Source: Candidatus Oxydemutator sp. | GTDB taxonomy: Bacteria > Pseudomonadota > Gammaproteobacteria > Poriferisulfidales > Oxydemutatoraceae | Reading direction: 5' to 3' | Length of the DNA: 64,000 nucleotides | NCBI GenBank assembly: GCA_965203445.1 | Contig: OZ241883.1 | Coordinates: forward strand, 2,193,843 to 2,257,842 | In this document: piece by piece, positions 1-64,000 of the stretch | Layout: every line of letters starts with the position of its first letter | How positions within the stretch are numbered: the first letter of the stretch is position 1 | The notes under the pieces: model-generated | What the model saw: the letters and a program-made list of their open reading frames with translations, nothing else | Told to the model about the DNA's origin: nothing | Databases searched by the model: none | Translations under genes and position numbers: made by a program

Positions 1-1
1 C

Positions 2-103
2 GACCACATCATCTACGACACGCGCAAAAAAATCGTCAAGGCCACGAAGGACAAAAACCGGGTGAGGCTGACGCTGCAACCAGAAAAGAAGAAGCAGCGC
101 TAG
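2..103 (+). CDS. 3' end of the upstream gene, likely the LptA C-terminus because lptB follows. The start is outside the window
   Basis: An open frame from the window edge to TAG at 101-103 translates as ...DHIIYDTRKKIVKATKDKNRVRLTLQPEKKKQR. Its position immediately upstream of lptB fits the lptA-lptB order. Confidence 0.3.
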   Translation, partial: DHIIYDTRKKIVKATKDKNRVRLTLQPEKKKQR

Positions 104-128
104 CGCCGCTCCTCGTAGCCAGGTTCTC

Positions 129-887
129 GTGGCTGACAGAAGACAAGGCGCGGGCGGCAACGGCCACTGCCTGGAGACGACCGGTCTCAGCAAACGCTAC
201 GGTCGCCACCAGGCGGTGCGCGCCGCCTCATTGCGCCTCGAAGGCGGCGAAATCGTCGGTCTGCTGGGCCCGAACGGCGCCGGCAAGACGACGACGTTTC
301 ACATGATCGTCGGCTTGGTGCGCGCCGACGGCGGACGCACCGAACTGAACGGCACCGACGTGTCGTCGCTTTCGATGCACGAGCGCGCGACGCGCGGTAT
401 CGGCTACCTGCCTCAGGAAACGTCGGTGTTCCGCAAAATGAGCGTTGAGGACAACGTCCGGGCGGCGCTCGAGGCCTGCCCGGCAATGACGCCCAAGGTA
501 ATGCAGGCGCGGCTCGAGCAACTGCTCGACGAACTGCAACTGCAGGGCGTGCGCCACCGGCACGGTATATCGCTTTCCGGCGGCGAATCCCAGCGCACCG
601 AAATCGCGCGCCTGCTGGCGACCGCACCCGCCTTCATACTGCTCGACGAACCTTTCACCGGCATAGATCCGCTCTCGATCGTCGAAGTCCAGAAACTTAT
701 GCTACACTTGAAAGCGCGCGGCATCGGGCTGCTGATAACCGATCACAACGTCCGCGAAACACTGAAAATCTGCGACCGCGGATACATCTTCCATCACGGC
801 GAGATCATCGCGCAAGGAACGCCGCGCGAAATTCTCGCCCACCAGACGGTGCGCAAGGTGTACCTGGGATCGCAATTCAAAATCTGA
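129..887 (+). CDS. lptB: LPS export ABC transporter ATP-binding protein LptB
   Basis: Walker A motif GPNGAGKTTT, signature LSGGESQR, Walker B ILLDEPF. Collinear with E. coli LptB over about 240 aa. The annotated start at 129 is GTG. Confidence 0.9.
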   Translation: MADRRQGAGGNGHCLETTGLSKRYGRHQAVRAASLRLEGGEIVGLLGPNGAGKTTTFHMIVGLVRADGGRTELNGTDVSSLSMHERATRGIGYLPQETSVFRKMSVEDNVRAALEACPAMTPKVMQARLEQLLDELQLQGVRHRHGISLSGGESQRTEIARLLATAPAFILLDEPFTGIDPLSIVEVQKLMLHLKARGIGLLITDHNVRETLKICDRGYIFHHGEIIAQGTPREILAHQTVRKVYLGSQFKI

Positions 888-898
888 CCGAGAGGCAC

Positions 899-1897
899 AT
901 GAACACACTGCTGATCACGGGCGGCGCGGGCTTCGTAGGCCACGCCGTCATCGAACATTTTCTGAAAACCACCGACTGGAACGTCGTTTCGCTCGACCGC
1001 CTCGACTATTCCGGCAACCTCAACCGCCTGAGCGAGGTCATCGGCGACGATCCCGACTATAAGCGGCGCCTGCGGGTGGTGTGGCACGACCTCAAGGCCG
1101 AGATCAACCCCACCGTCGCCTCTCATATCGGCAAAGCCGACTACATCTTTCACGTGGCCGCGGCCTCGCACGTGGATCGCAGCATCGAGGATCCGCTGTC
1201 TTTTGCGATGGACAACGTCGTCGGCACCGTCAATCTGCTGAACTTCGCCCGCCACTATCAATCCGACAAGCTGAAGCTACTCATTTATTTCAGCACCGAC
1301 GAAGTCTTCGGGCCGGCGCCGCCGGGGGTGCACTATCGTGAAAACGACCGCTACGACTGCGGCAATCCCTATTCGGCCTCCAAGGCCGGCGCCGAGGAGT
1401 TTGCGCTGGCGTTCGAGAACACCTACCAGATACCGGTCATCGTGACCCACACGATGAACGTGTTCGGCGTCCGCCAGCACCCGGAGAAGTATATTCCCAA
1501 GGTCATCCGCCACGTTCTCGACGGCGAGAGCATCCCGATCCACGCCGACGAAACCCGCACCATTCCGGGTTCGCGCCACTACATCAGCACCGCGGACGTG
1601 GCGCTCGCGCTCGAGTTTCTGGTGTCCAACCACACGCTGCGCGAGAAATACAACGTCGTCGGCAAAGAGGAGATAGACAATCTGCAACTGGCGCTGAAGA
1701 TCGCCGACTGCGTCGGCAAGCCGTTGCAATATGAGCTGGTGGATTTCCACTCGTCGCGTCCGGGGCACGATCTGCGTTACGCGTTGAGCGGCGACAAGAT
1801 GAAGCGTCTGGGTTGGGAGCCGAGAGGAATCGAGCAGCGGCTGGATGAGACCGTGCAGTGGTATCTGCGACACCGGCAGAAATGGCTGTATGGATAA
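899..1897 (+). CDS. NAD-dependent epimerase/dehydratase, extended SDR, dTDP-glucose 4,6-dehydratase-like
   Basis: N-terminal Rossmann motif TGGAGFVG and catalytic YSASK (YxxxK), about 330 aa as is typical of the RfbB/GalE family. Confidence 0.85.
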   Translation: MNTLLITGGAGFVGHAVIEHFLKTTDWNVVSLDRLDYSGNLNRLSEVIGDDPDYKRRLRVVWHDLKAEINPTVASHIGKADYIFHVAAASHVDRSIEDPLSFAMDNVVGTVNLLNFARHYQSDKLKLLIYFSTDEVFGPAPPGVHYRENDRYDCGNPYSASKAGAEEFALAFENTYQIPVIVTHTMNVFGVRQHPEKYIPKVIRHVLDGESIPIHADETRTIPGSRHYISTADVALALEFLVSNHTLREKYNVVGKEEIDNLQLALKIADCVGKPLQYELVDFHSSRPGHDLRYALSGDKMKRLGWEPRGIEQRLDETVQWYLRHRQKWLYG

Positions 1898-3104
1898 ACC
1901 CCCTTTCGTTCTCCGCCTGATAAGGCGCTCGCGGGCTACACTCAGTCGGATACGCGAGGTTGTCGCCGACGCGCACACGGTGCTGACGATATACTGCAAA
2001 CTTGAAATCAAAAAATATCCGGCTGTTGCCCGCGTCGCTCGAAAAATCATCTCGCCGGTGCCCCGAACCTACACCGATACTTACACCCACAAAGAACCAG
2101 CCGGCGATTACATCGGCGCACCCACCGTCTCCCACCACCATGACGCATACATCGTCGCCACCTACCCGGTGGACGCGCACGTGCAAAAAAGCAACCTTGC
2201 TTTCCTATATTTTCAACCCCGGTATAAGACGATCTATCGGCGACGATACTTGCCGTTCCTGGGCACGTATTACTACGTGTTCGAGGACTACATTTATGCG
2301 TCCGCCACCATACGCGACGCGGTATTGTACGATTACGACACGTTGCTGGAAAGAAACTATTCGTTCGACGCAGAGAACGGCGAGATTTACATTTTTTGGA
2401 TGCAGCTTCCCCGCTTCATCAAGAAGATGGCCGCAAAAAACCCGCGTTTGCGGAAAAAGATTTTCGTGTGGAACATGGAGCAACTGTCTGTTCCTCACTG
2501 GAAACGTAGCTTCCTATACACCGAACCGAATCATCCCGCGATCCTGACCCACGCCCCGTCCAATCTGCGGTTTCTGCCGCCTGGATCCATAGTTCTCCCG
2601 TATCGCCGGGACCCGCGGGAGGTGGCGAAACTACAAGCTTGCTCGGCGGGTGCCTTCGAGTACGACGTGGCCGTCGTCGGCAGCAGTGAACGCAGAAGGA
2701 GCGTGCTGCGCGCCCTTAAGGCAAAAGGTATCAAAACCGTTCACGTAGTTGATAGTTTCGGCAACGCGCGTGACGAACTCATCGGCAAGGCGAAAATTCT
2801 TCTAAACGTCCAGTATAAAGACGACTACAAAATCTATTCGCACGTACGGTGCGACCGCTGGATGTTCGCCGGCAAGCTGATTGTCTCGGATGAATGCCTC
2901 GATCAGGATCAACTCGACGTGCGCGCCAACGTCGTGTTCGCCCCGTGTGACCGCCTGGTGGACAAGACCGAAGAAGTGCTCGCGGACTTCGACCGCTTTC
3001 AGCGCGAATACACGAACAACGACCTCGAGAAAATCGCGTGCGCAAGAGACGCGCACTGGCGTCGCTTCGTCGACCATTACCAGTGGTCGCTTCGAGGCGA
3101 ATAA
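1890..3104 (+). CDS. Hypothetical protein. Surface-polysaccharide-related by context. Codon usage is atypical, with lower GC
   Basis: A 404-aa ORF from MDKPP, overlapping the epimerase stop by 8 nt. No motif recognised. Visibly lower GC3 than the flanks. Confidence 0.5.
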   Translation: MDKPPFVLRLIRRSRATLSRIREVVADAHTVLTIYCKLEIKKYPAVARVARKIISPVPRTYTDTYTHKEPAGDYIGAPTVSHHHDAYIVATYPVDAHVQKSNLAFLYFQPRYKTIYRRRYLPFLGTYYYVFEDYIYASATIRDAVLYDYDTLLERNYSFDAENGEIYIFWMQLPRFIKKMAAKNPRLRKKIFVWNMEQLSVPHWKRSFLYTEPNHPAILTHAPSNLRFLPPGSIVLPYRRDPREVAKLQACSAGAFEYDVAVVGSSERRRSVLRALKAKGIKTVHVVDSFGNARDELIGKAKILLNVQYKDDYKIYSHVRCDRWMFAGKLIVSDECLDQDQLDVRANVVFAPCDRLVDKTEEVLADFDRFQREYTNNDLEKIACARDAHWRRFVDHYQWSLRGE

Positions 3105-3120
3105 CTATTTCGCGGCGTAC

Positions 3121-5241
3121 TTACTCAGGCGGATAATCCCCAAAAACTTTCAGCACAAAAGCGTAGCGCTGCGCCACTTCCTCAAGGTAGTCGAAGCGCC
3201 CGGAGGCGCCGCCGTGACCGGCCGCCAGGTTGGTCTTCAGCAGCAACAGATTATCGTCGGTCTTCACGGCGCGCAGCTTGGCGACCCACTTGGCCGGTTC
3301 CCAGTAGGTTACGCGCGGGTCGCTCAAACTCGCGGTCACGAACAAGTGCGGGTAATCCTGGCGCACGACGTTGTCATACGGCGAGTACGCGGCGATGCGC
3401 GCGAACGCCTCGGCGTCCTCGATCGGATTGCCCCACTCCGGCCACTCGATCGGCGTCAGCGGCAGCGTGCCGTCGCACACCGTGTTCAGCACGTCCACGA
3501 ACGGCACCTCGGCGATGGCCGCGGCGAACAAATCGGGACGCAGGTTGACGACGGCGCCCACCAGCAGTCCGCCGGCGGACGCGCCGTGCGCGGCGATGCG
3601 CCCGCGGCGCGTGAAGTTCTCGCGCGCCAGGTATTCGCCGCAGGCGATGAAGTCGAGAAAGGTATTGTGCTTGTTTCCGGTTCTGCCGCTCTTGTACCAG
3701 CGGTAGCCCTTCTCCATGCCGCCGCGCACGTGCGCTATGGCGTAGATGAAGCCGCGATCAACCAGCGACAGGCGGTTGCTCGAAAACGACGCGGGCACCG
3801 ACGTGCCGTAGGAACCATAGCCGTACAACAACAGCGGCGCATCGCCGTTCAACGGCGTCGTCTTGCGGTAGAGCAGGCTTAGCGGCACGCGCTCGCCGTC
3901 GGGCGCCGGCGCGAACAGCCGCCGCGTCTCGTAGGCGCCGGGATCGTGGCCGCTCGGCACGATCTGCTCCTTGCGCAGCACGCGCGTGCGTGCGCGCATG
4001 TCGTAGTCGAACACGCGGTACGGCGTCGTCATCGAGGTATAGACGAAGCGCAGCACGTCGCCGTCGTAGTCGAAGGTGTGCAGCGGCCACAGCTCGTAAC
4101 ATTCCTCGTCGAAGGCGACGGCGTGTTCGCCGACGCAGCGCCCGCCGACGTCCATCTCCATCACCACCAAGCGCGGCAGCGCGTCCTCGCGCTCGAGACG
4201 CACGATCCAGTGCCTGAACGCGACGACCTCCTCGAGCAACACGCCGTCGCCGGGCACGCAAAAATCTTGCCACGAGCCGCAGGCGGGGGCGTGCGGCGCG
4301 GCGACGCACAACTTGTAGTCCTCGGCGCCCGCGGCATTGGTCACGATCAACAGACGCCGGTCGCGTTCGGTCACGGTATATTCGACGTCGCGTTCGCGCG
4401 CGCGCACCGGGAAAGGTGCGGTGCACGGTTCGTCCGCCGGTACCAGCCACGCCTCGGAAGTGCGGTGGTCGCTCGCGTGTATCGTGATGAAGCGGCGCGA
4501 ACGGGTCTTGCCGAGGGAGATAAAAAACCCCGCGTCCTGTTCCTGATAGACGACCGCGTCGCGTGTGATTGGATCGCCCAGGCGGTGGCGGCAGACGCGC
4601 CACGGGCGGTGATTCTCATCCAACGCCGTATAAAATAGATGACGCCCGTCGGCGCTCCACGCGACGTCGCCCTGGACGCGGGTGATCGGCGCATCGAGCG
4701 TCTCGCCACCGACGGCGGCGCGCACGTGCAGCGTATAGAACTCCGAGCCGTCGTCGTCCGCGCAATACGCGATGAGGCTATGGTCGGGGCTGTGGGCGAA
4801 ACCCGCGACCTGAAAGTAGTCGCGGCCGCGGGCCTCGGCGTCGCCGTCCAGCAGAACCTCCTCGGCGCCGGGCGCCGCCACCGGACGGCGGCAACGGATC
4901 GGATACTGGCCGCCCTCGCGGTAGCGAAAGTAGTACGCATACGCGCCGTCGGCGTCGGGTACCGAATAGTCGTCTTCCTTGATACGCCCTCTCATCTCGC
5001 GGAACAACCGCGATTGCAGCGCCTCGCTGCCGCGCAGGTTCGCGGCGGTGTAGTCGTTTTCGGCCTCGAGGTAAGCGCGGATCTCGGCGTCGAGCAGGCG
5101 CGGATCGCGCAGCACCTCGCGCCAGTTGTCAGCGCGCAACCAGGCGTAATGATCCACCCGTTCGCGCCCGTGCAGCGACCAGCGGCGCGCGCGGCGACGC
5201 GCCGAAGGCGGCGGCGGTCGGTGGCATCCGGCGGCACCCAT
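3121..5241 (-). CDS. ptrB: Oligopeptidase B (protease II), S9 prolyl oligopeptidase family
   Basis: The C-terminal catalytic region (GASAGGLL ... VPFVDVLNT ... YSPYDNV ... WEPAKWVAKLR) is collinear with E. coli PtrB. The start is chosen at the internal Met MGAAGCH, whose ATG overlaps the upstream TGA as TGATG. Confidence 0.9.
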   Translation of the reverse strand: MGAAGCHRPPPPSARRRARRWSLHGRERVDHYAWLRADNWREVLRDPRLLDAEIRAYLEAENDYTAANLRGSEALQSRLFREMRGRIKEDDYSVPDADGAYAYYFRYREGGQYPIRCRRPVAAPGAEEVLLDGDAEARGRDYFQVAGFAHSPDHSLIAYCADDDGSEFYTLHVRAAVGGETLDAPITRVQGDVAWSADGRHLFYTALDENHRPWRVCRHRLGDPITRDAVVYQEQDAGFFISLGKTRSRRFITIHASDHRTSEAWLVPADEPCTAPFPVRARERDVEYTVTERDRRLLIVTNAAGAEDYKLCVAAPHAPACGSWQDFCVPGDGVLLEEVVAFRHWIVRLEREDALPRLVVMEMDVGGRCVGEHAVAFDEECYELWPLHTFDYDGDVLRFVYTSMTTPYRVFDYDMRARTRVLRKEQIVPSGHDPGAYETRRLFAPAPDGERVPLSLLYRKTTPLNGDAPLLLYGYGSYGTSVPASFSSNRLSLVDRGFIYAIAHVRGGMEKGYRWYKSGRTGNKHNTFLDFIACGEYLARENFTRRGRIAAHGASAGGLLVGAVVNLRPDLFAAAIAEVPFVDVLNTVCDGTLPLTPIEWPEWGNPIEDAEAFARIAAYSPYDNVVRQDYPHLFVTASLSDPRVTYWEPAKWVAKLRAVKTDDNLLLLKTNLAAGHGGASGRFDYLEEVAQRYAFVLKVFGDYPPE

Positions 5242-6244
5242 CAGAACACGCGCTCGGAACGAAAGATGCGTCCGCGCAGCGCGCCGCGTCGCACCAGCGC
5301 GTCCGTCGCCGCCGACGCCGCCGCGCGCGGCAGGCACAAATAAAAATCCATACCGGACAAATCACCACTATCGTCGGCGACGCGCGCGACCCAGGCGCGC
5401 GCCGCCGCGGCGTCGGCGGCACTCGCCGGCAGCTCCACGTAGCGCAGCTGGTCGAGCGCGTCGCGCCACGAACAACACAGGTTGTCCAGGTAGTACGGCG
5501 GCGGCGCGTCGTCGGCGCGGTACAGATGAATCGGCAATTCGCCCTCTTGTGCGACAACGTGCTCGAGCAGGCTCTTGGCGGCGGCGAAACCGTCGCCCCA
5601 CGCGAGCAGCGCGAGCGCCCTCTCCGCGTGGCCGGTGAACGTGAACGACCCGTGCGGCGCCTCGACGTCGAACCAATCGCCGACGCGACATTCGCGCAAC
5701 ACGCGGTCGCGGAAATCGCCGCCGCCACGAGCGCGCACGTGAAACTCCAGCTCGGTCGCGTCGCACGGGCAGCTGGCGATAGCCAGGCGGGCGCGGCCGT
5801 GGCGCGGGTGCACGAGGCGCGCCTCCTGCCCGGCCAGAAAACGCAGCCGATGGCTCCTCGACACGCGCAGGCGCAGCACCGCGAGACCGGGCGCCGCCGC
5901 CGTCCGCACCTTTTGCAGCCGGCGCACCCGCGCGCGGAAACGCTGCAACGGAATCTGCGCGGCGTCTTCGGCGACTCGGCCTCGACGCGCAAATCGCCGG
6001 CGGCGGCGTGCGAACACATCAGAAAGTGGCGTCCGTCGCGCCGGTGGCGCTCGAACACGTAATCCCAGTTCCTGATCGCCTCGACCTCGCCGTCGAGCAG
6101 GCGCGCCGCGCACAGACCGCAGTTGCCGCCGTTGCAGCCGTAGTCCACCGCAAGCCCGGCGCGCACCGCGGCCTCGAGCACCGACTCGCCGTGCTCGATC
6201 ACCACTTCCTTGCCCGTTCCCTCGAAATGAATCCGGTACGTCAT
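5241..6244 (-). pseudogene. 2Fe-2S ferredoxin fused to an FNR-type FAD/NAD(P)-binding oxidoreductase (AscD or phenol-hydroxylase-reductase-like). It is interrupted by a frameshift near 5935-5990
   Basis: A plant-type 2Fe-2S domain (MTYRIHFEGTG...DYGCNGGNCGLCAARLL) from 6244 runs in one frame. The FAD/NAD domain (RVRRLQKVRTAAAPGLAVLRLRV ... GDWFDVEAPHGSFTF) continues to 5241 in another frame. The fused order is the canonical one for this family. Confidence 0.7.
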
Positions 6245-6275
6245 CGCACGCGCGGCGCGGGCACGCCGTCGTCGC

Positions 6276-6920
6276 TCATCCCAGCCGCTCGGTGATCTCT
6301 TGACGCACCTGATCAACGCCGCCGGCGCCGTCGACCGCGACGTAGCGCGCACCGCCGCTCTCGGACGCACGACGATAATGCTCGACCAGCGGCGCGGTCT
6401 GCTCATGGTAGATCTCGAGGCGGCGCGCGACGACCCCGGGGCTGTCGTCGTTGCGCTGTACCAGCGCTTCGCCGGTGGCGTCGTCGAGACCCGCGACCCT
6501 CGGCGGATTGTATTCGACGTGATAGACGCGCCCCGAGGCCGGGTGGGTGCGCCGCCCATCGAGGCGGCGGATAATTTCCTCGTCGGAGACGACGATCTCG
6601 ACGACGTAGTCAATTGCGACGCGCTGCCATTCGAGCGCGCGCGCCTGTGCCAGCGTGCGCGGAAAACCGTCCAGCAAGAAGCCGTTGCGGCAGTCGTCGC
6701 CGGCGATGCGTTCGCTGACCAGGCCGACGATGACGTTGTCGGGCACCAGCGCGCCGCGTTTCATGAAGCCGTCGGCGCGACGCCCCAACTCGCCGCCGGC
6801 GCGCACCGCCTCGCGCAGCATGTCGCCGCTCGAGATCTGCGGCACACGGTAGCGCGCGCAGACGTATTGCGCCTGCGTTCCCTTGCCGACCCCCGGCGCG
6901 CCCAGCAAAATAATTTTCAT
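6276..6920 (-). CDS. adk: Adenylate kinase
   Basis: MKIILLGAPGVGKGTQA P-loop; the LID and NMP-binding regions are collinear with bacterial Adk. 214 aa. Confidence 0.95.
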   Translation of the reverse strand: MKIILLGAPGVGKGTQAQYVCARYRVPQISSGDMLREAVRAGGELGRRADGFMKRGALVPDNVIVGLVSERIAGDDCRNGFLLDGFPRTLAQARALEWQRVAIDYVVEIVVSDEEIIRRLDGRRTHPASGRVYHVEYNPPRVAGLDDATGEALVQRNDDSPGVVARRLEIYHEQTAPLVEHYRRASESGGARYVAVDGAGGVDQVRQEITERLG

Positions 6921-7065
6921 CGAACGATACCCGTCTTGTCCACGGCCCCCGACCTCTCCCCGAAGGCACGGCGCGTGAGCACCCGTTCCCGCCGCTTTGT
7001 CCACGCTCGTCAGGCGACGGCCGTGGCCGGGATGCGCGCAGTCAGCGTGCATTATAATCACGGCG

Positions 7066-8331
7066 ATGGAAAAACGTAACGCGCTCTACGCGCAATCGGG
7101 CGGCGTCACCGCGGTCATCAACGCCACCGCCTGCGGGCTGATAGAAACCGCGCGCCGGCGCGCCGACGCCATCGGCAACGTCTATGCCGCGCACAACGGC
7201 ATCGTAGGCGCGCTCACCGAGGATCTGATAGACACCGGCAAGCTCGACGACGCGACCGTCGCCGCGCTCAGGCACACGCCCGCAGGCGCCTTCGGCACCT
7301 GCCGCTACAAACTGAAGGACCCCGCGCGGGACGACGCCGAATACCGCAGGCTGCTCGAGGTCTTCCGCGCGCACGACGTCGGCTACTTTTTCTACAACGG
7401 CGGCGGCGACTCGCAGGACACGACGCTCAAGATAGCGCGCCTGGGACGCGACTACGGCTATCCGCTCACCTGCATCGGCATCCCGAAGACGGTGGACAAC
7501 GATCTGCCGCTGACCGACTGCTGCCCGGGTTTCGGCACCACCGCCAAATACATCGCGGTGTCGACGCGCGAGGCGGCTCTCGACGTCGCCTCGATGGCGA
7601 AGACCTCGACGCGCCTGTTCGTGCTCGAGGTGATGGGACGCCACGCCGGCTGGATCGCCGCCGCCGCCGGGCTTGCGCGCGAGCGCGCCGAAGACGCCCC
7701 GCACCTGATCCTGTTCCCGGAGATTCCGTTCGACGAGGAGCGGGTGGTGCGCGAGGCCGGACGCTGCGTCGAGGAATACGGCTACTGCGTGGTCGTCGTG
7801 TCCGAAGGCGTGCGCGACGGCGACGGGCGCTTTCTGGCCGAGGCCGACACCCGCGACGCCTTCGGCCACGTTCAGCTGGGAGGCGCCGCGCCGCGCGTCG
7901 CCACGCTGCTGACGCGAAGGCTCGGACACAAGCACCATTGGGCCGTGGCCGACTACCTGCAACGTGCGGCGCGCCACGTCGCGTCGCGCACCGACGTCGA
8001 ACAGGCCTACGCACTCGGTGCCGCCGCCGTTACGATGGCGCTCGCCGGCGAGCACGCGGTCATGGCGACGATCGTGCGCGAATCCGATTCCCCGTACCGC
8101 TGGCGCATCGGCAGCGCGCCGCTCGCGGACGTCGCCAACCGCGAGAAAAAAATGCCGCGCGACTACATCAGCGACGACGGTTTCCACGTAACCGGAAAAT
8201 GCAAAACCTATCTGCGACCGCTGATAGCAGGGGAAGAGTACCCGCCGTACCGGGACGGCCTGCCGTGCTACGCGCGCCTGCGGCACACCTTCGTTCCCAG
8301 GAGGCTGAGGTTCTGGCCCGCCCTCTCCTAG
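7066..8331 (+). CDS. pfk: 6-phosphofructokinase, about 420-aa group III type, probably pyrophosphate-dependent
   Basis: PFK-domain motifs (GGVTAVINA, NGGGDS, MGRHAGWIA). Its 421-aa length matches the PPi-PFKs of methylotrophic gammaproteobacteria. PPi versus ATP specificity is not decidable from sequence alone. Confidence 0.8.
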   Translation: MEKRNALYAQSGGVTAVINATACGLIETARRRADAIGNVYAAHNGIVGALTEDLIDTGKLDDATVAALRHTPAGAFGTCRYKLKDPARDDAEYRRLLEVFRAHDVGYFFYNGGGDSQDTTLKIARLGRDYGYPLTCIGIPKTVDNDLPLTDCCPGFGTTAKYIAVSTREAALDVASMAKTSTRLFVLEVMGRHAGWIAAAAGLARERAEDAPHLILFPEIPFDEERVVREAGRCVEEYGYCVVVVSEGVRDGDGRFLAEADTRDAFGHVQLGGAAPRVATLLTRRLGHKHHWAVADYLQRAARHVASRTDVEQAYALGAAAVTMALAGEHAVMATIVRESDSPYRWRIGSAPLADVANREKKMPRDYISDDGFHVTGKCKTYLRPLIAGEEYPPYRDGLPCYARLRHTFVPRRLRFWPALS

Positions 8332-8397
8332 GGGGAGAGGGCTACGTTGCGGGCCGGCGGACAGGTTTTCGGCCCACCCTCTCCCAAAGGGAGAGGG
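8321..8397. terminator. Two GC-rich hairpins between the convergent pfk and pal-like genes, probably a bidirectional terminator
   Basis: CCCTCTCC-taggg-GGAGAGGG at 8321-8341 overlaps the pfk TAG stop. CCCTCTCCC-aaa-GGGAGAGGG at 8377-8397 is followed by a T-containing tract. A weaker GGGCC/GGCCC inverted repeat lies between them. Confidence 0.4.
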
Positions 8398-8452
8398 GTT
8401 CAGGGTTTCATGAAAAACGACGAATCAGGGGCGCGGGCGGGATAGAGGGGTA

Positions 8453-9043
8453 TCACTGATAGACCAGCTCGGCGCGGCGGTTGCGGCTGTATGCCTCCTC
8501 GGTATGCCCTTCGACCGCCGGACGCTCCTCGCCGTAACTCAGGACCGAAAAGCGCGTCGCCTCGACGCCGTGCGCCTGCAACACGTCGCGCGCCGCCTTG
8601 GCGCGTTGTTCGCCCAGGGCCAGGTTGTAGCCGGCGCTGCCACGCTCGTCGGCGTGCCCCTCGAGGCGCAGCCCGACCTCGGGATGTTCCTTCAAAAATT
8701 CGGCGTGACGCGCCAACACCTCGCGCCCCTCGTCCTTGACCGCCGACGAGTTGTAATCGAAATAAATGACGTTGTAGCGCAGCGCGGGATCTTGCCGCGC
8801 CGCCCGCAGATACGCCTCGTTGGACGACATTTCGACCTCGTCGCCGTACAGCTGCCTGGCGGTGCTCGCCACGTCGTCGGGATAGACCTCGGTCTGCGCG
8901 CCAGCCGCAGCGTCGGCGCCGGCGTCCGGTGTCGCGGTCTGCATGTCGACGTCCCTGGTCGCGGCGCAGCCGGACAGCAACGCGCCCGACAGTACGCCCG
9001 CGGTCAATATCATGACGATACGGCGCAAAGACGATGGTTTCAT
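8453..9043 (-). CDS. OmpA-family peptidoglycan-associated lipoprotein (Pal-like)
   Basis: Signal peptide with lipobox LLSGC. C-terminal OmpA_C domain (NSSAVKDEG ... LEGHADERGS..YNLALGEQRA). Confidence 0.85.
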   Translation of the reverse strand: MKPSSLRRIVMILTAGVLSGALLSGCAATRDVDMQTATPDAGADAAAGAQTEVYPDDVASTARQLYGDEVEMSSNEAYLRAARQDPALRYNVIYFDYNSSAVKDEGREVLARHAEFLKEHPEVGLRLEGHADERGSAGYNLALGEQRAKAARDVLQAHGVEATRFSVLSYGEERPAVEGHTEEAYSRNRRAELVYQ

Positions 9044-9176
9044 ATGGAGTCGCCTCTCTTCGGGGTTATGGGCAAAAGCGGATTATAGCCTAATTGCCGT
9101 CCGAGCGCGGCAAACGGACACCGAACGGCGCTATAATGGCCGGTTGCACAATCGGATTTTCTTGCAGGAGGCGAAC

Positions 9177-9227
9177 ATGCACGACACTACCCATGACCGC
9201 GAAAACCGCGCGGAGCGTCGGCGATGA
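9177..9227 (+). CDS. 16-codon upstream ORF (MHDTTHDRENRAERRR), translationally coupled to doxX
   Basis: A perfect AGGAGG at 9166-9171 sits 5 nt before the ATG. Its TGA stop overlaps the doxX ATG as ATGA. doxX itself has no obvious SD. Confidence 0.3.
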   Translation: MHDTTHDRENRAERRR

Positions 9228-9682
9228 CGATGCAGGCGGTTCTGTGCCCGGTGCACCGCGGCCTTTCGACAATCGGCGCGTGGCTGTCGCTGCTGGGACT
9301 GCGGCTGCTGCTGGCGTGGGAGTTCTGGGAAGCCGGCGTCGCCAAACTGCAAGGCGACAACTGGTTCGCCCACGTCAGCGACGAGTTCCCGTTCCCGTTC
9401 AACGCGCTGCCGGTCGGCGTCAGCTGGTTCCTGGCGACCTGGACCGAGATACTCGGCGCCCTCGGATTGGCGCTGGGTTTCGGTACGCGCTTCTGGGCCG
9501 CGGGCCTGATCGTCCTCGACGTGGTGGCGTGGGCGAGCGTGCACGCCGACAACGGCTACAACGTCTGCGACAACGGCTACAAACTGCCGCTGATGTTCCT
9601 GATCATGCTGATACCGCTGCTGTTGAGCGGCCCCGGCAAGTTCAGCATAGACCACGTCATCAGCCGGCGTTACTGGCAATGA
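9224..9682 (+). CDS. DoxX family membrane protein
   Basis: 152 aa with three or four predicted TM helices. Typical DoxX pattern (LRLLLAWEFWEAGVAKL ... GLIVLDVV). Confidence 0.85.
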   Translation: MTMQAVLCPVHRGLSTIGAWLSLLGLRLLLAWEFWEAGVAKLQGDNWFAHVSDEFPFPFNALPVGVSWFLATWTEILGALGLALGFGTRFWAAGLIVLDVVAWASVHADNGYNVCDNGYKLPLMFLIMLIPLLLSGPGKFSIDHVISRRYWQ

Positions 9683-10527
9683 CGGCGGGCGGCACTGCCA
9701 TGGTCACGGGCGCCGGCCTCGGCCTGCGTCGCGACCTGATGGACGAGATCGAGGCCGCGTGGCCGCGCCAGATCTCGTTTATGGAAGTCGCGCCGGAGAA
9801 TTGGATCGGTGCGGGCGGCGCGCTCGGACGGCGCTTCCGGCGCTTCACCGAACGCTACCCGTTCGTCTGCCACGGCCTGTCGCTGTCCGTCGGCGGCCCG
9901 GCGCCGCTCGACCGCGAACTGCTGGCGCGTATCCGCGACTTCCTGCGCGAACACCGCATCCGCCGCTACAGCGAACATTTGAGCTACTGCGCGGACGACG
10001 CGCACCTCTACGACCTGATGCCGATTCCGTTCACCGAACAAGCCGCGCGCTACGTCGCCGCGCGCATCCGCGAGGTGCAGGACTTTCTCGGCGAGCGCAT
10101 CGCAATCGAAAACGTGTCGGCCTACGTCGCGCCGGGCCAGGAGATGGAAGAGATTGACTTCATCAACCTTGTGCTGGGCGAAGCCGACTGCGACCTGCTG
10201 CTCGACGTCAACAACGTCTACGTCAACTCGGTCAACTTCGGCTTTAACGCCGACGCCTACCTCGCGCGGCTGCCGGGCGAGCGCATCGCCTGGTGCCACG
10301 TCGCCGGGCATTACAATGAGGCGAGCGACCTGATCGTGGACACGCACGGCGCCGACGTCATCGCTCCGGTGTGGGGCTTGCTTGCAAAGGCGTATTCGCT
10401 GTTCGGCCCGCTGCCGACGCTGCTCGAACGCGATTTCAACTTCCCGCCGCTGGCCAGGCTGCTCGACGAAGTCGCGCGTATCCGCGACTTGCAGCAGCGC
10501 GATGGCGAGCGCGTCGCCGCTGCATAA
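9679..10527 (+). CDS. DUF692/UPF0276 family protein (MbnB-like multinuclear non-heme iron oxidase, MNIO)
   Basis: Hallmark DUF692 motifs in order: GLGLRxxL, YSEHLS, IENVSAY, DVNNVYVNSVN, WCHVAGH, DTHG. 282 aa. The ATG overlaps the doxX stop as ATGA. The ORF-track start at 9094 is rejected as an arginine-rich read-through frame. Confidence 0.85.
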   Translation: MTAGGTAMVTGAGLGLRRDLMDEIEAAWPRQISFMEVAPENWIGAGGALGRRFRRFTERYPFVCHGLSLSVGGPAPLDRELLARIRDFLREHRIRRYSEHLSYCADDAHLYDLMPIPFTEQAARYVAARIREVQDFLGERIAIENVSAYVAPGQEMEEIDFINLVLGEADCDLLLDVNNVYVNSVNFGFNADAYLARLPGERIAWCHVAGHYNEASDLIVDTHGADVIAPVWGLLAKAYSLFGPLPTLLERDFNFPPLARLLDEVARIRDLQQRDGERVAAA

Positions 10528-10543
10528 GCGATTCGCGCGGAAG

Positions 10544-11308
10544 ATGCCCGACGACTTTCAGGCCTTTCAGGCAATACAGCGCCAACTCGCCGCGCACCTG
10601 CGCGACCCGGCCAAGCCGCCGCCGCCCGGCACCAGGCAACGCGGCCTCGGCGTATATCGCGGCCTGTTCTTCCGGAACATCGAGAGCTTTCTGTCGAACG
10701 CCTTTCCGGTGTCGCGCAAGCTCTACGGCGCCGACGACTGGAGCGATCTGGCGCGGCTGTTTTACGCGCGCCACCGCTGCCACTCCCCGTACTTCGCCGA
10801 AATACCGCGCGAGTTCATAGCCTATCTCGAAGACGAGCACGAGGCGCGCCCGTGCGACCCGCCGTTTCTGCTCGAGCTGGCGCATTACGAATGGGTCGAA
10901 CTGGCACTCGCGCGCGCCACCGACGAGACCGACGCGGCGGCGATCAACCCCGACGGCGACCTGATGGGCGGCGTGCCGGTGCCATCGCCGCTGGCGTGGC
11001 AGCACGCCTACGAGTGGCCGGTGCACCGCATCGGCCCCGATTTCCGGCCCGAAAAGCCGGGTGCTACGCCGACCTGGCTGGTGGTGTTCCGGGATCGCAA
11101 AGACCGGGTACGCTTCCTCGAACTGAATCGCCTGAGCGCCCTGCTGCTCGAAAAAATAGCCGGGCAAAGCGGCGCCACCGGCCATGAACTCATCCGACAA
11201 GTGGCGCGCGAACTGGCAATCAAAGACGCCGAAAACGCTTTCCAAAGCGGCCGCCGGATGTTGGAAACCATGCGCGCCAAAGACATCCTGCTCGGCACGC
11301 GCCGCTGA
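10544..11308 (+). CDS. DUF2063-family partner protein of DUF692 (BufC or HvfC-like)
   Basis: N-terminal DFQAFQAIQRQLAAHLRDP is typical of DUF2063. It sits immediately downstream of DUF692 as in MNIO operons. An alternative start at 10502 would overlap DUF692 by 26 nt. Confidence 0.75.
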   Translation: MPDDFQAFQAIQRQLAAHLRDPAKPPPPGTRQRGLGVYRGLFFRNIESFLSNAFPVSRKLYGADDWSDLARLFYARHRCHSPYFAEIPREFIAYLEDEHEARPCDPPFLLELAHYEWVELALARATDETDAAAINPDGDLMGGVPVPSPLAWQHAYEWPVHRIGPDFRPEKPGATPTWLVVFRDRKDRVRFLELNRLSALLLEKIAGQSGATGHELIRQVARELAIKDAENAFQSGRRMLETMRAKDILLGTRR

Positions 11309-11354
11309 CCAAAACGGCGCGCTACCCGCCCTCCTGGTCCATCATTCCCTGCGA

Positions 11355-12515
11355 TCAGGTATTCAGCCCGACAACGGCGCTCCCCATCACGGCGACTTCG
11401 CTCATTCTGTTCCTCGCGGTCTCGCAGTATTCCTTCGAGACGTCTATGCCGAGGTAGCGGCGGTTGGTTTTTTTGGCGACCACGGTCGTGGTGCCGGCGC
11501 CGTTGAAGGGGTCGAGGATGAGGTCGCCCTGGAAACTGAACAAGCGTATCGCGCGGTCGGCGAGACCTTCAGGAAACATCGCCGGGTGGTTGTATTTTTT
11601 CATGTTGCGTTCCGGCGCGACCACCCATTTGCCGACGACCCATTTCTTGAACTCGTCGGCGGTGACGTCTATATGCTCGCGGTCGCCGGATTTTTTCAAA
11701 TCACCCTTGCAGAAGATCTCGATGAACTCCCAGGTGTATTTCAAATACGGATTGCTCGGGCTTTTCCAGCTGCCCCAGGCCGTGTATTTGCAGTTGTAGT
11801 TGTTCTTCTCCCACAGAATCTCGCCTTTCCAAATCAGCTTTTTGGCGAGGAAATAGTTGCTGATGACGTGGTGGCTCGGAATATAGTCGGAGTACAGCGG
11901 TTGGACGTTGACGATGACGCGCCCGCCGTGCTTGAGAACGCGGATGCACTGATCGAACACCGCAAAAAGTCGGTCGAAGTAACTTTGCCAGTCGCGGTCG
12001 TCCGGAGATTGTTCGTAGTCGAGGCCGAAGTTGTAGGGCGGCGACGTGAAAATCAGGTCCACGCAGTTGCCCGGCAATTTTTTCAGCACCTGCGCGCCGT
12101 CGCCGCAAATAATCCTGTTCTCGTAGCGCGCCGGCAGTGGATTGTTCTCGAGCGGGTGGTCGTTGCCCTTCGCGTAGTAGAACTTGCCGCGCCGAACTTC
12201 CTTCACGGCGCGGTTTTTGACCTTGCGCTCCTTGTTGAAACCGACGTAGTTGCGCTTGCGCCCGCGGATGCCGTAACTGCCGACTTTCTCGATTGCGGCG
12301 ACGACTTCGGCGAGCAGGCCGTTGCCGCCGGACAACTCCTCGGCCGATTGCCGCAGCCGCGCCACGTCCACTTCGCGCAGCAGGATGCGCACCGTGTTTC
12401 CGTCCGCCACCACGCGCAAATCCCGCTCGCGGAAGCGATGGTTGAAAACCTCGAGCAGCCCAATCTCTTTTTTGCTGAGAGATTGGTTCCGGCTGATTTG
12501 AATTTCCTTATACAT
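11355..12515 (-). CDS. DNA methyltransferase, beta class (N4-cytosine or N6-adenine), with an extra N-terminal domain of about 110 aa
   Basis: Motif IV SPPY (DLIFTSPPY) precedes motif I DPFNGAGTT, which gives the beta permutation. ATG at 12515 (MYKEIQ). Lower GC than the flanking core genes. Confidence 0.85.
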   Translation of the reverse strand: MYKEIQISRNQSLSKKEIGLLEVFNHRFRERDLRVVADGNTVRILLREVDVARLRQSAEELSGGNGLLAEVVAAIEKVGSYGIRGRKRNYVGFNKERKVKNRAVKEVRRGKFYYAKGNDHPLENNPLPARYENRIICGDGAQVLKKLPGNCVDLIFTSPPYNFGLDYEQSPDDRDWQSYFDRLFAVFDQCIRVLKHGGRVIVNVQPLYSDYIPSHHVISNYFLAKKLIWKGEILWEKNNYNCKYTAWGSWKSPSNPYLKYTWEFIEIFCKGDLKKSGDREHIDVTADEFKKWVVGKWVVAPERNMKKYNHPAMFPEGLADRAIRLFSFQGDLILDPFNGAGTTTVVAKKTNRRYLGIDVSKEYCETARNRMSEVAVMGSAVVGLNT

Positions 12516-12675
12516 GATGCGTGATGCGATAATCCGAGCAGGTATTCGCGGCAAGTTGTTCCATTATATCGGGATCTGGTAATCCGTATGAGTGCCATAT
12601 ATGAACTTGACAAATATGGGATTTATATAATATAATGTAGCCTTATATATCATTCTCTTATTGGGTGAAATAGCA
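12516..12675. promoter_or_regulatory. AT-rich divergent promoter region between the methyltransferase and the GHKL-ATPase operon
   Basis: About 160 bp at well under 40% GC inside a window of about 65% GC. It contains several TATAAT or TATATA -10-like elements (for example ATATAATATAATGTAG). Confidence 0.35.
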
Positions 12676-14190
12676 ATGCCGACCAGCAAAGTCAACGTCA
12701 AAAGGTTAGTCCGCGATCTTGCAGAGATGTATCATGACGATACGTTTAACGTCGTCATCATTGAACTGGTCGCCAATGCACTGGATGCCAAGGCAAGCAA
12801 AATTTCGCTCACCTGGGACGGCCAGAGACACATACTGGTTGTACAGGATGATGGCAAAGGGATGGATTCCGGGGATTTCGAGGAGTACCACGACTTCGCC
12901 GCTGAACTGAAAACTCGTGGGGATGGCATAGGATTCGCCGGTGTCGGTGCCAAGATCAGTTTCAATATTGCCAGCCGCGTAGTCACCAAAACCCGCCACA
13001 AAGGTCGCTTCAGGGCATCCGACTGGCGTTGGGATGGCCACGATCTCCATTGGAAGGATATTTCAGGCGCCGACGAGGTCCAGGTACCAGGCGGACTCAA
13101 TGCCGGCGGCACTCGCGTCGAAGTACACTTCAACCATAAGCAGGTCCCTGAAAACATCGGCGCTGATTACCTTGAAAACGTACTGAAACGCCATTACCTC
13201 CCGCTTTTTGCGAACGAGTTTGTGCGCTCGTACTCGGGCATGGGACTCTACCCGGGAGAGCCTAGGTTCCTAATCAACGGATCGCCAGTACAACGGAGCA
13301 ATCTGTCCGACGTGGCGGCATTGGACAAGCGCCATGATTTCCCCGTCAAGGTGCGCAAGAAGATAGTCGGCTGGGGCGCGATTGGCGTTTCTGAGAAAGA
13401 CTGTCCGGCAGGCCCGGACTCTTACGGGGTACTGCTCTGCACTCGCGGAAAGGTGATTATGCCGGAAATGTTCGGACTGCCTACGGGCAGACTCGGTACA
13501 AAACTGTTCGGTATCGTCGAAATCCCCGGCCTCATTACATATCTGACCACCAACAAATCCGGCTTGAAAAAAAGCGGTCGCGGATGCAATCAACTTCTGG
13601 CTCCCGTCCGCGAAGAATTGAAGAAATTTCTCGCCAAACACGGGGTCGCGGTTGCAGAACCGCAGCGCAATCCACTGTCGGCGAAACTGGAACGGGAGCT
13701 GACAAAGATCGTAAAGCAGATGCCGGAGCTGCGGGATTTCCGCGGACTGCGGCGCGAATCATCCGCCCTTCGCAAAAACGAGGACGGCGACACACCTGCC
13801 TCCCCGCAGGAACCTTCTCCCAAGATCGGCGACGACCAATCTGGCGACGGCGACGACAACGGGAGCGACAATGGACACGGGAGCGAGTCCCGCAAGGAGG
13901 ACGAGGCGGGCAAGACACGGACAAAACGCCAATCATCGCGCAGGAATCAAGGTCCTCGGGTCGCCTTTGAAAATTACCCGGACCGGAATGAAACCGCCTG
14001 GCTCAATTCCGACACCATCATCATCAACAGCGGACACCCGGCCTATTGTCGCCAAACCACACAAAGCCAGGCAAAACTAACCTACTGCATGTTCGCCATC
14101 GGCGTCGCATTAGACAAGGCCAACCTCGTTGAATCTGACAATGACACCAGCTATGTGGACCGGTTGATCACAGCCTGGGGTCAGTTGTGA
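12676..14190 (+). CDS. GHKL-superfamily (HATPase_c) ATP-binding protein with a long C-terminal extension containing an acidic S/G/D-rich low-complexity linker
   Basis: Bergerat-fold N box ELVANALDA, G1 box DDGKGM, G2 box GIGFAGVGAK. The track start at 12661 is TTG; ATG at 12676 is preferred. Confidence 0.7.
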   Translation: MPTSKVNVKRLVRDLAEMYHDDTFNVVIIELVANALDAKASKISLTWDGQRHILVVQDDGKGMDSGDFEEYHDFAAELKTRGDGIGFAGVGAKISFNIASRVVTKTRHKGRFRASDWRWDGHDLHWKDISGADEVQVPGGLNAGGTRVEVHFNHKQVPENIGADYLENVLKRHYLPLFANEFVRSYSGMGLYPGEPRFLINGSPVQRSNLSDVAALDKRHDFPVKVRKKIVGWGAIGVSEKDCPAGPDSYGVLLCTRGKVIMPEMFGLPTGRLGTKLFGIVEIPGLITYLTTNKSGLKKSGRGCNQLLAPVREELKKFLAKHGVAVAEPQRNPLSAKLERELTKIVKQMPELRDFRGLRRESSALRKNEDGDTPASPQEPSPKIGDDQSGDGDDNGSDNGHGSESRKEDEAGKTRTKRQSSRRNQGPRVAFENYPDRNETAWLNSDTIIINSGHPAYCRQTTQSQAKLTYCMFAIGVALDKANLVESDNDTSYVDRLITAWGQL

Positions 14191-14666
14191 CCGGCAGTAA
14201 AGAGCGTTGTGCCGCCGTCACTTTCAAAAAACGCGGAAGCACGTATCGGGGAACGGTGTTTCTTAGCAATCTCGCCCTGCTCCGCAACGATCCCGCTGAA
14301 ACGATGCGCGAGGTGACGACCATCTATCGAAAAGCGATGGCGGACGTGCGATGCTGGCAAAGCGACGTCAACGCATTGCGCCAATCCAGGGTACCTTTAT
14401 CTGCCCGAAAAGCCTGGGAGCTGGGAGACATTCTGCACAGATTGAAGACGGACCTCGCAAAACGCAGATGCCGCCTGGATGGCCTCTACGACCATCTGCA
14501 ACGGCACATCGGGCTCGCTCCCAGGCGCGCAAGCAGTTTCGTGACCTTTCGCAGGTACGTGAAGGATCCCGCTTCCATACCTGAAAACCTCAAATGGCAC
14601 AGCATGGAAAAGACCGCGAAATTGTCCAGCCGGGGCATTGCCGCCAATCCGTCGTCGAGGCAATAG
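14187..14666 (+). CDS. Hypothetical protein, 159 aa, second gene of the GHKL operon
   Basis: Its GTG start overlaps the upstream TGA as GTGA. It ends 2 nt before the next ATG. No recognisable motif. Confidence 0.45.
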   Translation: MTGSKERCAAVTFKKRGSTYRGTVFLSNLALLRNDPAETMREVTTIYRKAMADVRCWQSDVNALRQSRVPLSARKAWELGDILHRLKTDLAKRRCRLDGLYDHLQRHIGLAPRRASSFVTFRRYVKDPASIPENLKWHSMEKTAKLSSRGIAANPSSRQ

Positions 14667-14668
14667 CG

Positions 14669-16234
14669 ATGTCGGACGCACTGGGACTACTAATTGACAA
14701 GGTGATCCAAAAACTGGCTGACCAACCTTGGCGGCTGAGGGGCACGTCTGCATCCCGCATCAACAAAGCAATCGAAGCGCTGGCCGGCCAACGAGCCGTG
14801 TTCTCGACCATGGACATCGCCACTTATGCCGATTTGGAGCAGGTGGGCGACGCTATAAAAAACGCCGTCCACGCATATTGCGAAAATCGAATCATCGTGT
14901 GTTCCGAGCAACAAAACAACGCGGCGTCCCGCCGCCGCTATCTGGGCACCCGCGTAGTCAGGCAATGGTGGATCGGTCTGACGAAGCGATTGGTCGAATT
15001 GGGGGACGTGAATTTCCTGACAAAAAACCAACTCGCCGCCACGATGTCTCTCGCGTTCAGAGCTTCTCCGCCGTGGAACACCCCTCCCCAAAACCTGCTG
15101 AACATCGGACACCGGTGGGCCATGGTCGCCGCCGGCCACAAACCAGGCACTTTTGTATTTCCGTGGGCAATAATCCTGCGTGCCTACCCTCAGGCAAAAG
15201 GTTGGTTTCGCTTGAATTTCGCCGACGAGAAACGGCTGTTGCAATTAAGGGAATTATCCCTTGAGAGCGTGCTGGACAAAGCTCTGGAAACTTTGGACTC
15301 GCGGGAAGCCGAGGTGGTCCGCAGCCATTTCGGCATAAACACGGATCGTTCGACGTTGGATAAGATCGGCAAACAGTACGACGTCACCAGGGAACGCATC
15401 CGCCAAATTGAAAAAGAGGCCCTGGCCAAACTGCGTCACCACGTATGGCCCGGGTTTGCAGCTGATTTTGTCACATCCAAAGGATCATTATTGATTCCTT
15501 ATCCGCTATCACCGCACTATAAACTGCTTGTCCGCTGCACCGATCTGAATATCACCGATCTCCTGGAACTCAAAAAACTCTGTGTCATTGACATCGGACG
15601 TGAAACCAATTACCAAGATCTTTCTATCTTTCCCCGTGCCGATGCCGTGCGCATAAATGAAATCAGAGAACAACGTCTATACAGACTAGGCACCCGTTCA
15701 AGACCGCAAATGTTGTTCGTGGCCCTGCGCTCATTAGGCCGTGCCGCGCATTACGAAGAAATAGCGCAATGGTGCAATCAGCGATTTCCAGAGAGGCAGT
15801 GCTCTATACAAAACTGGCACGTCGCGCTTTCACGCTGCGCAAAAGACGAAACTTCCGGCATCGTATGGATAGGGGCAAAAGGGAAGTATGGCCTCAAAGA
15901 ACACGGCTACTCCCGCCCAAAAACGAGTCTGCATGACGCCGTCGCCCGGATCGTCAAGGACATCTACGCTGAGAAAAAGACCCCGGTGCCGCGTGAGACC
16001 GTGGTACGCGAACTGCGCAAGCAACGCAGAGAACTGAACCCGAACAGTGTCGGTATAGCGCTTAATCTCAACGACAGATTGGAAACCACGCCGAACGGCT
16101 ATATCCCGAAAGCGGGTATTTCCGAAGCGCCACCCGATATCCCCCGCTCCCGGCGGTACGACGTCGCCGCCGGCTTCAGGGCATTTGCCACTGCCGAGAA
16201 CGGCAACGATCAACCAACCGGAACCGAGAAATAA
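14669..16234 (+). CDS. DNA-binding protein with a sigma-70 region-4-like HTH and a C-terminal HARE-HTH-like winged helix
   Basis: The central segment LDSREAEVVRSHFGINTDRSTLDKIGKQYDVTRERIRQIEKEALAKL matches a sigma-70 region 4 fold. The C-terminal AHYEEIAQW...IVWIGAKGKYGLKEHGY resembles the HARE-HTH signature (YGLKEW). The N-terminal 230 aa are unassigned. Confidence 0.55.
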   Translation: MSDALGLLIDKVIQKLADQPWRLRGTSASRINKAIEALAGQRAVFSTMDIATYADLEQVGDAIKNAVHAYCENRIIVCSEQQNNAASRRRYLGTRVVRQWWIGLTKRLVELGDVNFLTKNQLAATMSLAFRASPPWNTPPQNLLNIGHRWAMVAAGHKPGTFVFPWAIILRAYPQAKGWFRLNFADEKRLLQLRELSLESVLDKALETLDSREAEVVRSHFGINTDRSTLDKIGKQYDVTRERIRQIEKEALAKLRHHVWPGFAADFVTSKGSLLIPYPLSPHYKLLVRCTDLNITDLLELKKLCVIDIGRETNYQDLSIFPRADAVRINEIREQRLYRLGTRSRPQMLFVALRSLGRAAHYEEIAQWCNQRFPERQCSIQNWHVALSRCAKDETSGIVWIGAKGKYGLKEHGYSRPKTSLHDAVARIVKDIYAEKKTPVPRETVVRELRKQRRELNPNSVGIALNLNDRLETTPNGYIPKAGISEAPPDIPRSRRYDVAAGFRAFATAENGNDQPTGTEK

Positions 16235-16444
16235 ATAGCAACCGTGAGCAGAAATCCGTTTTACCTCCTATCCTTTATTTCTCTCCCGAAGGAGGATGGT
16301 GTACAAGGCACTCTTCTCATAGACGGCGGTTGCCACCAGCCGCCGGTTCGGGCATAATCGCTGCCCTCTCGGGCGCCCGGGCGCGGCGCGGTTGCCGAGA
16401 TTCAGACGAACCCAACCACAGCTGAATACAGCAAGGAACCAACT

Positions 16445-17701
16445 ATGCCAGGACGCAATTTCCTATTCGTACCGGGTCCGACCAACATTCCCGTCGCGAT
16501 CCAAAACGCGATGAACATTCCGCAGGAGGACCACCGCCGACCCGATTTTCACAAACTGACCAAGCCCCTGATCACCGACGTCAACAAGGTCTTCAAGACC
16601 AGGAGCGGGCGTTCGTTTCTGTTTCCGGCGACCGGCACCGCGGGTTGGGAAGTCGCGCTCGCCAACACGATGTCGCCGGGCGACAAGGTGCTGACGTCGC
16701 GTTTCGGCCAGTTCAGCCACCTGTGGTGGGACCTGGCGGTGCGCATCGGCCTCGACGTCGAGACGATAGACGTGCCGTGGGGCGAGGGCGTGCCGGTCGA
16801 GAAGTTCCGCCGCCGCCTCGAGCGCGACAAGAAGCACGAGATCAAGGGCGTGCTGGTGTGCCACAACGAGACCGCGACCGGCGTTACCAGCGACGTCGCC
16901 GGACTGCGCAACGCGATGGACTCGGTCAAGCACCCGGCGATGCTGTTCGTGGACGGCGTAAGCTCGATTGCCAGCATTGATTTCCGAATGGACGAATGGG
17001 GCGTGGACGTCGCCGTCAGCGGCTCGCAAAAAGGCTTCATGCTGCCGGCGGGCATGGCCATCGTGTGTTTCAGCCGCCGCGCGCTGGCTGCCAGAAAACG
17101 CGCCAAATGCGCGCGCTGCTTCTTGGACATTCAGGACCATATCAACGCCAACAAGGACGGTTTCTTTCCGTACACGCCGTCCATCCCGCTGCTGCACGGG
17201 CTGAAGAAATCGCTCGAAATACTGCTCGTCGAGGAGGGCCTGGAAAACATCTTCAAACGCCACCACCGCCTGGCCGAAGGCGTGCGCCGCGCGATTGCGG
17301 CGTGGGGTTTGAGGCCGGTGGCGAAGAAGCCGGCGTGGTATTCGGACACGGTCACCGCGATCCGCGTGCCGGCGCGCTGCGACGCGCGCGACGTCATGGA
17401 CTACGCCTACCACCGCTACAACGTCTCGTTGGGCGCCGGCCTGTCGGTGCTGGCGGGCAAGGCGTTTCGCATCGGCCACCTGGGCGATCACAACGAGACC
17501 TCGGTGCTGGCGTGCCTGGCCGGAACCGAAATGGCGCTGCGCGACGCCGGGCTGCGCGTCATCCCGGGCGTCGGCGTCGGCGCCGCTCTCGAGTACTACC
17601 GCAAGACCGCGGCGCCGATGAGGGTCAAGCTGACGACCGAGAAGATGACAACCGCGAGCAAGGGCAAGGGCACCAAAAAAGGCGCCATCGTGCGGCGCTG
17701 A
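16445..17701 (+). CDS. sgaA: Serine--glyoxylate (class V) aminotransferase
   Basis: Class V aminotransferase fold (FVPGPTN ... SGSQKG PLP-lysine region). It is placed first in a serine-cycle-like cluster. Confidence 0.8.
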   Translation: MPGRNFLFVPGPTNIPVAIQNAMNIPQEDHRRPDFHKLTKPLITDVNKVFKTRSGRSFLFPATGTAGWEVALANTMSPGDKVLTSRFGQFSHLWWDLAVRIGLDVETIDVPWGEGVPVEKFRRRLERDKKHEIKGVLVCHNETATGVTSDVAGLRNAMDSVKHPAMLFVDGVSSIASIDFRMDEWGVDVAVSGSQKGFMLPAGMAIVCFSRRALAARKRAKCARCFLDIQDHINANKDGFFPYTPSIPLLHGLKKSLEILLVEEGLENIFKRHHRLAEGVRRAIAAWGLRPVAKKPAWYSDTVTAIRVPARCDARDVMDYAYHRYNVSLGAGLSVLAGKAFRIGHLGDHNETSVLACLAGTEMALRDAGLRVIPGVGVGAALEYYRKTAAPMRVKLTTEKMTTASKGKGTKKGAIVRR

Positions 17702-17709
17702 GGCGAGCG

Positions 17710-18657
17710 ATGAGCCATACACGCTTTGAGCCTGCGAAGGCGCGCCTGCAACGCAGCGAACTCGCGGTGCCGGGATCGAACCCGCGCATGATCGAAAAAG
17801 CGCTCGCGTGCGCCGCCGACTACGTGTTCCTCGATCTCGAGGACGCGGTCGCGCCCGACGACAAGGAGCAGGCGCGCAAGAACGTCATCGAGGCGCTGAA
17901 CGATCTCGACTGGAAAAACTCCGGCAAGACGGTGTCGGTGCGCATCAACGGCCTCGACACGCATTACATGTACCGCGACGTCGTCGACGTGATCGAGCAG
18001 GCCGGCCGCAATCTCGACACGATCCTGGTGCCGAAGGTCGGCGTGCCGGACGACCTCTACACCGTGGACGTCCTGGTCACGCAGATCGAGGAGGCCAAAG
18101 GCATCGAGCATCGAATCGGCCTGGAAGCGTTGATCGAGACCGCGCTCGGCATGGCCAACGTCGAGCGCATCGCGGCCGCGCGCGGCACGCGCCTCGAGGC
18201 GTTGCATTTCGGCGTCGCCGATTACGCCGCCAGCAACCGCGCGCGCACCGTCAACATCGGCGGCTTGAACCCCGACTACCCGGGCGACCAGTGGCACGCC
18301 GCGATCACGCGCATGACGGTCGCCTGCCGCGCCTTCGGCCTGCGCCCGATAGACGGGCCGTTCGGCGACTTCAACGACGCCGACGGCTACACGCTGGCGG
18401 CGAAGCGCGGCGCGGCGCTCGGCATCGAGGGCAAGTGGGCGATACACCCGTCGCAGATCGCGCTCGCAAACGACGTATTTTCGCCGCCCGCGTCCGAGGT
18501 CGAAAAAGCGCGCCGCATCCTCGAGGAACTCGCAAAAGCCGCGCGCGAAGGGCGCGGGGCGGCGTCGCTCGACGGCAGGATGATAGACGCGGCGTCGGCG
18601 CGCATGGCCGAGAACGTCGTCAACATGGCCGCGGCAATCGAGGCGAAACAAGGCTGA
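17710..18657 (+). CDS. mcl: Malyl-CoA lyase, HpcH/HpaI/CitE family
   Basis: 315 aa in the CitE-like fold (DLEDAV ... EALIETA ... GFDG-type motifs), adjacent to mtkAB. Confidence 0.8.
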   Translation: MSHTRFEPAKARLQRSELAVPGSNPRMIEKALACAADYVFLDLEDAVAPDDKEQARKNVIEALNDLDWKNSGKTVSVRINGLDTHYMYRDVVDVIEQAGRNLDTILVPKVGVPDDLYTVDVLVTQIEEAKGIEHRIGLEALIETALGMANVERIAAARGTRLEALHFGVADYAASNRARTVNIGGLNPDYPGDQWHAAITRMTVACRAFGLRPIDGPFGDFNDADGYTLAAKRGAALGIEGKWAIHPSQIALANDVFSPPASEVEKARRILEELAKAAREGRGAASLDGRMIDAASARMAENVVNMAAAIEAKQG

Positions 18658-18720
18658 TCGAAGCGCGACATTCTCATCCCAGCCCCATTCCAAAGGAAGC
18701 AGGGAGAATACGGAGGAACC

Positions 18721-19899
18721 ATGGACATCCACGAATACCAGGCGAAGGAAATCCTGCAGAAATACGGCGTCAAGACCGCCCCCGGCAAGCTCGCCTACAG
18801 CCCGGCGCAGGCGGTCACCTGCTATCGCCAGATCGGCACGCCGACCTGTGTCGTCAAGGCGCAGATCCATTCCGGCGCGCGCGGCAAGGCCGGCGGCGTC
18901 AAGCTGTGTTCGAGCGAGGACGAGGTGCAGAAAGCCACCAACCAGATGATCGGCACGCGCCTGGTGACGATCCAGACCGGGCCGCAGGGCAAGATCGTCG
19001 AGAAGGTCTATATCGAGGCCGGCACCGAGATCGGGCGCGAACTCTACCTGGCCTTCGTGCTCGACCGCGCCACCGAGCGCATCGTCGCGATCGCCTCGGG
19101 CGTCGGCGGCATCGGCATAGAGGAACTCGCCGCCGAACACCCACAGTCCATCGTGCGCATCCCGATAGACCCGGCCGTGGATCTGCGGCGTTTTCAGGCG
19201 GCCGAGATCGCGTTCGCGCTCGAGATGCCGAAGAACCTGCTGAACGCCGCGATCAATACGATCACCGGTTGCTACCGTGCGTTCGTCAAGTCGGACGCGA
19301 GCCTGGTCGAGGTCAATCCGCTGGTCATCACCAAGAACCAGGAGCAACTGATCGCGCTCGACGCCAAGATGATCGTGGACGACAACGCGCTGTTCAAGCA
19401 CCCGGAGATCTCGGAGATGCGCGACAAGTCGCAGGAGGACGCGCGCGAGACCAGGGCCTCCGACCACGACCTCAGCTACGTCGGCTTGGACGGCAACATC
19501 GGCTGTATGATCAACGGCGCCGGACTTGCGATGGCGACGATGGACATGATCAAGCACGCCGGTGGCGAACCGGCCAACTTTCTCGACATCGGCGGCGGTG
19601 CGTCGCCGGAACGGGTCACCAAGGCGTTCGAGCTGGTGCTCGAGGACAAGAACGTCAAGGCGATGCTGGTCAACATCTACGCCGGCATCAACCGCTGCGA
19701 CTGGATCGCCGAGGGCCTGATCAAGGCGGTGCGCGCGATAGACCTGAAGGTGCCGCTGGTGGTGCGCCTGTCCGGCACCAACGTCGAGGTCGGGCGCGAA
19801 ATGCTGAAGGAGAGCGGTCTGCCGATACTCTCGGCCGACACCCTGGGCGAGGCCGCGCACATGGCCGTCGAGGCCGCCGGCAAAGCCGCGTCCAAATAA
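18721..19899 (+). CDS. mtkA: Malate--CoA ligase (malate thiokinase) beta subunit
   Basis: Near-collinear with Methylobacterium MtkA (MDxHEYQAKE ... AKMxFDDNALF ... GNIGCxVNGAGLAMATMDxIKxxGGEPANFLDxGGGAS). Confidence 0.85.
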   Translation: MDIHEYQAKEILQKYGVKTAPGKLAYSPAQAVTCYRQIGTPTCVVKAQIHSGARGKAGGVKLCSSEDEVQKATNQMIGTRLVTIQTGPQGKIVEKVYIEAGTEIGRELYLAFVLDRATERIVAIASGVGGIGIEELAAEHPQSIVRIPIDPAVDLRRFQAAEIAFALEMPKNLLNAAINTITGCYRAFVKSDASLVEVNPLVITKNQEQLIALDAKMIVDDNALFKHPEISEMRDKSQEDARETRASDHDLSYVGLDGNIGCMINGAGLAMATMDMIKHAGGEPANFLDIGGGASPERVTKAFELVLEDKNVKAMLVNIYAGINRCDWIAEGLIKAVRAIDLKVPLVVRLSGTNVEVGREMLKESGLPILSADTLGEAAHMAVEAAGKAASK

Positions 19900-19921
19900 G
19901 GTCACACCGGAGAACGACATC

Positions 19922-20809
19922 ATGGCGATACTGTTAGACGAAAAAACCAGGGTCATCGTGCAGGGTTTCACCGGCAGGATCGGCACCTTCCACGCGCAGG
20001 AAATGCTCGAATACGGCACCCGCATCGTCGGCGGCGTCACGCCCGGCAAAGGCGGCACCGAGCACCTGGACAAACCGGTGTTCAACACGGTCAAGGAGGC
20101 GGTCGCCGAGACCGGCGCCCAGGCCAGCGTGATGTTCGTGCCGGCCGCGGCCGCGGCCGACTCGATCATGGAGGCCGCCGACGGCGGCATACGCTATTGC
20201 GTCGCGATCACCGACGGCATACCGGCGCTTGACATGATGCGCGTCAAGCGCTTCATGCGCCGCTACCGCCGGGAGAAGAAAATGGTGTTGACCGGCCCCA
20301 ACTGCGCCGGCACCATCAGCCCCGGCAAGGCCATGTTGGGCATCATGCCGGGCCACATCTACAAGGCCGGGCACGTCGGCGTCGTCGCCCGCTCCGGAAC
20401 CCTCGGCTACGAGGCGGCGTCGCAGATGAAAGCCGCCGGCATCGGCATCTCTACCAGCGTCGGCATCGGCGGCGACCCGATCAACGGCAGCTCGCACCGC
20501 GACGTCCTCGAGATGTTCGAGTGCGACCCCCAGACCCGGGCGGTGATGATGATCGGCGAGATCGGCGGCCCGCAGGAGGCCGAAGCCGCCGACTACATCC
20601 GTCGCTACATGACCAAGCCGGTGGTCGCCTACGTTGCCGGGCTGACCGCGCCCAAGGGGCGGCGCATGGGGCACGCCGGCGCCATCGTCTCGGGCAAGGG
20701 CGAGAGCGCCGCCGAGAAGACCGAAATCCTGAAGGCCGCGGGCGTCGCGATCGCGCCCAACCCGTCGGAACTGGGCTCGACCATGGCCGAGGTTCTACAG
20801 AAACAATAG
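19922..20809 (+). CDS. mtkB: Malate--CoA ligase alpha subunit (succinyl-CoA-synthetase-alpha-like)
   Basis: CoA-binding and ligase-CoA domains (GFTGRIGTFH, SRSGTLGYE, GEIGG). Immediately downstream of mtkA. Confidence 0.85.
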   Translation: MAILLDEKTRVIVQGFTGRIGTFHAQEMLEYGTRIVGGVTPGKGGTEHLDKPVFNTVKEAVAETGAQASVMFVPAAAAADSIMEAADGGIRYCVAITDGIPALDMMRVKRFMRRYRREKKMVLTGPNCAGTISPGKAMLGIMPGHIYKAGHVGVVARSGTLGYEAASQMKAAGIGISTSVGIGGDPINGSSHRDVLEMFECDPQTRAVMMIGEIGGPQEAEAADYIRRYMTKPVVAYVAGLTAPKGRRMGHAGAIVSGKGESAAEKTEILKAAGVAIAPNPSELGSTMAEVLQKQ

Positions 20810-20819
20810 GAACAACATC

Positions 20820-21800
20820 ATGAGCAAAGCGAAACAGAAAGTAATCGTCACGCGACGCTGGCCGTCCGTCGTCGAGGATGAGCTACGGCAGATGTGCGAC
20901 GACGTGCGCCTGAACGAACAAGACCGTCCGCTGTCGCGCGAGCAGCTGCAGGACGCGCTGCGCGACGCCGATTGCGTGCTGCCGACGGTGACCGACGCGA
21001 TGGACGCCGAGACCCTCGGCGTCGAAAACCCGCGCTGTCGGTTCCTCGGCAACTTCGGCGTCGGCTTCAACCACATAGACCTCGAGGCCGCGAAAAAAGC
21101 CGGGATGGCCGTCACCAACACGCCGGAAGTACTGACCGACTGCACCGCCGACATCGCGATGATCCTGCTGCTGTCGGTGGCGCGGCGCATCGGCGAGGGC
21201 GAGCGCCACGTGCGCGCGCGCCAGTGGAGCGGCTGGCGCCCGACCCACATGACCGGCACCAAGGTCACCGGCAAGACGCTCGGACTGGTCGGCTTCGGGC
21301 GCATCGCGTGCGCGGTCGCGCGCCGCGCGCACTTCGGCTTCGGCATGAAAATCCTGTTCCACGACCCGTTCGATCCGCCGCCGGAGGTCGTGCGCGAGCT
21401 GAGCGCGACCCCGTATCCGTCGCTCGAGGCACTGATCCCCGAAGCCGACTTCCTGTCGCTGCACTGCCCCGGCGGCGAAAAAACCTACCATCTGATGAAC
21501 CGCGAACGAATCGCGCTGATGAAACCCGGCGCCTTTCTGATCAACACCGCGCGCGGCGACGTCATAGACAACGAAGCGCTGATCGAGGCGCTGAAAGACC
21601 GCTCGATAGCGGGCGCCGGTTTAGACGTGTATGAAGGCGAACCGGACCTGAACCCCGGCTTTCTCGACCTGGAGAACGCGGTGCTGCTGCCGCATCTCGG
21701 CAGCGCGTCGCAGGAGACCCGCGTCGCCATGGGCCGCCGCGTGCTGCAAAACCTGCGCGCCTGGCTGGCGGGCGAGAAACTGCCCGATCAGGTCGCCTGA
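20820..21800 (+). CDS. hprA: D-isomer-specific 2-hydroxyacid dehydrogenase (hydroxypyruvate/glycerate reductase)
   Basis: NAD-binding GLVGFGRIA and a catalytic R/E/H triad region. Completes the serine-cycle-like cluster. Confidence 0.8.
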   Translation: MSKAKQKVIVTRRWPSVVEDELRQMCDDVRLNEQDRPLSREQLQDALRDADCVLPTVTDAMDAETLGVENPRCRFLGNFGVGFNHIDLEAAKKAGMAVTNTPEVLTDCTADIAMILLLSVARRIGEGERHVRARQWSGWRPTHMTGTKVTGKTLGLVGFGRIACAVARRAHFGFGMKILFHDPFDPPPEVVRELSATPYPSLEALIPEADFLSLHCPGGEKTYHLMNRERIALMKPGAFLINTARGDVIDNEALIEALKDRSIAGAGLDVYEGEPDLNPGFLDLENAVLLPHLGSASQETRVAMGRRVLQNLRAWLAGEKLPDQVA

Positions 21801-21928
21801 AACGCCTAGACCGACCCACCCCGGGCCAGCCCCCGCCCCAACGGGGCCCCAGCGGGCGCGTGGCGGGCAACGTCCCGGAGACGGCCCGCTTTCGCGCCAA
21901 TGACGGACCAAGGAGGACCGGACGGGGC

Positions 21929-24438
<2,510 letters not shown>

Positions 24439-24493
24439 CGCCCGGTCGTCACTTTGCCGTGGTCGCCATGCGTCGCGCGGCGTCGCGGCAACG

Positions 24494-24691
24494 TCAATAG
24501 CCGCGACCGGCGACGTATATCAGCACGGCGCCGCCGATCAGCGCGACCAAACCCAGCGCCCTGAGCCGGAAATTGCTGAGCTGCTCCACCATCCTCGCCA
24601 CGCCGCGCGATTTCTCAGGACTTAAGAACGGCAGCAAACCCTCGAAGATCATCACCAGACCGAGGACCACGAACAAGTCCGACCATCTCAT
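24494..24691 (-). CDS. DUF2065 small membrane protein
   Basis: 65 aa with two TM helices (MRWSDLFVVLGLVMIFEGLLPFLSP). Conserved position between hflC and hisZ. Confidence 0.7.
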   Translation of the reverse strand: MRWSDLFVVLGLVMIFEGLLPFLSPEKSRGVARMVEQLSNFRLRALGLVALIGGAVLIYVAGRGY

Positions 24692-24781
24692 TCGGGACTA
24701 TCCGTCGCCATGTCGGTAACAAGCGGTGGCAGGCTGCGCGGTTGCGGGGTGAGCGCCGTAGGACGCGGGGAGCCACCCGAC

Positions 24782-25642
24782 TCAGGGGCTGCCTTGTTTG
24801 TCGAAATAATTGAAAAACTCCGAATCGGGTTCGACCACGAGCGTATCGTTGCCGCCGAAGGCGTCCTCGTAGGCGCCGATGCTGCGCATGAAGGCGTAGA
24901 ACTCAGGATCCAGGTTATAGGCCTCGGCATAGGTCTTGGCCGAGGTGGCGTCGCCGTCGCCGCGAATTTTCTCGGCCTCACGGTAGGCGTCGGCGACGAT
25001 CTCGATGCGCTCGCGGTCGGCCTTGGCGCGGATGCGCTCGGCCTCCTCCATGCCGCGCGCGCGGAAGTCCCTGGCCACGCGGTTGCGCTCGGCGCGCATG
25101 CGCGAATACACCGCGCCGCTGACGTCGTCGGGCAGATCAATGCGGCTTACGCGCACGTCCACGACCTCGATGCCCAGTTCGCTGGCAAGCGAGTTGGCCT
25201 TGACTTGCAGACTCTCCATGATCGCGCTGCGCTCGCCGGAGACGGCCTGCTTGATCGTGCGCTTGCCGAACTCGTTGCGCAGGCCATCCTTCATGATCTG
25301 CGACAGGCGGCTCTGGGCGTTGCGCTCGTCGCCGCGCGTCGCGCGGTAGTACTGCGCCACGTTGAGGATGCGCCACTTGGCGAAGAAGTCCACGGTGACG
25401 TTCTTCTTCTCGACCGTCAGGAAGCTTTCCGGGCGCGCGTTCAGCGTCAGGATGCGCGCGTCGAACACGCGCGCGTTGTTGATCAACGGGTATTTGAAAT
25501 GCAACCCCGGCTTGACGTCGGAACGCACGATCTCGCCCAGGCGGAACAGCAGCGCCTTCTCGCGCTGATCGACGATATAGGTCGAGAAATAGACGACGAC
25601 CGCAAGCAGGGCGACGACGGCGCCGGTCACTTTAGCGCCCAT
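24782..25642 (-). CDS. hflC: Protease modulator HflC
   Basis: SPFH/band-7 domain with an N-terminal TM helix. Downstream of hflK with an 11-nt overlap. Confidence 0.9.
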   Translation of the reverse strand: MGAKVTGAVVALLAVVVYFSTYIVDQREKALLFRLGEIVRSDVKPGLHFKYPLINNARVFDARILTLNARPESFLTVEKKNVTVDFFAKWRILNVAQYYRATRGDERNAQSRLSQIMKDGLRNEFGKRTIKQAVSGERSAIMESLQVKANSLASELGIEVVDVRVSRIDLPDDVSGAVYSRMRAERNRVARDFRARGMEEAERIRAKADRERIEIVADAYREAEKIRGDGDATSAKTYAEAYNLDPEFYAFMRSIGAYEDAFGGNDTLVVEPDSEFFNYFDKQGSP

Positions 25643-26801
25643 CGCGTCCCTCTCTCGCGCCGCGCAACGCGCGACGCGCCTGCGACGTCATCTTTTCGCG
25701 CATGGACTGCGCGTCGCCGGACGAGGTGCCGGCGTCACCGGCGGCTTCGGGCACGGGCGGCACGTTGCCACCACCCTTCATCAGGCGGTCGAGCGGCAGG
25801 TAGAATATGTTGTTGCTGCCCTTGACGTCCACCATGACCTTGTTGCTCTTCGACAATACCGACTGCATCGCCTGCAGATAGAGGCGCTTGCGCGTGACCT
25901 CGGGCGCCTTGCGGTATTCCCCGTAGAGCTTCAGAAAGCGATGCGCCTCGCCCTCGGAGTTCGCGGTCACGCGCTCGCGGTAGGCGGTCGCCTCCTGCAC
26001 CATGCGCGCGGCCTCGCCACGCGCCTGCGGGATGATGCCGTTGGAGTAGGCCTCGGCCTCGTTGATGAAGCGGATCTCGTCCTCGCGCGCCTTGATGGCG
26101 TCGGCGAACGCGCCCTGCACCGCCTCCGGCGGCTGCGACTGCTGCAAGTTCACCGTCACCACCTCGAGGCCGGAGCGGTACTGGTCCAGCACCTGCTGCA
26201 TCAGCTGCTTGATGCGCGCGGCGATCTCGGCGCGCCCCTCGCCCAGCACGAAGTCCATGCGGCTCTTGCCGACGACCTCGCGCAGCGCGCTCTCCATGAC
26301 CTGGAACAGGGTGCCGACCGACTGGTCGCGGAAGTCCTCGCCGACGTCCGGCAGGCGCACGTTGAACAGATAGTTCGAGGCGTCCTTGACGCGGTACTGC
26401 ACCGCCAGCTCGACCTCGACGATGTTCTCGTCCTCGGTCAGCATGTGCGACTTGTTGGTCGCCGAGCGAATACGGTCAACGTCCACTTCCTCGACCGTCT
26501 CTATCGGGTACGGAATGTGCCAGTGCGGACCGGGCAGCGTCGTCGCACTGTACGCGCCGAAGCGCAACTCCACCCCGCGCTGGCCCTCGCTGACGATGTA
26601 GATGCCGGAGAACAGCCAGATCACTACGAGCAGCGCGGCTATCAGGCCGAGATTCAGCGAGCTGATCCTGCCGCCGCCACCCTTGCCGCCGAAGCCGCCA
26701 CCGAACATCTTGCGAAATATCTCGAACAAATCGGGCGGGCCGCCGCCGGCGCCGGATTTCCACGGATCGCGTTCGCCGTTTGATGATTGGTTCCAAGGCA
26801 T
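25632..26801 (-). CDS. hflK: Protease modulator HflK
   Basis: N-terminal MPWNQSSNGERDPWKSG matches the E. coli HflK N-terminus. SPFH domain follows. Start set at the internal ATG 26801. Confidence 0.9.
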   Translation of the reverse strand: MPWNQSSNGERDPWKSGAGGGPPDLFEIFRKMFGGGFGGKGGGGRISSLNLGLIAALLVVIWLFSGIYIVSEGQRGVELRFGAYSATTLPGPHWHIPYPIETVEEVDVDRIRSATNKSHMLTEDENIVEVELAVQYRVKDASNYLFNVRLPDVGEDFRDQSVGTLFQVMESALREVVGKSRMDFVLGEGRAEIAARIKQLMQQVLDQYRSGLEVVTVNLQQSQPPEAVQGAFADAIKAREDEIRFINEAEAYSNGIIPQARGEAARMVQEATAYRERVTANSEGEAHRFLKLYGEYRKAPEVTRKRLYLQAMQSVLSKSNKVMVDVKGSNNIFYLPLDRLMKGGGNVPPVPEAAGDAGTSSGDAQSMREKMTSQARRALRGAREGRDGR

Positions 26802-26967
26802 GATGGTCAGTATATTGAAAGTCGCCTGCGGGCGCAAGATTGTATAAGGCCAGAAACATACTGGACTCTATTCCGAACGGCAAAAGGTGGCCGACGTGCT
26901 TTATTTACACGTCGGCTGTCTTTTTGCGGCTAGGATATTGTCCGGTATGTTTCTGGCCCCATACACC

Positions 26968-27651
26968 TCAGCGTGCCGCCAGTTGTCGCAGCACCTCGTG
27001 CGCGACCGGCGCGGACGACGCCGGGTTCTGGCCGGTTATCAAGTTGTCCGCCACCGCGACGTGCGGCTGCCAGTCGTCGCCCTTGGAATAGCGCCCGCCG
27101 TTCTCTTTCAGGTCATCCTCGACCAGAAAAGGCACGACGTCGCGCAATCCGGCCGCGTCCTCCTCGGTGTTGGAAAAACCCGTCACCGCGCGGTGGCGCA
27201 CCAATGGCGCGCCGTCCGGCGTCTTCGCGCGACGCAGCACGCACGGCCCGTGGCAGACCGCTGCGACCGGCTTGCCGGCGGCGTGCATCGTCTCGACCAG
27301 CGCGATTGAGGAAGCGTCCTCGGCCAGATCCCACAACGGCCCGTGGCCACCCGGATAAAACACCGCATCGTAGTCCGCGCCCGACACGTCGGCCAGCTTC
27401 AACGTGGCGGCGAGCGCCTGCTGCGCCTCGTCGTCGCCCTTGAAGCGCGTGATCGCCTCGGTCTGCGAAGCAGGATCGTCGCTCTTCGGATCGAGCGGCG
27501 GCTGCCCGCCCGCGGGCGAGGCCAGCGCAATCTCGGCGCCGGCGTCTTTGAACACGTAGTACGGCGCCGCCAGCTCCTCGAGCCAGAAACCGGTAGCGGC
27601 ACCAGTGTCGCCGAGGCGGTCGTGGGACGTCAAGACTATCAGGATTTTCAT
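26968..27651 (-). CDS. DJ-1/PfpI family (type 1 glutamine amidotransferase-like) protein
   Basis: Nucleophile elbow AVCHGP. 227 aa with the DJ-1/ThiJ fold. Inserted between hflX and hflK. Confidence 0.85.
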   Translation of the reverse strand: MKILIVLTSHDRLGDTGAATGFWLEELAAPYYVFKDAGAEIALASPAGGQPPLDPKSDDPASQTEAITRFKGDDEAQQALAATLKLADVSGADYDAVFYPGGHGPLWDLAEDASSIALVETMHAAGKPVAAVCHGPCVLRRAKTPDGAPLVRHRAVTGFSNTEEDAAGLRDVVPFLVEDDLKENGGRYSKGDDWQPHVAVADNLITGQNPASSAPVAHEVLRQLAAR

Positions 27652-27737
27652 TTGATGATTATACCGCCAATCCCGGACAACGGCAAAGTTCCAAGACCAA
27701 TGGGAGGACTATCTGATCTACTCGAACACGCGAACCG

Positions 27738-29051
27738 TCAAGTGCGCAGACCGGCACCAGCGCGGCCGTCGCGCACCGCGACGCGGCCGAAGCGTTTTTG
27801 CAGTCTCCGCAGCGCGATCTCTCCCAGCTCGAAGCGCAGGCTCCAACCCTCGTCCGGAACGTAGCGCTCGCTCAGGATGCTGCCGTTGTCGTAGAGGAAA
27901 GCGCGCAAGGCGGGGGCGCCGACCGGCACGTCGAGCCGGTAGATGCGCCGACGCGGCGACAGTTGCTCGTGCAGGGCCCGTTTGAGCAAATCCAGCCCCT
28001 GCCGCGCCAGCGCCGACAAGCGCACGCCGGCGACGCCGGCACGCGCGCCGTTGCCGCGCACCAGGCACGGCTGCTCGCCGATGCGATCTATCTTGTTGAA
28101 CACGTTGATCTTCGGGATGCCGGCGGCGCCGATCGAGGCGAGCACCACCTCGACCTGGTGGCGGCGTTCGGCGCAGTCCGGATCGGAGGCGTCCTCGACG
28201 TGCACGATCAAGTCGGACTCGCGCACTTCCAGCAGCGTCGCATTGAACGCCTCGACCAGTTCGTGCGGCAGATTGCGGATGAAGCCGACCGTGTCGCCGA
28301 TCAACACGCCGCCGCCGGGAAGATTCACCTTGCGAACGAGCGGATCGAGCGTCGCGAACATCCTGCTCTCGCCGTCGGCGCCGGATTCGGTCAGCGCGCG
28401 GAACAGGGTGGATTTGCCGGCGTTGGTGTAACCCACCAGCGCGACCGAGAACAGCGCGTTCTTGCGGCGCCGGCGCCGGCGCTGCCGACGCTGGCGCTTG
28501 ATGCGCTCGAGCTGGCGCGCGATGCCGTCCATGCGCCGGCGCAGGAGACGGCGGTCGGTCTCGAGCTGCTTCTCGCCGGGGCCACGCAGGCCGATGCCGC
28601 CCTTTTGCCGCTCGAGGTGGCTCCAGCCACGCACAAGGCGCGTCGAGAGGTACTCGAGCTGCGCCAGTTCGACCTGCAACTTGCCCTCGTGCGACTGCGC
28701 CCTCTGCGAGAAAATGTCCAGTATCAGGCCGGTGCGGTCGAGCACCCTCGCCTGGATGCGGCTTTCGAGGTTGCGCTCCTGCCCCGGCGTCAGGTCGCGG
28801 TCCACAATCAGCAGACGCACGTCGTTTTCACGCACCCATTGCCGAACCTCCTCGGCCTTGCCGCTGCCGATGAAGTAGCGGGGATCGGGGCGGGTGCGAC
28901 GCGCGCGCATCAAACCGCGACTCTCTACGCCAGCAGACGCGGCCAATTCGACAAACTCATTTAGACCGCGCCGCCCGCCGCGTGCGCCGACGGCAACGGA
29001 CATCAGCAACGCCGCGCTGCGGTCAGCGGCGGCGGCGGTTTCGTCCGTCAT
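27738..29051 (-). CDS. hflX: GTPase HflX
   Basis: HflX N-terminal domain (PRYFIGSGKAEE, IDRTGLILDIFSQRA) and G domain GYTNAGKST. Confidence 0.9.
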   Translation of the reverse strand: MTDETAAAADRSAALLMSVAVGARGGRRGLNEFVELAASAGVESRGLMRARRTRPDPRYFIGSGKAEEVRQWVRENDVRLLIVDRDLTPGQERNLESRIQARVLDRTGLILDIFSQRAQSHEGKLQVELAQLEYLSTRLVRGWSHLERQKGGIGLRGPGEKQLETDRRLLRRRMDGIARQLERIKRQRRQRRRRRRKNALFSVALVGYTNAGKSTLFRALTESGADGESRMFATLDPLVRKVNLPGGGVLIGDTVGFIRNLPHELVEAFNATLLEVRESDLIVHVEDASDPDCAERRHQVEVVLASIGAAGIPKINVFNKIDRIGEQPCLVRGNGARAGVAGVRLSALARQGLDLLKRALHEQLSPRRRIYRLDVPVGAPALRAFLYDNGSILSERYVPDEGWSLRFELGEIALRRLQKRFGRVAVRDGRAGAGLRT

Positions 29052-29216
29052 CGGCCTCCATGGGGGGCATCATATGGGAATTATATACATGACACCATCG
29101 AGTGGTACCGTGTATCCATTTGACGTTCCACCAGATGAGTCGCCCCTCCGGTTTTACCACGTCCAGCAGCCCCATTCCCGAAGGCCAATATGTTCCATGC
29201 GGTATTCACGTCCGCA

Positions 29217-29549
29217 TTATCCCGATAGCCGCACGTGAAATCCCGGGCGGCCGCCCTCCTTCTTGAAGAATTGCCGGTATGCCGTCTCTATAGGCTTCAA
29301 CGACTGCCGCACTATCGCCATGGAATACTCCTGCAACCACGTATCCTCGTCCCTGCGCAACGACGTGAACCGCTTTCCCAGGGAATAAAACCGGTAATGG
29401 CACTCGTTATGCGTGGCGTACTCGCCACGCAACTTGGCCACAAAATGGTTCCACACGAACCGGCACGCACCGGCGGTGCCCGCCAACTTGCGCGCCTTGG
29501 CCTGCGTCTGCGTGTGCAGCCGATAGCCGATTGTCCGGTGTGTCTTCAT
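29217..29549 (-). mobile_element. Truncated TnpB (IS200/IS605-family OrfB) N-terminal remnant
   Basis: The N-terminal OrfB HTH pattern YRLHTQTQAKARKLAGTAGACRFVWNHFVAKLR is present. Only 110 aa remain before hflX begins, so there is no RuvC-like or Zn-finger part. Confidence 0.55.
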
Positions 29550-29883
29550 TCAATCTCGTTTGATGGTATCAAATATATTCCCCATCATATCACTTCTCAA
29601 GGCAGCAGTACGCTTGGAGCGTCGTGGCGGGAGTCTGACGAATACCTGAAGCACGCGGGCAGAGAACACTGCTGCACCTACCCGCGTCGTCCGAAGAGGA
29701 ACGCCCGAAGAGGAATACACCGGGAAAGCGCTTCAACTTCAACCCGGCAGGAGGAGTTCGCGGATTACCAGGAACATGGATTGTTTGTGGCCCCATACAT
29801 ACACTTTATTTCTGGCGGCGTGGCCATTATGATAGCAGCCCGAACGGGGTGGCGCGCCGCCACGACCCAAGCCAGAGACGACG

Positions 29884-31074
29884 ATGCCGACCAGACCCTT
29901 CGCCCAACGTACGCAAAAAATCAGCCCGTCGCAGACGCTCAGCATATCGGCGCTGTCGAACCGGTTGCGCGCCGAGGGCAAGGACGTCATCAACCTGGCC
30001 GTCGGCCAGCCGGATTTTCCGACGCCGGAACACGTCAAGGACGCGGCCGCGCGCGCGATGCGCGACGGCAAGACCGGTTATACCGCGGTCGACGGCACCG
30101 CGGAACTGAAGCAGGCCATCGTGAACAAGCTCAAACGCGACAACGACCTCGACTACGCGAGCGAACAAATCATAGTGTCGTGCGGCGCCAAGCACAGCCT
30201 CTACAACCTTTGCCAGGCGCTGCTCGACGACGGCGACGAGGTGCTGACGCCGGCGCCGTTTTGGATCTCGTACCCGGAAATGATCAAGCTCGCCGACGCC
30301 GAGCCGGTGATTATCGCCGCCGACGGCGCCCAGAACTACAAGATTACCGCGCCGCAGTTGCGGCGCTACATCAACGAGAATACCCGGCTGCTGATGCTGA
30401 ACAGTCCGAACAACCCGTCGGGGATGTTGTACTCAAGGGACGAACTGGCGGCGCTCGCCGAAGTGCTGTTGCAGCACCCGAACGTCTATATATGCAGCGA
30501 CGACATCTACGAACACTTCGTGTTCACCGGCGAACCGTTCGTGAACATCGTCAACGTATGCCCGGAGCTGCACGCCAGAACCATCGTGATCAACGGCGTG
30601 TCGAAGGCCTACTCGATGACCGGCTGGCGCATCGGCTACGCCGCCGGCCCCGAAAAACTGATAGCGGTGATGAAAAAAATCCAGTCGCAGAGCACCTCGA
30701 ACCCGTGCTCGATCTCGCAGGAGGCGGCGCGCGCGGCGATGGACGGGCCGCTCGATTTCGTCGTCAACATGCGCGAGACCTTCACCGCGCGCCGCGCCTA
30801 CGCCTACGACGCGCTGCAAAAAATGGACGGCGTAGAGGCGCTGGAACCGGACGGAAGTTTTTATATATTCCCGAATTTTTCGGGCGTCATCGAGCGCCAC
30901 CCCGAGGTGAACAACGACTTGGAATTGGCCGAGTATCTATTGATGAAACACCACGTGGCGACGGTGCCGGGCATCGCGTTCGGCATGGCCAACCACCTGC
31001 GCTTCTCGTTCGCGACCGAAACCGAGACGTTGAAAAGAGCCATAGACAGGGTCAGGGAAATGGTCGGGGGATGA
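29884..31074 (+). CDS. Aspartate/prephenate aminotransferase (class I)
   Basis: LAVGQPDFPTPEHV, NSPNNPSG and SKAYSMTGWRIGY (PLP lysine). 396 aa. Confidence 0.85.
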   Translation: MPTRPFAQRTQKISPSQTLSISALSNRLRAEGKDVINLAVGQPDFPTPEHVKDAAARAMRDGKTGYTAVDGTAELKQAIVNKLKRDNDLDYASEQIIVSCGAKHSLYNLCQALLDDGDEVLTPAPFWISYPEMIKLADAEPVIIAADGAQNYKITAPQLRRYINENTRLLMLNSPNNPSGMLYSRDELAALAEVLLQHPNVYICSDDIYEHFVFTGEPFVNIVNVCPELHARTIVINGVSKAYSMTGWRIGYAAGPEKLIAVMKKIQSQSTSNPCSISQEAARAAMDGPLDFVVNMRETFTARRAYAYDALQKMDGVEALEPDGSFYIFPNFSGVIERHPEVNNDLELAEYLLMKHHVATVPGIAFGMANHLRFSFATETETLKRAIDRVREMVGG

Positions 31075-31127
31075 TATAATAAAGCCTCTGACGAAGGCGC
31101 GTCGCGCGCGCACGCAGGAGAAACCCG

Positions 31128-31577
31128 ATGAAAAAAACGAAAGAAATTTGCGCAGTATTGCTCAGCTCGATACTGCTATCCGCCTGTATGAGCGCCGCTC
31201 AACATAAAGAAGCGGTCCAGGACGACTCCGCCGATCGAATGACTGTCGGGAAGGTCCAAAAAGAAATACGGGTAGGAATGACCGGGGCAGACGTTGCCAC
31301 AGTCCTGGGATCCCCCAATATCGTAACCACCGATGAAAAAAGAAACGAAGTATGGATATACGACAAAATTGCCACCGATACCGCCTATTCAAAAAGCAAA
31401 GGAGGAATTCTCGCGTTGATTTTGGGTGGTCGCTCTTCAGTCGGGGCCGGAGTAGGTGGAGGAGTCAGCCGCTCTGCTGGAGCAGACAGCAAATCGCAAA
31501 GGACGTTAACTGTAGTTATCAAATTTGATGATAAAGGAAAAGTAAAAGACTTTGCCTACCACACGTCGCGATTCTAA
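31128..31577 (+). CDS. BamE/SmpA_OmlA-like lipoprotein
   Basis: Signal peptide with lipobox LSAC. The TVGKVQKEIRVGMTGADVATVLGSPN segment resembles the BamE fold. Sits in a lower-GC segment. Confidence 0.6.
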   Translation: MKKTKEICAVLLSSILLSACMSAAQHKEAVQDDSADRMTVGKVQKEIRVGMTGADVATVLGSPNIVTTDEKRNEVWIYDKIATDTAYSKSKGGILALILGGRSSVGAGVGGGVSRSAGADSKSQRTLTVVIKFDDKGKVKDFAYHTSRF

Positions 31578-31595
31578 GAAAACGCAAATCAGTCA

Positions 31596-32147
31596 ATGAA
31601 GACATTGATAAAAAACTCATCCTGCCGCTCCACAGCACTGTTCTTGTGCCTGATTACAGCTGGGTGCGCACCGCAAATACCCGAAGACGCCCTGCAACTC
31701 TCACCGGAAACTTTGGAGCAAAGAACTCTCCAGACAAGAAAATACGAAGGCATTTCCGAAAAAAAACTGTTGGCCGCCTCTACAGGCATCATACAAGACT
31801 TAGGATTTAATCTCGACGAAAGCGAAACAAGTCTAGGCATCGTGGTCGGCTCAAAAGAGAGGGACGCCACCGAGGCCGGTCAGATAATCCTTTCTGTCCT
31901 TCTCGCGTCACTCACTGGATCGGTAACGCCCGTTGACAAGGAACAAAAAATACGAGTGGCCCTAGTAATCAGGCCAGCAACTAAAGACGATGACAAAAAC
32001 CATTTCGTTAGGATCTCTTTTCAGAGGATTGTCTGGAACACCCAGGGGGATATAAGCAAAGTCGAAAGCATCAATGATCCAGAGATATATCAGAAGTTTT
32101 TTAGCAGTCTATCCAAATCCGTTTTCCTGGAGGCACAAGAAATATGA
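31596..32147 (+). CDS. Lipoprotein, unknown family, paralog A
   Basis: Lipobox ITAGC. Shares the blocks LQTRxxxxxxExKLLxAxxGIIQDLGF and DPxxYQxFFxxLxKSxFL with the next gene. Confidence 0.6.
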   Translation: MKTLIKNSSCRSTALFLCLITAGCAPQIPEDALQLSPETLEQRTLQTRKYEGISEKKLLAASTGIIQDLGFNLDESETSLGIVVGSKERDATEAGQIILSVLLASLTGSVTPVDKEQKIRVALVIRPATKDDDKNHFVRISFQRIVWNTQGDISKVESINDPEIYQKFFSSLSKSVFLEAQEI

Positions 32148-32569
32148 AACGATCAATGATCGCGCTGGTTTCGGTCGCTGTATGTTTTCTGGCGACAAGT
32201 TGCCAAATGTCTTCGAAACAGCAGATTTTAGCGACGTCGCAAAGTCAAGTCAGCCTGCGCAGTATCCAAACACGGGCATTTGATACGACGGAAAAAAATA
32301 AGACTCTGCGGACCGTCATAGCGACCCTGCAAGATTTGGGTTTCATAGTGGACAAAGCCGACGAAACTCTTGGCACTGTCAGCGCGACAAAATTAGACGG
32401 CTATCAACTCAGAATGACCGTCACGGTCCGCCCTAGAGGGAAAACGCAATTACTGGTCAGAGCGAGCGCTCAGTATCAAAACACGGCGGTGGATGACCCT
32501 CAACCCTATCAGGATTTTTTCACTGCTCTTGGAAAATCAATGTTCCTGACTGCACATTCAGTAGAGTGA
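32144..32569 (+). CDS. Lipoprotein, unknown family, paralog B
   Basis: Lipobox LATSC. ATGA start/stop overlap with paralog A. Same conserved blocks. Confidence 0.6.
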   Translation: MKRSMIALVSVAVCFLATSCQMSSKQQILATSQSQVSLRSIQTRAFDTTEKNKTLRTVIATLQDLGFIVDKADETLGTVSATKLDGYQLRMTVTVRPRGKTQLLVRASAQYQNTAVDDPQPYQDFFTALGKSMFLTAHSVE

Positions 32570-32715
32570 CAGCCTTCCCGACCAAATAGATCACGATACA
32601 CCCCGCCCGCAAACAAGTCTGAAACTCTGGCAACCGGCTATAAAAATAAACTGAGCTTCATGCTGATTGACTTGTCGCCACCCTCTCCTTTACACTTTCA
32701 GTCTGCTCCTTGCGT

Positions 32716-32791
32716 TCCCCGATAGCTCAGTTGGTAGAGCGGGTGACTGTTAATCACTAGGTCGGCGGTTCGAGCCCGTCTCGGGGAGCCA
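32716..32791 (+). tRNA. tRNA-Asn (GTT)
   Basis: 76 nt. Acceptor TCCCCGA/TCGGGGA, anticodon loop CTGTTAA, T-loop GGTTCGAGCC, terminal GCCA. Confidence 0.9.
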
Positions 32792-32865
32792 GATTGGCGA
32801 AAGCGCACGCTTTGCCCTCAGGCCGATACATCGGCACCCGTGTAAGAACACGGCGACGACAAAAA

Positions 32866-33759
32866 ATGACCGACGTGAAACCACTCCCTAAGATAAAAGA
32901 ACTTCTGTTCCCGACACTGAAGGCCATCAAAAAAGAAGGTGGTTCTGCGACCAAATCAGAGTTGGAGAAAACCGTTCCCGAGATTGCCGGAATCAGCGAA
33001 GCACAACTCGAAGTAAAGTTTCCGCAAGGATCTGCACATGAGGGACGCCCCAAGATTCTTTACAAGATCGGGTGGGTCCTTACGCAACTCAAAAAGTTGG
33101 AGGCGGTAAACAACAGCGAACGCGGGGTCTGGTCGGCCACTTCCACGGGACTCGAATACCTGGCAGATGAGAATAAACTGATAAAAGACTACAAGGCATT
33201 AAAAACTAAGCGGAACAAGTTGTATAAGTTAAGAAAAAACCAGATTGGACAGACAGAAGATCAAGAAGACAACATAGAAGACGACGAGGCGGAAGATGGC
33301 TGGAAGAACAGCCTGCTGAAGACACTGAAGAACATAGCCCCGGATGCATTCGAGCGCCTCACGATGCGCATCCTCAAAGAGGCCGGGTTTCGCAACGTCG
33401 AGGTCCTGGGCAAGTCGGGCGATCAGGGCATAGATGGCGTCGGCACGTATAAGGTGTCATTGGTGAGCTTCCCGACGTACTTTCAGTGCAAGCGCTATTT
33501 CGGCAGCGTCTCCGCCGGCGCCGTCAGAGACTTTCGCGGCGCCATGGCCGGCCGAGGCGACAAAGGCATACTCATCACCACCGGGACCTTCACCTCCTCT
33601 GCAAGGTCGGAAGCAAACAAACCCGGCGCGCCACCCATAGACCTGATTGACGGCGACGAATTGTGCGATCTGCTGGTCGAATACGAAATCGGAGTTCGCG
33701 TAGAACAACGAACCGTCAAGGACATCACCGTCGACAAAGGCTTTTTCGAGAGCGTCTGA
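32866..33759 (+). CDS. mrr: Mrr-family Type IV restriction endonuclease (Mrr_N winged helix plus Mrr_cat PD-(D/E)xK)
   Basis: Catalytic core GDQGIDGVG ... QCKRY ... ILITTGTFTS. Begins 75 nt after the tRNA-Asn 3' end. Confidence 0.8.
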   Translation: MTDVKPLPKIKELLFPTLKAIKKEGGSATKSELEKTVPEIAGISEAQLEVKFPQGSAHEGRPKILYKIGWVLTQLKKLEAVNNSERGVWSATSTGLEYLADENKLIKDYKALKTKRNKLYKLRKNQIGQTEDQEDNIEDDEAEDGWKNSLLKTLKNIAPDAFERLTMRILKEAGFRNVEVLGKSGDQGIDGVGTYKVSLVSFPTYFQCKRYFGSVSAGAVRDFRGAMAGRGDKGILITTGTFTSSARSEANKPGAPPIDLIDGDELCDLLVEYEIGVRVEQRTVKDITVDKGFFESV

Positions 33760-34023
33760 AGAGCATTTGCAAAGAACAAACGGCCTTTTATTTGGCGAGT
33801 ACCCTGCAAGAAACATTCTACGGAAATAGAATAGAAATTCTCCCAATGTCAGCGGGACTAATACTAATGTAGGGGGAAGGTCAGTCAAACTGAATTGCAA
33901 TTAAGGTCCGCACGAACGGGTACTGGTGTTTTAACTGTAAATAGGCGCTGAGAAGCACTTCGCCGACTCAATAGTTGACTAGGCACTTATAGCACCGAAC
34001 ATAGCCCAAGTACAAAATCTATT

Positions 34024-34497
34024 TCAGCTCTGCTCGTTATCAACAACCAGAACAGGGTCCGACTCCGTTTCCATTTTAATTTTTGACTTCTCACGCTGTT
34101 TCGTTGCTTTTGCCACTTGCTTTATGCGCTTTTTAGCTTCGTCGCTTTCAATCAAATCGCGTTTGATAACTTCATCAGCTATCATTTCCTTGATTTCATC
34201 CGCTCCAACCTTCAAGCCCGCCTTTATTTTTCGGACTTCTCTTCGGATTATATTTATCACCGGTTCCGTCAATAAAACTGCGCCGACGGTATAACGGTTT
34301 ACTGATTGCCTATATTCATAAAACTCAGTTATTACATCTTTTGCCACACCACGTTTGCACAACAGAAAAAGCATTTGCTGATGGTCGCCATTTTTCGGAT
34401 TTAACTCAAGAAAATCAAAAGCAAGCAGCTTTTTGCTCTGTACTTTTCCATCGCAATCAACCCTATGGATTTCCCAGTTTATTCCATTCGTCAACAT
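34024..34497 (-). CDS. Hypothetical protein in an AT-rich context, possibly a remnant of a restriction-enzyme N-terminal (HsdR_N-like) domain
   Basis: 157 aa with its own GGAGG SD. The TNGINWEIH segment resembles the C-terminal motif of HSDR_N domains. K/E-rich tail. Confidence 0.35.
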   Translation of the reverse strand: MLTNGINWEIHRVDCDGKVQSKKLLAFDFLELNPKNGDHQQMLFLLCKRGVAKDVITEFYEYRQSVNRYTVGAVLLTEPVINIIRREVRKIKAGLKVGADEIKEMIADEVIKRDLIESDEAKKRIKQVAKATKQREKSKIKMETESDPVLVVDNEQS

Positions 34498-34681
34498 CGC
34501 CCATTTAATTCCTCCCTTAGGCGCTTGACAGTTGTTGCGGGGACATTAGTGTTGGCCATAGTTCCTCCAATCCATAATTTTGTTTATGCCAAAAAGCCAC
34601 TTCCCAAGAGAAGCTTTTGGCTTCCATTGAAATGAATACTCTCCTGACATCTCTTACTATGACCAGAGTCACAGTCGTCGG

Positions 34682-34935
34682 GAGAAATTCCATTCTATCA
34701 GGCTGTCGTCTCCCAAAGCGTCTGCGACGGCACGGCATACAGTCTGTCGCCGAAAGGCAGGAGCCTCTCGCCGTTATACACCAGCACCCCGCCCGCGAAA
34801 CGTTCGCCCGTTGCGTCCCTGAGTTTGCGCAGTCCGCGAAAGTCGGACTTTGTGACTGTGGCAGACGTCTTCACCTCCACCCCCGCCAAGCCGTCGCGCC
34901 GCGCTCTATCACGATGTCCACTTCCGTACCGCCCC
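34682..34935. repeat. Left copy of an approximately 254-bp direct repeat that flanks the giant-protein gene
   Basis: About 88-90% identical to 47544-47797. Contains the 3' end of a DUF4143-ATPase coding sequence. Confidence 0.8.
34698..34889 (-). pseudogene. C-terminal fragment (63 aa) of a DUF4143 AAA-ATPase, duplicate of the 3' end of the gene at 47560-48804
   Basis: GVEVKTSATVTKSDFRGLRKLRDATGERFAGGVLVYNGERLLPFGDRLYAVP here versus GVEVKASATLKKSDFRGLRKLRDATGERFAGGVLVYNGERPLPFGDRLYAVP in the full-length gene. Confidence 0.75.
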
Positions 34936-35214
34936 TGTCCCCATCCGCCATCCGGCGGCGACGGCCTTGCACCAAGCCGGCGACGGCGTCAACCAAGCCA
35001 TGGCCGGCGACGCCAACCAGGCCACAACTTCCCCCCATACCATCCCGCCCCTCTCTCTATAATGCCGCCATGCCGCTGAACAAAGCGGATACGCGGGCCA
35101 AGCTGATTGACCCCGCCCTGCACCGGAAAAGACTACGACCGGGCGATTGGACGCGAACCCGGTGATGCGGACGCCCTACTACAACCGCGGAATTGCCAAA
35201 GCCAAGCGGGGCGA

Positions 35215-38200
35215 CTAACGGACGGCGCAGGCGAGGGGCAGAGTGTTTCCGATCTTATTCAGAATGATATAACGGCGGTCCGCCGAGAGCACCTCGCCGT
35301 CAAAGTCCAAATCGGCGTCTATCGCGTAGCCGTTGCCGGAGACCGCCCGGTAGTGCCGCCTGCCTATAGTCTCAAGGTTGCTCGCCCGGATCGCGGCCTC
35401 GTCGTCGGCGTCCACGTCATTGTCACCGTCGGTATCCCCGGCAAACATCGCATAGCGACCGCCGGCCAACGGCGCCTGGCAGTTCTGGTGCGACGGCTGG
35501 AGCCGGAAGTCCACGCAATAATCGGCACCGGCGCCGGCGTCGCAGGCGACGGCCGTGGCCGTCGCCATCACCGACAAATGATTGCGGTGGTGGATCAGCA
35601 CGTACAAATCCTCGCTCGCGCTATCTATGCCTGCGCCAAAAAGCACACCCTCGGTTCGCAGCGCGTCACCATTCAGGCCGTCCACGCCGACTATCGTGCC
35701 GTCGCCCAACAACAACGCCGCCTGGCGCGCCAACGGTGTGACGGCGGCCGCGGCGCCGGCGTGTCGCGGCGTCTTTCTCAACTCCACCAGTACCCAATCC
35801 ACGACCGTGTCGGTAACGCCGGACAAGCCGAAATCACCGGCACTCATCCCCGGCACCGTTATCTGCGGCGCGTTCCACGGCGCCGTCCCGTAGGGCGAAC
35901 TCGCCGGCAGATACTCGATCAACCGGGTTCTCATGCGATCGCCGCCGGCGTACGCGCCCTGCAAATATACGTGCGCGGACACCACGGAAATCCTGTCGCG
36001 TATGCCGACCTGCGACGCCGCCGGCACTCCTATTTCCGCGAACAGGCCGCAATTCCGGCAGCCCGTCAGCCGCAAACGAAACTGCTCGCCGCTTTCACCC
36101 GGCGTATCGTCGCCAGCCACCCGCACCGATACTCTCGCGATATCGCCGACGCCCACCGTTACGCTCCCGGTAACCGGCAGCGCGACCACCCGCACACTGG
36201 TAACGCCGCCGCGATCCATTGCGGTCACGCTCTGCAAGTCGGCGGGCGTCAAACCTTCGGAGACGGCGGTAATCTCATATTCCACGGTCACGGCGCCATC
36301 GCCGGCACCGACGCCCACCAGCCTCACCATAAACGTCGCAGTAGCACCCTCGTCCACCGTAGCGGACGCCGCCGCCACCGTCACTCGGAGATCTCCATTG
36401 GCCGCTATCGTCGTTTGCACGACGGAACCTCGACCCAAACTCGCGTTGTCGGCGTTCCCGCTAAGCACCGCGTCGCCCAACGACACCTCGAAAACCTCCT
36501 CCGGTTCGGAGAAACCGTCCACGGCCACCGCCAACGAGAACGACGCGCTGCTGCGACCCGGTGCGATGACCACGTTTCCTCTGGTCGTGTCGTCAAAGTC
36601 ATCGGCACCGACCACACCGCCGTCCACCGCCCAACTCCAACTCGCGGTCACGCCCAACGGCAACGCCCGCTCCAAACTCACCACGTAGCTCGCCCTCTCC
36701 CCTTCCGACACGGCCCTGCTCCCATCTAATACAGGCGTCAGACTTATCCTCGTTTGACTCGAATACTGCGCTTGTACGGTGGCTGTGGTTCGGCCCTGGC
36801 GCAATACCGGATATTGGAACGGACTGCCAAAGTCCCACGGCGCGTCGTCGTTCAAGTCGCGGTCGCCGCCCTGATCCACGCCGTCCACGTTCAACTTGTC
36901 CCAACCAGCGTAGATGCCCATAGCCGTCGTCGGGCCGCGCAACTCGGCTGACGTCCTGGACGACCGATACGGCAGCGACGCGCCTGAACCGCAACATGAC
37001 GATAGCCCGCTGCGCTCCGTGTCGAAGTAGCTTGACTGGATCTCGCCGCCGTCGGCACGCCATCCCGCCAACCCCCCCGTCACGCCGCCGCGCGCCGAAG
37101 GCTTCCCGATAGAGTAACTCGCGCTCACGACACCAGAATCGGCCAGAGCGCTCACCAAGCCCCCGGATAGGGCTTCGTCGCTGTTGTACTTCGCGTGCGC
37201 TTCTACGTTCGCGTAGCAGGCTATCACCGCTCCTTCATTCGTACCCACCAACCCGCCCGCGCCATAACCGGTTTTCACGCTGCCACCCACCACGTAGCTC
37301 GCCGCTATCCTGCCTTTGTTGATACCCGCCAACGCGCCCGCAACCACGGAGCGATCCGTCAAGTCCACCTCCACGTCCCTGAGGCCCGTGTTGCGGATCA
37401 TCCCCCCGGCACCCAAGATGCCGAACAAGCCCACGTTATCCAATCTCGACCCCAAAACGATTCTCATGCCGCTTATCACAAAACCGTTGCCCTCGAACGT
37501 CCCCGTGTATTCGTCGCCGGCGCCGTTGCCTCTGTTGGCAACGCCACCGCCCAACGGCTGCCACTCCACACCCGACAAATCCAGGTCATTCGACAATTCG
37601 TAGCCCCTGCAATCGCCCGCACACGTCTCGGCCTCGTCGAAAAACGAAAATGCCTCCTCGTAAGCAGCCTCGCCTTCATCATCCACGCCGCGCAAACCTT
37701 CGCCGCCCAAGTCATGGCGGATCGCCGCCAACTGCGACGTCGTCGCAACGTTTATCAGATTATTGCCGTCGGCGTCGTAATTTCTCCCATTCGAGGCGAT
37801 GACGCTGACGACCGCGGAACTGGCGACACCCAAATGCACGTTGTCCGGGCCTCGCAAATCGCTTAGCCTCACTCGATACGTCTCTCTCCGCTCCAGCGTC
37901 CCGTCCTGCGCTATCCGGATACTGAAAACCGCGCTGTTGGTATTGACCAGGGTTACCGTCCCTCTCGTCGAACTGGCAAAATCGGACGCCTCGGCGTGGC
38001 CGGCGCCGGAGCCGGTCAATTCCACCGACCAACTCATCGTCACCACGACGCTGCCGCCGGCATCCAATTCCACCGCGTACCTTACCGTCGAACCTTCCGC
38101 TGCCACAGCGTCGCTTCGCTGCGACAGCGTCACCGATATCGGCGACAGCAAGCGCCGCTGCACACCGGCAGCGGTGGTGTTGCCGTCGGGATAACGCGCG

Positions 38201-41200
38201 CTCACGCCGCGCAACACCGGATACTCCAAATCGCTCCCGAAATCCCACGGGCCGTCATCGTTCAACGTCACAACGCCCATGGCCGTGCTCGCCGCGTCGT
38301 CCACGTTCAACTCGTCCCAACCGGTATAGATGCCGACCGCCGTGGTCGGAATCCTCAACTGGGCGGACGTCCTCGACGTATCCGCGTCAAACGACGGCAT
38401 GTCCTGGCCGCAGCATGAAGCCTGCCCGCTGCGCACCCTGTCAAAGTAGCTTGCCTGAACGTCATATCTGACGGCGTCGGGCTCATTACGCCCCCCCCCC
38501 AACAAGCCACCCCTTAAGATGCTTCCGCCGTATTCTCCCCCTGTCACCATACCAATGGAGTAACTGGCGCTCACCACCGAACCTATACCGGCTTCGCCTA
38601 TCAAACCACCCGATCTGTGCACAATCGCATGCACTTCCACGTCCGCGTAACTCGCTATTACCGTGCCACTATTGATACCCACCAGACCGCCCGCCGAAAA
38701 GACGCCTCCTACGCTGCCGCCTATCACCCAACTCGCCGCCACTTTGCCGTGGTTACGACCCACCAAGGCGCCCGTATAATAACTGCCGCCCCACACTCTT
38801 ACGCTCACGTCCCTAAGACCCACGTTGCGGATTGTGCCGACGTCGCTTGTGCCACCAAACAACCCCGCGTGATGCAACCGTGACGACGGCCTGTGAATAC
38901 GCAATTTGCTTATGACGTGGCCGTTGCCTTCAAAAACAGCGGTGTAATACGCTATCGGATCGCCGCCCCCTATCGGCGTCCAGTTCTCTATGCCCGACAA
39001 GTCCAGGTCGTTCAACAATTCGTAGCCCTTGCAATCGCCCGCACACGTCGCGACCTCGTCGAAAAACGGAAACGCCTCTTCGTAAGCAGCCCTGTCTTCA
39101 TCATCCACGCCGCGCAAACCTTCGCCGCCCAAGTCATGGCGGATCGCCGCCAACTGCGACGTCGTCGAAACGTCTATCAGATTATTGCCGTCGGCGTCGT
39201 AATTTCTCCCATCCGGGGCGATGACGCTGACGACCGCGGAACTGGCGACACCCAAATGCACGTTGTCCGGGCCTCGCAAATCGCTTAACCTCACTCGATA
39301 CGTCTCTCTCCGATCCGGCGTCCCGTCCTGCGCTATCCGTATACTGAAAACCGCGCTGTCGGTATTGACCAGGGCCACCGTCCCTCTCGTCGAATCGGCA
39401 AAATCGGACGCCTCGGCGTGGCCGGCGCCGGAACCGGTCAATTCCACCGACCAACTCATCGTCACCACGACGCTGCCGACGGCATCCAATTCCACCACGT
39501 ACCTTACCGTCGAACCTTCCGCTACCACAGCGTCGCTTCGCTGCGACAGCGTCACCGATACCGGCGGCAGCAAGCGCCGCTGCACGCCGGCAGCGGTGGT
39601 GTTGCCACCGGGATAACGCGCGCTCACGCCACGCAACGCCGGATACTCCAAATCGCTCCCGAAATCCCACGGGCTGTCATCGTTCAACGTCACAACGCCC
39701 ATGGCCGTGCTCGCCGCGTCGTCCACGTTCAACTTGTCCCAACCGCTATAGATGCCGACCGCCGTGGTCGGAGCCCTCAACTGGGCGGACGTCCTCGACG
39801 TATCCGCGTCATACGACGGCACGTTCTGGCCGCAGCACGAAGTCTGCCCGCTGCGCACCCTGTCAAAGTAGCTTGCCTGAACGTCATATTTGTCGGCGTC
39901 GGTTTCATTACGCCCCCCCAACAAGCCGCCCCGTAAGGTGCTTCCATCGTATGTCCCCCCTGTCACCATACCAATGGAGTAACTGGCGCTCACCACCGAA
40001 CCTATACCGGCTTCGCCTATCAGACCACCCGATCCGTGTTCATCCGCATGCACTTCCACGTCCGCGTAACTCGCTATTACCGTGCCATAATTGGCACCCG
40101 CCAAACCGCCCGCCGACCAGACACCTTCTACGCTGCCGCCTACCACGTAACTCGCCGCCACTTTGCCGTGGTTACGGCCCACCAAGGCGCCCGTATAAAA
40201 ACTGCCGCCCCCCACTCTTACGTTCACGTCCCTAAGACCCACGTTGCGGATTGTGCCGACGTCGCTTGTGCCACCAAACAACCCCGCGTGATGCAACCGT
40301 GACGACGGCCTGTGAATACGCAATTTGCTTATGACGTGACCGTTGCCTTCAAAAACAGCGGTGTAATACGCTATCGGATCGCCCCCCCCTATCGGCGTCC
40401 AGTTCTCTATGCCCGACAAATCTACGTCGTTCAACAATTCGTAGCCCTTGCAACCGCCCGCACACGTCGCGACCTCGTCGAAAAACGGAAACGCCTCTTC
40501 GTAAGCAGCCCTGTCTTCATCATCCACGCCACGCAAACCTTCGCCGCCCAAGTCATGGCGGATCGCCGCCAACTGCGACGTCGTCGAAACGTCTATCAGA
40601 TTATTGCCGTCGGCGTCGTAATTTCTCCCATCCGGGGCGATGACGCTGACGACCGCGGAACTGGCGACATCCAAACGCACGTTGTCCGGACCTCGCAAAT
40701 CGCTTAGCCTCACTCGATACGTCTCTCTCCGATCCGGCGTCCCGTCCCGCGCTATCCGTATACTGAAAACCGCGCTGTCGGTATTGACCAGGGCCACCGT
40801 CCCTCTCGTCGAATCGGCAAAATCGGACGCCTCGGCGTGGCCGACGCCGGAACCGGTCAATTCCACCGACCAACTCATCGTCACCACGGCGCTGACGCCG
40901 GCATCCCATTCCACCGCGTACCTTACCGTCGAACCTTCCGCTACCACAGCGTCGCCTCGCTGCGACAACGCCACCAATACCGGCGACTGCAAGCGCCACT
41001 GCACGCCGGTAGCGGTGGTGTTGCCGTGGGGATAGCGCGCGCTCACGCCACGCAACACCGGATATTGGAACGGACTGCCAAAATCCCACGGGCTGTCATC
41101 GTTCAACGTCACAACGCCCATAGCCGTGCTCGCCACGCCGTCCACGTTCAACTTGTCCCAACCATCGTAGATGCCCGTCGCCGTGGTCGGCTCGCGCAAC

Positions 41201-44200
41201 TTCCCCACACTCCTGGCCGGCGACCCCGGCACACCCACGCCACCCCCGCCCCAACCGCCGACGTCGCCGGCATAGTAACTGCTCTGGATCACGTCATGTC
41301 TATGTCTATCACCGCTTCCCTCGTTGAAACCTACCACACCGCCAACTCTCGTTGCAGCCGGACTGTAGGGCAGCCGCTTCAACCGGGAGCGCGCATAACT
41401 CGCTATGATCCTGCCGCCACGGTTCCAACCCACCAGACCACCAGCCCGATCTCTTCGCACTGCCACGGTCACGTCGGCGTAAGAAGCGACGATCTCCTCT
41501 CTATTCTCATTCCTCTCATTCCTGCCCGTCAGACCGCCTACACCATAAAAGCCCCTCACCATACCGCCCACCACGTAGCTCGCCGCCACCTGGCCGAAGT
41601 TGGCACCCACCAGCGCACCCACCCAGAAGCTGATCGACTCGGCCACGTCGACGTTCACGTTCACCAGACCCACGTTGCGGACGACACCGTCGGAACCCAG
41701 AACACCGAACAAACCCACGGAATTCAAGTTCCTGACCGTACTCGACAAATGCAAACGTTCGATGACGTGGCCGTTACCCTCAAAGACCGCGTTGTAGCGA
41801 TTCCCGGGCGGATTGGCAAACGGGCCGAGTACGCGCCCGCCCCCTATCGGCGTCCAGTTGACGCCGGACAGGTCTATGTCGTTCAACAGTTCATAACCTT
41901 TGCAAGTGCCGGGACAACCCATGCCCTGCACGGCGTCGGGAAACGCAGCGCCATAGGCGGCGGCGGCGGCGTTGCCGGCGCCCGCCAGATCGTGGGCGAT
42001 GGCCTGCAACTGCGTCGAGGTCTCGACGTCTATCAAATTGTTGTCATTCACGTCATAGTCGACGCCCCCAGGATGCACTTCCGCGGTGGCTGTGGTTCGG
42101 CCCTGGCGCAATACCGGATATTGGAACGGACTGCCAAAGTCCCACGGCGCGTCGTCGTTCAAGTCGCGGTCGCCGCCCTGATCCACGCCGTCCACGTTCA
42201 ACTTGTCCCAACCAGCGTAGATGCCCATAGCTGTCGTCGGGCCGCGCAACTCGGCCGACGTCCTGGACGACCGATACGGCAGCGACGCGCCTGAACCGCA
42301 ACATGACGATAGCCCGCTGCGCTCCGTGTCGAAGTAGCTTGACTGGATCTCGCCGCCGTCGGCACGCCATCCCGCCAACCCCCCCGTCACGCCGCCGCGC
42401 GCCGAAGGCTTCCCGATAGAGTAACTCGCGCTCACGACACCAGAATCGGCCAGAGCGCTCACCAAGCCCCCGGATAGGGCTTCGTCGCTGTTGTACTTCG
42501 CGTGCGCTTCTACGTTCGCGTAGCAGGCTATCACCGCTCCTTCATTCGTACCCACCAACCCGCCCGCGCCATAACCGGTTTTCACGCTGCCACCCACCAC
42601 GTAGCTCGCCGCTATCCTGCCTTTGTTGATACCCGCCAACGCGCCCGCAACCACGGAGCGATCCGTCAAGTCCACCTCCACGTCCCTGAGGCCCGTGTTG
42701 CGGATCATCCCCCCGGCACCCAAGATGCCGAACAAGCCCACGTTATCCAATCTCGACCCCAAAACGATTCTCATGCCGCTTATCACAAAACCGTTGCCCT
42801 CGAACGTCCCCGTGTATTCGTCGCCGGCGCCGTTGCCTCTGTTGGCAACGCCACCGCCCAACGGCTGCCACTCCACACCCGACAAATCCAGGTCATTCGA
42901 CAATTCGTAGCCCCTGCAATCGCCCGCACACGTCTCGGCCTCGTCGAAAAACGAAAATGCCTCCTCGTAAGCAGCCTCGCCTTCATCATCCACGCCGCGC
43001 AAACCTTCGCCGCCCAAGTCATGGCGGATCGCCGCCAACTGCGACGTCGTCGCAACGTTTATCAGATTATTGCCGTCGGCGTCGTAATTTCTCCCATTCG
43101 AGGCGATGACGCTGACGACCGCGGAACTGGCGACACCCAAATGCACGTTGTCCGGGCCTCGCAAATCGCTTAGCCTCACTCGATACGTCTCTCTCCGCTC
43201 CGGCGTCCCGTCCTGCGCTATCCGTATACTGAAAACCGCGCTGTTGGTATTGACCAGGGCTACCGTCCCTCTCGTCGAACTGGCAAAATCGGACGCCTCG
43301 GCGTGGCCGGCGCCGGAGCCGGTCAATTCCACCGACCAACTCATCGTCACCACGACGCTGCCGCCGGCATCCAATTCCACCGCGTACCTTACCGTCGAAC
43401 CTTCCGCTGCCACAGCGTCGCTTCGCTGCGACAGCGTCACCGATATCGGCGACAGCAAGCGCCGCTGCACACCGGCAGCGGTGGTGTTGCCGTCGGGATA
43501 ACGCGCACTCACGCCGCGCAACACCGGATACTCCAAATCGCTCCCGAAATCCCACGGGCCGTCATCGTTCAACGTCACAACGCCCATGGCCGTGCTCGCC
43601 GCGTCGTCCACGTTCAACTTGTCCCAACCGGTATAGATGCCGACCGCCGTGGTCGGAATCCTCAACTGGGCGGACGTCCTCGACGTATCCGCGTCATACG
43701 ACGGCATGTCCTGGCCGCAGCATGAAGCCTGCCCGCTGCGCACCCTGTCAAAGTAGCTTGCCTGAACGTCATATCTGACGGCGTCGGGTTCATTACGCCC
43801 CCCCCCCAACAAGCCACCCCTTAAGATGCTTCCGCCGTATTCTCCCCCTGTCACCATACCAATGGAGTAACTGGCGCTCACCACCGAACCTATACCGGCT
43901 TCGCCTATCAAACCACCCGATCTGTGCACAATCGCATGCACTTCCACGTCCGCGTAACTCGCTATTACCGTGCCACTATTGATACCCACCAGACCGCCCG
44001 CCGACCAGACCCCTCCTACGCTGCCGCCTATCACCCAACTCGCCGCCACTTTGCCGTGGTTACGACCCACCAAGGCGCCCGTATAAATACTGCTGCCCCA
44101 CACTCTTACGCTCACGTCCCTTAGGCCCACGTTGCGGATTGTGCCGACGTCGCTTGTGCCACCAAACAACCCCGCGTGATGCAACCGTGACGACGGCCTG

Positions 44201-47200
44201 TGAATACGCAATTTGCTTATGACGTGGCCGTTGCCTTCAAAAACAGCGGTGTAATACACTATCGGATCGCTGCCCCCTATCGGCGTCCAGTTCTCTATGC
44301 CCGACAAGTCCAGGTCGTTTAACAATTCGTAGCCCTTGCAATCGCCCGCACAAGTCGCAACCTCGTCGAAAAACGGAAATGCCTCGTCGTAAGCAGCCTT
44401 GTCTTCATCATCCACGCCGCGCAAACCTTCGCCGCCCAAGTCATGGCGGATCGCCGCCAACTGCGACGTCGTCGTAACGTCTATCAGATTATTGCCGTCG
44501 GCGTCGTAATTTCTCCCATTCGGGGCGATGACGCTGACGACCGCGGAACTGGCGACACCCAAATGCACGTTGTCCGGACCTCGCAAATCGCTTAACCTCA
44601 CTCGATACGTCTCTCTCCGATCCGGCGTCCCGTCCTGCGCTATCCGTATCCTGAAAACCGCCCTGTCGGTATTGACCAGGGCCACCGTGCCTCTCGTCGA
44701 ATCGGCAAAATCGGACGCCTCGGCGTGGCCGGCGCCGGAACCGGTCAATTCCACCGACCAACTCATCGTCACCACGACGCTGCCGACGGCATCCAATTCC
44801 ACCACGTACCTTACCGTCGAACCTTCCGCTACCACAGCGTCGCTTCGCTGCGACAGCGTCACCGATACCGGCGGCAGCAAGCGCCGCTGCACGCCGGCAG
44901 CGGTGGTGTTGCCACCGGGATAACGCGCGCTCACGCCGCGCAACGCCGGATACTCCAAATCGCTCCCGAAATCCCACGGGCTGTCATCGTTCAACGTCAC
45001 AACGCCCATGGCCGTGCTCGCCACGCCGTCCACGTTCAACTTGTCCCAACCGGTATAGATGCCGACCGCCGTGGTCGGAGCCCTCAACTGGGCGGACGTC
45101 CTCGACGTATCCGCGTCATACGACGGCACGTTCTGGCCGCAGCACGAAGACTGCCCGCTGCGCACCCTGTCAAAGTAGCTTGCCTGAACGTCATATTTGT
45201 CGGCGTCGGGTTCATTACGCCCCCCCAACAAACCACCCCGTAAGGTGCTTCCACCGTATGTCCCCCCTGTCACCATACCAATGGAGTAACTGGCGCTCAC
45301 CACCGAACCTATACCGGCTTCGCCTATCAGACCACCCGATCGGTGCTCATCCGCATGCACTTCCACGTCCGCGTAACTCGCTATTACCGTGCCATAATTG
45401 GCACCCGCCAAACCGCCCGCCGCCCAAACACCTTCTACGCTGCCGCCTACCACGTAACTCGCCGCCACTTTGCCGTCGTTACGGCCCACCAAGGCGCCCG
45501 TATAAATACTGCTGTCTCCCACGTGTACGTTCACGTCCCTAAGGCCCACGTTGCGGATTGTGCCGACGCTGCTTGTGCCACCAAACAACCCCGCGTGATG
45601 CAACCGTGACGACGGCCTGTGAATACGCAATTTGCTTATGACGTGGCCGTTGCCTTCAAAAACAGCAGAGTAATGCTCTATCGGATCGCCGCCCCCTATC
45701 GGCGCCCAATTCTCTATGCCCGATAAATCCAGGTCGTTTAACAATTCGTAGCCCTTGCAGCCGCCCGCACACGTCGCGACCTCGTCGAAAAACGGAAATG
45801 CCTCTTCGTAAGCAGCCCCGTCTCCATCATCCACGCCGCGCAAACCTTCGCCGCCCAAGTCATGGCGGATCGCCGCCAACTGCGACGTCGTCGTAACGTC
45901 TATCAGATTATTGCCGTCGGCGTCGTAATTTCTCCCATCCGGGGCGATGACGCTGACGACCGCGGAACTGGCGACACCCAAATACACGTTGTCCGGACCT
46001 CGCAAATCGCTTAGCCTCACTCGATACGTCTCTCTCCGATCCGGCGTCCCGTCCTGCGCTATCCGTATCCTGAAAACCGCGCTGTCGGTATTGACCAAAA
46101 CCACCGTCCCTCTCGTCGAATCGGCAAAATCGGACGCCTCGGCGTGGCCGGCGCCGGAACCGGTCAATTCCACCGACCAACTCATCGTCACCACGGCGCT
46201 GACGCCGGCATCCCATTCCACCGCGTACCTTACCGTCGAGCCTTCCGCTACCACAGCGTCGCCTCGCTGCGACAACGCCACCAATACCGGCGACTGCAAG
46301 CGCCACTGCACGCCGGTAGCGGTGGTGTTGCCGTGGGGATAGCGCGCGCTCACGCCACGCAACACCGGATATTGGAACGGACTGCCAAAATCCCACGGGC
46401 TGTCATCGTTCAACGTCACAACGCCCATAGCCGTGCTCGCCACGCCGTCCACGTTCAACTTGTCCCAACCATCGTAGATGCCCGTCGCCGTGGTCGGCTC
46501 GCGCAACTTCCCCACACTCCTGGCCGGCGACCCCGGCACACCCACGCCACCCCCGCCCCAACCGCCGACGTCGCCGGCATAGTAACTGCTCTGGATCACG
46601 TCAAATCTATGTCTATCACCGCTTCCCTCGTTCAAACCCACCACACCGCCAACTCCCGTTGCAGCCGGACTGTAGGGCAGCCGCTTCAACCGGGAGCGCG
46701 CATAACTCGCTATGATCCTGCCGCCACGGTTCCAACCCACCAGACCACCAGCCCGATCTCTTCGCACTGCCACGGTCACGTCGGCGTAAGAAGCGACGAT
46801 CTCCTCTCTATTCTCATTCCTCTCATTCCTGCCCGTCAGACCGCCTACACCATAATGGCCCCTCACCATACCGCCCACCACGTAGCTCGCCGCCACCTGG
46901 CCGAAGTTGGCACCCACCAGCGCACCCACCCAGAAGCTGATCGACTCGGCCACGTCGACGTTCACGTTCACCAGACCCACGTTGCGGACGACACCGTCGG
47001 AACCCAGAACACCGAACAAACCCACGGAATTCAAGTTCCTGACCGTACTCGACAAATGCAAACGTTCGATGACGTGGCCGTTACCCTCAAAGACCGCGTT
47101 GTAGCGATTCCCGGGCGGATTGGCAAACGGGCCGAGTACGCGCCCGCCCCCTATCGGCGTCCAGTTGACGCCGGACAGGTCTATGTCGTTCAACAGTTCA

Positions 47201-47451
47201 TAACCTTTGCAAGTGCCGGGACAACCCATGCCCTGCACGGCATCGGGAAACGCAGCGCCATAGGCGGCGGCGGCGGCGTTGCCGGCGCCCGCCAGATCGT
47301 GGGCGATGGCCTGCAACTGCGTCGAGGTCTCGACGTCTATCAAATTGTTGTCATTCACGTCATAGTCGACGCCCCCGGGAGGGGTTTGGGCCGCGGCGCC
47401 GACGGTAAAAACCATCAGCGCCAGACACGCAGCAATTCTCATTGCCCACAC
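35215..47451 (-). CDS. Giant secreted modular surface protein of 4078 aa. It has a signal peptide, eight GLUG-motif/Calx-beta-like modules and a C-terminal dockerin-like Ca-binding segment
   Basis: N-terminal signal peptide MWAMRIAACLALMVFTVGAAAQ. Repeated GGLxGxNxG/ASY (GLUG-type) segments. Calx-beta-like blocks (TMSWSVELTGSGAGHAEASDF...VxLVNTDSAVFxIRIAQDGTPDRRETYRVRLSDL). C-terminal DTDGDNDVDADD...DLDFDGEV. Confidence 0.8.
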   Translation of the reverse strand: MWAMRIAACLALMVFTVGAAAQTPPGGVDYDVNDNNLIDVETSTQLQAIAHDLAGAGNAAAAAYGAAFPDAVQGMGCPGTCKGYELLNDIDLSGVNWTPIGGGRVLGPFANPPGNRYNAVFEGNGHVIERLHLSSTVRNLNSVGLFGVLGSDGVVRNVGLVNVNVDVAESISFWVGALVGANFGQVAASYVVGGMVRGHYGVGGLTGRNERNENREEIVASYADVTVAVRRDRAGGLVGWNRGGRIIASYARSRLKRLPYSPAATGVGGVVGLNEGSGDRHRFDVIQSSYYAGDVGGWGGGGVGVPGSPARSVGKLREPTTATGIYDGWDKLNVDGVASTAMGVVTLNDDSPWDFGSPFQYPVLRGVSARYPHGNTTATGVQWRLQSPVLVALSQRGDAVVAEGSTVRYAVEWDAGVSAVVTMSWSVELTGSGAGHAEASDFADSTRGTVVLVNTDSAVFRIRIAQDGTPDRRETYRVRLSDLRGPDNVYLGVASSAVVSVIAPDGRNYDADGNNLIDVTTTSQLAAIRHDLGGEGLRGVDDGDGAAYEEAFPFFDEVATCAGGCKGYELLNDLDLSGIENWAPIGGGDPIEHYSAVFEGNGHVISKLRIHRPSSRLHHAGLFGGTSSVGTIRNVGLRDVNVHVGDSSIYTGALVGRNDGKVAASYVVGGSVEGVWAAGGLAGANYGTVIASYADVEVHADEHRSGGLIGEAGIGSVVSASYSIGMVTGGTYGGSTLRGGLLGGRNEPDADKYDVQASYFDRVRSGQSSCCGQNVPSYDADTSRTSAQLRAPTTAVGIYTGWDKLNVDGVASTAMGVVTLNDDSPWDFGSDLEYPALRGVSARYPGGNTTAAGVQRRLLPPVSVTLSQRSDAVVAEGSTVRYVVELDAVGSVVVTMSWSVELTGSGAGHAEASDFADSTRGTVALVNTDRAVFRIRIAQDGTPDRRETYRVRLSDLRGPDNVHLGVASSAVVSVIAPNGRNYDADGNNLIDVTTTSQLAAIRHDLGGEGLRGVDDEDKAAYDEAFPFFDEVATCAGDCKGYELLNDLDLSGIENWTPIGGSDPIVYYTAVFEGNGHVISKLRIHRPSSRLHHAGLFGGTSDVGTIRNVGLRDVSVRVWGSSIYTGALVGRNHGKVAASWVIGGSVGGVWSAGGLVGINSGTVIASYADVEVHAIVHRSGGLIGEAGIGSVVSASYSIGMVTGGEYGGSILRGGLLGGGRNEPDAVRYDVQASYFDRVRSGQASCCGQDMPSYDADTSRTSAQLRIPTTAVGIYTGWDKLNVDDAASTAMGVVTLNDDGPWDFGSDLEYPVLRGVSARYPDGNTTAAGVQRRLLSPISVTLSQRSDAVAAEGSTVRYAVELDAGGSVVVTMSWSVELTGSGAGHAEASDFASSTRGTVALVNTNSAVFSIRIAQDGTPERRETYRVRLSDLRGPDNVHLGVASSAVVSVIASNGRNYDADGNNLINVATTSQLAAIRHDLGGEGLRGVDDEGEAAYEEAFSFFDEAETCAGDCRGYELSNDLDLSGVEWQPLGGGVANRGNGAGDEYTGTFEGNGFVISGMRIVLGSRLDNVGLFGILGAGGMIRNTGLRDVEVDLTDRSVVAGALAGINKGRIAASYVVGGSVKTGYGAGGLVGTNEGAVIACYANVEAHAKYNSDEALSGGLVSALADSGVVSASYSIGKPSARGGVTGGLAGWRADGGEIQSSYFDTERSGLSSCCGSGASLPYRSSRTSAELRGPTTAMGIYAGWDKLNVDGVDQGGDRDLNDDAPWDFGSPFQYPVLRQGRTTATAEVHPGGVDYDVNDNNLIDVETSTQLQAIAHDLAGAGNAAAAAYGAAFPDAVQGMGCPGTCKGYELLNDIDLSGVNWTPIGGGRVLGPFANPPGNRYNAVFEGNGHVIERLHLSSTVRNLNSVGLFGVLGSDGVVRNVGLVNVNVDVAESISFWVGALVGANFGQVAASYVVGGMVRGFYGVGGLTGRNERNENREEIVASYADVTVAVRRDRAGGLVGWNRGGRIIASYARSRLKRLPYSPAATRVGGVVGFNEGSGDRHRHDVIQSSYYAGDVGGWGGGGVGVPGSPARSVGKLREPTTATGIYDGWDKLNVDGVASTAMGVVTLNDDSPWDFGSPFQYPVLRGVSARYPHGNTTATGVQWRLQSPVLVALSQRGDAVVAEGSTVRYAVEWDAGVSAVVTMSWSVELTGSGVGHAEASDFADSTRGTVALVNTDSAVFSIRIARDGTPDRRETYRVRLSDLRGPDNVRLDVASSAVVSVIAPDGRNYDADGNNLIDVSTTSQLAAIRHDLGGEGLRGVDDEDRAAYEEAFPFFDEVATCAGGCKGYELLNDVDLSGIENWTPIGGGDPIAYYTAVFEGNGHVISKLRIHRPSSRLHHAGLFGGTSDVGTIRNVGLRDVNVRVGGGSFYTGALVGRNHGKVAASYVVGGSVEGVWSAGGLAGANYGTVIASYADVEVHADEHGSGGLIGEAGIGSVVSASYSIGMVTGGTYDGSTLRGGLLGGRNETDADKYDVQASYFDRVRSGQTSCCGQNVPSYDADTSRTSAQLRAPTTAVGIYSGWDKLNVDDAASTAMGVVTLNDDSPWDFGSDLEYPALRGVSARYPGGNTTAAGVQRRLLPPVSVTLSQRSDAVVAEGSTVRYVVELDAVGSVVVTMSWSVELTGSGAGHAEASDFADSTRGTVALVNTDSAVFSIRIAQDGTPDRRETYRVRLSDLRGPDNVHLGVASSAVVSVIAPDGRNYDADGNNLIDVSTTSQLAAIRHDLGGEGLRGVDDEDRAAYEEAFPFFDEVATCAGDCKGYELLNDLDLSGIENWTPIGGGDPIAYYTAVFEGNGHVISKLRIHRPSSRLHHAGLFGGTSDVGTIRNVGLRDVSVRVWGGSYYTGALVGRNHGKVAASWVIGGSVGGVFSAGGLVGINSGTVIASYADVEVHAIVHRSGGLIGEAGIGSVVSASYSIGMVTGGEYGGSILRGGLLGGGRNEPDAVRYDVQASYFDRVRSGQASCCGQDMPSFDADTSRTSAQLRIPTTAVGIYTGWDELNVDDAASTAMGVVTLNDDGPWDFGSDLEYPVLRGVSARYPDGNTTAAGVQRRLLSPISVTLSQRSDAVAAEGSTVRYAVELDAGGSVVVTMSWSVELTGSGAGHAEASDFASSTRGTVTLVNTNSAVFSIRIAQDGTLERRETYRVRLSDLRGPDNVHLGVASSAVVSVIASNGRNYDADGNNLINVATTSQLAAIRHDLGGEGLRGVDDEGEAAYEEAFSFFDEAETCAGDCRGYELSNDLDLSGVEWQPLGGGVANRGNGAGDEYTGTFEGNGFVISGMRIVLGSRLDNVGLFGILGAGGMIRNTGLRDVEVDLTDRSVVAGALAGINKGRIAASYVVGGSVKTGYGAGGLVGTNEGAVIACYANVEAHAKYNSDEALSGGLVSALADSGVVSASYSIGKPSARGGVTGGLAGWRADGGEIQSSYFDTERSGLSSCCGSGASLPYRSSRTSAELRGPTTAMGIYAGWDKLNVDGVDQGGDRDLNDDAPWDFGSPFQYPVLRQGRTTATVQAQYSSQTRISLTPVLDGSRAVSEGERASYVVSLERALPLGVTASWSWAVDGGVVGADDFDDTTRGNVVIAPGRSSASFSLAVAVDGFSEPEEVFEVSLGDAVLSGNADNASLGRGSVVQTTIAANGDLRVTVAAASATVDEGATATFMVRLVGVGAGDGAVTVEYEITAVSEGLTPADLQSVTAMDRGGVTSVRVVALPVTGSVTVGVGDIARVSVRVAGDDTPGESGEQFRLRLTGCRNCGLFAEIGVPAASQVGIRDRISVVSAHVYLQGAYAGGDRMRTRLIEYLPASSPYGTAPWNAPQITVPGMSAGDFGLSGVTDTVVDWVLVELRKTPRHAGAAAAVTPLARQAALLLGDGTIVGVDGLNGDALRTEGVLFGAGIDSASEDLYVLIHHRNHLSVMATATAVACDAGAGADYCVDFRLQPSHQNCQAPLAGGRYAMFAGDTDGDNDVDADDEAAIRASNLETIGRRHYRAVSGNGYAIDADLDFDGEVLSADRRYIILNKIGNTLPLACAVR
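36772..47385. repeat. Near-identical tandem duplication with a 5307-bp period (two copies, about 36772-42078 and 42079-47385) inside the giant gene. Each copy is built from four sub-modules of about 1.42 kb
   Basis: Antisense ORF pairs are offset by exactly 5307 nt (37195/42502, 37760/43067, 39182/44489, 40601/45908, 40837/46144). They are identical or differ at about 1% of residues. Internal offsets of 1419-1422 nt, for example 38893/40312. Confidence 0.85.
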
Positions 47452-47543
47452 CTTGGCTATGCGGAATTAGAGAGGGAGGGTGTAATCATCAGGATATTGT
47501 ACAACAGTCGACCTTCCTCCTGAATCAGGGCCGCAGTCATTGA

Positions 47544-47797
47544 GAGAAATCCCATTGTATCAGGCTGTTGCCCCCCAAAGCATCTGCAACGGCACGGCAT
47601 ACAGTCTGTCGCCGAAAGGCAGGGGTCTCTCGCCATTATAAACCAGTACCCCGCCGGCAAAGCGTTCGCCCGTTGCGTCCCTGAGTTTGCGCAGTCCGCG
47701 AAAGTCGGACTTTTTGAGCGTGGCGGACGCCTTCACTTCCACCCCCGTCAAAGCCATCGCGTCGCGCTCTATCACGATGTCCACTTCCGCGCCGCCC
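47544..47797. repeat. Right copy of the approximately 254-bp direct repeat (inside the 3' end of the intact DUF4143 ATPase gene)
   Basis: See 34682-34935. Confidence 0.8.
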
Positions 47798-48804
47798 TTG
47801 TCTCGATAGTGGTAGAAGGTATGCGGTTCCTGATGTCCGCTTGCCTGCCGCCTCAATTCCTGCAAGACAAACGATTCCAGCATGTGACCGAACAGGGGGC
47901 CGTTGTACGCAAGTGCCGCGCCGTTCAATTTCATCAAAGCGCAGGCAATTCCGGTATCGCTGACGTGCAGTTTGGGGGTCTTTATCAAGGATTGCAGGCG
48001 ATTGCTGTGCCACGCCGGCAATTTTTCCAGCAAAAACATTTTTTCCAACAGGAAAAGATAGTCTCGGACGGCGGTGCGGCTGAGTGCAAACGACGTCGCC
48101 AAGCCGTTCACGCTCAAGAGCCGGGCGGTCTGCGCCGCGGCCATCAACAGCAACCGGGACAGATTTTCAGGCGAGCGGATTGCGGCCACGTCCGGCACGT
48201 CGTGTTGGACGAGAGCCCTGATGTATCCGTTGTACCACGCCGTGCGCCTTCTGCCGGAACGTTGCAGTGCCGCCGGGTAGCCGCCGGCCACAACGCGATC
48301 CGCGATTTGCTCCCGCGCGGGCCTGCCTCGTCGCGCCTGAAAGGTCGTGGCAAACAGGGAGTCAAGAAACGTGGGCGCGGTCTGGGCAAGTTCGCATTGT
48401 GAGAAAGGATGCAGGTCTATGATTTCCATGCGGCCCGCAAGCGAATCGGCAATTTGGCGCACCTGCAACACGTTCACCGAACCAGTCAGCAGAAAGCGCC
48501 CCGGCGTGCGGTTGCGGTCAACCATCAGTTTGATGGATGAGAATAACCAGGGAACCCGCTGCGCCTCGTCCAATATGACGCGCTCGGACAAGTTATTGGC
48601 AAAGCCGACGGGATCTTCTTCGACGGACTTGCGCACGTCGTCGTCGTCGAAACTGATGTACTCGTAACCCGCGGTTCGCCCAACCATCTGGGCAAGCGTC
48701 GTTTTGCCGCACTGACGCGCCCCTTGAATCAGCACGACGGGAGAATCCGCCAGCGCTTCTTTCAGACGCGGTTCGACGTGGCGTGTGTAGTCGGTTTCGA
48801 TCAC
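47560..48804 (-). CDS. AAA+ ATPase with a C-terminal DUF4143 domain (COG1373 family)
   Basis: Walker A GARQCGKTT near the N-terminus and a Walker B-like ILDEAQ. 414 aa. The C-terminal DUF4143-type region is duplicated at 34698-34889. Confidence 0.8.
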   Translation of the reverse strand: MIETDYTRHVEPRLKEALADSPVVLIQGARQCGKTTLAQMVGRTAGYEYISFDDDDVRKSVEEDPVGFANNLSERVILDEAQRVPWLFSSIKLMVDRNRTPGRFLLTGSVNVLQVRQIADSLAGRMEIIDLHPFSQCELAQTAPTFLDSLFATTFQARRGRPAREQIADRVVAGGYPAALQRSGRRRTAWYNGYIRALVQHDVPDVAAIRSPENLSRLLLMAAAQTARLLSVNGLATSFALSRTAVRDYLFLLEKMFLLEKLPAWHSNRLQSLIKTPKLHVSDTGIACALMKLNGAALAYNGPLFGHMLESFVLQELRRQASGHQEPHTFYHYRDKGGAEVDIVIERDAMALTGVEVKASATLKKSDFRGLRKLRDATGERFAGGVLVYNGERPLPFGDRLYAVPLQMLWGATA

Positions 48805-48810
48805 AGTGTT

Positions 48811-48962
48811 CTAATTGTATATCTATAAGCCTTCTAATTGCACATTTATATGTGTATTTTTCTGGTATTTACAAGGGGAACAAACCATATATTATTGATA
48901 TAAAAATATATTTTATGTCTATTATAATTGCACATTTATGGGTATTCTAATTGCACATTTGA
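48811..48962. promoter_or_regulatory. AT-rich promoter/operator region with three or four direct copies of (C)TAATTGCACATTT(A/G)
   Basis: Exact copies at 48834-48848, 48925-48940 and 48947-48962. A degenerate copy CTAATTGTATATCTA at 48811-48825. Copies are paired at spacings of 22-23 bp. Lies upstream of the ATPase gene start at 48804. Confidence 0.45.
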
Positions 48963-48975
48963 CGGGGATATATTG

Positions 48976-50136
48976 TCATTTTTCCCTCATCCCCGCACCT
49001 TCTATCACCTCCCTGACCGCCTCCAGTTCCGCGGCTACCGTGCGTATTTTTCCCTGCGCCTGGCGCATCGCGACGTCCGGGTCTTTCAGGCCGTGGCCGG
49101 TCAGCGTGCATACAATGCGGCTGCCGGCCTCGATTTTGCCCGCCTCGACGTCCTTCAGCAATCCGGCGATAGAGATCGCCGACGCCGGTTCGCAGAATAT
49201 GCCCTCGCGTTCGGCCAGCATTCGTTGCGCCGCCAGGATCTCCTCGTCGGTGCGGCAATCGAACCACCCGCCAGATTCCTGCCCGGCGATCAGCGCCATG
49301 TCCCAGCTTTGCGGATTGCCGATGCGGATGGCGGTCGCTATCGTATCCGGGTTCTCGACTTTCCTGCCCGACACAATCGGCGCGGCGCCCACGGCCTGGT
49401 AGCCCAACATGCGCGGACGGCGGTTCGCCCGGGCGCCGTCGTAGCCGCGCCACGCCGCGCCCAAGGCTTGCCTGGCCTTGTCCACGCAACCGCTCGGCAG
49501 GCGCGCGGCTTCGGAATAGCCCATCCAGTAGGCGGAGATATTGCCGGCGTTGCCGACCGGCAGGCAGTGGTAGTCGGGTGCGTCGCCCAACGCCTCGACG
49601 ATCTCGAAGGCGGCGGTCTTCTGGCCCTGCAAGCGGTACGGGTTGACCGAGTTCACGAGCGTCACCGGCATCTCGGCGGACAGCGTCTTGACCAGTTCCA
49701 TGCCCTGATCGAAGTTGCCCCGGATCTGGACGACGGCGGCGCCCTCGATGATCGCCTGCGCGAGTTTGCCCATCGCGATCTTGCCGTCCGGTATCAGCAC
49801 GAACACGGCGAGGCCGGCGCGCGCCCCGTAGGCCGCGGCCGAGGCCGACGTGTTTCCGGTCGAGGCGCAGATCAACGCGCGGCTGCCCTCGGCGACGGCC
49901 TGGGTCACGGCCACCGTCATGCCGCGATCCTTGAACGAACCGGTCGGGTTCAGGCCCTCATATTTGACGTGGATTTCCAGCGGCACGCCCAAAGCCGCGG
50001 GGATATTGCGAAGGCGGATCAGCGGCGTCGCGCCCTCGCACAGGGACACCGGCGCGGCGTCGTCCGGCAGCGGCAAGCAATGCCGATAGGCGGAGATCAG
50101 GCCGTCGCGTGAACACGTGGTTTCGCCGGGAATCAT
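48976..50136 (-). CDS. thrC: Threonine synthase (short, Bacillus-type)
   Basis: PLP lysine motif [11 protein letters not shown]. About 386 aa from MIPGE. The upstream track start at 50181 is less likely. Confidence 0.85.
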
Positions 50137-50177
50137 TTGTAGAAAACAATCAGGGGAGGAAAAACCATCACCCCAGA

Positions 50178-51494
50178 TCACCCCAGGTCTTCGACGCGGA
50201 TTTGCACGACTTTATCGTCCACGCTGTCGAGCGCGCGTATCCGCCGCACGGCTTCGTCCACGTCGCGTTCGCGCACCGGGTAGGTCATCAGCACCAGCGG
50301 CACCGGTTTGCCGTCGCCGCGGGTTTCCTTTTGCATGACCGCCTCGATGCTGATCCGCAGATCGCCCAACACGCGCGTGATCGCGGCCAGCACGCCCGGC
50401 TCGTCGCGCACTTGCAGGCGCAGATAACAGGCGGTGATCACGTCGCCGATTGCGACCACCGGGACGTCCGCCAGCGCGTCGGGCTGAAACGCCAGATGCG
50501 GCACGCGGTTCTCCGGGTCCGACGTCAGCGCGCGCACAACGTCTATCAGGTCGGCGACCACCGCCGACGCGGTCGGCTCGGCGCCGGCGCCGGCGCCGTA
50601 ATACAGCGTCGGGCCGGCCGCGTCGCCGTCCACCATGACCGCGTTCATCACGCCCTCGACGCTGGCCAGCAGCGAGTCGCCGCGGATCAGCGCCGGGTGC
50701 ACGCGCAACTCTATGCCGTCGTCGCCGCGCCTGGCCACGCCCAAGTGTTTGATACGATAACCCAACTCGTCGGCATAAATCACGTCGTCGGTATCCAGAC
50801 CGACCAGCCCCTCGATGTACACGCCGCCGAATTGCAGCGGAATGCCAAACGCGGTCGCCGCGATAATCGTCAGCTTGTGCGCGGCGTCTATACCGTCGAC
50901 GTCGAACGCCGGATCAGCCTCGGCGTAACCCAGCATCTGCGCCTCGGCCAGGGCGTCGGCGAAACTGCGCCGCTTATCCCGAATCTCGGTCAGGATAAAG
51001 TTGGTCGTGCCGTTGATGATGCCGACGATGCGCTCGATGCGGTTGCCGGACAGCCCTTCGCGCACCGCCTTGACAATCGGAATGCCGCCGGCGACCGCGG
51101 CCTCGAACGCGACGACGACGCCGCGTCGTTGCGCGGCCTCGAAGATCTCGCGCCCGTAGTCCGCGATCAGCGCCTTGTTCGCGGTGACGACGTGCTTGCC
51201 GCCGTCTATCGCGCGCAGCACCAGATCGCGCGCCGGCTCGATGCCGCCGAACAGTTCGACGACGACGTCTATATCCCGGTCGCCGATAACGTCGTTCGGG
51301 TCGCTCGACAGTTCGATGCCGGCGAGATCCGCCGGACGCTCGCGCGCAAGGTCGCGCGCGACCGCGCGCGTTACGCGGATCGTGCGCCCGGCGCGGCGCT
51401 CGATCTCGCCGGCGTTGCGCGCAAGCACGTTCAGCGTACCGCAACCGACGGTGCCGAGTCCCAGCAGGCCGACCGAAACCGGCTTCATCGTCAT
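50178..51494 (-). CDS. hom: Homoserine dehydrogenase
   Basis: NAD-binding GLGTVG. Catalytic domain. C-terminal ACT domain ([20 protein letters not shown]). Confidence 0.9.
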
Positions 51495-52672
51495 CCCTGC
51501 AATATCCTCTTGACGTTGCGCACCGCCTGGCGTATACGCTGTTCGTTCTCTATCAGGCTGAAGCGCACGTGGCCGGCGTCGTCTTCGTGCTCGCCGAAGC
51601 CGACGCCGGGCGAGACCGCGACCCGCGCGCGCTCGAGCAGCATCTTCGAGAAACTGAGCGTGTCCACGTCGCGGTACGCCTGCGGCAACGGCGCCCACAC
51701 GAACATCGTCGCGCGCGGCTTGTCGAACTCCCAGCCGGCGGCGGCCAGCCCGTCGCACAAGACGTCGCGACGGCTGCGATACAGTCGCCGCGTCTGCTCG
51801 ACGCAATCCTGCGGCCCCTCGAGCGCGCTGATCGCGGCCACCTGCACCGGCGTGAACAGACCGTAATCGAGATAGGACTTGATCCGCGCCAGCGCCGACA
51901 CCAGGTCGCGGTTGCCGCACATGAAACCGACGCGCCAGCCGGGCATATTATAGGTTTTCGACAGCGAATAAAATTCCGCGGCGATTTCGCGCGCGCGCGG
52001 CACTTGCAGGATCGAGGGCGCGCGGTAGCCGTCGAACACGAGCTCGCCGTAGGCCAGATCGTTGACGACCCAGATGCCGTGCTCCGACGCGACCTCGACC
52101 ACCTGCTCGAAGAACTCGAGCTCGACGCAGTCGGTCGTCGGGTTGGTCGGAAAGTTCAGTATCAGCAACTTCGGTTTCGGCCAGCTGTCGCGGATGGCCT
52201 TGGCCAGCGCCGGAAAAAAATCCGCCATCGGCGCAATCGGGATGTAGTGCACGTCGGCACCGGCGATAACGCAACCGTACGGATGAATCGGATAGGCCGG
52301 CGTCGGCACCAGCACGCGCTCGCCGGGTTCGAGCATCGCCAGCGCCAGGTGCGCCAGCCCTTCCTTCGAGCCCAGGGTGACGATGGCCTCGCTGTCCGGA
52401 TCGAGTTCGACGTCGAACTTGCGTTTGTACCAGTTGCAGATCGCCGCGCGCAGGCGCGGGATGCCGCGCGACGTCGAGTAGCGGTGCGTGTTCCTGCGCT
52501 GCGCCACCTCGATGAGCTTGGCGGTTACGTGCGCCGGCGCCGGCTGGTCGGGATTGCCCATGCCGAAGTCCACGACGTCCTCGCCGCGCGCGCGCGCCTC
52601 CTGCTTCAGGCGATTGACGATGTCGAAGACATACGGCGGCAGGCGGCGGATGCGGTGGAATTCCCGGGTCAT
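51491..52672 (-). CDS. alaC: Class I/II aminotransferase (AlaC-type alanine/glutamate-pyruvate transaminase)
   Basis: FGMGNPD and SLSKTYNMPGWRVGF (PLP lysine). Conserved position upstream of hom-thrC. Confidence 0.8.
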   Translation of the reverse strand: MTREFHRIRRLPPYVFDIVNRLKQEARARGEDVVDFGMGNPDQPAPAHVTAKLIEVAQRRNTHRYSTSRGIPRLRAAICNWYKRKFDVELDPDSEAIVTLGSKEGLAHLALAMLEPGERVLVPTPAYPIHPYGCVIAGADVHYIPIAPMADFFPALAKAIRDSWPKPKLLILNFPTNPTTDCVELEFFEQVVEVASEHGIWVVNDLAYGELVFDGYRAPSILQVPRAREIAAEFYSLSKTYNMPGWRVGFMCGNRDLVSALARIKSYLDYGLFTPVQVAAISALEGPQDCVEQTRRLYRSRRDVLCDGLAAAGWEFDKPRATMFVWAPLPQAYRDVDTLSFSKMLLERARVAVSPGVGFGEHEDDAGHVRFSLIENEQRIRQAVRNVKRILQG

Positions 52673-52686
52673 GGCGCGGCCGTTGC

Positions 52687-53454
52687 TCACGACGCCGGCA
52701 GATAGCGCAGCGCGTTGACGGCGCGACCGCGCCTCCTGATCTCGAAATACAACGCCGCTCCTCTCGTGTATATGCTTTCCCGCGCAAGAAGTCCGAGGGG
52801 CGCGCCGGCGGCGACCTGGTCTCCTTCCCGCACCAGCAGCCGGTCGTTGCCGCCGTAGGCGCTGAAGAAATCGCCGGCGTGGCGCACGATAACGAGGCCC
52901 TGGTAATGCTTCAGGCCGAAACCGCTGTAGACGACGCGCCCGGCGGCGGCGCTGTGCACCGTCTGCCCGGCAGCGCCGCGCATCAGCAGACCGTGACCGC
53001 CGCCGGCGCGTCTCGCACGCGCCTTCAAGTGCGGCGAGCGCAACGGCCATTTCCACGCGGGTGCCTTGGCCGCGCGCGTCGTCTTGGGCGCGGGCGCGGC
53101 GCTCGGCGCGTTCTCGGCGGGCTTCGCCGGGCGTTCGTCCTCGGGCGCGACGCGGCGGTAATCGGCGGGCGGTCTCAGGCGCAGGCGCTGGCCCGGATAG
53201 ATCAGGTAGCGCGGCGCCTTGACGTCGTTCCAATCGGCCAGTTCGCGGTAGTCAAGCGTGTGCAACCACGCGATCGCATACAGCGTGTCGCCCTTGCGTA
53301 CGACGTGCTCGCCACTTTGCGGCGAGGGGTGCCCGTCCTCGCGCGGCTCGTCGCCGCTGAAGAACTCGTAGTCGGCGCCGCAACCGTGCAGCAAGAACGC
53401 GAGCGCGGCCAGCAGCGCGAACGCGAACACCGGAAGAGCAGAAACGCGCGGCAT
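52687..53454 (-). CDS. nlpD: LysM/M23-peptidase lipoprotein (NlpD-like)
   Basis: Lipobox LLHGC. LysM (HVVRKGDTLYAIAWLH ... YPGQRLRL). C-terminal M23-like domain. Position downstream of surE-pcm. Confidence 0.8.
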   Translation of the reverse strand: MPRVSALPVFAFALLAALAFLLHGCGADYEFFSGDEPREDGHPSPQSGEHVVRKGDTLYAIAWLHTLDYRELADWNDVKAPRYLIYPGQRLRLRPPADYRRVAPEDERPAKPAENAPSAAPAPKTTRAAKAPAWKWPLRSPHLKARARRAGGGHGLLMRGAAGQTVHSAAAGRVVYSGFGLKHYQGLVIVRHAGDFFSAYGGNDRLLVREGDQVAAGAPLGLLARESIYTRGAALYFEIRRRGRAVNALRYLPAS

Positions 53455-54035
53455 CACAGGTAACGATAGGCGATGGCGGCGGCCAGCAGCGCGACGACGA
53501 TCCAGCCGGCGACCTCGATACGCTTCTCTATATAGGAAAACAGCGCCGGGCCGAAGCGTTTCATCAAAAACCCGACCAGCCCGAAACGCGCGCCGCGCCC
53601 GAGCAACGACGCCAGCACGAACAACGCCAGGCTCTGGCCAAGCACGCCGGCGCTGATCGTGAACAGCTTGTACGGCACCGGCGTCAACGCGGCGACGAAC
53701 ACGATCCACACGCCCCACTCGTAGAACATTGCAACCGCGTCCTGGTATTCGCCCCAGTAGCCGGCGGCGTGCAGCCACGGCTCGATCCAGTCGAACAGGA
53801 ACACGCCGACGGCGTAACCAAAGATGCCGCCCAGGGCCGAGAACACCGTCGTCCACGCGACCAGGCGCGCGGTGCGCGGCGGGTGCAGCGCGCACATCGG
53901 TGCGAGCATCACGTCGGTCGGAACCGGGAACACCACCGACTCGCAAAAACTCAGGCCGTAGAGGTACTTCTCGGCGCCGCGCCTGCCGATCAGCGACATG
54001 GTCGCGGCGTAGGGGCGGGCGAACAGCGACATCAT
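53454..54035 (-). CDS. DedA/YqaA-family inner-membrane protein
   Basis: 193 aa, multi-TM, matching the YqaA-like pattern (ESVVFPVPTDVML ... SALGGIFGY). Confidence 0.65.
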   Translation of the reverse strand: MMSLFARPYAATMSLIGRRGAEKYLYGLSFCESVVFPVPTDVMLAPMCALHPPRTARLVAWTTVFSALGGIFGYAVGVFLFDWIEPWLHAAGYWGEYQDAVAMFYEWGVWIVFVAALTPVPYKLFTISAGVLGQSLALFVLASLLGRGARFGLVGFLMKRFGPALFSYIEKRIEVAGWIVVALLAAAIAYRYL

Positions 54036-54730
54036 CCGCCGTTTGCGCCCACCAGCGGCACAAACCTGACCGGCAGCAGGCGGCGTTCGGAATAGCCGCG
54101 GCGGGTGCGCGTTATCAACGTCAATTCCTGGGTCTCGGTGGCGTCGCCCAGCGGCACCACCGCGCGCCCGCCGACGGCCAGCTGATCGAGCAGCGCCGAC
54201 GGCATTTCGGCGGCGGCGGCGGTGACCATGACGCCGTCGTACGGCGCGAACTGCCGCCACCCCCTGGCGCCGTCACCGCGGCGAAAGTGCACGTTGGCGT
54301 AGCCCAGCTCCCCGAGCAGCGCGCGCGCGCGCTGGTAGAGCGCCGCGACGCGCTCGATGGTGAACACGCGCGCCACCAACGCCGCAAGCACCGCGGTCTG
54401 GTAGCCGGAACCGGTGCCGACCTCGAGCACCTGCCGCACCTTGCCCGCGCGCAGCAGGGTCTGAGTCATGTAGGCGACGACGTACGGCTGCGAGATCGTC
54501 TGCCCGTGGCCGATGGACAGCGAGCGGTCGGCGTAGGCCAGGCTCTCGAAGCCGGTCTCGACAAAGCGGTGGCGTGGCACCTCGACCATCGCCTTCAGCA
54601 CGCGCTCGTCGCCGATGCGGCGGTCGCGCAGTTTCGCGGCCAAGCCCTCGCGCAGCGAGCGCGAAAAGCGGCGCGACGCGGCGCTTTGTCCGCCGCCTCG
54701 TTCATCGAGGAAGCCACGACGCGCGCTCAT
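54032..54730 (-). CDS. pcm: Protein-L-isoaspartate O-methyltransferase
   Basis: SQP motif (ISQPYVVA) and AdoMet motif [11 protein letters not shown]. Confidence 0.9.
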
Positions 54731-55476
54731 CGCCGTTCGAGCCAGCGCCCGACCTCGTCGAGCGACTGGTGGCGCGTCAAGTCCACCTGCAACGGCGTGA
54801 CCGACACGCAATCCTCGCCGATTGCGTGAAAGTCGGTGCCGGCGCCGGCGTCCTGTTCGGGGCCGGCGGCGCCGACCCAGTAGATCGGGCGCCCCTGCGG
54901 ATCCTCGGACTTGATCGCCGGTTCGGCGCGGTGGCGGCTGCCCAGGCGCGTCGCGCGCTCGCCTTTGATCGCGGACAGCGGCCGATCCGGGATGTTGACG
55001 TTGAGTATGAACTCCGCCGGCAACGGTTCGCGCTGAAGCCGCTCGACTTGGCGGCGCGCGATTTGCGCCGCGTCCTCGAGGTGGCGCGGATGGCTCGAGC
55101 AGACCGAGACCGCGATCGCCGGAAAGCCGAGAAAGCGCCCTTCCATGGCCGCGGCCACGGTGCCCGAGTAGAGCACGTCGTCGCCCAGGTTGGCGCCGGC
55201 GTTGACGCCGGCGACCACCATGTCCGGCTCGCGCGCCTCGAGCAGCCCGGTCACCGCGAGATGGACGCAGTCGGTCGGGGTGCCGTCCACCGCGTAGCAG
55301 TTCTCGTCCATGCGGCTCACGCGCAGCGGGCGCTCGAGCGTCAGCGAATTGCTGGCGGCCGAGCGGTCGAGGGTCGGCGCCACTACCGTGACCTCGGCGA
55401 CTTGCGCGAGCTGACGCGCCAGAATACGAAGACCGCGGCTGTCGTAACCATCGTCGTTACTGATTAAAATGTGCAT
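54727..55476 (-). CDS. surE: 5'/3'-nucleotidase SurE
   Basis: N-terminal [15 protein letters not shown] catalytic motif. 249 aa. Confidence 0.9.
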
Positions 55477-55488
55477 AATGAGTACGCC

Positions 55489-56001
55489 ATGATCGCCGAA
55501 AACGACAACCAGCCGAAATCCGCGCCGAATTTCAGGGAATTGCTCGCCGACCCCGGCAGGCTCGCGGACGCGCGCCCGCCGCGCCGCCGCGCCGCGAGAC
55601 CGGCAGCCGCAATGCGCACAATCGCAAGGGATTATAGCCGCAACGCGCCCGAATTTCCGGTTCTCGACGCGCCGCCGCCGAGATTTGTCAAAGCCGGCGT
55701 CAACCGCGCCGACCGGCGCAAGTTCGAAAAAGGCAGGATGGCGATGCGCAAATTCGATCTGCACGGCTGCACGCGCGACCGGGCGGTGAGCGAACTCGAG
55801 CACGAAATCCGCCAATGCGTGGCCAACGACGTGCGCTGCCTGCTGGTCGTCGTCGGCATCGGGCGCTTCTCGAAAGGCGCGCCGGTGCTGAAGACGCACG
55901 TGCTCTCCTATCTGATGCAACACGACGACGTGCTCGCCTACGCACCCGCCAAAAGCAGAGACGGCGCCGCCGGCGCGGTGTACGTGATGCTGCGGAGATA
56001 A
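55489..56001 (+). CDS. Smr-domain protein
   Basis: C-terminal Smr domain ([16 protein letters not shown] ... LLVVVGIG ... LKTHVLSYL). ATG at 55489 preferred over the GTG at 55471. Confidence 0.7.
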
Positions 56002-56002
56002 C

Positions 56003-57295
56003 GTGGCGCGTACCGCCCCCGAACCGGTCGCGCACGACCATAGTTGCGGCGACGACTTCGATCCGCAATCGCTGCCGTTCGACGAGGCGCTGCGCCGGGT
56101 GCTGGAGGCGGCGCCGGCGCCGGCGCAATCGCAACGGCTGCCGCTCGGCGACGCCCTCGGGCGGGTGCTGGCACGCGACGTGCGCGCGCGCTGCGACGTG
56201 CCCGGACATACGAATTCGGCGATGGACGGCTATGCGGTGCGCGCGCGGGATCTGCCGCGCGCCGGCGCGGCGCGTTTCAAGGTCATCGGCGCGGCGTTCG
56301 CCGGACGTCCTTTCGACGGCGCGGTCGGCGCCGGCGAATGCGTGCGCATCATGACCGGCGGCGTCATGCCGCGAGGCGCCGACACCGTCGTGATCCAGGA
56401 GCACGCGGCCGCCGACGGCGACGGCCCGGGCGCGCGCGTTGCGATCAACGCCGGGCACCGCGCCGGGCAGAACGTGCGCCGCGCCGGCGAAGACGTAGCC
56501 CACGGCGACGTCGCACTGATGCGCGGCAGACGCTTGTCGGCGGCCGACGTCGGCCTGCTCGCGGCACTCGGCGTCGGCGAGGTCGAGGCGTTCCGAAGGC
56601 CCAAGGTGCTCCTGTTCTCGACCGGCGACGAACTGCGCCCGGTCGGCGCGCCGCTCAAAGCCGGCGAGGTGTACGACAGCAACCGCCATACCATCGCGTG
56701 TATGTTGCGGCGCCTGGGCGCGGACGTCGGCGACCTCGGCGTCGTGCGCGACGACCGCGAACAACTGCGCGCGGCGTTCGCCGAAGGCGCGCGCGGCCAC
56801 GACGCGGTCATCACCTCGGGCGGCGTCTCGGTCGGCGAGGCCGATTTTACGAAGCGCACGCTGGACGAGCTGGGCGAGGTCGGCTTCTGGAAGATCGCGA
56901 TGAAACCAGGGCGGCCTTTTGCATTCGGGCGCATAGCCGACGCCGTCTATTTCGGGCTGCCCGGCAACCCGGTGTCGGTCATGGCGACGTTCTACGTGCT
57001 GGTGCAGCCGGCGCTCCGGAAGATGATGGGCGAGAACGACGTCGCGCCGTTCAAGCTGCGCGCGCGCTGCACGTCGGCGTTGCGCAAACGCCCGGGGCGC
57101 GTCGAGTTTCAGCGCGGCATCCTGACCGCCGGCAGCGGCGCCGGGTTGCCCGCGGTCGAGTCCACCGGCGCGCAGGGTTCCGGCATCCTCAGTTCGATGT
57201 CGCGCGCGAACTGTTTCATCTTTCTGCCGGAGGACGCGGGCGAGATCGCCGCCGGCGGCGAAGTAACGGTGCTGCCTTTCGCCGGACTGGCGTGA
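56003..57295 (+). CDS. moeA: Molybdopterin molybdotransferase MoeA
   Basis: Collinear with E. coli MoeA ([13 protein letters not shown] ... TGDEL ... [13 protein letters not shown] ... GLPGNPVSV). GTG start. Confidence 0.9.
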
Positions 57296-57296
57296 A

Positions 57297-57881
57297 TCAG
57301 GAGGACACGAACACCACGTTCAGGCTGACCGGTATCGTCGTCGGTATCTTGAACAATCCGACCAACGCGCGCAGCGTCTCGAAGCCGTCGAGCATGCCGT
57401 AGGCCTTTGCGTCCACCAGGATCGGCTCGACCGTCTGCACCAGCAGGCCGCCGCCGTCGAGACCGGTGACGCGCACCTTTGCGCTGAGCGGGCGCGTCTG
57501 CCCGCGCAGGTTCAACTCGGCGGACAAGTCGTGCAACGCGGTGCCGCCGGGCGCCAAGCCGCGTCGCACCGCCTGCGGCAGCGACAGCGACACCGTCGCC
57601 CGCGGATACCGGGCGACGGCAAAAGCATGCTCCTTGACGCGCTCGTCGCGGAGCGCGACGCCGGTATCCACGCTGTCGAGGTCTACGACGACGCGCACGC
57701 CGCCGTTCTCGTCTATGGTTCCCGAGAAGCGGTGAAAACGGTTCGGCTCGAAGATCGCGGTGTGCGCGCCGACGACGATCTTGCTCGACAGGTACGTGAT
57801 CGAGGATCGCGCCGCGTCCAGCTTCCAATCGGCGAACGCGCCCGGCGACAACGCCAGGCATAAAAGAATCAGATAACGCAT
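57297..57881 (-). CDS. YceI-family periplasmic protein
   Basis: Signal peptide followed by a YceI-like lipocalin fold (WKLDAARSSITYLSSK). TGATG coupling to moaE. Confidence 0.75.
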   Translation of the reverse strand: MRYLILLCLALSPGAFADWKLDAARSSITYLSSKIVVGAHTAIFEPNRFHRFSGTIDENGGVRVVVDLDSVDTGVALRDERVKEHAFAVARYPRATVSLSLPQAVRRGLAPGGTALHDLSAELNLRGQTRPLSAKVRVTGLDGGGLLVQTVEPILVDAKAYGMLDGFETLRALVGLFKIPTTIPVSLNVVFVSS

Positions 57882-58366
57882 CAGACTGCCTCCATGACCG
57901 CCGGTTCGCTCGCGGGCGGCGTATTGTGCTCGACCCAACGTTCCTCGCTCGGGCCGTCGCCGGGGGCGCCACCGGCGAGTCTTTCCTTTTTCCAGAACGG
58001 CGCCCTCGCCTTCAATTCCTCGACCAGCAAGCGATTGACGGCACAGGCCGCGCGCCGGTGCGCGGCCCAGACCGCGACCGCGACAATCGCATCGCCCGGA
58101 TAGACCCAACCGACGCGGTGCGCGATGAACAGGTCCTCGACGGCGTGCAGTCGGCGCGCCTCCCGCGCCGCGCGACGCAGGAAGCGCTCCGTCATAGCGG
58201 GGTAATGCTCAAGCCACATCGCCTCGACGGCGGCGCCTTCGTTGCAGTCGCGCATCGTGCCGACGAACAGCGACTGCGCGCCGAAACTGCCGCGCCGCAA
58301 ACGCTCCTGGTGCGCCCGCACCTTGCGCCACGGATCGAACGGTTTTTCAAGGATCTCTATTTCCAA
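57881..58366 (-). CDS. moaE: Molybdopterin synthase catalytic subunit MoaE
   Basis: FDPW ... GAxxxFxGTMRD ... LEHYPxMTE ... RAPFWKKE, collinear with E. coli MoaE. Confidence 0.85.
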   Translation of the reverse strand: MEIEILEKPFDPWRKVRAHQERLRRGSFGAQSLFVGTMRDCNEGAAVEAMWLEHYPAMTERFLRRAAREARRLHAVEDLFIAHRVGWVYPGDAIVAVAVWAAHRRAACAVNRLLVEELKARAPFWKKERLAGGAPGDGPSEERWVEHNTPPASEPAVMEAV

Positions 58367-58433
58367 CGAAACCTCCGTCTGCGCAAGGAATTATATAGGA
58401 GATCCATGGGAATGATGGGAATTACACACGGCT

Positions 58434-59672
58434 TCAGGCGGGACAGCGGCGGTGCAGCAGCAGCGCGGTCAGCAGCATCAGCACGGCGGTGACTACGAAG
58501 GCTGCTTGCAGGCCGTCGTAGAATACCGCGACCGCGCCCAAGGTGCCGCTGCCGGCGGCGTAGCCGAAATCGCGCCAGAAACGATACACGCCCATCGCCG
58601 GCGCGCGCAGCGCGGGCGAACTGAAGCGGCTGATGACCGTGCTCAACGTCGGGTAGAGCAGGCCCATGCCGACGCCCATTATCAGCGCGTTGGCGTACCA
58701 CCACGCCGGATGGTCGAACGCGAGTATCGTGAGCGCGGTGACGCCGCACAGCACCATGCCGGAGTTGATAAGCCACTTCAATGAGACGCGGTCCGCGAGC
58801 AATCCCGACGGCAGTTGCACGACGCCCCACGCGACCGCGTAGGTGCCGGTGATCAGGCCGATCTGCGGCAGCGAAAATCCGCGCCGGTAGAGATAGACCG
58901 GAAACACGACCCACACCAGCACGTCTATGAATTTCTCGACCAGGCCGGCCAGGCACACCACCGACGAAACCTTGTCGCCGAAACTGACGTGCCAAAACGT
59001 GCCGCGCCCCGTGCCGGCCTTTTGCGCGCTATCGCGTCTTGCGCCGGCGTCCTTGACGGCCGCGGGCAGCGTCTCGAAACACAATATCGAGGCCAACGAC
59101 AATGCGACGCCTATCATCAACGTGCTGAATACGAGCAGTCCGGCGCGGGTACCGAGCGCCAGCACCAGTTCCGGCGTCAGGTAGCCGCCGAGCGCGACGC
59201 CGAAATAGCCGGCGAATTCGTTCCAGCCGATGACGGTGCCGTGGCGCTCGCGCGCGACCAGATCGAGTTTGGCGATCTGCGACATGGACCAGCAGCAACC
59301 CTGCTGCGCGCCGAGCAGCACGGTGGCGACGACGATCCACCACCAGTCGGCGGCGTACACCAGCATCGCCGGGATCGGCACCGCGAACAGCCAGCCGACG
59401 ACGAGGACACGCTTGCGTCCGTGGAGATTCGACAGGCCGCCGGCCCACAGGTTCGCAAAACTCTTGACAACGCCGAAAGCCAGGACGAAACTGGCGAGCA
59501 ACAGGTACGAGTCGCGCGGCACCTGGAACTCGGTCTCGGACATGACCGGAATGACCGTGCGAAACAAACCCAGCGTCATGCCGGTGAAGAAAACCTGCAA
59601 TACGAACTGCGCCAGTTGGAAGCGCCGCGAACGGACGTCGAAGCGGGCGAGGTTTTCGATGGCATACCGCAT
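58434..59672 (-). CDS. MFS transporter
   Basis: 12 predicted TM helices. MFS motif-A-like GRKRVLVVG between TM2 and TM3. Confidence 0.8.
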   Translation of the reverse strand: MRYAIENLARFDVRSRRFQLAQFVLQVFFTGMTLGLFRTVIPVMSETEFQVPRDSYLLLASFVLAFGVVKSFANLWAGGLSNLHGRKRVLVVGWLFAVPIPAMLVYAADWWWIVVATVLLGAQQGCCWSMSQIAKLDLVARERHGTVIGWNEFAGYFGVALGGYLTPELVLALGTRAGLLVFSTLMIGVALSLASILCFETLPAAVKDAGARRDSAQKAGTGRGTFWHVSFGDKVSSVVCLAGLVEKFIDVLVWVVFPVYLYRRGFSLPQIGLITGTYAVAWGVVQLPSGLLADRVSLKWLINSGMVLCGVTALTILAFDHPAWWYANALIMGVGMGLLYPTLSTVISRFSSPALRAPAMGVYRFWRDFGYAAGSGTLGAVAVFYDGLQAAFVVTAVLMLLTALLLHRRCPA

Positions 59673-59699
59673 GGTGTATCCCGCCGATTATAAAGCGCC

Positions 59700-60452
59700 G
59701 TGAAGAAACACCCGTTCATTGCCGCCGGCGTGGTGCTCGCGCTGCTCGCGTGGGGCGGCTACACGCTGCTGGGGCCGGGGTCGCCGTGGCGCGCGCCCGA
59801 AATCGGCGCCGGCAACGGCGACGGATTGTGGCGCGGGCACTTCGACATCAACCGGCGCGGTCGTTACGAGTTCACCGCGCTGCACGTCGGCGGGCGGCTC
59901 ATCGCGCTCAGTCCCGACGCGCGCGTCGCCTACCGCGGCGACGTCGCTTTCGACGACGGCCGCTACCACGCCGAGATGGACATGTACTTCATCAACGGTT
60001 CGCCGTTTGATCGGGTGACGCTCGACGGCGACGTGACGTCCGCGCAGCGTATCGAGGCGCGCTTTACGACGCTCGGCGCCAAGGACGAAGGCAGCCTGGT
60101 GCTCGAATACGACCGGGCGCTGTACGAGAAAGGCGCTTCGCTCGAACGAGTACGCGGACGGTGGATACTCTACGAAGGATTCACGATCGCCAGGTTCACG
60201 ATCAAGGATGACGGCAAATTCCACGGCGCCGACGCCAACGGCTGCGACTACCAGGGCCTGATCGAGGTCATCAACCCCGACTACAACGCGTACCGCACGA
60301 GGCTGCTGGCGTCGTCGTGCGACGGCCTAGGCGGAGAGTTTGCGGGCATGGCGTTTTTGACCGGCAGCCTCGCCGAGGACGACACCCTGCACGTGCAGGT
60401 CGCGAACGACAACCGCGGGCTGTACATGCCGATCGTGCGTGACCGCGGCTGA
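59700..60452 (+). CDS. Hypothetical exported protein
   Basis: N-terminal signal peptide (MKKHPFIAAGVVLALLAWG). No known motif. Confidence 0.5.
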   Translation: MKKHPFIAAGVVLALLAWGGYTLLGPGSPWRAPEIGAGNGDGLWRGHFDINRRGRYEFTALHVGGRLIALSPDARVAYRGDVAFDDGRYHAEMDMYFINGSPFDRVTLDGDVTSAQRIEARFTTLGAKDEGSLVLEYDRALYEKGASLERVRGRWILYEGFTIARFTIKDDGKFHGADANGCDYQGLIEVINPDYNAYRTRLLASSCDGLGGEFAGMAFLTGSLAEDDTLHVQVANDNRGLYMPIVRDRG

Positions 60453-60494
60453 GGCGGCGGCGACCGCTACGCCGACACTTGTATCCAGCGACGG

Positions 60495-60570
<76 letters not shown>

Positions 60571-60612
60571 ACGCGACGGACGCGCGCAATGTAGCACACG
60601 CGCCGCGCGTGC

Positions 60613-61392
60613 TCAACCGGTCACGCCGCGCGTGCTCGATTCGAGGAACTCTATCAGGACTTTTACCTCGGGATGTTCGCGCGCGACTTCGAGGTGCCTG
60701 TCCAAATAACTACGCAGTCCGCCCGGCGTGCGCACCAGATCGAGATAAGCGTTGTGCAGCGCGCGGATTTTGTCGTCGGCGAAACCGGCGCGACGCAGCC
60801 CGACCTTGTTCAGGCCGTGGGTCCTGGCGGGGTTGCCCGAGGCCAGCGTGTACGGCGGCAGATCCTTCGAGAAGGCGCTGCCCTTGCCGCTGAACGCATA
60901 GGAGCCGACGCGGCAAAACTGGTGGATCAGGCTGAAGCCGCCGAGCGTCGCGTGGTCGCACACCTCGACGTGGCCGCCGAGCGACGCGCCGTTGGCGAAG
61001 ATCACGTGGTCGCCGACGACACAGTCGTGGGCGACGTGCACGTAGGCCATCAACAGGTTGTCGTCGCCGACGACGGTCTTGCCAAGCGCCACGCCGGTGC
61101 CTCGGTGGAGCGTGCAGTATTCGCGGATGACGTTGCGCTCGCCGATGATCAGTTCGGTGCGCTCGCCGCGAAATTTCTTATCCTGCGGTTCCTCGCCGAC
61201 CGAGGCGAACTGAAAAATGCGGTTGTCGCGGCCGATCGAGGTCGGCCCCTTGACGACGACGTGGGGGCCTATGCGGGTGCCGGCGCCGATCACGACGCCG
61301 GCGCCGATGACGCTGTAGGCGCCGACCGAGACGTCGGGCGCAAGTTCGGCCGCGGCGTCCACTATCGCGGTCGAATGTACGTCGGCGCCCAC
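60613..61392 (-). CDS. lpxA: Acyl-ACP--UDP-GlcNAc O-acyltransferase
   Basis: Hexapeptide-repeat left-handed beta-helix. Collinear LpxA, 259 aa. Confidence 0.95.
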   Translation of the reverse strand: MGADVHSTAIVDAAAELAPDVSVGAYSVIGAGVVIGAGTRIGPHVVVKGPTSIGRDNRIFQFASVGEEPQDKKFRGERTELIIGERNVIREYCTLHRGTGVALGKTVVGDDNLLMAYVHVAHDCVVGDHVIFANGASLGGHVEVCDHATLGGFSLIHQFCRVGSYAFSGKGSAFSKDLPPYTLASGNPARTHGLNKVGLRRAGFADDKIRALHNAYLDLVRTPGGLRSYLDRHLEVAREHPEVKVLIEFLESSTRGVTG

Positions 61393-61407
61393 GTCCGTTC
61401 CGCGCGG

Positions 61408-61835
<428 letters not shown>

Positions 61836-61839
<4 letters not shown>

Positions 61840-62879
61840 CGTCGCTCCCCGCCCCCGACGGCGTCCCCTTTCTCGAGCGCGCCGACGCGCCTTGCCAATT
61901 CGTCGAGGCGCCGGTGCCGCGAGGCACTGCGCAACCATTCGCGGTGCGGCTGGTGCGGCAGGCACGACGTATAGCGCCCGGCCCTGGGGATGGACTTGGT
62001 GACCGCGGTCATGCCGGAGATGACGACGTCGTCGCCGATCTCGACGTGGCCCTGGATACCGGAGTGGCCGCCGATCATGCAGCGCCTGCCGATGACGGCG
62101 CTGCCGGCGATGCCGACGCAGCCGGCGATCGCGGTGTCATCGCCGATGCGCACGTTGTGCCCTATCTGAACCAGGTTGTCTATCTTGACCCCATTGCCGA
62201 TGACGGTGGCGTCGAGGGCGCCGCGATCTATCGTCGTGTTGGCGCCGATCTCGACGTCGTCGCCGATCTCGACGCCGCCCAGCTGCTCGATCTTGACCCA
62301 GCGCCCGGCGCGGTTGGCATAGCCGAAACCGTCGGCGCCGATGACCGCGCCCGGATGGATCACGACCGCGCACCCCAGGCGCACCCCGCGTTGCAGCGTG
62401 ACCCGCGCGACCAGGCGGCAACGGCGGCCGATGCGGCAATTCTCCATCAGCACGCAATTCGGGCCTATGACCGTGCCGTCGCCGAGGCGGCAGCCGGAGG
62501 CGACGACGCTGCCGGCCGCGATCGCGACGTCCTCGCCCAGAACGGCGTCGGCGGCGACGACCGCGGTCGGATGCAGGCCTGGGCACGGTGCGTGATCGCG
62601 GCGGAACAACCGCGAGATGTCGGCGAAGGCCAGGTAGGGATCGTCGCAGACCAGCGCCGGCAGACGGCACGCGGCGCCGTCGGCGGCGCGCAGCACGATG
62701 GCCGAGGCGCGCGTCCCGGCGAGCAGATGGCGGTGCCTGGAGTCGCCGAGAAACGTCAGCTGGCCGGCGCGCGCGCGGTCGAGACTGCCGAGGCCGCGGA
62801 TCTCCGGATCGCCCGCGCCCCTGCGCTCGGCACCGGAGTACTCCGCCAGTTCGGACAGCGTGTAGCTCCTTGTTTGCAT
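61836..62879 (-). CDS. lpxD: UDP-3-O-acylglucosamine N-acyltransferase
   Basis: N-terminal LpxD domain plus hexapeptide repeats. ATGA overlap with fabZ. Confidence 0.95.
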
Positions 62880-62905
62880 CGGCGCGGACGGCGGCGCGGC
62901 GGCGG

Positions 62906-63514
62906 CTACCGCGCGCGTTTCTCCAACACTTTGAGCACGCGGTCGGTGACGTCTATGCGCTCGCTCGCGTAGATGACGGGTTCCGATACGATCAGGTCGA
63001 ACTTGTCCTTCTTCGCAATATCCGAGATCACCTTGGCCACCATCTTCCGGATCTCGGCCAGTTCCTCGTCTCTGCGCTCGGTGAAATCGCTCTGGAAGTC
63101 CTCCTTGCGCGAGCGCAGTTTGCGCCCCTTCGATATGATCTCGCGCTCGAGGCGTTTTTTCCGCTTCGCCTCCATCTTGTCGCGGTTGCGGCGCAGCCGG
63201 TCCTCAAGCCTGCCGATCTGCTCCTCGCTCTCGCGCAGTTTGTCGCCACGACCGGAAAACTCCTTCTCGAGACGCTCTTTCGCGGCCTTCGCCTGCGGTG
63301 CCTCCTGCATCACGCGCCCTAGGTTGACGAAACCGACGGTGAGGGATTTCTGCGCCGCCAGCGGCTGCCACGACAGCGCCGCGCCCAGGCACAGCGCCAG
63401 CGCCGCTTTCGGCGTCGTCCGCGGCGCGCGCGCCGCGGCTTCAGAAACTCGCGCCGAAGTCGAACTGAAAGGATTCGGTATCGTCATCGCGTTCGTCATT
63501 ATAATGCGTCGCAA
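62906..63514 (-). CDS. skp: Periplasmic chaperone Skp (OmpH)
   Basis: Signal peptide followed by a coiled-coil K/E/R-rich body. Position between bamA and lpxD. The track start is TTG; the true start may be the ATG at 63487. Confidence 0.8.
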
Positions 63515-64000
63515 AGTTAAAAGTAACCGCGCCGATGGCGGTCAGCCAGCTTACGTTCAAGCCGGCCGAACCGCGCAGGTCGCCCAGCGAAAAATCGCTG
63601 AATTTCTCGGTCACGTTGCCGACGTCGGTGAACAGGCTCAGGCGCAGTCTTGCCGGGTCGTAGACCACGCCGCTCGGGAAAAACAAGTCGAAATTTCCGA
63701 GCAGCCTGAAATTCCCGCCGATGGCGTCGTCCGGATCCACCGGATCCTTCGGGCCGATCGAGTTGTTCTGGTAGCCGCGCACGCTGCGGGTACCGCCGGC
63801 GTAGTAGCGGTCGTAAAACGGCACGTCCGGGGTGTCGCTGAGCGCGCTCGCGTACGATACGGTGGCGCGCGGCGAAAACACGAACCTGCGCTTGTCGTCG
63901 AGCGGCAGATAATGGTTTTGCGAATAATTCAGCTTGACGTAGCTCAAGCCGCCGCCGGGGCCGTATATTTCCGCCGAGCTGCGGATGCGCGCGCCCTCGG
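63441..64000 (-). CDS. bamA: Outer-membrane protein assembly factor BamA, C-terminal part (the start is beyond the window)
   Basis: The terminal beta-barrel strands end ...FQFDFGASF. The frame stays open to the window edge. Confidence 0.85.
   Translation of the reverse strand, partial: EGARIRSSAEIYGPGGGLSYVKLNYSQNHYLPLDDKRRFVFSPRATVSYASALSDTPDVPFYDRYYAGGTRSVRGYQNNSIGPKDPVDPDDAIGGNFRLLGNFDLFFPSGVVYDPARLRLSLFTDVGNVTEKFSDFSLGDLRGSAGLNVSWLTAIGAVTFNFATHYNDERDDDTESFQFDFGASF

What the first reader, a model, noticed from the sequence alone, without database searches (positions are those of the whole stretch)
9166..11308. DoxX / DUF692 (MNIO) / DUF2063 cluster with no recognisable precursor peptide
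Three genes are strung together by overlapping stop/start codons: doxX, then a DUF692 protein, then a DUF2063 protein. This gene set is the signature of MNIO-dependent RiPP clusters of the bufferin or DUF2282-metallophore type, and more broadly of MbnB-like peptide maturases. Here the order is DoxX first. No Cys-rich, signal-peptide-bearing precursor ORF can be found in the 180-bp upstream gap or downstream, where a convergent methyltransferase gene begins 46 nt later. Either the substrate is encoded elsewhere in the genome, or this MNIO pair acts on a non-canonical substrate.
Basis: partly seen in the sequence, partly recalled or inferred. Interest (0 to 1): 0.75.

Follow-up and report, generated by a model that had tools for sequence, protein, structure and literature searches.

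The report
Copper-peptide maturase operon without its precursor
These three genes are the enzyme set (hvfX-hvfB-hvfC) that normally matures a cysteine-repeat copper-binding peptide of the oxazolin type, but the peptide gene is absent here and in a whole clade of relatives, so the substrate is most likely encoded elsewhere in the genome, which is a documented and fairly ordinary situation for this family.

Summary
Window 9224-9682, 9679-10527 and 10544-11308 (+) encode a DoxX protein, an MNIO (DUF692) enzyme and a DUF2063/NGO1945_C partner. Each passes the curated NCBIfam cut-off for HvfX, HvfB and HvfC. It is therefore the oxazolin/captophorin (EGKCG, Lys-Cys) type, not the bufferin or methanobactin type. 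DoxX-first is not unusual: the reference Haemophilus operon is hvfX-hvfA-hvfB-hvfC. What is missing is hvfA.

No EGKCG-type, bufferin-type or other Cys-repeat ORF exists in any frame of the 64 kb. The same precursor-less X-B-C operon occurs in six further genomes (72-89% HvfB identity), so it is not an assembly artefact.

The genes are under purifying selection (dN/dS about 0.2-0.4). All metal-ligand residues, the catalytic-base residue and the Lys-Cys specificity residues are kept, and HvfC is not unusually diverged. In the nearest outgroups hvfA lies 1-9 kb away from hvfB; elsewhere it sits directly upstream (about 63 of 77 loci).

Best reading: an active maturase module whose canonical precursor is unlinked (confidence about 0.55). 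I could not search the rest of the source genome, so this is not proven. It is a new member of a known kind, of modest interest.

The parts
9132..9137 (+). Putative -10 box (TATAAT) of the hvfX-hvfB-hvfC promoter. A second perfect TATAAT on the minus strand (9087-9082) faces the divergent ompA-like gene.
   Evidence: Read from the sequence. Invariant in the alignment with L001 and L002 and present in L008. The tool's strict two-hexamer scan did not call it because the -35 is weak. Its function is inferred.
9166..9171 (+). Shine-Dalgarno AGGAGG serving the upstream ORF.
   Evidence: Sequence. Conserved as AGGAGG or GGGAGGA in L001, L002 and L008.
9177..9227 (+). 16-codon upstream ORF (MHDTTHDRENRAERRR) whose TGA stop overlaps the hvfX ATG. 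It has no Cys and no signal peptide. It is probably a leader ORF translationally coupled to hvfX, not a precursor.
   Evidence: Counterparts are MSNTIHDRENRAERRR (L001) and MTSKTD[DY]SRTRRRS[NS]LR (L002, L008), all with the ATGA overlap. It is absent in L003, L088, L089 and L005, where the strong SD lies directly before the doxX ATG.
9224..9682 (+). hvfX: DoxX-family inner-membrane protein of the Hvf system (152 aa).
   Evidence: Pfam DoxX 4.7e-19. NCBIfam HvfX equivalog 140 bits against a cut-off of 80. dN/dS 0.20-0.23 against four relatives.
9679..10527 (+). hvfB: multinuclear non-haem iron oxidative enzyme (MNIO/DUF692), 282 aa. Its start overlaps the hvfX stop (ATGA).
   Evidence: PF05114 6.5e-101. 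NCBIfam HvfB 422 bits against 360. PDB 3BWW (Histophilus somni homologue) 2.8e-74. Residues R17, R18, H65, H100, E144, D176, N178/N179, H207, H211, D221, H223, E250, D252 and F253 are conserved. dN/dS 0.19-0.27.
10544..11308 (+). hvfC: DUF2063 plus NGO1945_C partner protein (PME1 type, carrying the RiPP recognition element), 254 aa. An alternative in-frame start lies at 10502.
   Evidence: PF09836 7.8e-26 and PF22106 7.7e-27. NCBIfam HvfC 295 bits against 142. dN/dS 0.21-0.41. Divergence from canonical loci is normal for the level of HvfB divergence.

Best explanation
Window 9177-11308 is a maturase-only hvfX-hvfB-hvfC operon of the oxazolin/captophorin system.

Inferred by homology: HvfB, an iron-dependent oxidase, works in complex with HvfC, which binds the precursor and is needed for the active mixed-valent di-iron state. 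Together they convert the Cys of E-G-K-C-G-type repeats in a Sec-signal-bearing peptide (HvfA) into 5-thiooxazole groups in the cytoplasm. The peptide is then exported and binds copper. HvfX is a membrane DoxX protein of still unknown role.

Shown here: in this lineage the hvfA gene is not part of the operon and is not within 9 kb upstream or 53 kb downstream. The most likely reason is that the canonical EGKCG-type precursor is encoded at an unlinked locus and is modified in trans, while the maturase operon is driven by its own sigma-70-type promoter.
For: Identity:
- All three proteins exceed the curated NCBIfam equivalog cut-offs for HvfX, HvfB and HvfC, but not those for BufB, MbnB, ApyH or ChrH. 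The Pfam hits agree.

The arrangement is real and old:
- The same adk-pfk-ompA(-)/doxX-hvfB-hvfC layout without hvfA is found in L001 (89% HvfB identity), L002 and L008 (81%), L003 (73%) and L088 (72%).
- L089 (72%) has X-B-C with different upstream genes.
- These come from independent assemblies, including Mb-scale contigs, and form one clade.

The module is maintained:
- dN/dS is 0.19-0.41 at dS up to about 0.9.
- All metal-ligand motif residues and the catalytic-base Asp are invariant.

The substrate type is predicted to be canonical:
- The residues reported to specify Glu at position 1 and the Lys-Cys-Gly context are present as R17/R18 and D252/F253 in all clade members. In FonB these are Arg15/Arg16 and Asp249/Phe250 (bioRxiv 10.1101/2025.11.18.689057).
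- HvfB is 62-70% identical to enzymes whose hvfA lies directly upstream.
- At equal HvfB identity, HvfC is as similar to canonical HvfCs (44-46%) as canonical HvfCs are to each other.

Precedent for unlinked precursors in the nearest branches:
- Thioalkalivibrio L005 has hvfA 3.6 kb upstream, behind an ECF sigma/anti-sigma pair; NCBI names it HvfA (P0173).
- L027 has it about 8.7 kb upstream, L009 about 5.9 kb upstream and L052 about 0.7 kb upstream. L018 is A-X-B-C with a second hvfA 2.6 kb further up.

Literature:
- About 4,000 MNIOs of this mega-cluster have no known precursor next to them, and precursors modified from another locus are considered (PMC12452194).
Against: - No hvfA was actually found for this genome. 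Only 64 kb of a contig of about 2.38 Mb is visible.
- A protein-database search with the HvfA of another 'Ca. Porisulfidus' MAG (L065) returned 41 HvfA homologues. None lay on a contig with the length of the source contig or of the contigs of L001, L002, L008, L088 or L089. This is weak negative evidence: it depends on shared words and on short ORFs having been called as genes.
- A broader profile search saturated (7,223 hits, 120 listed) and was uninformative.
- The role of HvfX and the in-trans activity are inferred, not shown.
Confidence: 0.55

Rival explanations
1. The HvfB/HvfC pair of this clade modifies an unlinked substrate that is not an EGKCG-type HvfA. This would be some other Cys-containing secreted peptide or protein that current precursor profiles do not recognise.
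For: - No canonical precursor lies within 64 kb here or within 8-10 kb on either side in six relatives.
- No L065-like HvfA is listed on any of the clade's Mb-scale contigs.
- The literature reports hundreds of unclassified small Cys ORFs next to MNIOs of the same mega-cluster (PMC12452194).
- FonBC tolerates some non-EGKCG motifs.
Against: - The Lys-Cys specificity residues (RR, DF) are strictly kept.
- HvfC shows no excess divergence relative to canonical systems.
- The enzymes are 62-70% identical to ones with adjacent EGKCG precursors.
- No candidate substrate is co-conserved near the operon. The ompA-like lipoprotein has only its lipobox Cys and is absent from L089.
Confidence: 0.2
2. The precursor has been lost from the genome. 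The three genes would then be an orphan module, either retained for a precursor-independent role (for example a redox or copper-related function of HvfX with HvfBC) or slowly decaying.
For: - Same absence data as above.
- Symbiont-type genomes of about 1.5-2.4 Mb often lose genes.
- The literature notes that it is unknown whether all such clusters are functional.
Against: - All three ORFs are intact in seven genomes spanning dS of about 0.9, with dN/dS of 0.19-0.41.
- Every catalytic and ligand residue is invariant.
- Translational coupling (ATGA) and the promoter -10 box are conserved.
- No MNIO-PME1 pair is known to act without a peptide substrate.
Confidence: 0.12
3. The 16-residue upstream ORF (9177-9227) is the substrate peptide of the MNIO.
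For: It has a strong Shine-Dalgarno. It occupies the position that hvfA holds in A-X-B-C operons (L018, L065). It is conserved in four genomes.
Against: - It has no Cys, no signal peptide and no similarity to HvfA.
- It is absent from L003, L088 and L089, which keep X-B-C.
- Its sequence changes substantially between subclades.
- HvfB-family chemistry is Cys oxidation.
- Its 5' codons resemble a shifted copy of the doxX 5' end (ATG CAC GAC AC against ATG ACC ACG GAC AC in L089), which suggests a displaced initiation region.
Confidence: 0.02
4. hvfA is really adjacent but was lost through assembly collapse of its low-complexity repeats or through truncation of the locus.
For: EGKCG repeats are low-complexity sequence and could in principle mis-assemble.
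Against: - hvfX and hvfB overlap by 4 nt, or are 3 nt apart, in seven independent assemblies, including chromosome-level and Mb-scale contigs.
- The window extends 9 kb upstream and 53 kb downstream of the operon.
Confidence: 0.01

Closest known systems
hvf operon of nontypeable Haemophilus influenzae (hvfX-hvfA-hvfB-hvfC; product oxazolin), PMC11252979 and bioRxiv 10.64898/2026.07.17.739211
   Same: - It has the same three accessory and enzyme families, each above the NCBIfam equivalog cut-off.
- DoxX comes first.
- The MNIO is followed directly by its DUF2063/RRE partner.
- The essential residues are conserved: the N175/D242/H244 equivalents are N within LDVNN and D221/H223.
   Different: No hvfA lies between hvfX and hvfB, which overlap by ATGA, or anywhere in the 64 kb. 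A 16-codon upstream ORF precedes hvfX. The organism is an uncultured gammaproteobacterium whose closest named relative is a 'Ca. Porisulfidus' MAG, not a pathogen.
Fontiphorin (fonABC) and the 'captophorin' class of MNIO-PME1 clusters, Lys-Cys/EGKCG group (bioRxiv 10.1101/2025.11.18.689057)
   Same: It is an MNIO plus PME1 pair. The FonB Arg15/Arg16 and Asp249/Phe250 equivalents are present (R17/R18, D252/F253), which predicts 5-thiooxazole installation at E-x-K-C-G sites.
   Different: fon is a minimal A-B-C cluster with the precursor in cis. Here the precursor is missing and a DoxX gene is present.
Thioalkalivibrio thiocyanodenitrificans hvf locus (L005, GCA_000378965.1)
   Same: It has the same HvfX subfamily (196 bits against 30-50 for most other loci) and 70% HvfB identity. 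hvfA is not adjacent to hvfB, which shows that precursor and maturase can be uncoupled in this branch.
   Different: hvfA is still in the neighbourhood, 3.6 kb upstream behind an ECF sigma/anti-sigma pair. doxX is separated from hvfB by a DUF1841 gene.
Bufferin clusters (bufABC(D); Buf1 = DUF2282, Buf2 = BUF_6/12Cys), PMC12452194
   Same: They belong to the same MNIO mega-cluster, use a PME1/DUF2063 partner, frequently carry DoxX, and produce a Sec-exported Cu-binding thiooxazole peptide.
   Different: The BufB model scores below its cut-off (260 against 310). No DUF2282-like or Cys-Lys motif ORF is present. The Phe at the Asp-Phe site is typical of the Lys-Cys group, not the Buf2 group.
Methanobactin MbnABC
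   Same: It uses an MNIO fold with di/tri-iron Cys oxidation and yields a copper-binding product.
   Different: MbnB scores 45 bits against a cut-off of 325. The partner is MbnC, not DUF2063. The precursor carries a leader peptide, not a Sec signal. No mbnA is present.

Membership tests
Hvf / oxazolin (captophorin, EGKCG Lys-Cys group) biosynthetic cluster | HvfB-family MNIO enzyme | tested here: met
   NCBIfam NF003818 HvfB equivalog, 421.8 bits against a cut-off of 360. PF05114 6.5e-101 over the full profile length.
Hvf / oxazolin (captophorin, EGKCG Lys-Cys group) biosynthetic cluster | Conserved iron-ligand motifs, catalytic-base Asp, and the Arg-Arg / Asp-Phe determinants of Lys-Cys substrate choice | tested here: met
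   H65, H100, E144, D176, N178/N179, H207, H211, D221, H223, E250, D252, F253, R17 and R18 are conserved in the window and all clade members, and are invariant or nearly so in 83 sequences.
Hvf / oxazolin (captophorin, EGKCG Lys-Cys group) biosynthetic cluster | PME1-type partner (DUF2063 N-domain plus RRE-containing C-domain) encoded next to the MNIO | tested here: met
   NCBIfam HvfC equivalog 295.3 bits against 142. PF09836 and PF22106 are both above their gathering scores. The gene starts 16 nt after hvfB.
Hvf / oxazolin (captophorin, EGKCG Lys-Cys group) biosynthetic cluster | HvfX (DoxX) membrane protein in the operon (frequent, not universal) | tested here: met
   NCBIfam HvfX equivalog 140.4 bits against 80. 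Its stop overlaps the hvfB start.
Hvf / oxazolin (captophorin, EGKCG Lys-Cys group) biosynthetic cluster | Precursor HvfA (Sec signal peptide, NPF...SGY N-domain, repeated E-G-K-C-G motifs) encoded in the cluster | tested here: not met
   - No GKC[GAS] or EGxCG ORF.
- No tandem G-x-C-G or [KR]CG pair in any frame at any ORF length.
- A local HMM built from 51 HvfA N-domains finds nothing in the window, L001-L004, L008 or L088-L090.
- By contrast, about 63 of 77 assessable relatives have hvfA adjacent to hvfB.
Hvf / oxazolin (captophorin, EGKCG Lys-Cys group) biosynthetic cluster | HvfA encoded somewhere in the same genome | not testable with these tools
   Only 64 kb of the contig of about 2.38 Mb is available.
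Hvf / oxazolin (captophorin, EGKCG Lys-Cys group) biosynthetic cluster | Cys to 5-thiooxazole modification (-4 Da per Cys, absorbance about 302-305 nm) and Cu(I) binding of the product | not testable with these tools
   This is a biochemical property, known for NTHi HvfABC and FonABC.
Bufferin (Buf1/Buf2) cluster | BufB-type MNIO | tested here: not met
   NCBIfam MNIO_BufB 260.5 bits, below the cut-off of 310. The HvfB model scores higher and passes.
Bufferin (Buf1/Buf2) cluster | DUF2282 or BUF_6/12Cys precursor directly upstream of the MNIO (bufABC order) | tested here: not met
   The gene upstream of the MNIO is doxX, with a 4-nt overlap. Motif scans for Buf1-like (CYG..G.NDC), Cys-Lys-repeat and CxxxxC patterns gave only off-frame Arg-rich noise. 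The signal-peptide-plus-Cys ORF screen found no candidate. These were motif scans, not the Pfam DUF2282 HMM.
Methanobactin (Mbn) cluster | MbnB-type MNIO with an MbnC partner and an MbnA leader-peptide precursor | tested here: not met
   TIGR04159 MbnB scores 45.3 bits against a cut-off of 325. The partner is DUF2063/HvfC, not MbnC.

The most novel reading that the evidence does not exclude
A clade of small-genome, apparently sponge-associated gammaproteobacteria keeps hvfX-hvfB-hvfC under purifying selection although no EGKCG-type precursor exists anywhere in their genomes. The MNIO-PME1 pair would then modify a different, unrecognised Cys-containing protein, or a peptide not encoded by the bacterium. 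That would be the first captophorin-type maturase with a non-dedicated substrate.
Probability: 0.15. Interest if true: 0.65.

Novelty: new member of a known kind. Interest (0 to 1): 0.3.

Why it matters
MNIO-PME1 ('captophorin') clusters are a very large and recently defined class of copper-binding RiPP systems. About one locus in seven to ten has no recognisable precursor next to it. This locus gives a clean, phylogenetically coherent example: seven genomes, intact enzymes under selection, and canonical specificity residues. It could be used to test whether such maturase-only operons work in trans on unlinked precursors. If whole-genome scans of this clade found no precursor at all, it would point to a new substrate class for these enzymes. 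As it stands, it mainly refines the annotation to hvfXBC of the oxazolin type, and corrects the idea that the gene order is unusual.

Tried and rejected
- **Cys-repeat precursor searches in the window.** I ran regex scans, a screen for signal peptide plus at least 2 Cys and a purpose-built HvfA N-domain HMM. All were negative.
- **Finding hvfA on the source contig through the protein database.** I matched the 'longest_contig' value (2,378,814 bp; also 476,575, 1,484,759, 1,833,960, 1,846,438 and 1,943,614 for relatives). The L065 HvfA query gave 41 hits with no matching contig. The four-sequence profile saturated at 7,223 hits with only 120 listed. The outcome is inconclusive.
- **Locating the source record.** The look-up of encoding contigs with the window's own HvfB found no record, so the source genome could not be walked.
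- **The ompA-like lipoprotein as substrate.** Rejected. Its only Cys is in the lipobox and the gene is missing next to the operon in L089.
- **The 16-aa upstream ORF as precursor or as a remnant of hvfA.** Rejected as precursor because it has no Cys and is absent in part of the clade. The 'hvfA scar' idea could not be tested, since no outgroup shares the synteny. Its 5' end looks more like a displaced copy of the doxX initiation region.
- **Neighbouring unknown ORFs in relatives.** These were a Sel1-like 150-aa protein, 147-aa proteins downstream of hvfC in Thioalkalivibrio-type loci, and a 1,312-aa protein in L089. None is precursor-like; by my reading of its sequence the 1,312-aa protein resembles the purine-synthesis enzyme PurL, though it was not searched against any family library.
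- **RNA elements.** An Rfam scan of 8300-12000 found no riboswitch or other RNA element.
- **Promoters and terminators.** The scan gave nothing above shuffle expectation. A hairpin at 9140-9155 is not conserved in L001.
Full report
**1. Observation**

The + strand of window 9224-11308 carries three consecutive genes.
- 9224-9682 encodes a 152-aa DoxX protein (PF07681, 4.7e-19).
- 9679-10527 encodes a 282-aa MNIO/DUF692 enzyme (PF05114, 6.5e-101, full profile length).
- 10544-11308 encodes a 254-aa protein with DUF2063 (PF09836) and NGO1945_C (PF22106) domains.

The doxX stop and the MNIO start overlap (ATGA, 9679-9682). The MNIO and DUF2063 genes are separated by 16 nt unless the upstream in-frame ATG at 10502 is used; relatives show a short gap.

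Upstream lies a divergent OmpA/Pal-like lipoprotein gene (8453-9043, minus strand). Downstream lies a convergent N6/N4 DNA methyltransferase gene (11355-12554, minus strand).

**2. Which family**

NCBIfam equivalog models place all three proteins in the Hvf system: HvfX 140 bits (cut-off 80), HvfB 422 (360) and HvfC 295 (142). The sister models fail their cut-offs: BufB 260 (310), ApyH 77 (400), MbnB 45 (325) and ChrH 34 (600). The closest solved structure is 3BWW, the Histophilus somni HvfB homologue (2.8e-74).

The reference hvf operon of nontypeable Haemophilus influenzae is DoxX(NTHI1440)-HvfA(NTHI1441)-HvfB(NTHI1443)-HvfC(NTHI1444). HvfA is a 95-aa Sec-signal peptide with three AEGKCGEGKCG motifs (PMC11252979). 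The modification has since been reassigned to 5-thiooxazole. HvfC is needed for the active mixed-valent di-iron state, and the signal peptide acts as the recognition sequence (bioRxiv 10.64898/2026.07.17.739211). The wider class of MNIO-PME1 clusters has been named captophorins (bioRxiv 10.1101/2025.11.18.689057).

DoxX-first is therefore the canonical order for this family. The anomaly is the absence of hvfA.

**3. No precursor in the window**

All of the following were negative:
- No GKC[GAS] or EGxCG ORF that could be a precursor.
- No tandem G-x-C-G or [KR]CG pairs in any frame, at any ORF length.
- No Buf1-like, Cys-Lys-repeat or CxxxxC pattern outside Arg-rich off-frame noise.
- No small ORF with a signal-peptide-like N-terminus and at least 2 Cys that resembles a precursor.

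I built an HMM from the conserved N-domains of 51 HvfA sequences extracted from related loci (signal peptide, then A-x-NPF-x4-L-x-SGY). Run with all filters off and E up to 100, it found nothing in the window, L002-L004 or L008, and only one chance-level match in L001 (E = 75). A second run at E up to 10 on L088-L090 returned only chance-level matches (E above 6).

**4. Comparative genomics**

The window's HvfB is 100% identical to a database protein from a 2,378,814-bp contig. The closest species representative in the GTDB-based collection is a MAG labelled 'uncultured Ca. Porisulfidus sp.' (L008, 81% identity).

The same layout, adk-pfk-ompA(-)/doxX-hvfB-hvfC without hvfA, occurs in several relatives:
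- L001 (89% HvfB identity)
- L002 and L008 (81%)
- L003/L004 (73%)
- L088 (72%)

L089 (72%) has doxX-hvfB-hvfC with different upstream genes. These are independent assemblies, several at Mb scale, so the 4-nt X/B overlap cannot be an assembly artefact. The seven loci form one clade in a neighbour-joining tree of HvfB.

Among the 80 species-representative relatives:
- About 63 of 77 assessable loci have an EGKCG or EGSCG hvfA adjacent to hvfB, mostly 30-100 bp upstream. The orders are A-B-C, A-B-C-X, A-X-B-C or X-A-B-C.
- Two (L009 and L027) have hvfA 6-9 kb away from hvfB, and one (L086) has it downstream of hvfC.
- 11 show none within the available flanks.
- Six loci that the script filed as 'elsewhere' are in fact adjacent. 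Their stop-to-stop HvfB frame extends upstream, as the coordinates show.

The branch sister to the window clade is enriched for uncoupled precursors:
- L018 is A-X-B-C with a second hvfA 2.6 kb further up.
- L052 has hvfA about 0.7 kb upstream.
- L009 has an hvfA-EF-hand fusion about 5.9 kb upstream.
- L010, L012, L021 and L090 show none.

The Thioalkalivibrio loci share the window's HvfX subfamily (190-200 bits against 30-50 for most other loci). They have hvfA 3.6 kb (L005) and about 8.7 kb (L027) upstream of hvfB; in L005 it sits behind an ECF sigma/anti-sigma pair. NCBI names the L005 protein an HvfA-family metallophore (P0173).

**5. Is the module functional, and for what substrate?**

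Pairwise Nei-Gojobori estimates against L001, L002, L008 and L003 give dN/dS of 0.20-0.23 (hvfX), 0.19-0.27 (hvfB) and 0.21-0.41 (hvfC), at dS of 0.23-0.95. That is purifying selection across the whole depth of the precursor-less clade.

In an alignment of 83 HvfB sequences, all candidate metal ligands are invariant and present in every clade member. So are the residues equivalent to those shown essential in NTHi HvfB (N175, D242, H244) and the catalytic-base Asp.

Mutagenesis of FonB implicates Arg15/Arg16 in recognising Glu at position 1, and Phe250, next to the base Asp249, in the Lys-Cys-Gly context. These correspond to R17/R18 and D252/F253 here.

At equal HvfB identity, the clade's HvfC is as similar to HvfCs of canonical loci (44.4% and 45.6% in the 60-65% and 65-70% HvfB bins) as those are to each other (44.1% and 45.4%). 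The substrate-recognition partner therefore shows no accelerated change. All of this predicts a canonical E-x-K-C-G substrate.

**6. Attempts to find hvfA in trans**

The source record could not be located for walking. I used the contig-length field of the protein database as a proxy.
- A search with the HvfA of L065, another MAG also labelled 'Ca. Porisulfidus' and carrying an A-X-B-C cluster, returned 41 homologues. None lay on contigs of 2,378,814, 476,575, 1,484,759, 1,833,960, 1,846,438 or 1,943,614 bp.
- A four-sequence profile of the nearest HvfAs saturated, with 7,223 hits and only 120 listed.

The first result is weak negative evidence, because short low-complexity ORFs are often not called as genes and the search needs shared words. 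The second is uninformative. Whether the genome holds an unlinked hvfA remains open.

**7. Leader region**

Two perfect TATAAT boxes lie back to back: 9132-9137 for the operon, and 9087-9082 on the minus strand for the ompA-like gene. Both are conserved in L001, L002 and L008.

The upstream ORF (MHDTTHDRENRAERRR) has a strong SD and ends in an ATGA overlap with hvfX. Counterparts exist in L001, L002 and L008. In L003, L088, L089 and L005 the strong SD lies directly in front of doxX. The ORF has no Cys or signal peptide, and its first codons resemble a frame-shifted copy of the doxX 5' end. I read it as a displaced initiation region that now acts as a coupled leader ORF, not as a precursor.

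No Rfam element is present.

**8. Mechanism**

Shown:
- The gene identities and their arrangement.
- The absence of a cis precursor.
- Conservation of the arrangement and purifying selection.
- Retention of the catalytic and specificity residues.

Inferred from the characterised homologues:
- HvfB and HvfC form a complex.
- HvfC binds the signal-peptide/N-domain of the precursor.
- HvfB uses O2 and a di-iron(II/III) centre to oxidise each repeat Cys by four electrons to a 5-thiooxazole.
- The product is exported by Sec and binds Cu(I).
- The role of HvfX is unknown.

Inferred for this locus: the precursor is supplied from an unlinked gene, possibly under separate (stress-responsive) control as in Thioalkalivibrio, while the maturase operon has its own sigma-70-type promoter.

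**9. Comparison and novelty**

The locus is a member of the Hvf/oxazolin (captophorin, Lys-Cys) family by every enzyme-side criterion. It fails the criterion of a cis-encoded HvfA.

Precursor-less loci are already documented at scale. About 4,000 MNIOs of the mega-cluster lack a known adjacent precursor, and modification from another locus has been discussed (PMC12452194). More than 24,000 MNIO-PME1 loci were reported against 21,424 categorised precursors.

This is therefore a new member of a known kind. Its modest added value is that it is a coherent seven-genome clade suitable for testing trans-maturation.

**10. Verdict**

| Reading | Confidence |
|---|---|
| Observation confirmed; identity as hvfXBC | about 0.95 |
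| Canonical precursor encoded elsewhere | about 0.55 |
| Unrecognised non-EGKCG substrate | about 0.2 |
| Orphan or precursor-independent module | about 0.12 |
| Upstream ORF as substrate | at most 0.02 |
| Assembly artefact | at most 0.02 |

Interest is 0.3.

Noticed in passing
window 9177-9227 (+), with SD at 9166-9171: A 16-codon upstream ORF (MHDTTHDRENRAERRR) has a strong Shine-Dalgarno, and its stop overlaps the hvfX start codon. It is conserved in L001, L002 and L008 but absent in L003, L088 and L089. Its 5' codons look like a shifted copy of the doxX 5' end. It may be a coupled leader ORF.
   Followed up: partly
window 9082-9087 (-) and 9132-9137 (+): Two perfect TATAAT boxes lie back to back in the 180-bp divergent intergenic region between the ompA-like gene and the hvfX operon. 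They are conserved in three relatives.
   Followed up: partly
window 11355-16300: A lower-GC island (0.55 against about 0.65) is inserted between hvfC and the downstream metabolic genes. It carries a type II N6/N4 DNA methyltransferase (11355-12554, minus strand), a HATPase_c_3 protein with a weak MzaB-like match (12661-14190) and a 546-aa Sigma70_r4 protein matching PADLOC MzaA at 1e-15 (14594-16234). L001 has the ATPase plus Sigma70_r4 pair at the same site without the methyltransferase, and L002 and L008 have nothing there. This is probably a mobile defence-like module at an insertion hot spot.
   Followed up: partly
window 16445-21800 (+): A gene set resembling the serine-cycle or glyoxylate-assimilation module: class-V aminotransferase, HpcH/HpaI (malyl-CoA-lyase-like) enzyme, an ATP-grasp_2/Ligase_CoA plus CoA_binding pair (malate-thiokinase or succinyl-CoA-ligase-like) and a 2-hydroxyacid dehydrogenase. 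It is syntenic in L001 and L002.
   Followed up: no
window 35215-47451 (-): A single 4,078-aa ORF with internal repeats and strongly negative GC skew (about -0.23). Its only Pfam hits are a sub-threshold Calx-beta match and a sub-threshold ACT_ACR9_C match. It is probably a giant surface or adhesin-type repeat protein.
   Followed up: no
window 32716-33759 (+): tRNA-Asn (32716-32791) is immediately followed by an Mrr-type restriction endonuclease gene (32794-33759), in the lowest-GC stretch of the window (0.50). This looks like a tRNA-associated island.
   Followed up: no
L070 1826-2506 and L077 8346-9026 (Methylophaga MAGs): In these two hvfB loci without an EGKCG precursor, the ORF ending about 20 bp upstream of hvfB spans about 227 aa stop-to-stop and contains a conserved 'LLCGCPITKDGHW' segment. 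This may be a different kind of MNIO substrate in that lineage.
   Followed up: no
L012, L021, L064: Further doxX-hvfB-hvfC operons have no hvfA within the available flanks. They have a gap of about 150 bp between doxX and hvfB, and by the record titles they come from lineages with other labels (a Thiotrichales MAG, an unclassified gammaproteobacterial MAG and a Methyloprofundus MAG). Maturase-only X-B-C operons therefore seem to have arisen more than once.
   Followed up: partly

Follow-up and report, generated by a model that had tools for sequence, protein, structure and literature searches.

A diverged direct repeat around a giant gene beside tRNA-Asn as the probable scar of an old homology-anchored integration

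In our study, the window (the whole 64-kb stretch of DNA that was analysed) was found to contain a giant gene bracketed by two diverged direct repeats of the 3' end of an ATPase gene. We consider, with moderate confidence, that this repeat is the scar of an old homology-anchored illegitimate integration in the hypervariable island between thrC/ATPase and tRNA-Asn. The repeat itself, the pseudogene state of its left copy, the empty or alternatively filled sites in the relatives and the absence of recombinase genes were directly observed.

The repeat pair, the resident ATPase gene and the giant gene

The features of the region were the following.

32716–32791, plus strand: tRNA-Asn(GTT), convergent with the ATPase gene, far border of the variable region
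32875–33759, plus strand: Mrr-type (type IV) restriction endonuclease (Pfam Mrr_cat and Mrr_N; PADLOC mREase_IV / PDC-S02), window-specific cargo beside tRNA-Asn
34024–34655, minus strand: remnant of the p268 gene, which in the relative L001 encodes an HSDR_N_2-like PD-(D/E)xK protein
34656–34944, minus strand: left repeat copy, an ATPase pseudogene fragment of codons ~345–414 and ~40 nt beyond, frameshifted by a 1-nt deletion
34945–35214, no strand: non-coding stretch of 270 nt from the stop of the giant gene to the left repeat
35215–47451, minus strand: giant ORF, 4078 aa from a GTG, likely ATG start at 47442
47452–47517, minus strand: leader between the repeat and the giant ORF, without homology to the relatives beyond about 47505–47490
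47518–47807, minus strand: right repeat copy, codons ~345–414 of the intact ATPase and ~40–60 nt past the stop
47560–48804, minus strand: intact AAA_14 + DUF4143 ATPase gene, COG1373-type, 414 aa (Pfam; PADLOC candidate defence family PDC-S01)

BLASTN of the two flanks gave a sole alignment, 34672–34939 against 47534–47802, on the same strand with 88.5% identity over 269 columns, one gap and E = 5.6e-92, and a MAFFT alignment of the intervals originally reported for the repeat (34682–34935 and 47544–47797) agreed with it. An independent repeat search recovered 34664–34889/47526–47751 at 88% and 34880–34944/47743–47807 at 85%. The widest traceable homology, 34656–34944 against 47518–47807, contained 250 identical positions out of 291 (~86%) and three gap columns in a global alignment. 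The longest blocks without a mismatch were 51, 35 and 27 nt. The copies diverged by 13–15%, about equal to the distance of either copy from the relatives, and no further ATPase copy was found in the 64-kb window. The initial annotation had described direct repeats of 88–90% identity with the right copy inside an intact ATPase gene, and both statements hold: the core alignment gave 88.5% in the same orientation, and the 414-aa ORF carries full-length AAA_14 and DUF4143 domains, with the repeat continuing past its stop codon.

The AAA_14 domain (PF13173) was matched with E = 3.4e-26 over profile positions 2–128 of 129 and DUF4143 (PF13635) with E = 2.5e-43 over positions 2–160 of 160; the Walker A motif, GARQCGKTT, was visible in the translation, and the right repeat copy includes the C-terminal E-VD...E-V-K motif. 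The match to the PADLOC PDC-S01 profile PDLC04790 covered residues 3–411 (E = 8.9e-161), this family being a candidate defence family only. In a superfamily survey, DUF4143/COG1373 was counted among the PD-(D/E)XK families (PMC3424549). The window ATPase was 86% identical to P0001 at the amino-acid level, and its identity to L001 was even along the gene, at 83–95% per 100 nt, which shows an intact gene in register.

The left copy retained ~70 homologous codons with 82% amino-acid identity. The isolated 63-codon C-terminal fragment reported earlier does exist as an ORF (34698–34889), but it is only the part after the frameshift. Unique coding changes fell at codon positions 1–2 in 6 of 13 cases in the left copy and in 6 of 19 on the L001 branch; the frameshift and the 6 of 13 changes fit a pseudogene. 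The neighbouring p268 remnant has kept its ATG at 34559, and an out-of-frame internal deletion of ~276 nt leads to a stop after 22 codons; the 157-aa ORF at 34024–34497 is the p268 tail. The left fragment is part of a decaying older cargo allele, composed of the frameshifted ATPase tail and the internally deleted p268. For annotation, the 63-codon and 157-aa ORFs are to be treated as pseudogene remnants and the ATPase gene as intact.

The insert (34945–47517) was filled by the giant ORF, and its alternative-frame ORFs had no Pfam match. The giant gene encodes a secreted repeat protein; it comprises eight units of ~1.42 kb and an internal tandem duplication of 5307 nt at 98.2% identity, and its product has a signal peptide. 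In Pfam, the GLUG motif was just over the cut-off and Calx-beta just under it, and the C-terminus appears dockerin-like in our own reading. With a signal peptide, a marginal GLUG motif, a sub-threshold Calx-beta and this C-terminus, the label "adhesin" initially given to the gene is not established. Homologues found by N- and C-terminal protein searches were 40–69% identical and lay in unrelated contexts, and no DUF4143 ATPase adjoined them in the five contexts checked. The spacer between the ATPase and the giant gene was 108 nt, with a negative promoter scan, and promoter and terminator consensus searches at both insert junctions gave nothing above the shuffled expectation.

The 270-nt stretch had no DNA match in any fetched locus. 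It holds a 31-codon ORF (35070–35165, plus strand) with a TATAAT ahead of it, which we take to resemble an HsdR-type N-terminus. The peptide had no Pfam or NCBIfam match even at E <= 10 and was unique among the window and the fetched loci. The 270-nt stretch, with its possible HsdR 5' remnant, points to a history of more than one step.

The variable spacer between the ATPase gene and tRNA-Asn

The close relatives L001, L046 and L047 were obtained exclusively through a protein search and its 90% cluster, and they represent a single clade. Their backbones were 98.6–99.4% identical to one another, against ~88.5% to the window. The island had a lower GC than the backbone. The window had the gene order surE-pcm-nlpD, hflX-hflK and hom-thrC, with a GC of ~0.67, which would suit a proteobacterium, and the sources of the homologues would point to an invertebrate- or sponge-associated community.

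The three relatives aligned to the window from 48950 to 47505, as well as over thrC and beyond. In all of them thrC was followed by one intact ATPase gene, without a second fragment. The ATPase is therefore a resident, conserved border gene of the region and not its cargo. Upstream, the flank of the right copy was orthologous in L001, L046 and L047; downstream, it matched L046 and L047 to about 47505, the homology to the relatives fading ~20–60 nt past the stop and giving way to the giant-gene leader. The cargo junction is approximate, as BLAST ends (L001/L046) placed it at +30 nt and a five-way alignment retained weak homology to about +55–70; an exact junction at +30 nt after the stop was dropped for this reason.

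On the other side of the insert, L001 11001–12163 aligned to window 34941–34052 with 82–92% identity, the ATPase 3' end and the DNA downstream of it being collinear. The start-less left fragment thus has a flank that is orthologous in an insert-free relative. In L046 and L047 the ATPase stop was found only ~115 nt from tRNA-Asn, which makes them true empty sites, and from this spacing it follows that all the cargo sits in one spacer. No spacer cargo was present in L046 or L047, and L047 contained TerB-DnaJ across the tRNA. The spacer of L001 contained p268, a DUF4011 helicase and Type_ISP_C, and that of the window contained the giant gene, the remnants and Mrr. The real insertion hot spot is the stretch of ~115 nt that separates the ATPase from tRNA-Asn, with a different cargo state in each genome examined. 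The giant gene was absent from all three relatives.

It had been predicted that genomes without the insert would show one intact ATPase beside 34.6 kb. Such an arrangement was seen in L001, collinear with 34941–34052, and L046 and L047 likewise had one ATPase and no giant gene. The pattern named as contradicting the prediction, both copies present with the giant gene missing, occurred in none of the three.

Origin of the repeat

Since the single ATPase of L001 continues into the sequence found behind the left fragment in the window, the left copy is the displaced original 3' end of the gene. The giant gene and a replacement 3' end were added in register. The earlier view of a segment inserted into, or duplicated with, an ancestral ATPase gene is thus correct in that a segment was added at the ATPase; the gene itself was not disrupted, and only its old 3' end was displaced. 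The event is old, because the copies differ from each other about as much as from the relatives. The polarity, a gain in the window lineage and not a loss in the relatives, rests on parsimony and on one relative clade.

The donor, the sequence of steps and the mechanism that we infer are the following. The ancestor would have been L001-like, with a single ATPase followed by the p268 cargo. The incoming fragment would have carried an ATPase 3' end with ~40–60 nt of its downstream flank, then the giant gene, and ~270 nt behind it, and would probably have come from a related bacterium with the giant gene just downstream of its own ATPase copy. It would have paired with the resident ATPase through the common ATPase sequence, and it may have been fixed either by an illegitimate join at the non-homologous end (homology-facilitated illegitimate recombination, HFIR) or by circularisation followed by a single crossover within the ~290-bp homology. 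Either route would yield an intact ATPase, the giant gene and the old resident 3' end from codon ~345; the frameshift in the displaced tail and the internal deletion in the adjacent p268 would be later decay. Both HFIR and circularisation with a single crossover are documented ways of adding non-homologous DNA by a homologous anchor (PMC3240628), and HFIR is also the proposed origin of the 3' gene remnants that lie displaced downstream in loci of the T6SS and Rhs type (PMC5361080). The putative donor layout, an ATPase directly followed by the giant gene, was not found in the genome, metagenome and protein collections, and species-level genome and JGI metagenome scans with the ATPase query gave nothing closer than 68–69% identity. 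Exact-protein look-ups of the window ATPase, with either V or M as first residue, and of the 157-aa ORF gave no match.

The three-way distances were star-like (right–left 13.0%, right–L001 14.4%, left–L001 16.6%) and the pattern of sites was mosaic, so that they agree alike with a foreign replacement 3' end and with an in-situ duplication almost as old as the species split. Such an in-situ origin is a possible but distinctly less probable explanation: in replication or break repair in the window lineage, a nascent strand would have run through the ATPase to ~+50 nt, taken a giant-gene locus at another place of its own genome as the next template and come back to codon ~345, or a tandem duplication would later have been remodelled, the copies being identical at birth and diverging afterwards. 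Outgroup-polarised shared-derived sites joined the right and left copies in four cases, the left copy and L001 in about one and the right copy and L001 in one or two; the two window copies may thus weakly be sisters, which would fit in-situ duplication slightly better. A central 52-nt tract had one difference between the copies and 10 sites at which both departed from the relatives. The 3' end of the right copy was as L001-like as the rest of the gene, without a foreign mark, and paralogues of the giant gene are numerous in related assemblies. However, in the first 90 nt the right copy showed 5–7 differences from the relatives against 13 from the left copy, which misfits simple sister copies. 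A divergence of 13% would also put the event almost as far back as the separation from the L001 clade, and the window and the fetched loci contained no further copy of the giant gene, of its leader or of the 270-nt stretch.

It is unlikely that two full ATPase genes once flanked the giant gene, the downstream one having lost its 5' 80% here and recombination between the pair having removed the giant gene from the relatives. Recombination of this kind would give exactly the single gene of L001, and the family is multi-copy and fragment-prone elsewhere, as in L005, with two full genes and a DUF4143 fragment in tandem, and L015, where the gene is split by an IS1595-bearing insert. Yet an independent and precise loss would be needed in the relatives, and still more deletions in L046 and L047, with no cargo and the tRNA 115 nt off; a single ATPase copy was present in all three relatives, and in 34945–35214 nothing of the ATPase from before codon ~345 was detected. 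L005 and L015, 62 kb apart on one chromosome, were also considered as the same topology around a large element, and this was rejected because the ATPase of L015 is interrupted by a ~4.7-kb IS1595/SocA/ankyrin insert and its two halves both lie close by.

A site-specific integration of an island or prophage into the ATPase 3' end, with a replacement 3' end and the giant gene as cargo of a degraded element, would leave the same topology of an intact gene, an insert and a displaced 3' fragment in direct orientation. The kept target gene and the far-end fragment, as in integration of the e14/icd type, were indeed observed. However, the insert contained no integrase-type recombinase gene, no excisionase and no other gene besides the giant ORF, its neighbours being Mrr and pseudogene remnants. 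Within the repeat, the identical blocks are central and do not form a core at a defined crossover point, and no att-like tRNA repeat was present, a second copy of the tRNA-Asn 3' end being absent from the window. The spacer of the relatives takes unrelated cargo without ATPase 3' duplication, and no recurrence of the junctions with related elements was found in other genomes. This origin is extremely improbable and largely refuted. The marks of an IS or composite-transposon insertion were absent as well: no inverted repeats of at least 40 nt were found in 32000–50500 and no transposase domain in the ORFs tested, and the flanking duplication, at ~290 nt and diverged, is unlike a target-site duplication. 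The repeat does not belong to an active mobile element.

Present-day recombination and comparison with known systems

RecA-dependent exchange usually needs ~25–30 nt of identity, and homologous recombination falls log-linearly with sequence divergence. That the repeats act as a current switch, excising or amplifying the giant gene, is very unlikely. They are directly oriented, their 51-, 35- and 27-nt identical blocks exceed the RecA requirement, and excision would restore an intact ATPase. The 51-nt identical run is longer than expected by chance (p = 0.006), suggesting at least one past exchange, perhaps a single gene conversion in this central tract. Against this, 13–15% divergence should strongly depress homologous recombination, the copies have diverged this far with the insert still kept, no excised form was found for the window lineage, and decay, not maintenance, is seen in the left copy and its neighbour. 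The earlier proposal that the repeats are a substrate for excision or amplification thus found no direct support, the one possible short conversion tract being the sole trace of their interaction. Excision of the giant gene through the repeats is possible but unsupported, and their ability to loop it out today is low, though above zero. The 5.3-kb internal duplication of the giant gene is a far better recombination substrate than the repeats.

A broader reading, in which the PDC-S01 ATPase 3' end (a nuclease-like C-terminal module) would be a recurrent anchor for capturing and stacking large cargo beside tRNA-Asn in symbiont genomes, with the diverged repeats still allowing occasional RecA-dependent loss or gain of the giant gene, is speculative and very unlikely. 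If true, it would imply population-level on/off variation of a giant surface-protein gene, with the 51-nt tract as a trace of exchange.

The probable homology-anchored addition documents the entry of a 12-kb giant secreted-protein gene without mobile-element machinery, dated as old and accompanied by empty-site and alternative-cargo comparators. It would also be a clean natural case of 3'-end displacement outside toxin loci. The mechanism class is already known, and the repeat is an ordinary old rearrangement scar without evidence of a present function.

In E. coli, e14 and phage 21 integrate into the 3' end of icd; both bring an integrase gene of their own and use a defined core for recombination. 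They resemble the window in the intact target with a replaced 3' end and in the diverged fragment displaced past the insert, whereas the window has no recombinase or core. The tRNA-adjacent defence and genomic islands are alike in their variable cargo beside tRNA-Asn (Mrr and the PDC-S01 ATPase in the window, the DUF4011 helicase and Type_ISP_C in the relative) and in their lower GC, but the window has no integrase or direct repeat of a tRNA 3' end, and its ATPase is the border. The orphan 3' fragments of the Vibrio cholerae T6SS effector-immunity arrays and the C-terminal displacement in Rhs/CDI loci, both proposed to be products of HFIR (PMC5361080 and references therein), share with the window a conserved upstream anchor, an in-register addition that leaves a full-length gene, an old start-less 3' end downstream in direct orientation and the lack of a recombinase gene. 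In contrast to these loci, the ATPase 3' ends are near-equivalent (82% aa) and not polymorphic toxin tips, no immunity gene is present, and the addition is a single 12.2-kb gene with a function unrelated to the anchor, in one displacement and not an array. HFIR (de Vries & Wackernagel 2002, Prudhomme et al. 2002 and Meier & Wackernagel 2003, as cited in PMC5361080) predicts an anchor and an illegitimate junction, which matches the anatomy of the window. Single crossover predicts direct homologous repeats around non-homologous DNA (PMC3240628), which also matches. The laboratory HFIR and single-crossover events concerned small constructs, whereas the event in the window is an inferred and ancient one of 12.6 kb.

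Repeat pair and the interval between its copies

The segments 34682-34935 and 47544-47797 had been described in the initial annotation as homologous direct repeats, and pairwise alignment agreed. BLASTN matched 34672-34939 with 47534-47802 at 88.5% identity (269 columns, one gap, E = 5.6e-92), and both a MAFFT alignment of those exact segments and a repeat search (families D19 and D20) concurred on homology in direct orientation. Global alignment extended the homology to 34656-34944 and 47518-47807, with 250 of 291 columns identical, and no third copy was found within the window by BLASTN. The right copy was found to comprise the final ~70 codons of the intact ATPase ORF and ~40 nt past its stop codon. 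The left copy contained a 1-nt deletion causing a frameshift; the 63-codon C-terminal fragment ascribed to it does exist as an ORF (34698-34889), but represents only the post-frameshift part of the copy.

Features of the window around the repeat pair
32716-32791, convergent: tRNA-Asn
32875-33759 (+): Mrr-type (type IV) restriction endonuclease (PADLOC mREase_IV / PDC-S02), directly beside tRNA-Asn
34024-34497 (-): 157-aa ORF, tail of the p268 pseudogene
34945-35214: non-coding 270 nt from the giant-gene stop to the left repeat
35070-35165 (+): 31-codon ORF 'MPLNKADTRAKLIDPALHRKRLRPGDWTRTR', with TATAAT upstream
35215-47451 (-): giant ORF of 4078 aa, the sole ORF filling the inter-repeat interval
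47560-48804 (-): AAA_14 + DUF4143 ATPase, 414 aa, both domains matched full length (Pfam)

The giant gene contained eight ~1.42-kb units; translation probably begins at the ATG at 47442, and a signal peptide follows. Within the gene, a 5,307-nt block occurred twice in tandem (36767-42073 and 42074-47380, 98.2% identity), reflecting a recent expansion or perhaps a region sensitive to assembly. The Pfam matches of the giant protein were marginal, Calx-beta scoring 25.8 bits, slightly short of its 27-bit cut-off, and GLUG 21.7 bits, slightly above its cut-off of 20.5 bits; the alternative-frame ORFs within the giant ORF matched no Pfam family. The 270-nt stretch showed no match in any fetched locus. 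Its 31-codon ORF, which we take to resemble the N-terminus of HsdR-type restriction subunits, had no Pfam or NCBIfam match and no copy elsewhere in the window or the fetched loci, and could be what remains of the 5' end of a gene since lost.

The remnant of the cargo gene p268 was found 3' of the left repeat, with its start codon at 34559 retained. The orthologue in the related locus L001 (11382-12188) encodes a protein of 268 aa that matches HSDR_N_2 (PD-(D/E)xK) weakly; in the window, a ~276-nt out-of-frame deletion, leading to a stop after 22 codons, has removed the nuclease core. Since the listed start of the Mrr gene (TTG at 32794) lies directly against the tRNA, translation probably begins near 32875 instead. 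The GC content was 0.40-0.63 over about 29000-48900 and 0.65-0.71 in the flanking backbone.

The ATPase and its related loci

The ATPase is an ordinary member of the AAA_14+DUF4143 (COG1373) family, which corresponds to the PADLOC candidate defence family PDC-S01; DUF4143 appears in a survey of the PD-(D/E)XK superfamily (PMC3424549). Its closest homologue was P0001 (86% aa identity). Beyond this clade, the nearest homologues (68-69% aa) were found in Candidatus Dadabacteria and Thermodesulfobacteriota MAGs, not in organisms of similar backbone, which hints that the gene may have moved horizontally among members of one community. In the Thermodesulfobacteriota MAG OZ252213.1, one locus (L015, 4770-10744) contained a homologue interrupted by ~4.7 kb of inserted DNA (SocA/Panacea, IS1595 transposase, ankyrin protein), and in another (L005, 4749-12022) two full family copies stood in tandem with a DUF4143 fragment. 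Members of this family occur in multiple copies and are prone to fragmentation.

Three long ENA contigs, carrying P0001 and the remaining two proteins of its 90% cluster (L001, L046 and L047), were compared with the window. Their backbones were 98.6-99.4% identical among themselves and ~88.5% identical to the window. The giant-gene segment had been proposed to be inserted into, or duplicated with, an ancestral ATPase gene, with strains lacking the insert suggested as a check, and the comparison spoke for an insertion or duplication event at the ATPase: hom-thrC was followed by a single intact ATPase in all three, and neither the giant gene nor a second ATPase fragment was present in any of them.

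Content of the ATPase-tRNA-Asn spacer
L046: no cargo; ATPase stop and tRNA ~115 nt apart
L047: no cargo; ~115 nt
L001: 9.1 kb with p268, DUF4011 helicase, Type_ISP_C and TPR
Window: giant gene, ATPase tail fragment, p268 remnant and Mrr

By this comparison, L046 and L047 represent an empty site. The spacer is shown to be a general hot spot for cargo, with the ATPase as its conserved border gene and not part of the cargo. The ATPase 3' end and cargo start of L001 were collinear with window 34941-34052 (82-92% identity), which together with the relatives' synteny indicates that orthology to the relatives is retained upstream of the right copy and downstream of the left copy. The extra DNA of the window amounts to ~12.9 kb, consisting of one repeat copy, the leader (47452-47517), the giant gene and the 270-nt stretch.

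Variation was also found at the neighbouring sites. The far side of tRNA-Asn was variable (window 31071-32664; L046 11490-13070; L047 11497-13670): the window and L046 contained two small ORFs (183/141 aa) between the tRNA and an aminotransferase, one with a weak, just sub-threshold BamE-like match, L047 contained a zinc-ribbon protein and TerB-DnaJ, and L001 contained nothing at that place. Between thrC and the ATPase, L001 and L047 (7990-9855) had 1.9 kb of inserted DNA with two genes (NfeD / SDH-protease family and a 59-aa ORF), which was missing from the window (48950-49011) and L046.

History of the copies and origin of the repeat

Across 277 aligned sites, p-distance was 13.0% between the right and left copies, 14.4% between the right copy and L001, and 16.6% between the left copy and L001, with inferred branch lengths of 0.054 (right), 0.076 (left) and 0.090 (L001). 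Because the copies diverge from each other about as much as from the sister clade, the repeat event is old. Branch-specific changes fell at codon positions 1-2 in 6/13 cases for the left copy and 6/19 for L001, and the pattern suggests relaxed constraint on the left copy.

The anatomy, an intact gene followed by foreign DNA and the old 3' end in register, matches the product of one-sided homologous integration, and we consider such a homology-anchored integration somewhat probable as the origin of the repeat. It could have proceeded by homology-facilitated illegitimate recombination, or a fragment could have circularised and entered through a single crossover within the ~290 bp of homology, a known integration route (PMC3240628). 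An in-situ origin by template switch or duplication is rather unlikely. Shared-derived sites spoke slightly for it (4 for right and left, about 1 for left and L001, 1-2 for right and L001; a weak signal, polarised by 68%-identical outgroups), but it is disfavoured by the first 90 nt, where the right copy showed 5-7 differences from the relatives and 13 from the left copy. Along the repeat the pattern was mosaic: in the central 52 nt the two copies differed at one site and both differed from the relatives at 10 sites, whereas the rest was star-like. The 51-nt identical run (approx. 34745-34795 / 47607-47657), with 9-10 differences from the sister clade, exceeded the expectation under shuffled differences (permutation p = 0.006) and suggests that the copies once exchanged sequence in a manner resembling gene conversion. 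That the left copy is a decayed second ATPase paralogue is plausible from the tandem copies and fragments of L015 and L005, and is nevertheless improbable.

No trace of an integrase or transposase, and no room for one, was found in the insert by ORF and alternative-frame search, and searches found no inverted repeats of 40 nt or more in 32000-50500 and no second copy of the tRNA 3' end in the window. Other cargo in the same spacer of the relatives was present without a duplicated ATPase end. Hence no recombinase route fits, and integrase-mediated integration is extremely unlikely; the repeat is neither an att-site pair nor a transposon.

Recombination potential and comparison with known systems

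Recombination depends on sequence divergence. The repeats had been regarded as a substrate for excision or amplification of the giant gene, which holds in part: the longest identical blocks (51, 35 and 27 nt) leave RecA-dependent exchange possible, but it should seldom occur between copies that are 13-15% diverged overall. The insert has persisted long enough for this divergence to build up, and neither the left copy nor p268 is being maintained, both being in decay; a currently active excision switch is very unlikely. Far stronger recombination substrates than the repeats lie inside the giant gene, namely the 5.3-kb duplication (98.2% identical) and the eight units of 1.42 kb, and therefore the giant protein is much likelier to vary in length than the whole gene is to be lost.

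The main value of the locus lies in a well-controlled natural example and in the corrected annotation of two pseudogene remnants. The repeat is a further case of a known type of scar, in which an insertion anchored by homology displaces the 3' end of a gene. An explanation of this kind has been put forward for orphan modules and displaced 3' remnants of effectors in T6SS and Rhs loci (PMC5361080).

Follow-up and report, generated by a model that had tools for sequence, protein, structure and literature searches.

A single intact open reading frame of 12.2 kb occupies 35215..47451 on the minus strand, with 4078 codons counted from GTG and a stop codon at 35217-35215, as was foreseen when the gene was first read as encoding a secreted, modular giant protein. 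We find that the ATG at 47442 is probably the true start, giving 4075 aa, because AAGGTG lies 7 nt 5' of this codon and the N-terminus of a homologue, P0257 (MRIAACL...), agrees with initiation there. A Sec-type signal peptide is predicted at the N-terminus; Cys at position 6 was considered as a lipobox and ruled out as too near the N-terminus. The signal peptide, the conserved Cys pairs (each module has a CxxxC and a CC, and the C-terminal region two further pairs) and the acidic composition (470 acidic vs 308 basic residues) argue for an extracytoplasmic location, and we infer from these sequence features that the protein is placed on the cell surface. The features of the locus are as follows.

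47560..48804, minus: AAA_14 + DUF4143 ATPase gene, the upstream neighbour (context)
35215..47451, minus: giant ORF, from ORF calling; N-terminus like that of P0257
47389..47451, minus: predicted Sec-type signal peptide (MRIAACLALMVFTVGAAA/Q), read from sequence and conserved in P0257
42083..47376, minus: duplicated unit 1, the 5' copy in gene orientation, A1-B1-C1-D1
45937..47388, minus: module A1 (aa 22-505), with F-hand-like cap, GLUG beta-helix and Calx-beta-like spacer (aa 385-505); PF07581 at 21.6 bits
44518..45936, minus: module B1 (aa 506-978), with cap, beta-helix and Calx-beta-like spacer, from the AF2 model and a profile match to 3n6z
43096..44517, minus: module C1 (aa 979-1452), DNA 94% identical to B1
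42082..43095, minus: module D1 (aa 1453-1790), cap and beta-helix, no Calx-like domain
42070..42082, minus: D1-to-A2 junction, in frame (...TTAT-AEVHP-GGVDYD...), from the sequence printout
36776..42069, minus: duplicated unit 2, the 3' copy, A2-B2-C2-D2, 98.3% identical to unit 1
40630..42081, minus: module A2 (aa 1791-2274)
39211..40629, minus: module B2 (aa 2275-2747)
37789..39210, minus: module C2 (aa 2748-3221), with a sub-threshold Pfam Calx-beta match at aa 3172-3218
36775..37788, minus: module D2 (aa 3222-3559)
35962..36774, minus: two C-terminal Calx-beta-fold sandwiches (aa 3560-3830)
35446..35961, minus: conserved beta-sandwich, X-module-like (aa 3831-4002; LQGAY, VDWVLVELR, HRNHL)
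35245..35445, minus: dockerin-like F-hand pair (aa 4003-4069; DTDGDNDVDADD..., DLDFDGEVLSAD...), from a family profile and the loop pattern
34664..34939, minus: frameshifted 3' remnant of a DUF4143 gene, a direct repeat of 47526-47802 (87.7% over 277 nt)

Since the 34664..34939 remnant repeats 47526-47802, the giant gene is bracketed by DUF4143 copies. Neither flank gave a promoter or terminator signal above background when scanned, and in related loci the genes of the giant family have none of the island genes beside them. A CsgG-like secretion cluster was considered for the lipoprotein genes at 31-32.6 kb and rejected, since an aminotransferase ORF precedes them and their only match is a weak one to BamE. 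No secretion or anchoring partner genes were found within the 64-kb window (the whole 64,000-nucleotide stretch of DNA that was analysed).

The C-terminal sandwich-dockerin unit

The chain ends in a beta-sandwich (aa 3831-4002) covered by no Pfam or NCBIfam model, followed by the dockerin-like pair of loops; no segment of the giant protein has an NCBIfam model. A family profile of this C-terminal unit matches dockerins (4fl4, 2vn5 and others) with E from 1.9e-5 to 1e-2, and the sequence carries the canonical dockerin loop DTDGDNDVDADD, which like DLDFDGEVLSAD is followed by a helix, so the dockerin-like segment proposed for the C-terminus holds up. The Dockerin profile PF00404 gives no match in the giant protein even at E <= 10; Dockerin_1 passes in two remote relatives, L025 (28.1 bits) and L043 (28.5 bits), against a cut-off of 22.9. 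The AF2 model of the unit is confident and depicts a soluble sandwich plus dockerin. The DADGNNLIDV turn that opens each module had also been called dockerin-like, and here the resemblance stands at the level of the motif, with no dockerin profile match.

The unit is widespread, with 4,526 clusters matching it at E <= 1e-3, most of its relatives in Bacteroidota, Ignavibacteriota, Calditrichota and Chlorobiota, and best genome-scan matches (trimmed alignment, GTDB representatives) 28-40% identical. In most of the 43 relatives examined it lies 0-20 residues from the C-terminus, behind varied N-terminal parts that in some cases include cohesin domains in the same protein; it caps giant proteins of GLUG, cadherin-like or Calx-beta repeats, and also enzymes and cohesin-bearing proteins.

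We consider that the sandwich plus dockerin most likely tethers the protein to a cell-surface partner, by analogy with the clostridial X-module-dockerin. That the unit sits at the very C-terminal end of highly varied cargo could instead suggest a signal for secretion or sorting, which would be cleaved off or serve export in the manner of type IX cargo C-terminal domains rather than act as an anchor. The phyla in which most relatives are found are those known to use type IX secretion, and no cohesin was seen within the window, including by tblastn with two cohesin domains. Against this, the host is gammaproteobacterial (close relatives share the gene order ftsA-ftsZ-lpxC-secA-mutT/NUDIX, and the best named HflX relatives are from Gammaproteobacteria), a Pfam search turns up neither Por_Secre_tail nor any further type IX domain, the Ca2+ loops of the unit are those of a canonical dockerin, the unit resembles X-module-dockerin structures, and some relatives carry cohesin domains of their own, all of which makes a sorting signal unlikely. 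A wider reading of the tether, which we offer tentatively, is that the unit belongs to an undescribed, non-cellulosomal Gram-negative display system of more than 4,500 clusters, in which X-module-dockerin-like anchors would plug giant adhesins and enzymes onto surface proteins that bear cohesins; such a system would be common among Bacteroidota and related phyla, and this gammaproteobacterial lineage would have acquired it.

A tandem duplication and the divergence of its copies

Self-comparison at an offset of 5307 nt reveals that ~36776-42069 and 42083-47376 are highly identical, with 91-92 mismatches over ~5294 nt and no indels, an identity of 98.3%. Two four-module copies of 5307 bp had been predicted, and they are there, although the predicted identity of ~99% was slightly high; the more divergent modules expected inside each unit, with a period near 1.42 kb, are recovered as inner periods of 1422 and 1419 nt. 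The longest period considered by TRF is 500, which is the sole cause of its missing the array. Each unit consists of modules A (484 aa), B (473), C (474) and D (338). Chance is discounted for 5.3 kb at 98% identity, and we propose that an in-frame tandem duplication of the block A-B-C-D brought the gene to its present length, with breakpoints exactly at domain borders, one immediately behind the signal peptide and the other where module D meets the C-terminal Calx domains.

The mismatches comprise 59 transitions and 32 transversions, and the differing codons 33 synonymous and 48 non-synonymous changes; substitutions between the units are biased to synonymous changes (dN/dS 0.48). Their distribution is far from even. 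Identity between units is 98.8% in A, 96.7% in B, 98.3% in C and 99.6% in D, and dS is 0.014, 0.058, 0.029 and 0.008, respectively, a ~7-fold variation among modules (chi-square p = 3e-7). One mismatch-free run extends over 945 nt, with P about 9e-8 under a uniform rate, and six sites are common to B and C within a unit, with no case of the opposite pattern. Because dS is so uneven, the pattern points to exchange of sequence between the copies after duplication, with gene conversion likely, and either this or unequal exchange would since have made the copies partly uniform again. The original prediction of a very recent duplication is thus right as to the duplication and too simple as to its history. 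Consensus errors, from reads mis-assigned between near-identical repeats, could be a partial source of the divergence pattern.

Such a repeat is difficult to assemble, with identical stretches between the units that reach the 945 nt noted above, and a 24-mer specific to the junction has no match in JGI metagenomes, so that the second unit might be an artefact, one unit having been expanded or a larger or variable array collapsed, and the true copy number other than two. We regard this as improbable. An assembler could not have invented the D1-to-A2 junction, ~15 nt of which resemble neither the mature N-terminus nor the border between D2 and the C-terminal region and occur nowhere else in the gene; the substitutions accumulated without an indel, with an excess of transitions and synonymous changes, in a frame that is open throughout; and the 2.38-Mb source contig suggests a long-read assembly capable of spanning 12 kb. 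There is in addition an independent homologue with eight modules, P0257, of 4,087 aa, whose modules 7 and 8 are 94% identical. Together this evidence excludes any copy number below two, not numbers above it, and the earlier view that an assembly expansion was equally likely overstated the risk, given that the copies are told apart by their substitutions and the junction is unique. Metagenome loci of the family contain from 3 to >7 modules and tandem paralogues, and a variable module number is normal in this family. Block copying is an ordinary growth route for such giant proteins.

Beta-helix modules and Calx-beta-like domains

The GLUG profile PF07581 exceeds its cut-off of 20.5 bits in module A only (21.6 bits), reaches 8.3 bits in module B and gives no match in module D in the Pfam search, and is carried by most homologues; JGI relatives of module A are 32% identical. 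A profile of the module family, searched against the PDB, matches 3n6z (E 1.9e-23) and the pneumococcal IgA1 protease (6xja, 7jgj; E 1e-20). The AF2 model of B1 is a compact right-handed beta-helix with pLDDT >90 over residues 1-330; Foldseek with this model returns a weak top match, 6xja at E 3e-3. On the strength of the 3n6z match and the AF2 model, every module is a GLUG-type right-handed beta-helix, in keeping with the GLUG assignment made from the sequence.

These modules are likely ligand-binding units; to our knowledge, the function of GLUG beta-helices has barely been studied. The nearest solved relatives are annotated as IgA1 proteases, and many polysaccharide lyases and hydrolases have right-handed beta-helices, but a multi-headed enzyme, whether protease or polysaccharide lyase, in place of binding or structural modules is very improbable, as no peptidase, lyase or hydrolase family is matched anywhere in the giant protein (Pfam, NCBIfam), the M26 peptidase catalytic domain included, and the PDB matches cover only the beta-helix part of those proteases (chain residues about 171-365). 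In the pneumococcal IgA1 protease the homologous beta-helix is a non-catalytic N-terminal domain that binds the substrate Fab and gates the active site, and catalysis sits in other domains (PMC7695701).

Eight modules had been predicted to share one architecture; there are eight, and six of them (A, B and C of both units) are as described, with an F-hand-like Asp/Asn loop that opens the module, a beta-helix and then a Calx-beta-like spacer. Both D modules consist of cap and beta-helix only and are without a Calx-like domain. PF03160 run on the whole giant protein yields 25.8 bits, under its cut-off of 27, so that, among the profiles the prediction had pointed to, only PF07581 passes, in module A, with PF03160 sub-threshold and PF00404 without a match in this protein. 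The Calx-beta fold itself, of the sandwich type seen in the exchanger CBDs, is nonetheless found: the assignment is strong for the two C-terminal domains, and it is weak for the spacers of A, B and C, which match CBD structures at the profile level with E 0.002-0.02. Only 2 of 15 related spacer domains reach E <= 0.01 for PF03160, module 1 of the spacer alignment has no PF03160 match, and AF2 models the Calx-like spacer of B1 with low confidence.

Proposed function and comparison with known systems

On balance we favor a Sec-exported, acidic giant surface protein, probably stiffened by Ca2+, that acts as a non-fimbrial adhesin or scaffold; it would present eight ligand-binding beta-helices, hold to the cell by a dockerin-type tether, and owe its length to doubling of A-B-C-D followed by re-homogenisation. 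After the eighth module come two Calx-beta domains and then the sandwich-plus-dockerin unit. The analysis establishes the ORF, its duplication, the folds, how the family is related and that architecture varies among homologues; Ca2+ binding, dockerin tethering and adhesion, like the surface location, are what we infer.

Giant repetitive surface proteins shape bacterial attachment and are often mis-assembled or left 'hypothetical'. This gene provides a clean example of one doubled by a domain-exact block duplication and then homogenised, and shows that a fibre of 4,000 residues can be built by repeating a GLUG beta-helix. The unmodelled sandwich-dockerin unit is widespread, may be a general anchoring device outside cellulosomes and merits its own annotation profile.

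The combination of domains is new but of a familiar type. In clostridia, the type II X-module-dockerin at the C-terminus of the scaffoldin CipA/ScaA fastens the cellulosome to cohesins on the cell surface (3kcp, 5g5d; PMC5141474). The C-terminal unit resembles these structures at an identity of 13-14%, whereas its host is Gram-negative with no cellulosomal context, and its sandwich exceeds theirs in size and bears conserved motifs particular to it (VDWVLVELR, HRNHL). The profile match to 3n6z ('putative immunoglobulin A1 protease') and the N-terminal beta-helix of the S. pneumoniae IgA1 protease extends over ~175-290 residues; unlike these proteins, the giant protein repeats the beta-helix eight times with no peptidase domain attached, and each copy adds an N-terminal YDxDxNxLIDV loop, a CxxxC pair and a CC pair. 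Compared with Calx-beta domains proper (PF03160; CBD1/CBD2 of the Na+/Ca2+ exchanger, integrin beta4), the protein falls under the Pfam cut-off and its spacers are weak matches.

Type V secretion finds no counterpart here, with no C-terminal beta-barrel or N-terminal TPS match in Pfam or NCBIfam. The type I-exported adhesins LapA, SiiE and MpIBP are acidic, Ca2+-dependent chains of beta-sandwich repeats, several thousand residues long, and genes of this type contain near-identical tandem repeats in variable number. The giant protein shares their size, acidity and near-identical tandem repeats, but it falls outside the RTX-type, type I-exported class: it has an N-terminal Sec-type signal, Pfam matches no RTX family in it, and there are no type I secretion genes nearby and no adjacent ABC/MFP genes (the neighbours are the ATPase, Mrr, lipoproteins and thrC). 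Where LapA, SiiE and MpIBP repeat a single Ig-like domain, the unit repeated here is a ~350-residue beta-helix plus a Calx-beta spacer.

Architecture of the giant gene

The giant gene and its two tandem units lie at these window positions:

35215..47451, minus strand: giant ORF, 4078 codons counted from GTG
42083..47376, minus strand: unit 1, the 5' copy of modules A, B, C and D
36776..42069, minus strand: unit 2, the 3' copy of the same modules

We find that, when the gene is aligned to itself with a shift of 5307 nt, 36776-42069 matches 42083-47376 with 91-92 mismatches in ~5294 nt and no indels; repeat periods within each unit are 1422 and 1419 nt. The analysis bears out the ORF coordinates and length, the 5307-bp unit and the ~1.42-kb inner period of the original prediction, as well as the two tandem units themselves, and lowers their identity from ~99% to 98.3%. 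TRF is blind to the array (longest period, 500). The true product is probably of 4075 aa, because an ATG preceded by AAGGTG is the fourth codon and the start of a full-length homologue, P0257 (MRIAACL...), corresponds to it.

A Sec-type signal peptide (AAA|Q) is followed by A-B-C-D twice and a 519-aa C-terminal region. The modules measure 484 (A), 473 (B), 474 (C) and 338 aa (D); a 120-aa domain closes A, B and C and is absent from D, so that the single architecture predicted for all eight modules holds for six. At the DNA level B and C are 94% identical, and A and D show 60-71% identity to B/C and to each other. Gly, Val and Ala abound in the protein, which is acidic (Asp+Glu 470 vs Lys+Arg 308) and carries Cys pairs at regular places, CxxxC and CC in each module and two further pairs in the C-terminal region; these features fit an extracytoplasmic location.

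Origin and history of the duplication

The D1-A2 junction (...TTAT-AEVHP-GGVDYD...) contains ~15 nt without a counterpart at either the mature N-terminus or the D2/C-terminal boundary; the junction must therefore exist in the reads, and there are thus at least two units. A copy number above two, or one varying in the population, is conceivable. An artefactual doubling, previously considered equally likely as a real one, is in our judgement improbable, given this junction and the differences between the units, which are substitutions only (59 transitions and 32 transversions), with 33 synonymous and 48 non-synonymous differing codons (dS 0.0285, dN 0.0138, dN/dS 0.48), a pattern that looks like evolved sequence rather than assembly error. 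The reading frame is moreover unbroken over 12.2 kb, and an identical HflX on a 2.38-Mb contig suggests a long-read assembly.

The divergence between units is uneven, with 18 nucleotide differences in A, 47 in B, 24 in C and 4 in D (chi-square p = 3e-7), dS from 0.008 (D) to 0.058 (B), and a 945-nt mismatch-free stretch (P ~9e-8 under a uniform rate), a pattern that one recent event with clock-like decay fails to account for. The very recent duplication originally proposed therefore stands as a duplication, but not as a single recent event. The pattern is better explained by gene conversion or unequal exchange, acting both between the units and between modules B and C, because divergence is uneven and B and C share six sites within units, with none showing the opposite pattern. 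An older duplication, its interior held similar by such conversion, would also accommodate the diverged junction.

Close homologues of the giant gene (50-76% identity per module) are found only in ENA metagenome assemblies, mainly in low-coverage long-read contigs of ERZ25070167, where gene calls are fragmented and the domain grammar was traced by tblastn. It reads signal peptide, (helix-Calx)n, helix, one or two Calx domains and C-terminal unit, with 3 to >7 modules and, in some variants, an internal double Calx domain. In every one of these relatives the helix that lacks a Calx domain closes the module series, just ahead of the C-terminal Calx domains, which makes the internal D1 a footprint left when the entire A-B-C-D block was duplicated. 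Up to three paralogues stand in tandem, as on one ERZ25070167 contig (L001), and one organism can therefore hold several such genes. P0257 is intact, with eight modules and a signal peptide nearly the same as that of the giant protein; modules 7 and 8 reach 94% protein identity and pairs 4/6 and 5/7 72-74%, so that it has its own, independent module duplications. Tandem module duplication is thus a habitual expansion route of this family.

Domain folds and the C-terminal unit

Pfam GLUG (PF07581) exceeds its cut-off in module A only (21.6 vs 20.5 bits), scores 8.3 bits in B and does not match D; most of 84 module-B homologues carry it. A profile built from these homologues matches PDB 3n6z ('putative immunoglobulin A1 protease', E 1.9e-23) and the beta-helix region of pneumococcal IgA1 protease (E 1e-20), and AF2 folds B1 into a right-handed beta-helix (pLDDT >90 over residues 1-330), for which Foldseek by itself gives a weak match. 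In the pneumococcal protease the beta-helix is non-catalytic, binds the substrate Fab and controls access to the active site (PMC7695701). Beyond this, GLUG has hardly any literature, limited to passing mentions.

The intra-module spacer is poorly modelled by AF2. Pfam Calx-beta reaches 25.8 bits on the giant protein, under its cut-off of 27, and matches two of 15 spacer domains at E <= 0.01; the five best PDB matches of a profile of all 15 are Na+/Ca2+-exchanger CBDs (E 0.0017-0.02), which tentatively points to a Calx-beta-like spacer. Each module opens with a DADGNNLIDV turn, whose Asp/Asn residues are spaced 1-3-5-9 as in an F-hand loop and after which a helix comes in the AF2 model. The turn finds no match in a dockerin profile search and, judging by its motif, may bind Ca2+. 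Profile searches thus uphold the predicted GLUG beta-helix; for the spacers, the Calx-beta prediction gains weak CBD matches but misses the Pfam cut-off, and the dockerin-like turn keeps its F-hand-type spacing and helix but not a dockerin match.

The C-terminal region is modelled by AF2 with a mean pLDDT of 80.9, its final 248 residues (aa 3831-4078) forming a beta-sandwich and then two loop-helix segments, DTDGDNDVDADD... and DLDFDGEVLSAD.... Pfam and NCBIfam recognise no part of these 248 residues. The family profile, however, matches solved dockerins (E 1.9e-5 and weaker), in agreement with the dockerin-like C-terminus first predicted, and Dockerin_1 exceeds its own cut-off in two of 10 relatives. 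Full HMMER over 1.84 billion cluster representatives returns 4,526 matches at E <= 1e-3, 905 at <= 1e-10 and 32 at <= 1e-30, and GTDB representative genomes hold at least 565 loci, the best 80 of which come almost entirely from Bacteroidales, other Bacteroidota, Ignavibacteria, Chlorobiota, Calditrichia and Rhodothermales. The unit lies 0-20 residues from the stop codon in most of 43 loci examined, behind diverse N-terminal parts (cohesin + Big_2; lamin-tail + PKD + endonuclease/exonuclease/phosphatase; GEVED; fn3; others). Because it is spread over thousands of proteins with varied N-termini, it is a C-terminal device common to secreted proteins, not peculiar to the giant gene. Two close relatives, P0087 and P0088, have the precomputed family PF12733 (cadherin-like), and the nearest relatives cap other giant proteins.

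Giant proteins capped by the nearest relatives of the C-terminal unit (repeat types of P0250, P0261 and P0253 assigned by eye)
P0250, 5,165 aa: single GLUG module plus long arrays of sandwich-domain repeats
P0257, 4,087 aa: GLUG-Calx protein like the giant protein
P0261, 3,586 aa: long repetitive chain, repeats with the acidic motif of the giant gene's Calx-beta domains
P0253, 2,794 aa: as P0261

In two Bacteroidales MAG loci (L005 8252-10654; L012 8240-10642) cohesin domains, Big_2 and the C-terminal unit stand in one chain, and these proteins could, by analogy with scaffoldins, both dock and be docked. This widespread sandwich-dockerin unit, which lacks a Pfam or NCBIfam model, is the most promising thread.

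Genomic setting and comparison with known systems

The giant gene lies between an aminotransferase gene and thrC-hom in a stretch of lower GC (0.50-0.63 vs 0.65-0.70):

~31000-48900: lower-GC island with an Mrr restriction endonuclease gene, the DUF4143 ATPase gene and the giant gene
31128-32569, plus strand: three consecutive small lipoprotein genes (lipoboxes LLSAC, ITAGC, LATSC)
34664-34939: remnant (277 nt, frameshifted) of a second DUF4143 gene, in direct orientation immediately downstream of the giant gene
47560-48804, minus strand: intact AAA_14+DUF4143 ATPase gene, its 3' end being the upstream repeat copy (47526-47802)

The remnant and 47526-47802 form a 277-nt direct repeat, 87.7% identical, that flanks the giant gene on both sides and may be the trace of an earlier tandem arrangement or insertion event. 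The first lipoprotein is weakly BamE-like; the second and third are alike and match no family. Upstream of the ATPase gene, an AT-rich intergenic segment (48830-48975) holds ~4 copies of ATGTGCAATTAnAA, including a 23-nt tandem repeat at 48912-48960, and looks like a set of operator sites. A 614-aa, Arg-rich GTG ORF at 29235-31079 (+) is a wrong-frame artefact; the real gene is a class I/II aminotransferase at 29884-31074.

Relatives with 80-89% identical HflX (L084, L085, L087) lack the island around hflX. With 89% and 80% identity, hflX adjoins ftsA-ftsZ-lpxC-M23-secA-argJ-NUDIX, an order typical of Gammaproteobacteria; with 87% (L087), it adjoins a type II CRISPR-Cas locus (Csx12-type Cas9, cas1, cas2, cas4), with a giant-family gene on the opposite flank, behind purA. 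These differing neighbourhoods place the giant gene in the flexible genome. The best named HflX relatives are from Gammaproteobacteria and Steroidobacteraceae (~55% identity). No island gene recurs beside giant-family genes elsewhere, and the 64-kb window encodes no secretion system, cohesin or other partner.

Elsewhere in the window, a serine-cycle-like cluster at ~16400-21800 (class V aminotransferase, ATP-grasp + CoA-binding ligase pair, 2-hydroxyacid dehydrogenase; in relatives also a malyl-CoA-lyase-like HpcH/HpaI gene) hints at methylotrophy. A gene for a RiPP-modifying enzyme of the MbnB/TglH/ChrH family lies at 9094-10527 (+), and a metagenome locus (L002, 1-382) has a gene of that family a few kb from a giant-family gene.

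The giant protein combines a Sec signal, eight compact beta-helices, and Calx-beta and dockerin-type folds with acidic loops, ending in a unit common to thousands of secreted proteins. Once exported, it would fold with Ca2+ to a long semi-rigid chain, held at the cell surface by its XDoc-like C-terminus and presenting eight related, non-identical beta-helix faces (four types, each twice) to a putative ligand, a binding role suggested by Fab binding of the homologous IgA1 protease helix. Doubling of the block would extend its reach and double its valency.

In its working the protein may be likened to the giant Ca2+-dependent adhesins of Gram-negatives. It is not a type I-secreted adhesin, since it has a signal peptide, lacks RTX repeats and has no secretion genes close by, nor a type V secreted protein (no barrel or TPS domain), nor an IgA1 protease (no peptidase domain). 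The modules are members of the GLUG family, and the C-terminus is similar in fold and position to the XDoc units that fix clostridial cellulosome scaffoldin to cohesins on the cell surface (PMC5141474). Taken together, the giant protein joins its domains in a new combination and was enlarged by an ordinary mechanism.
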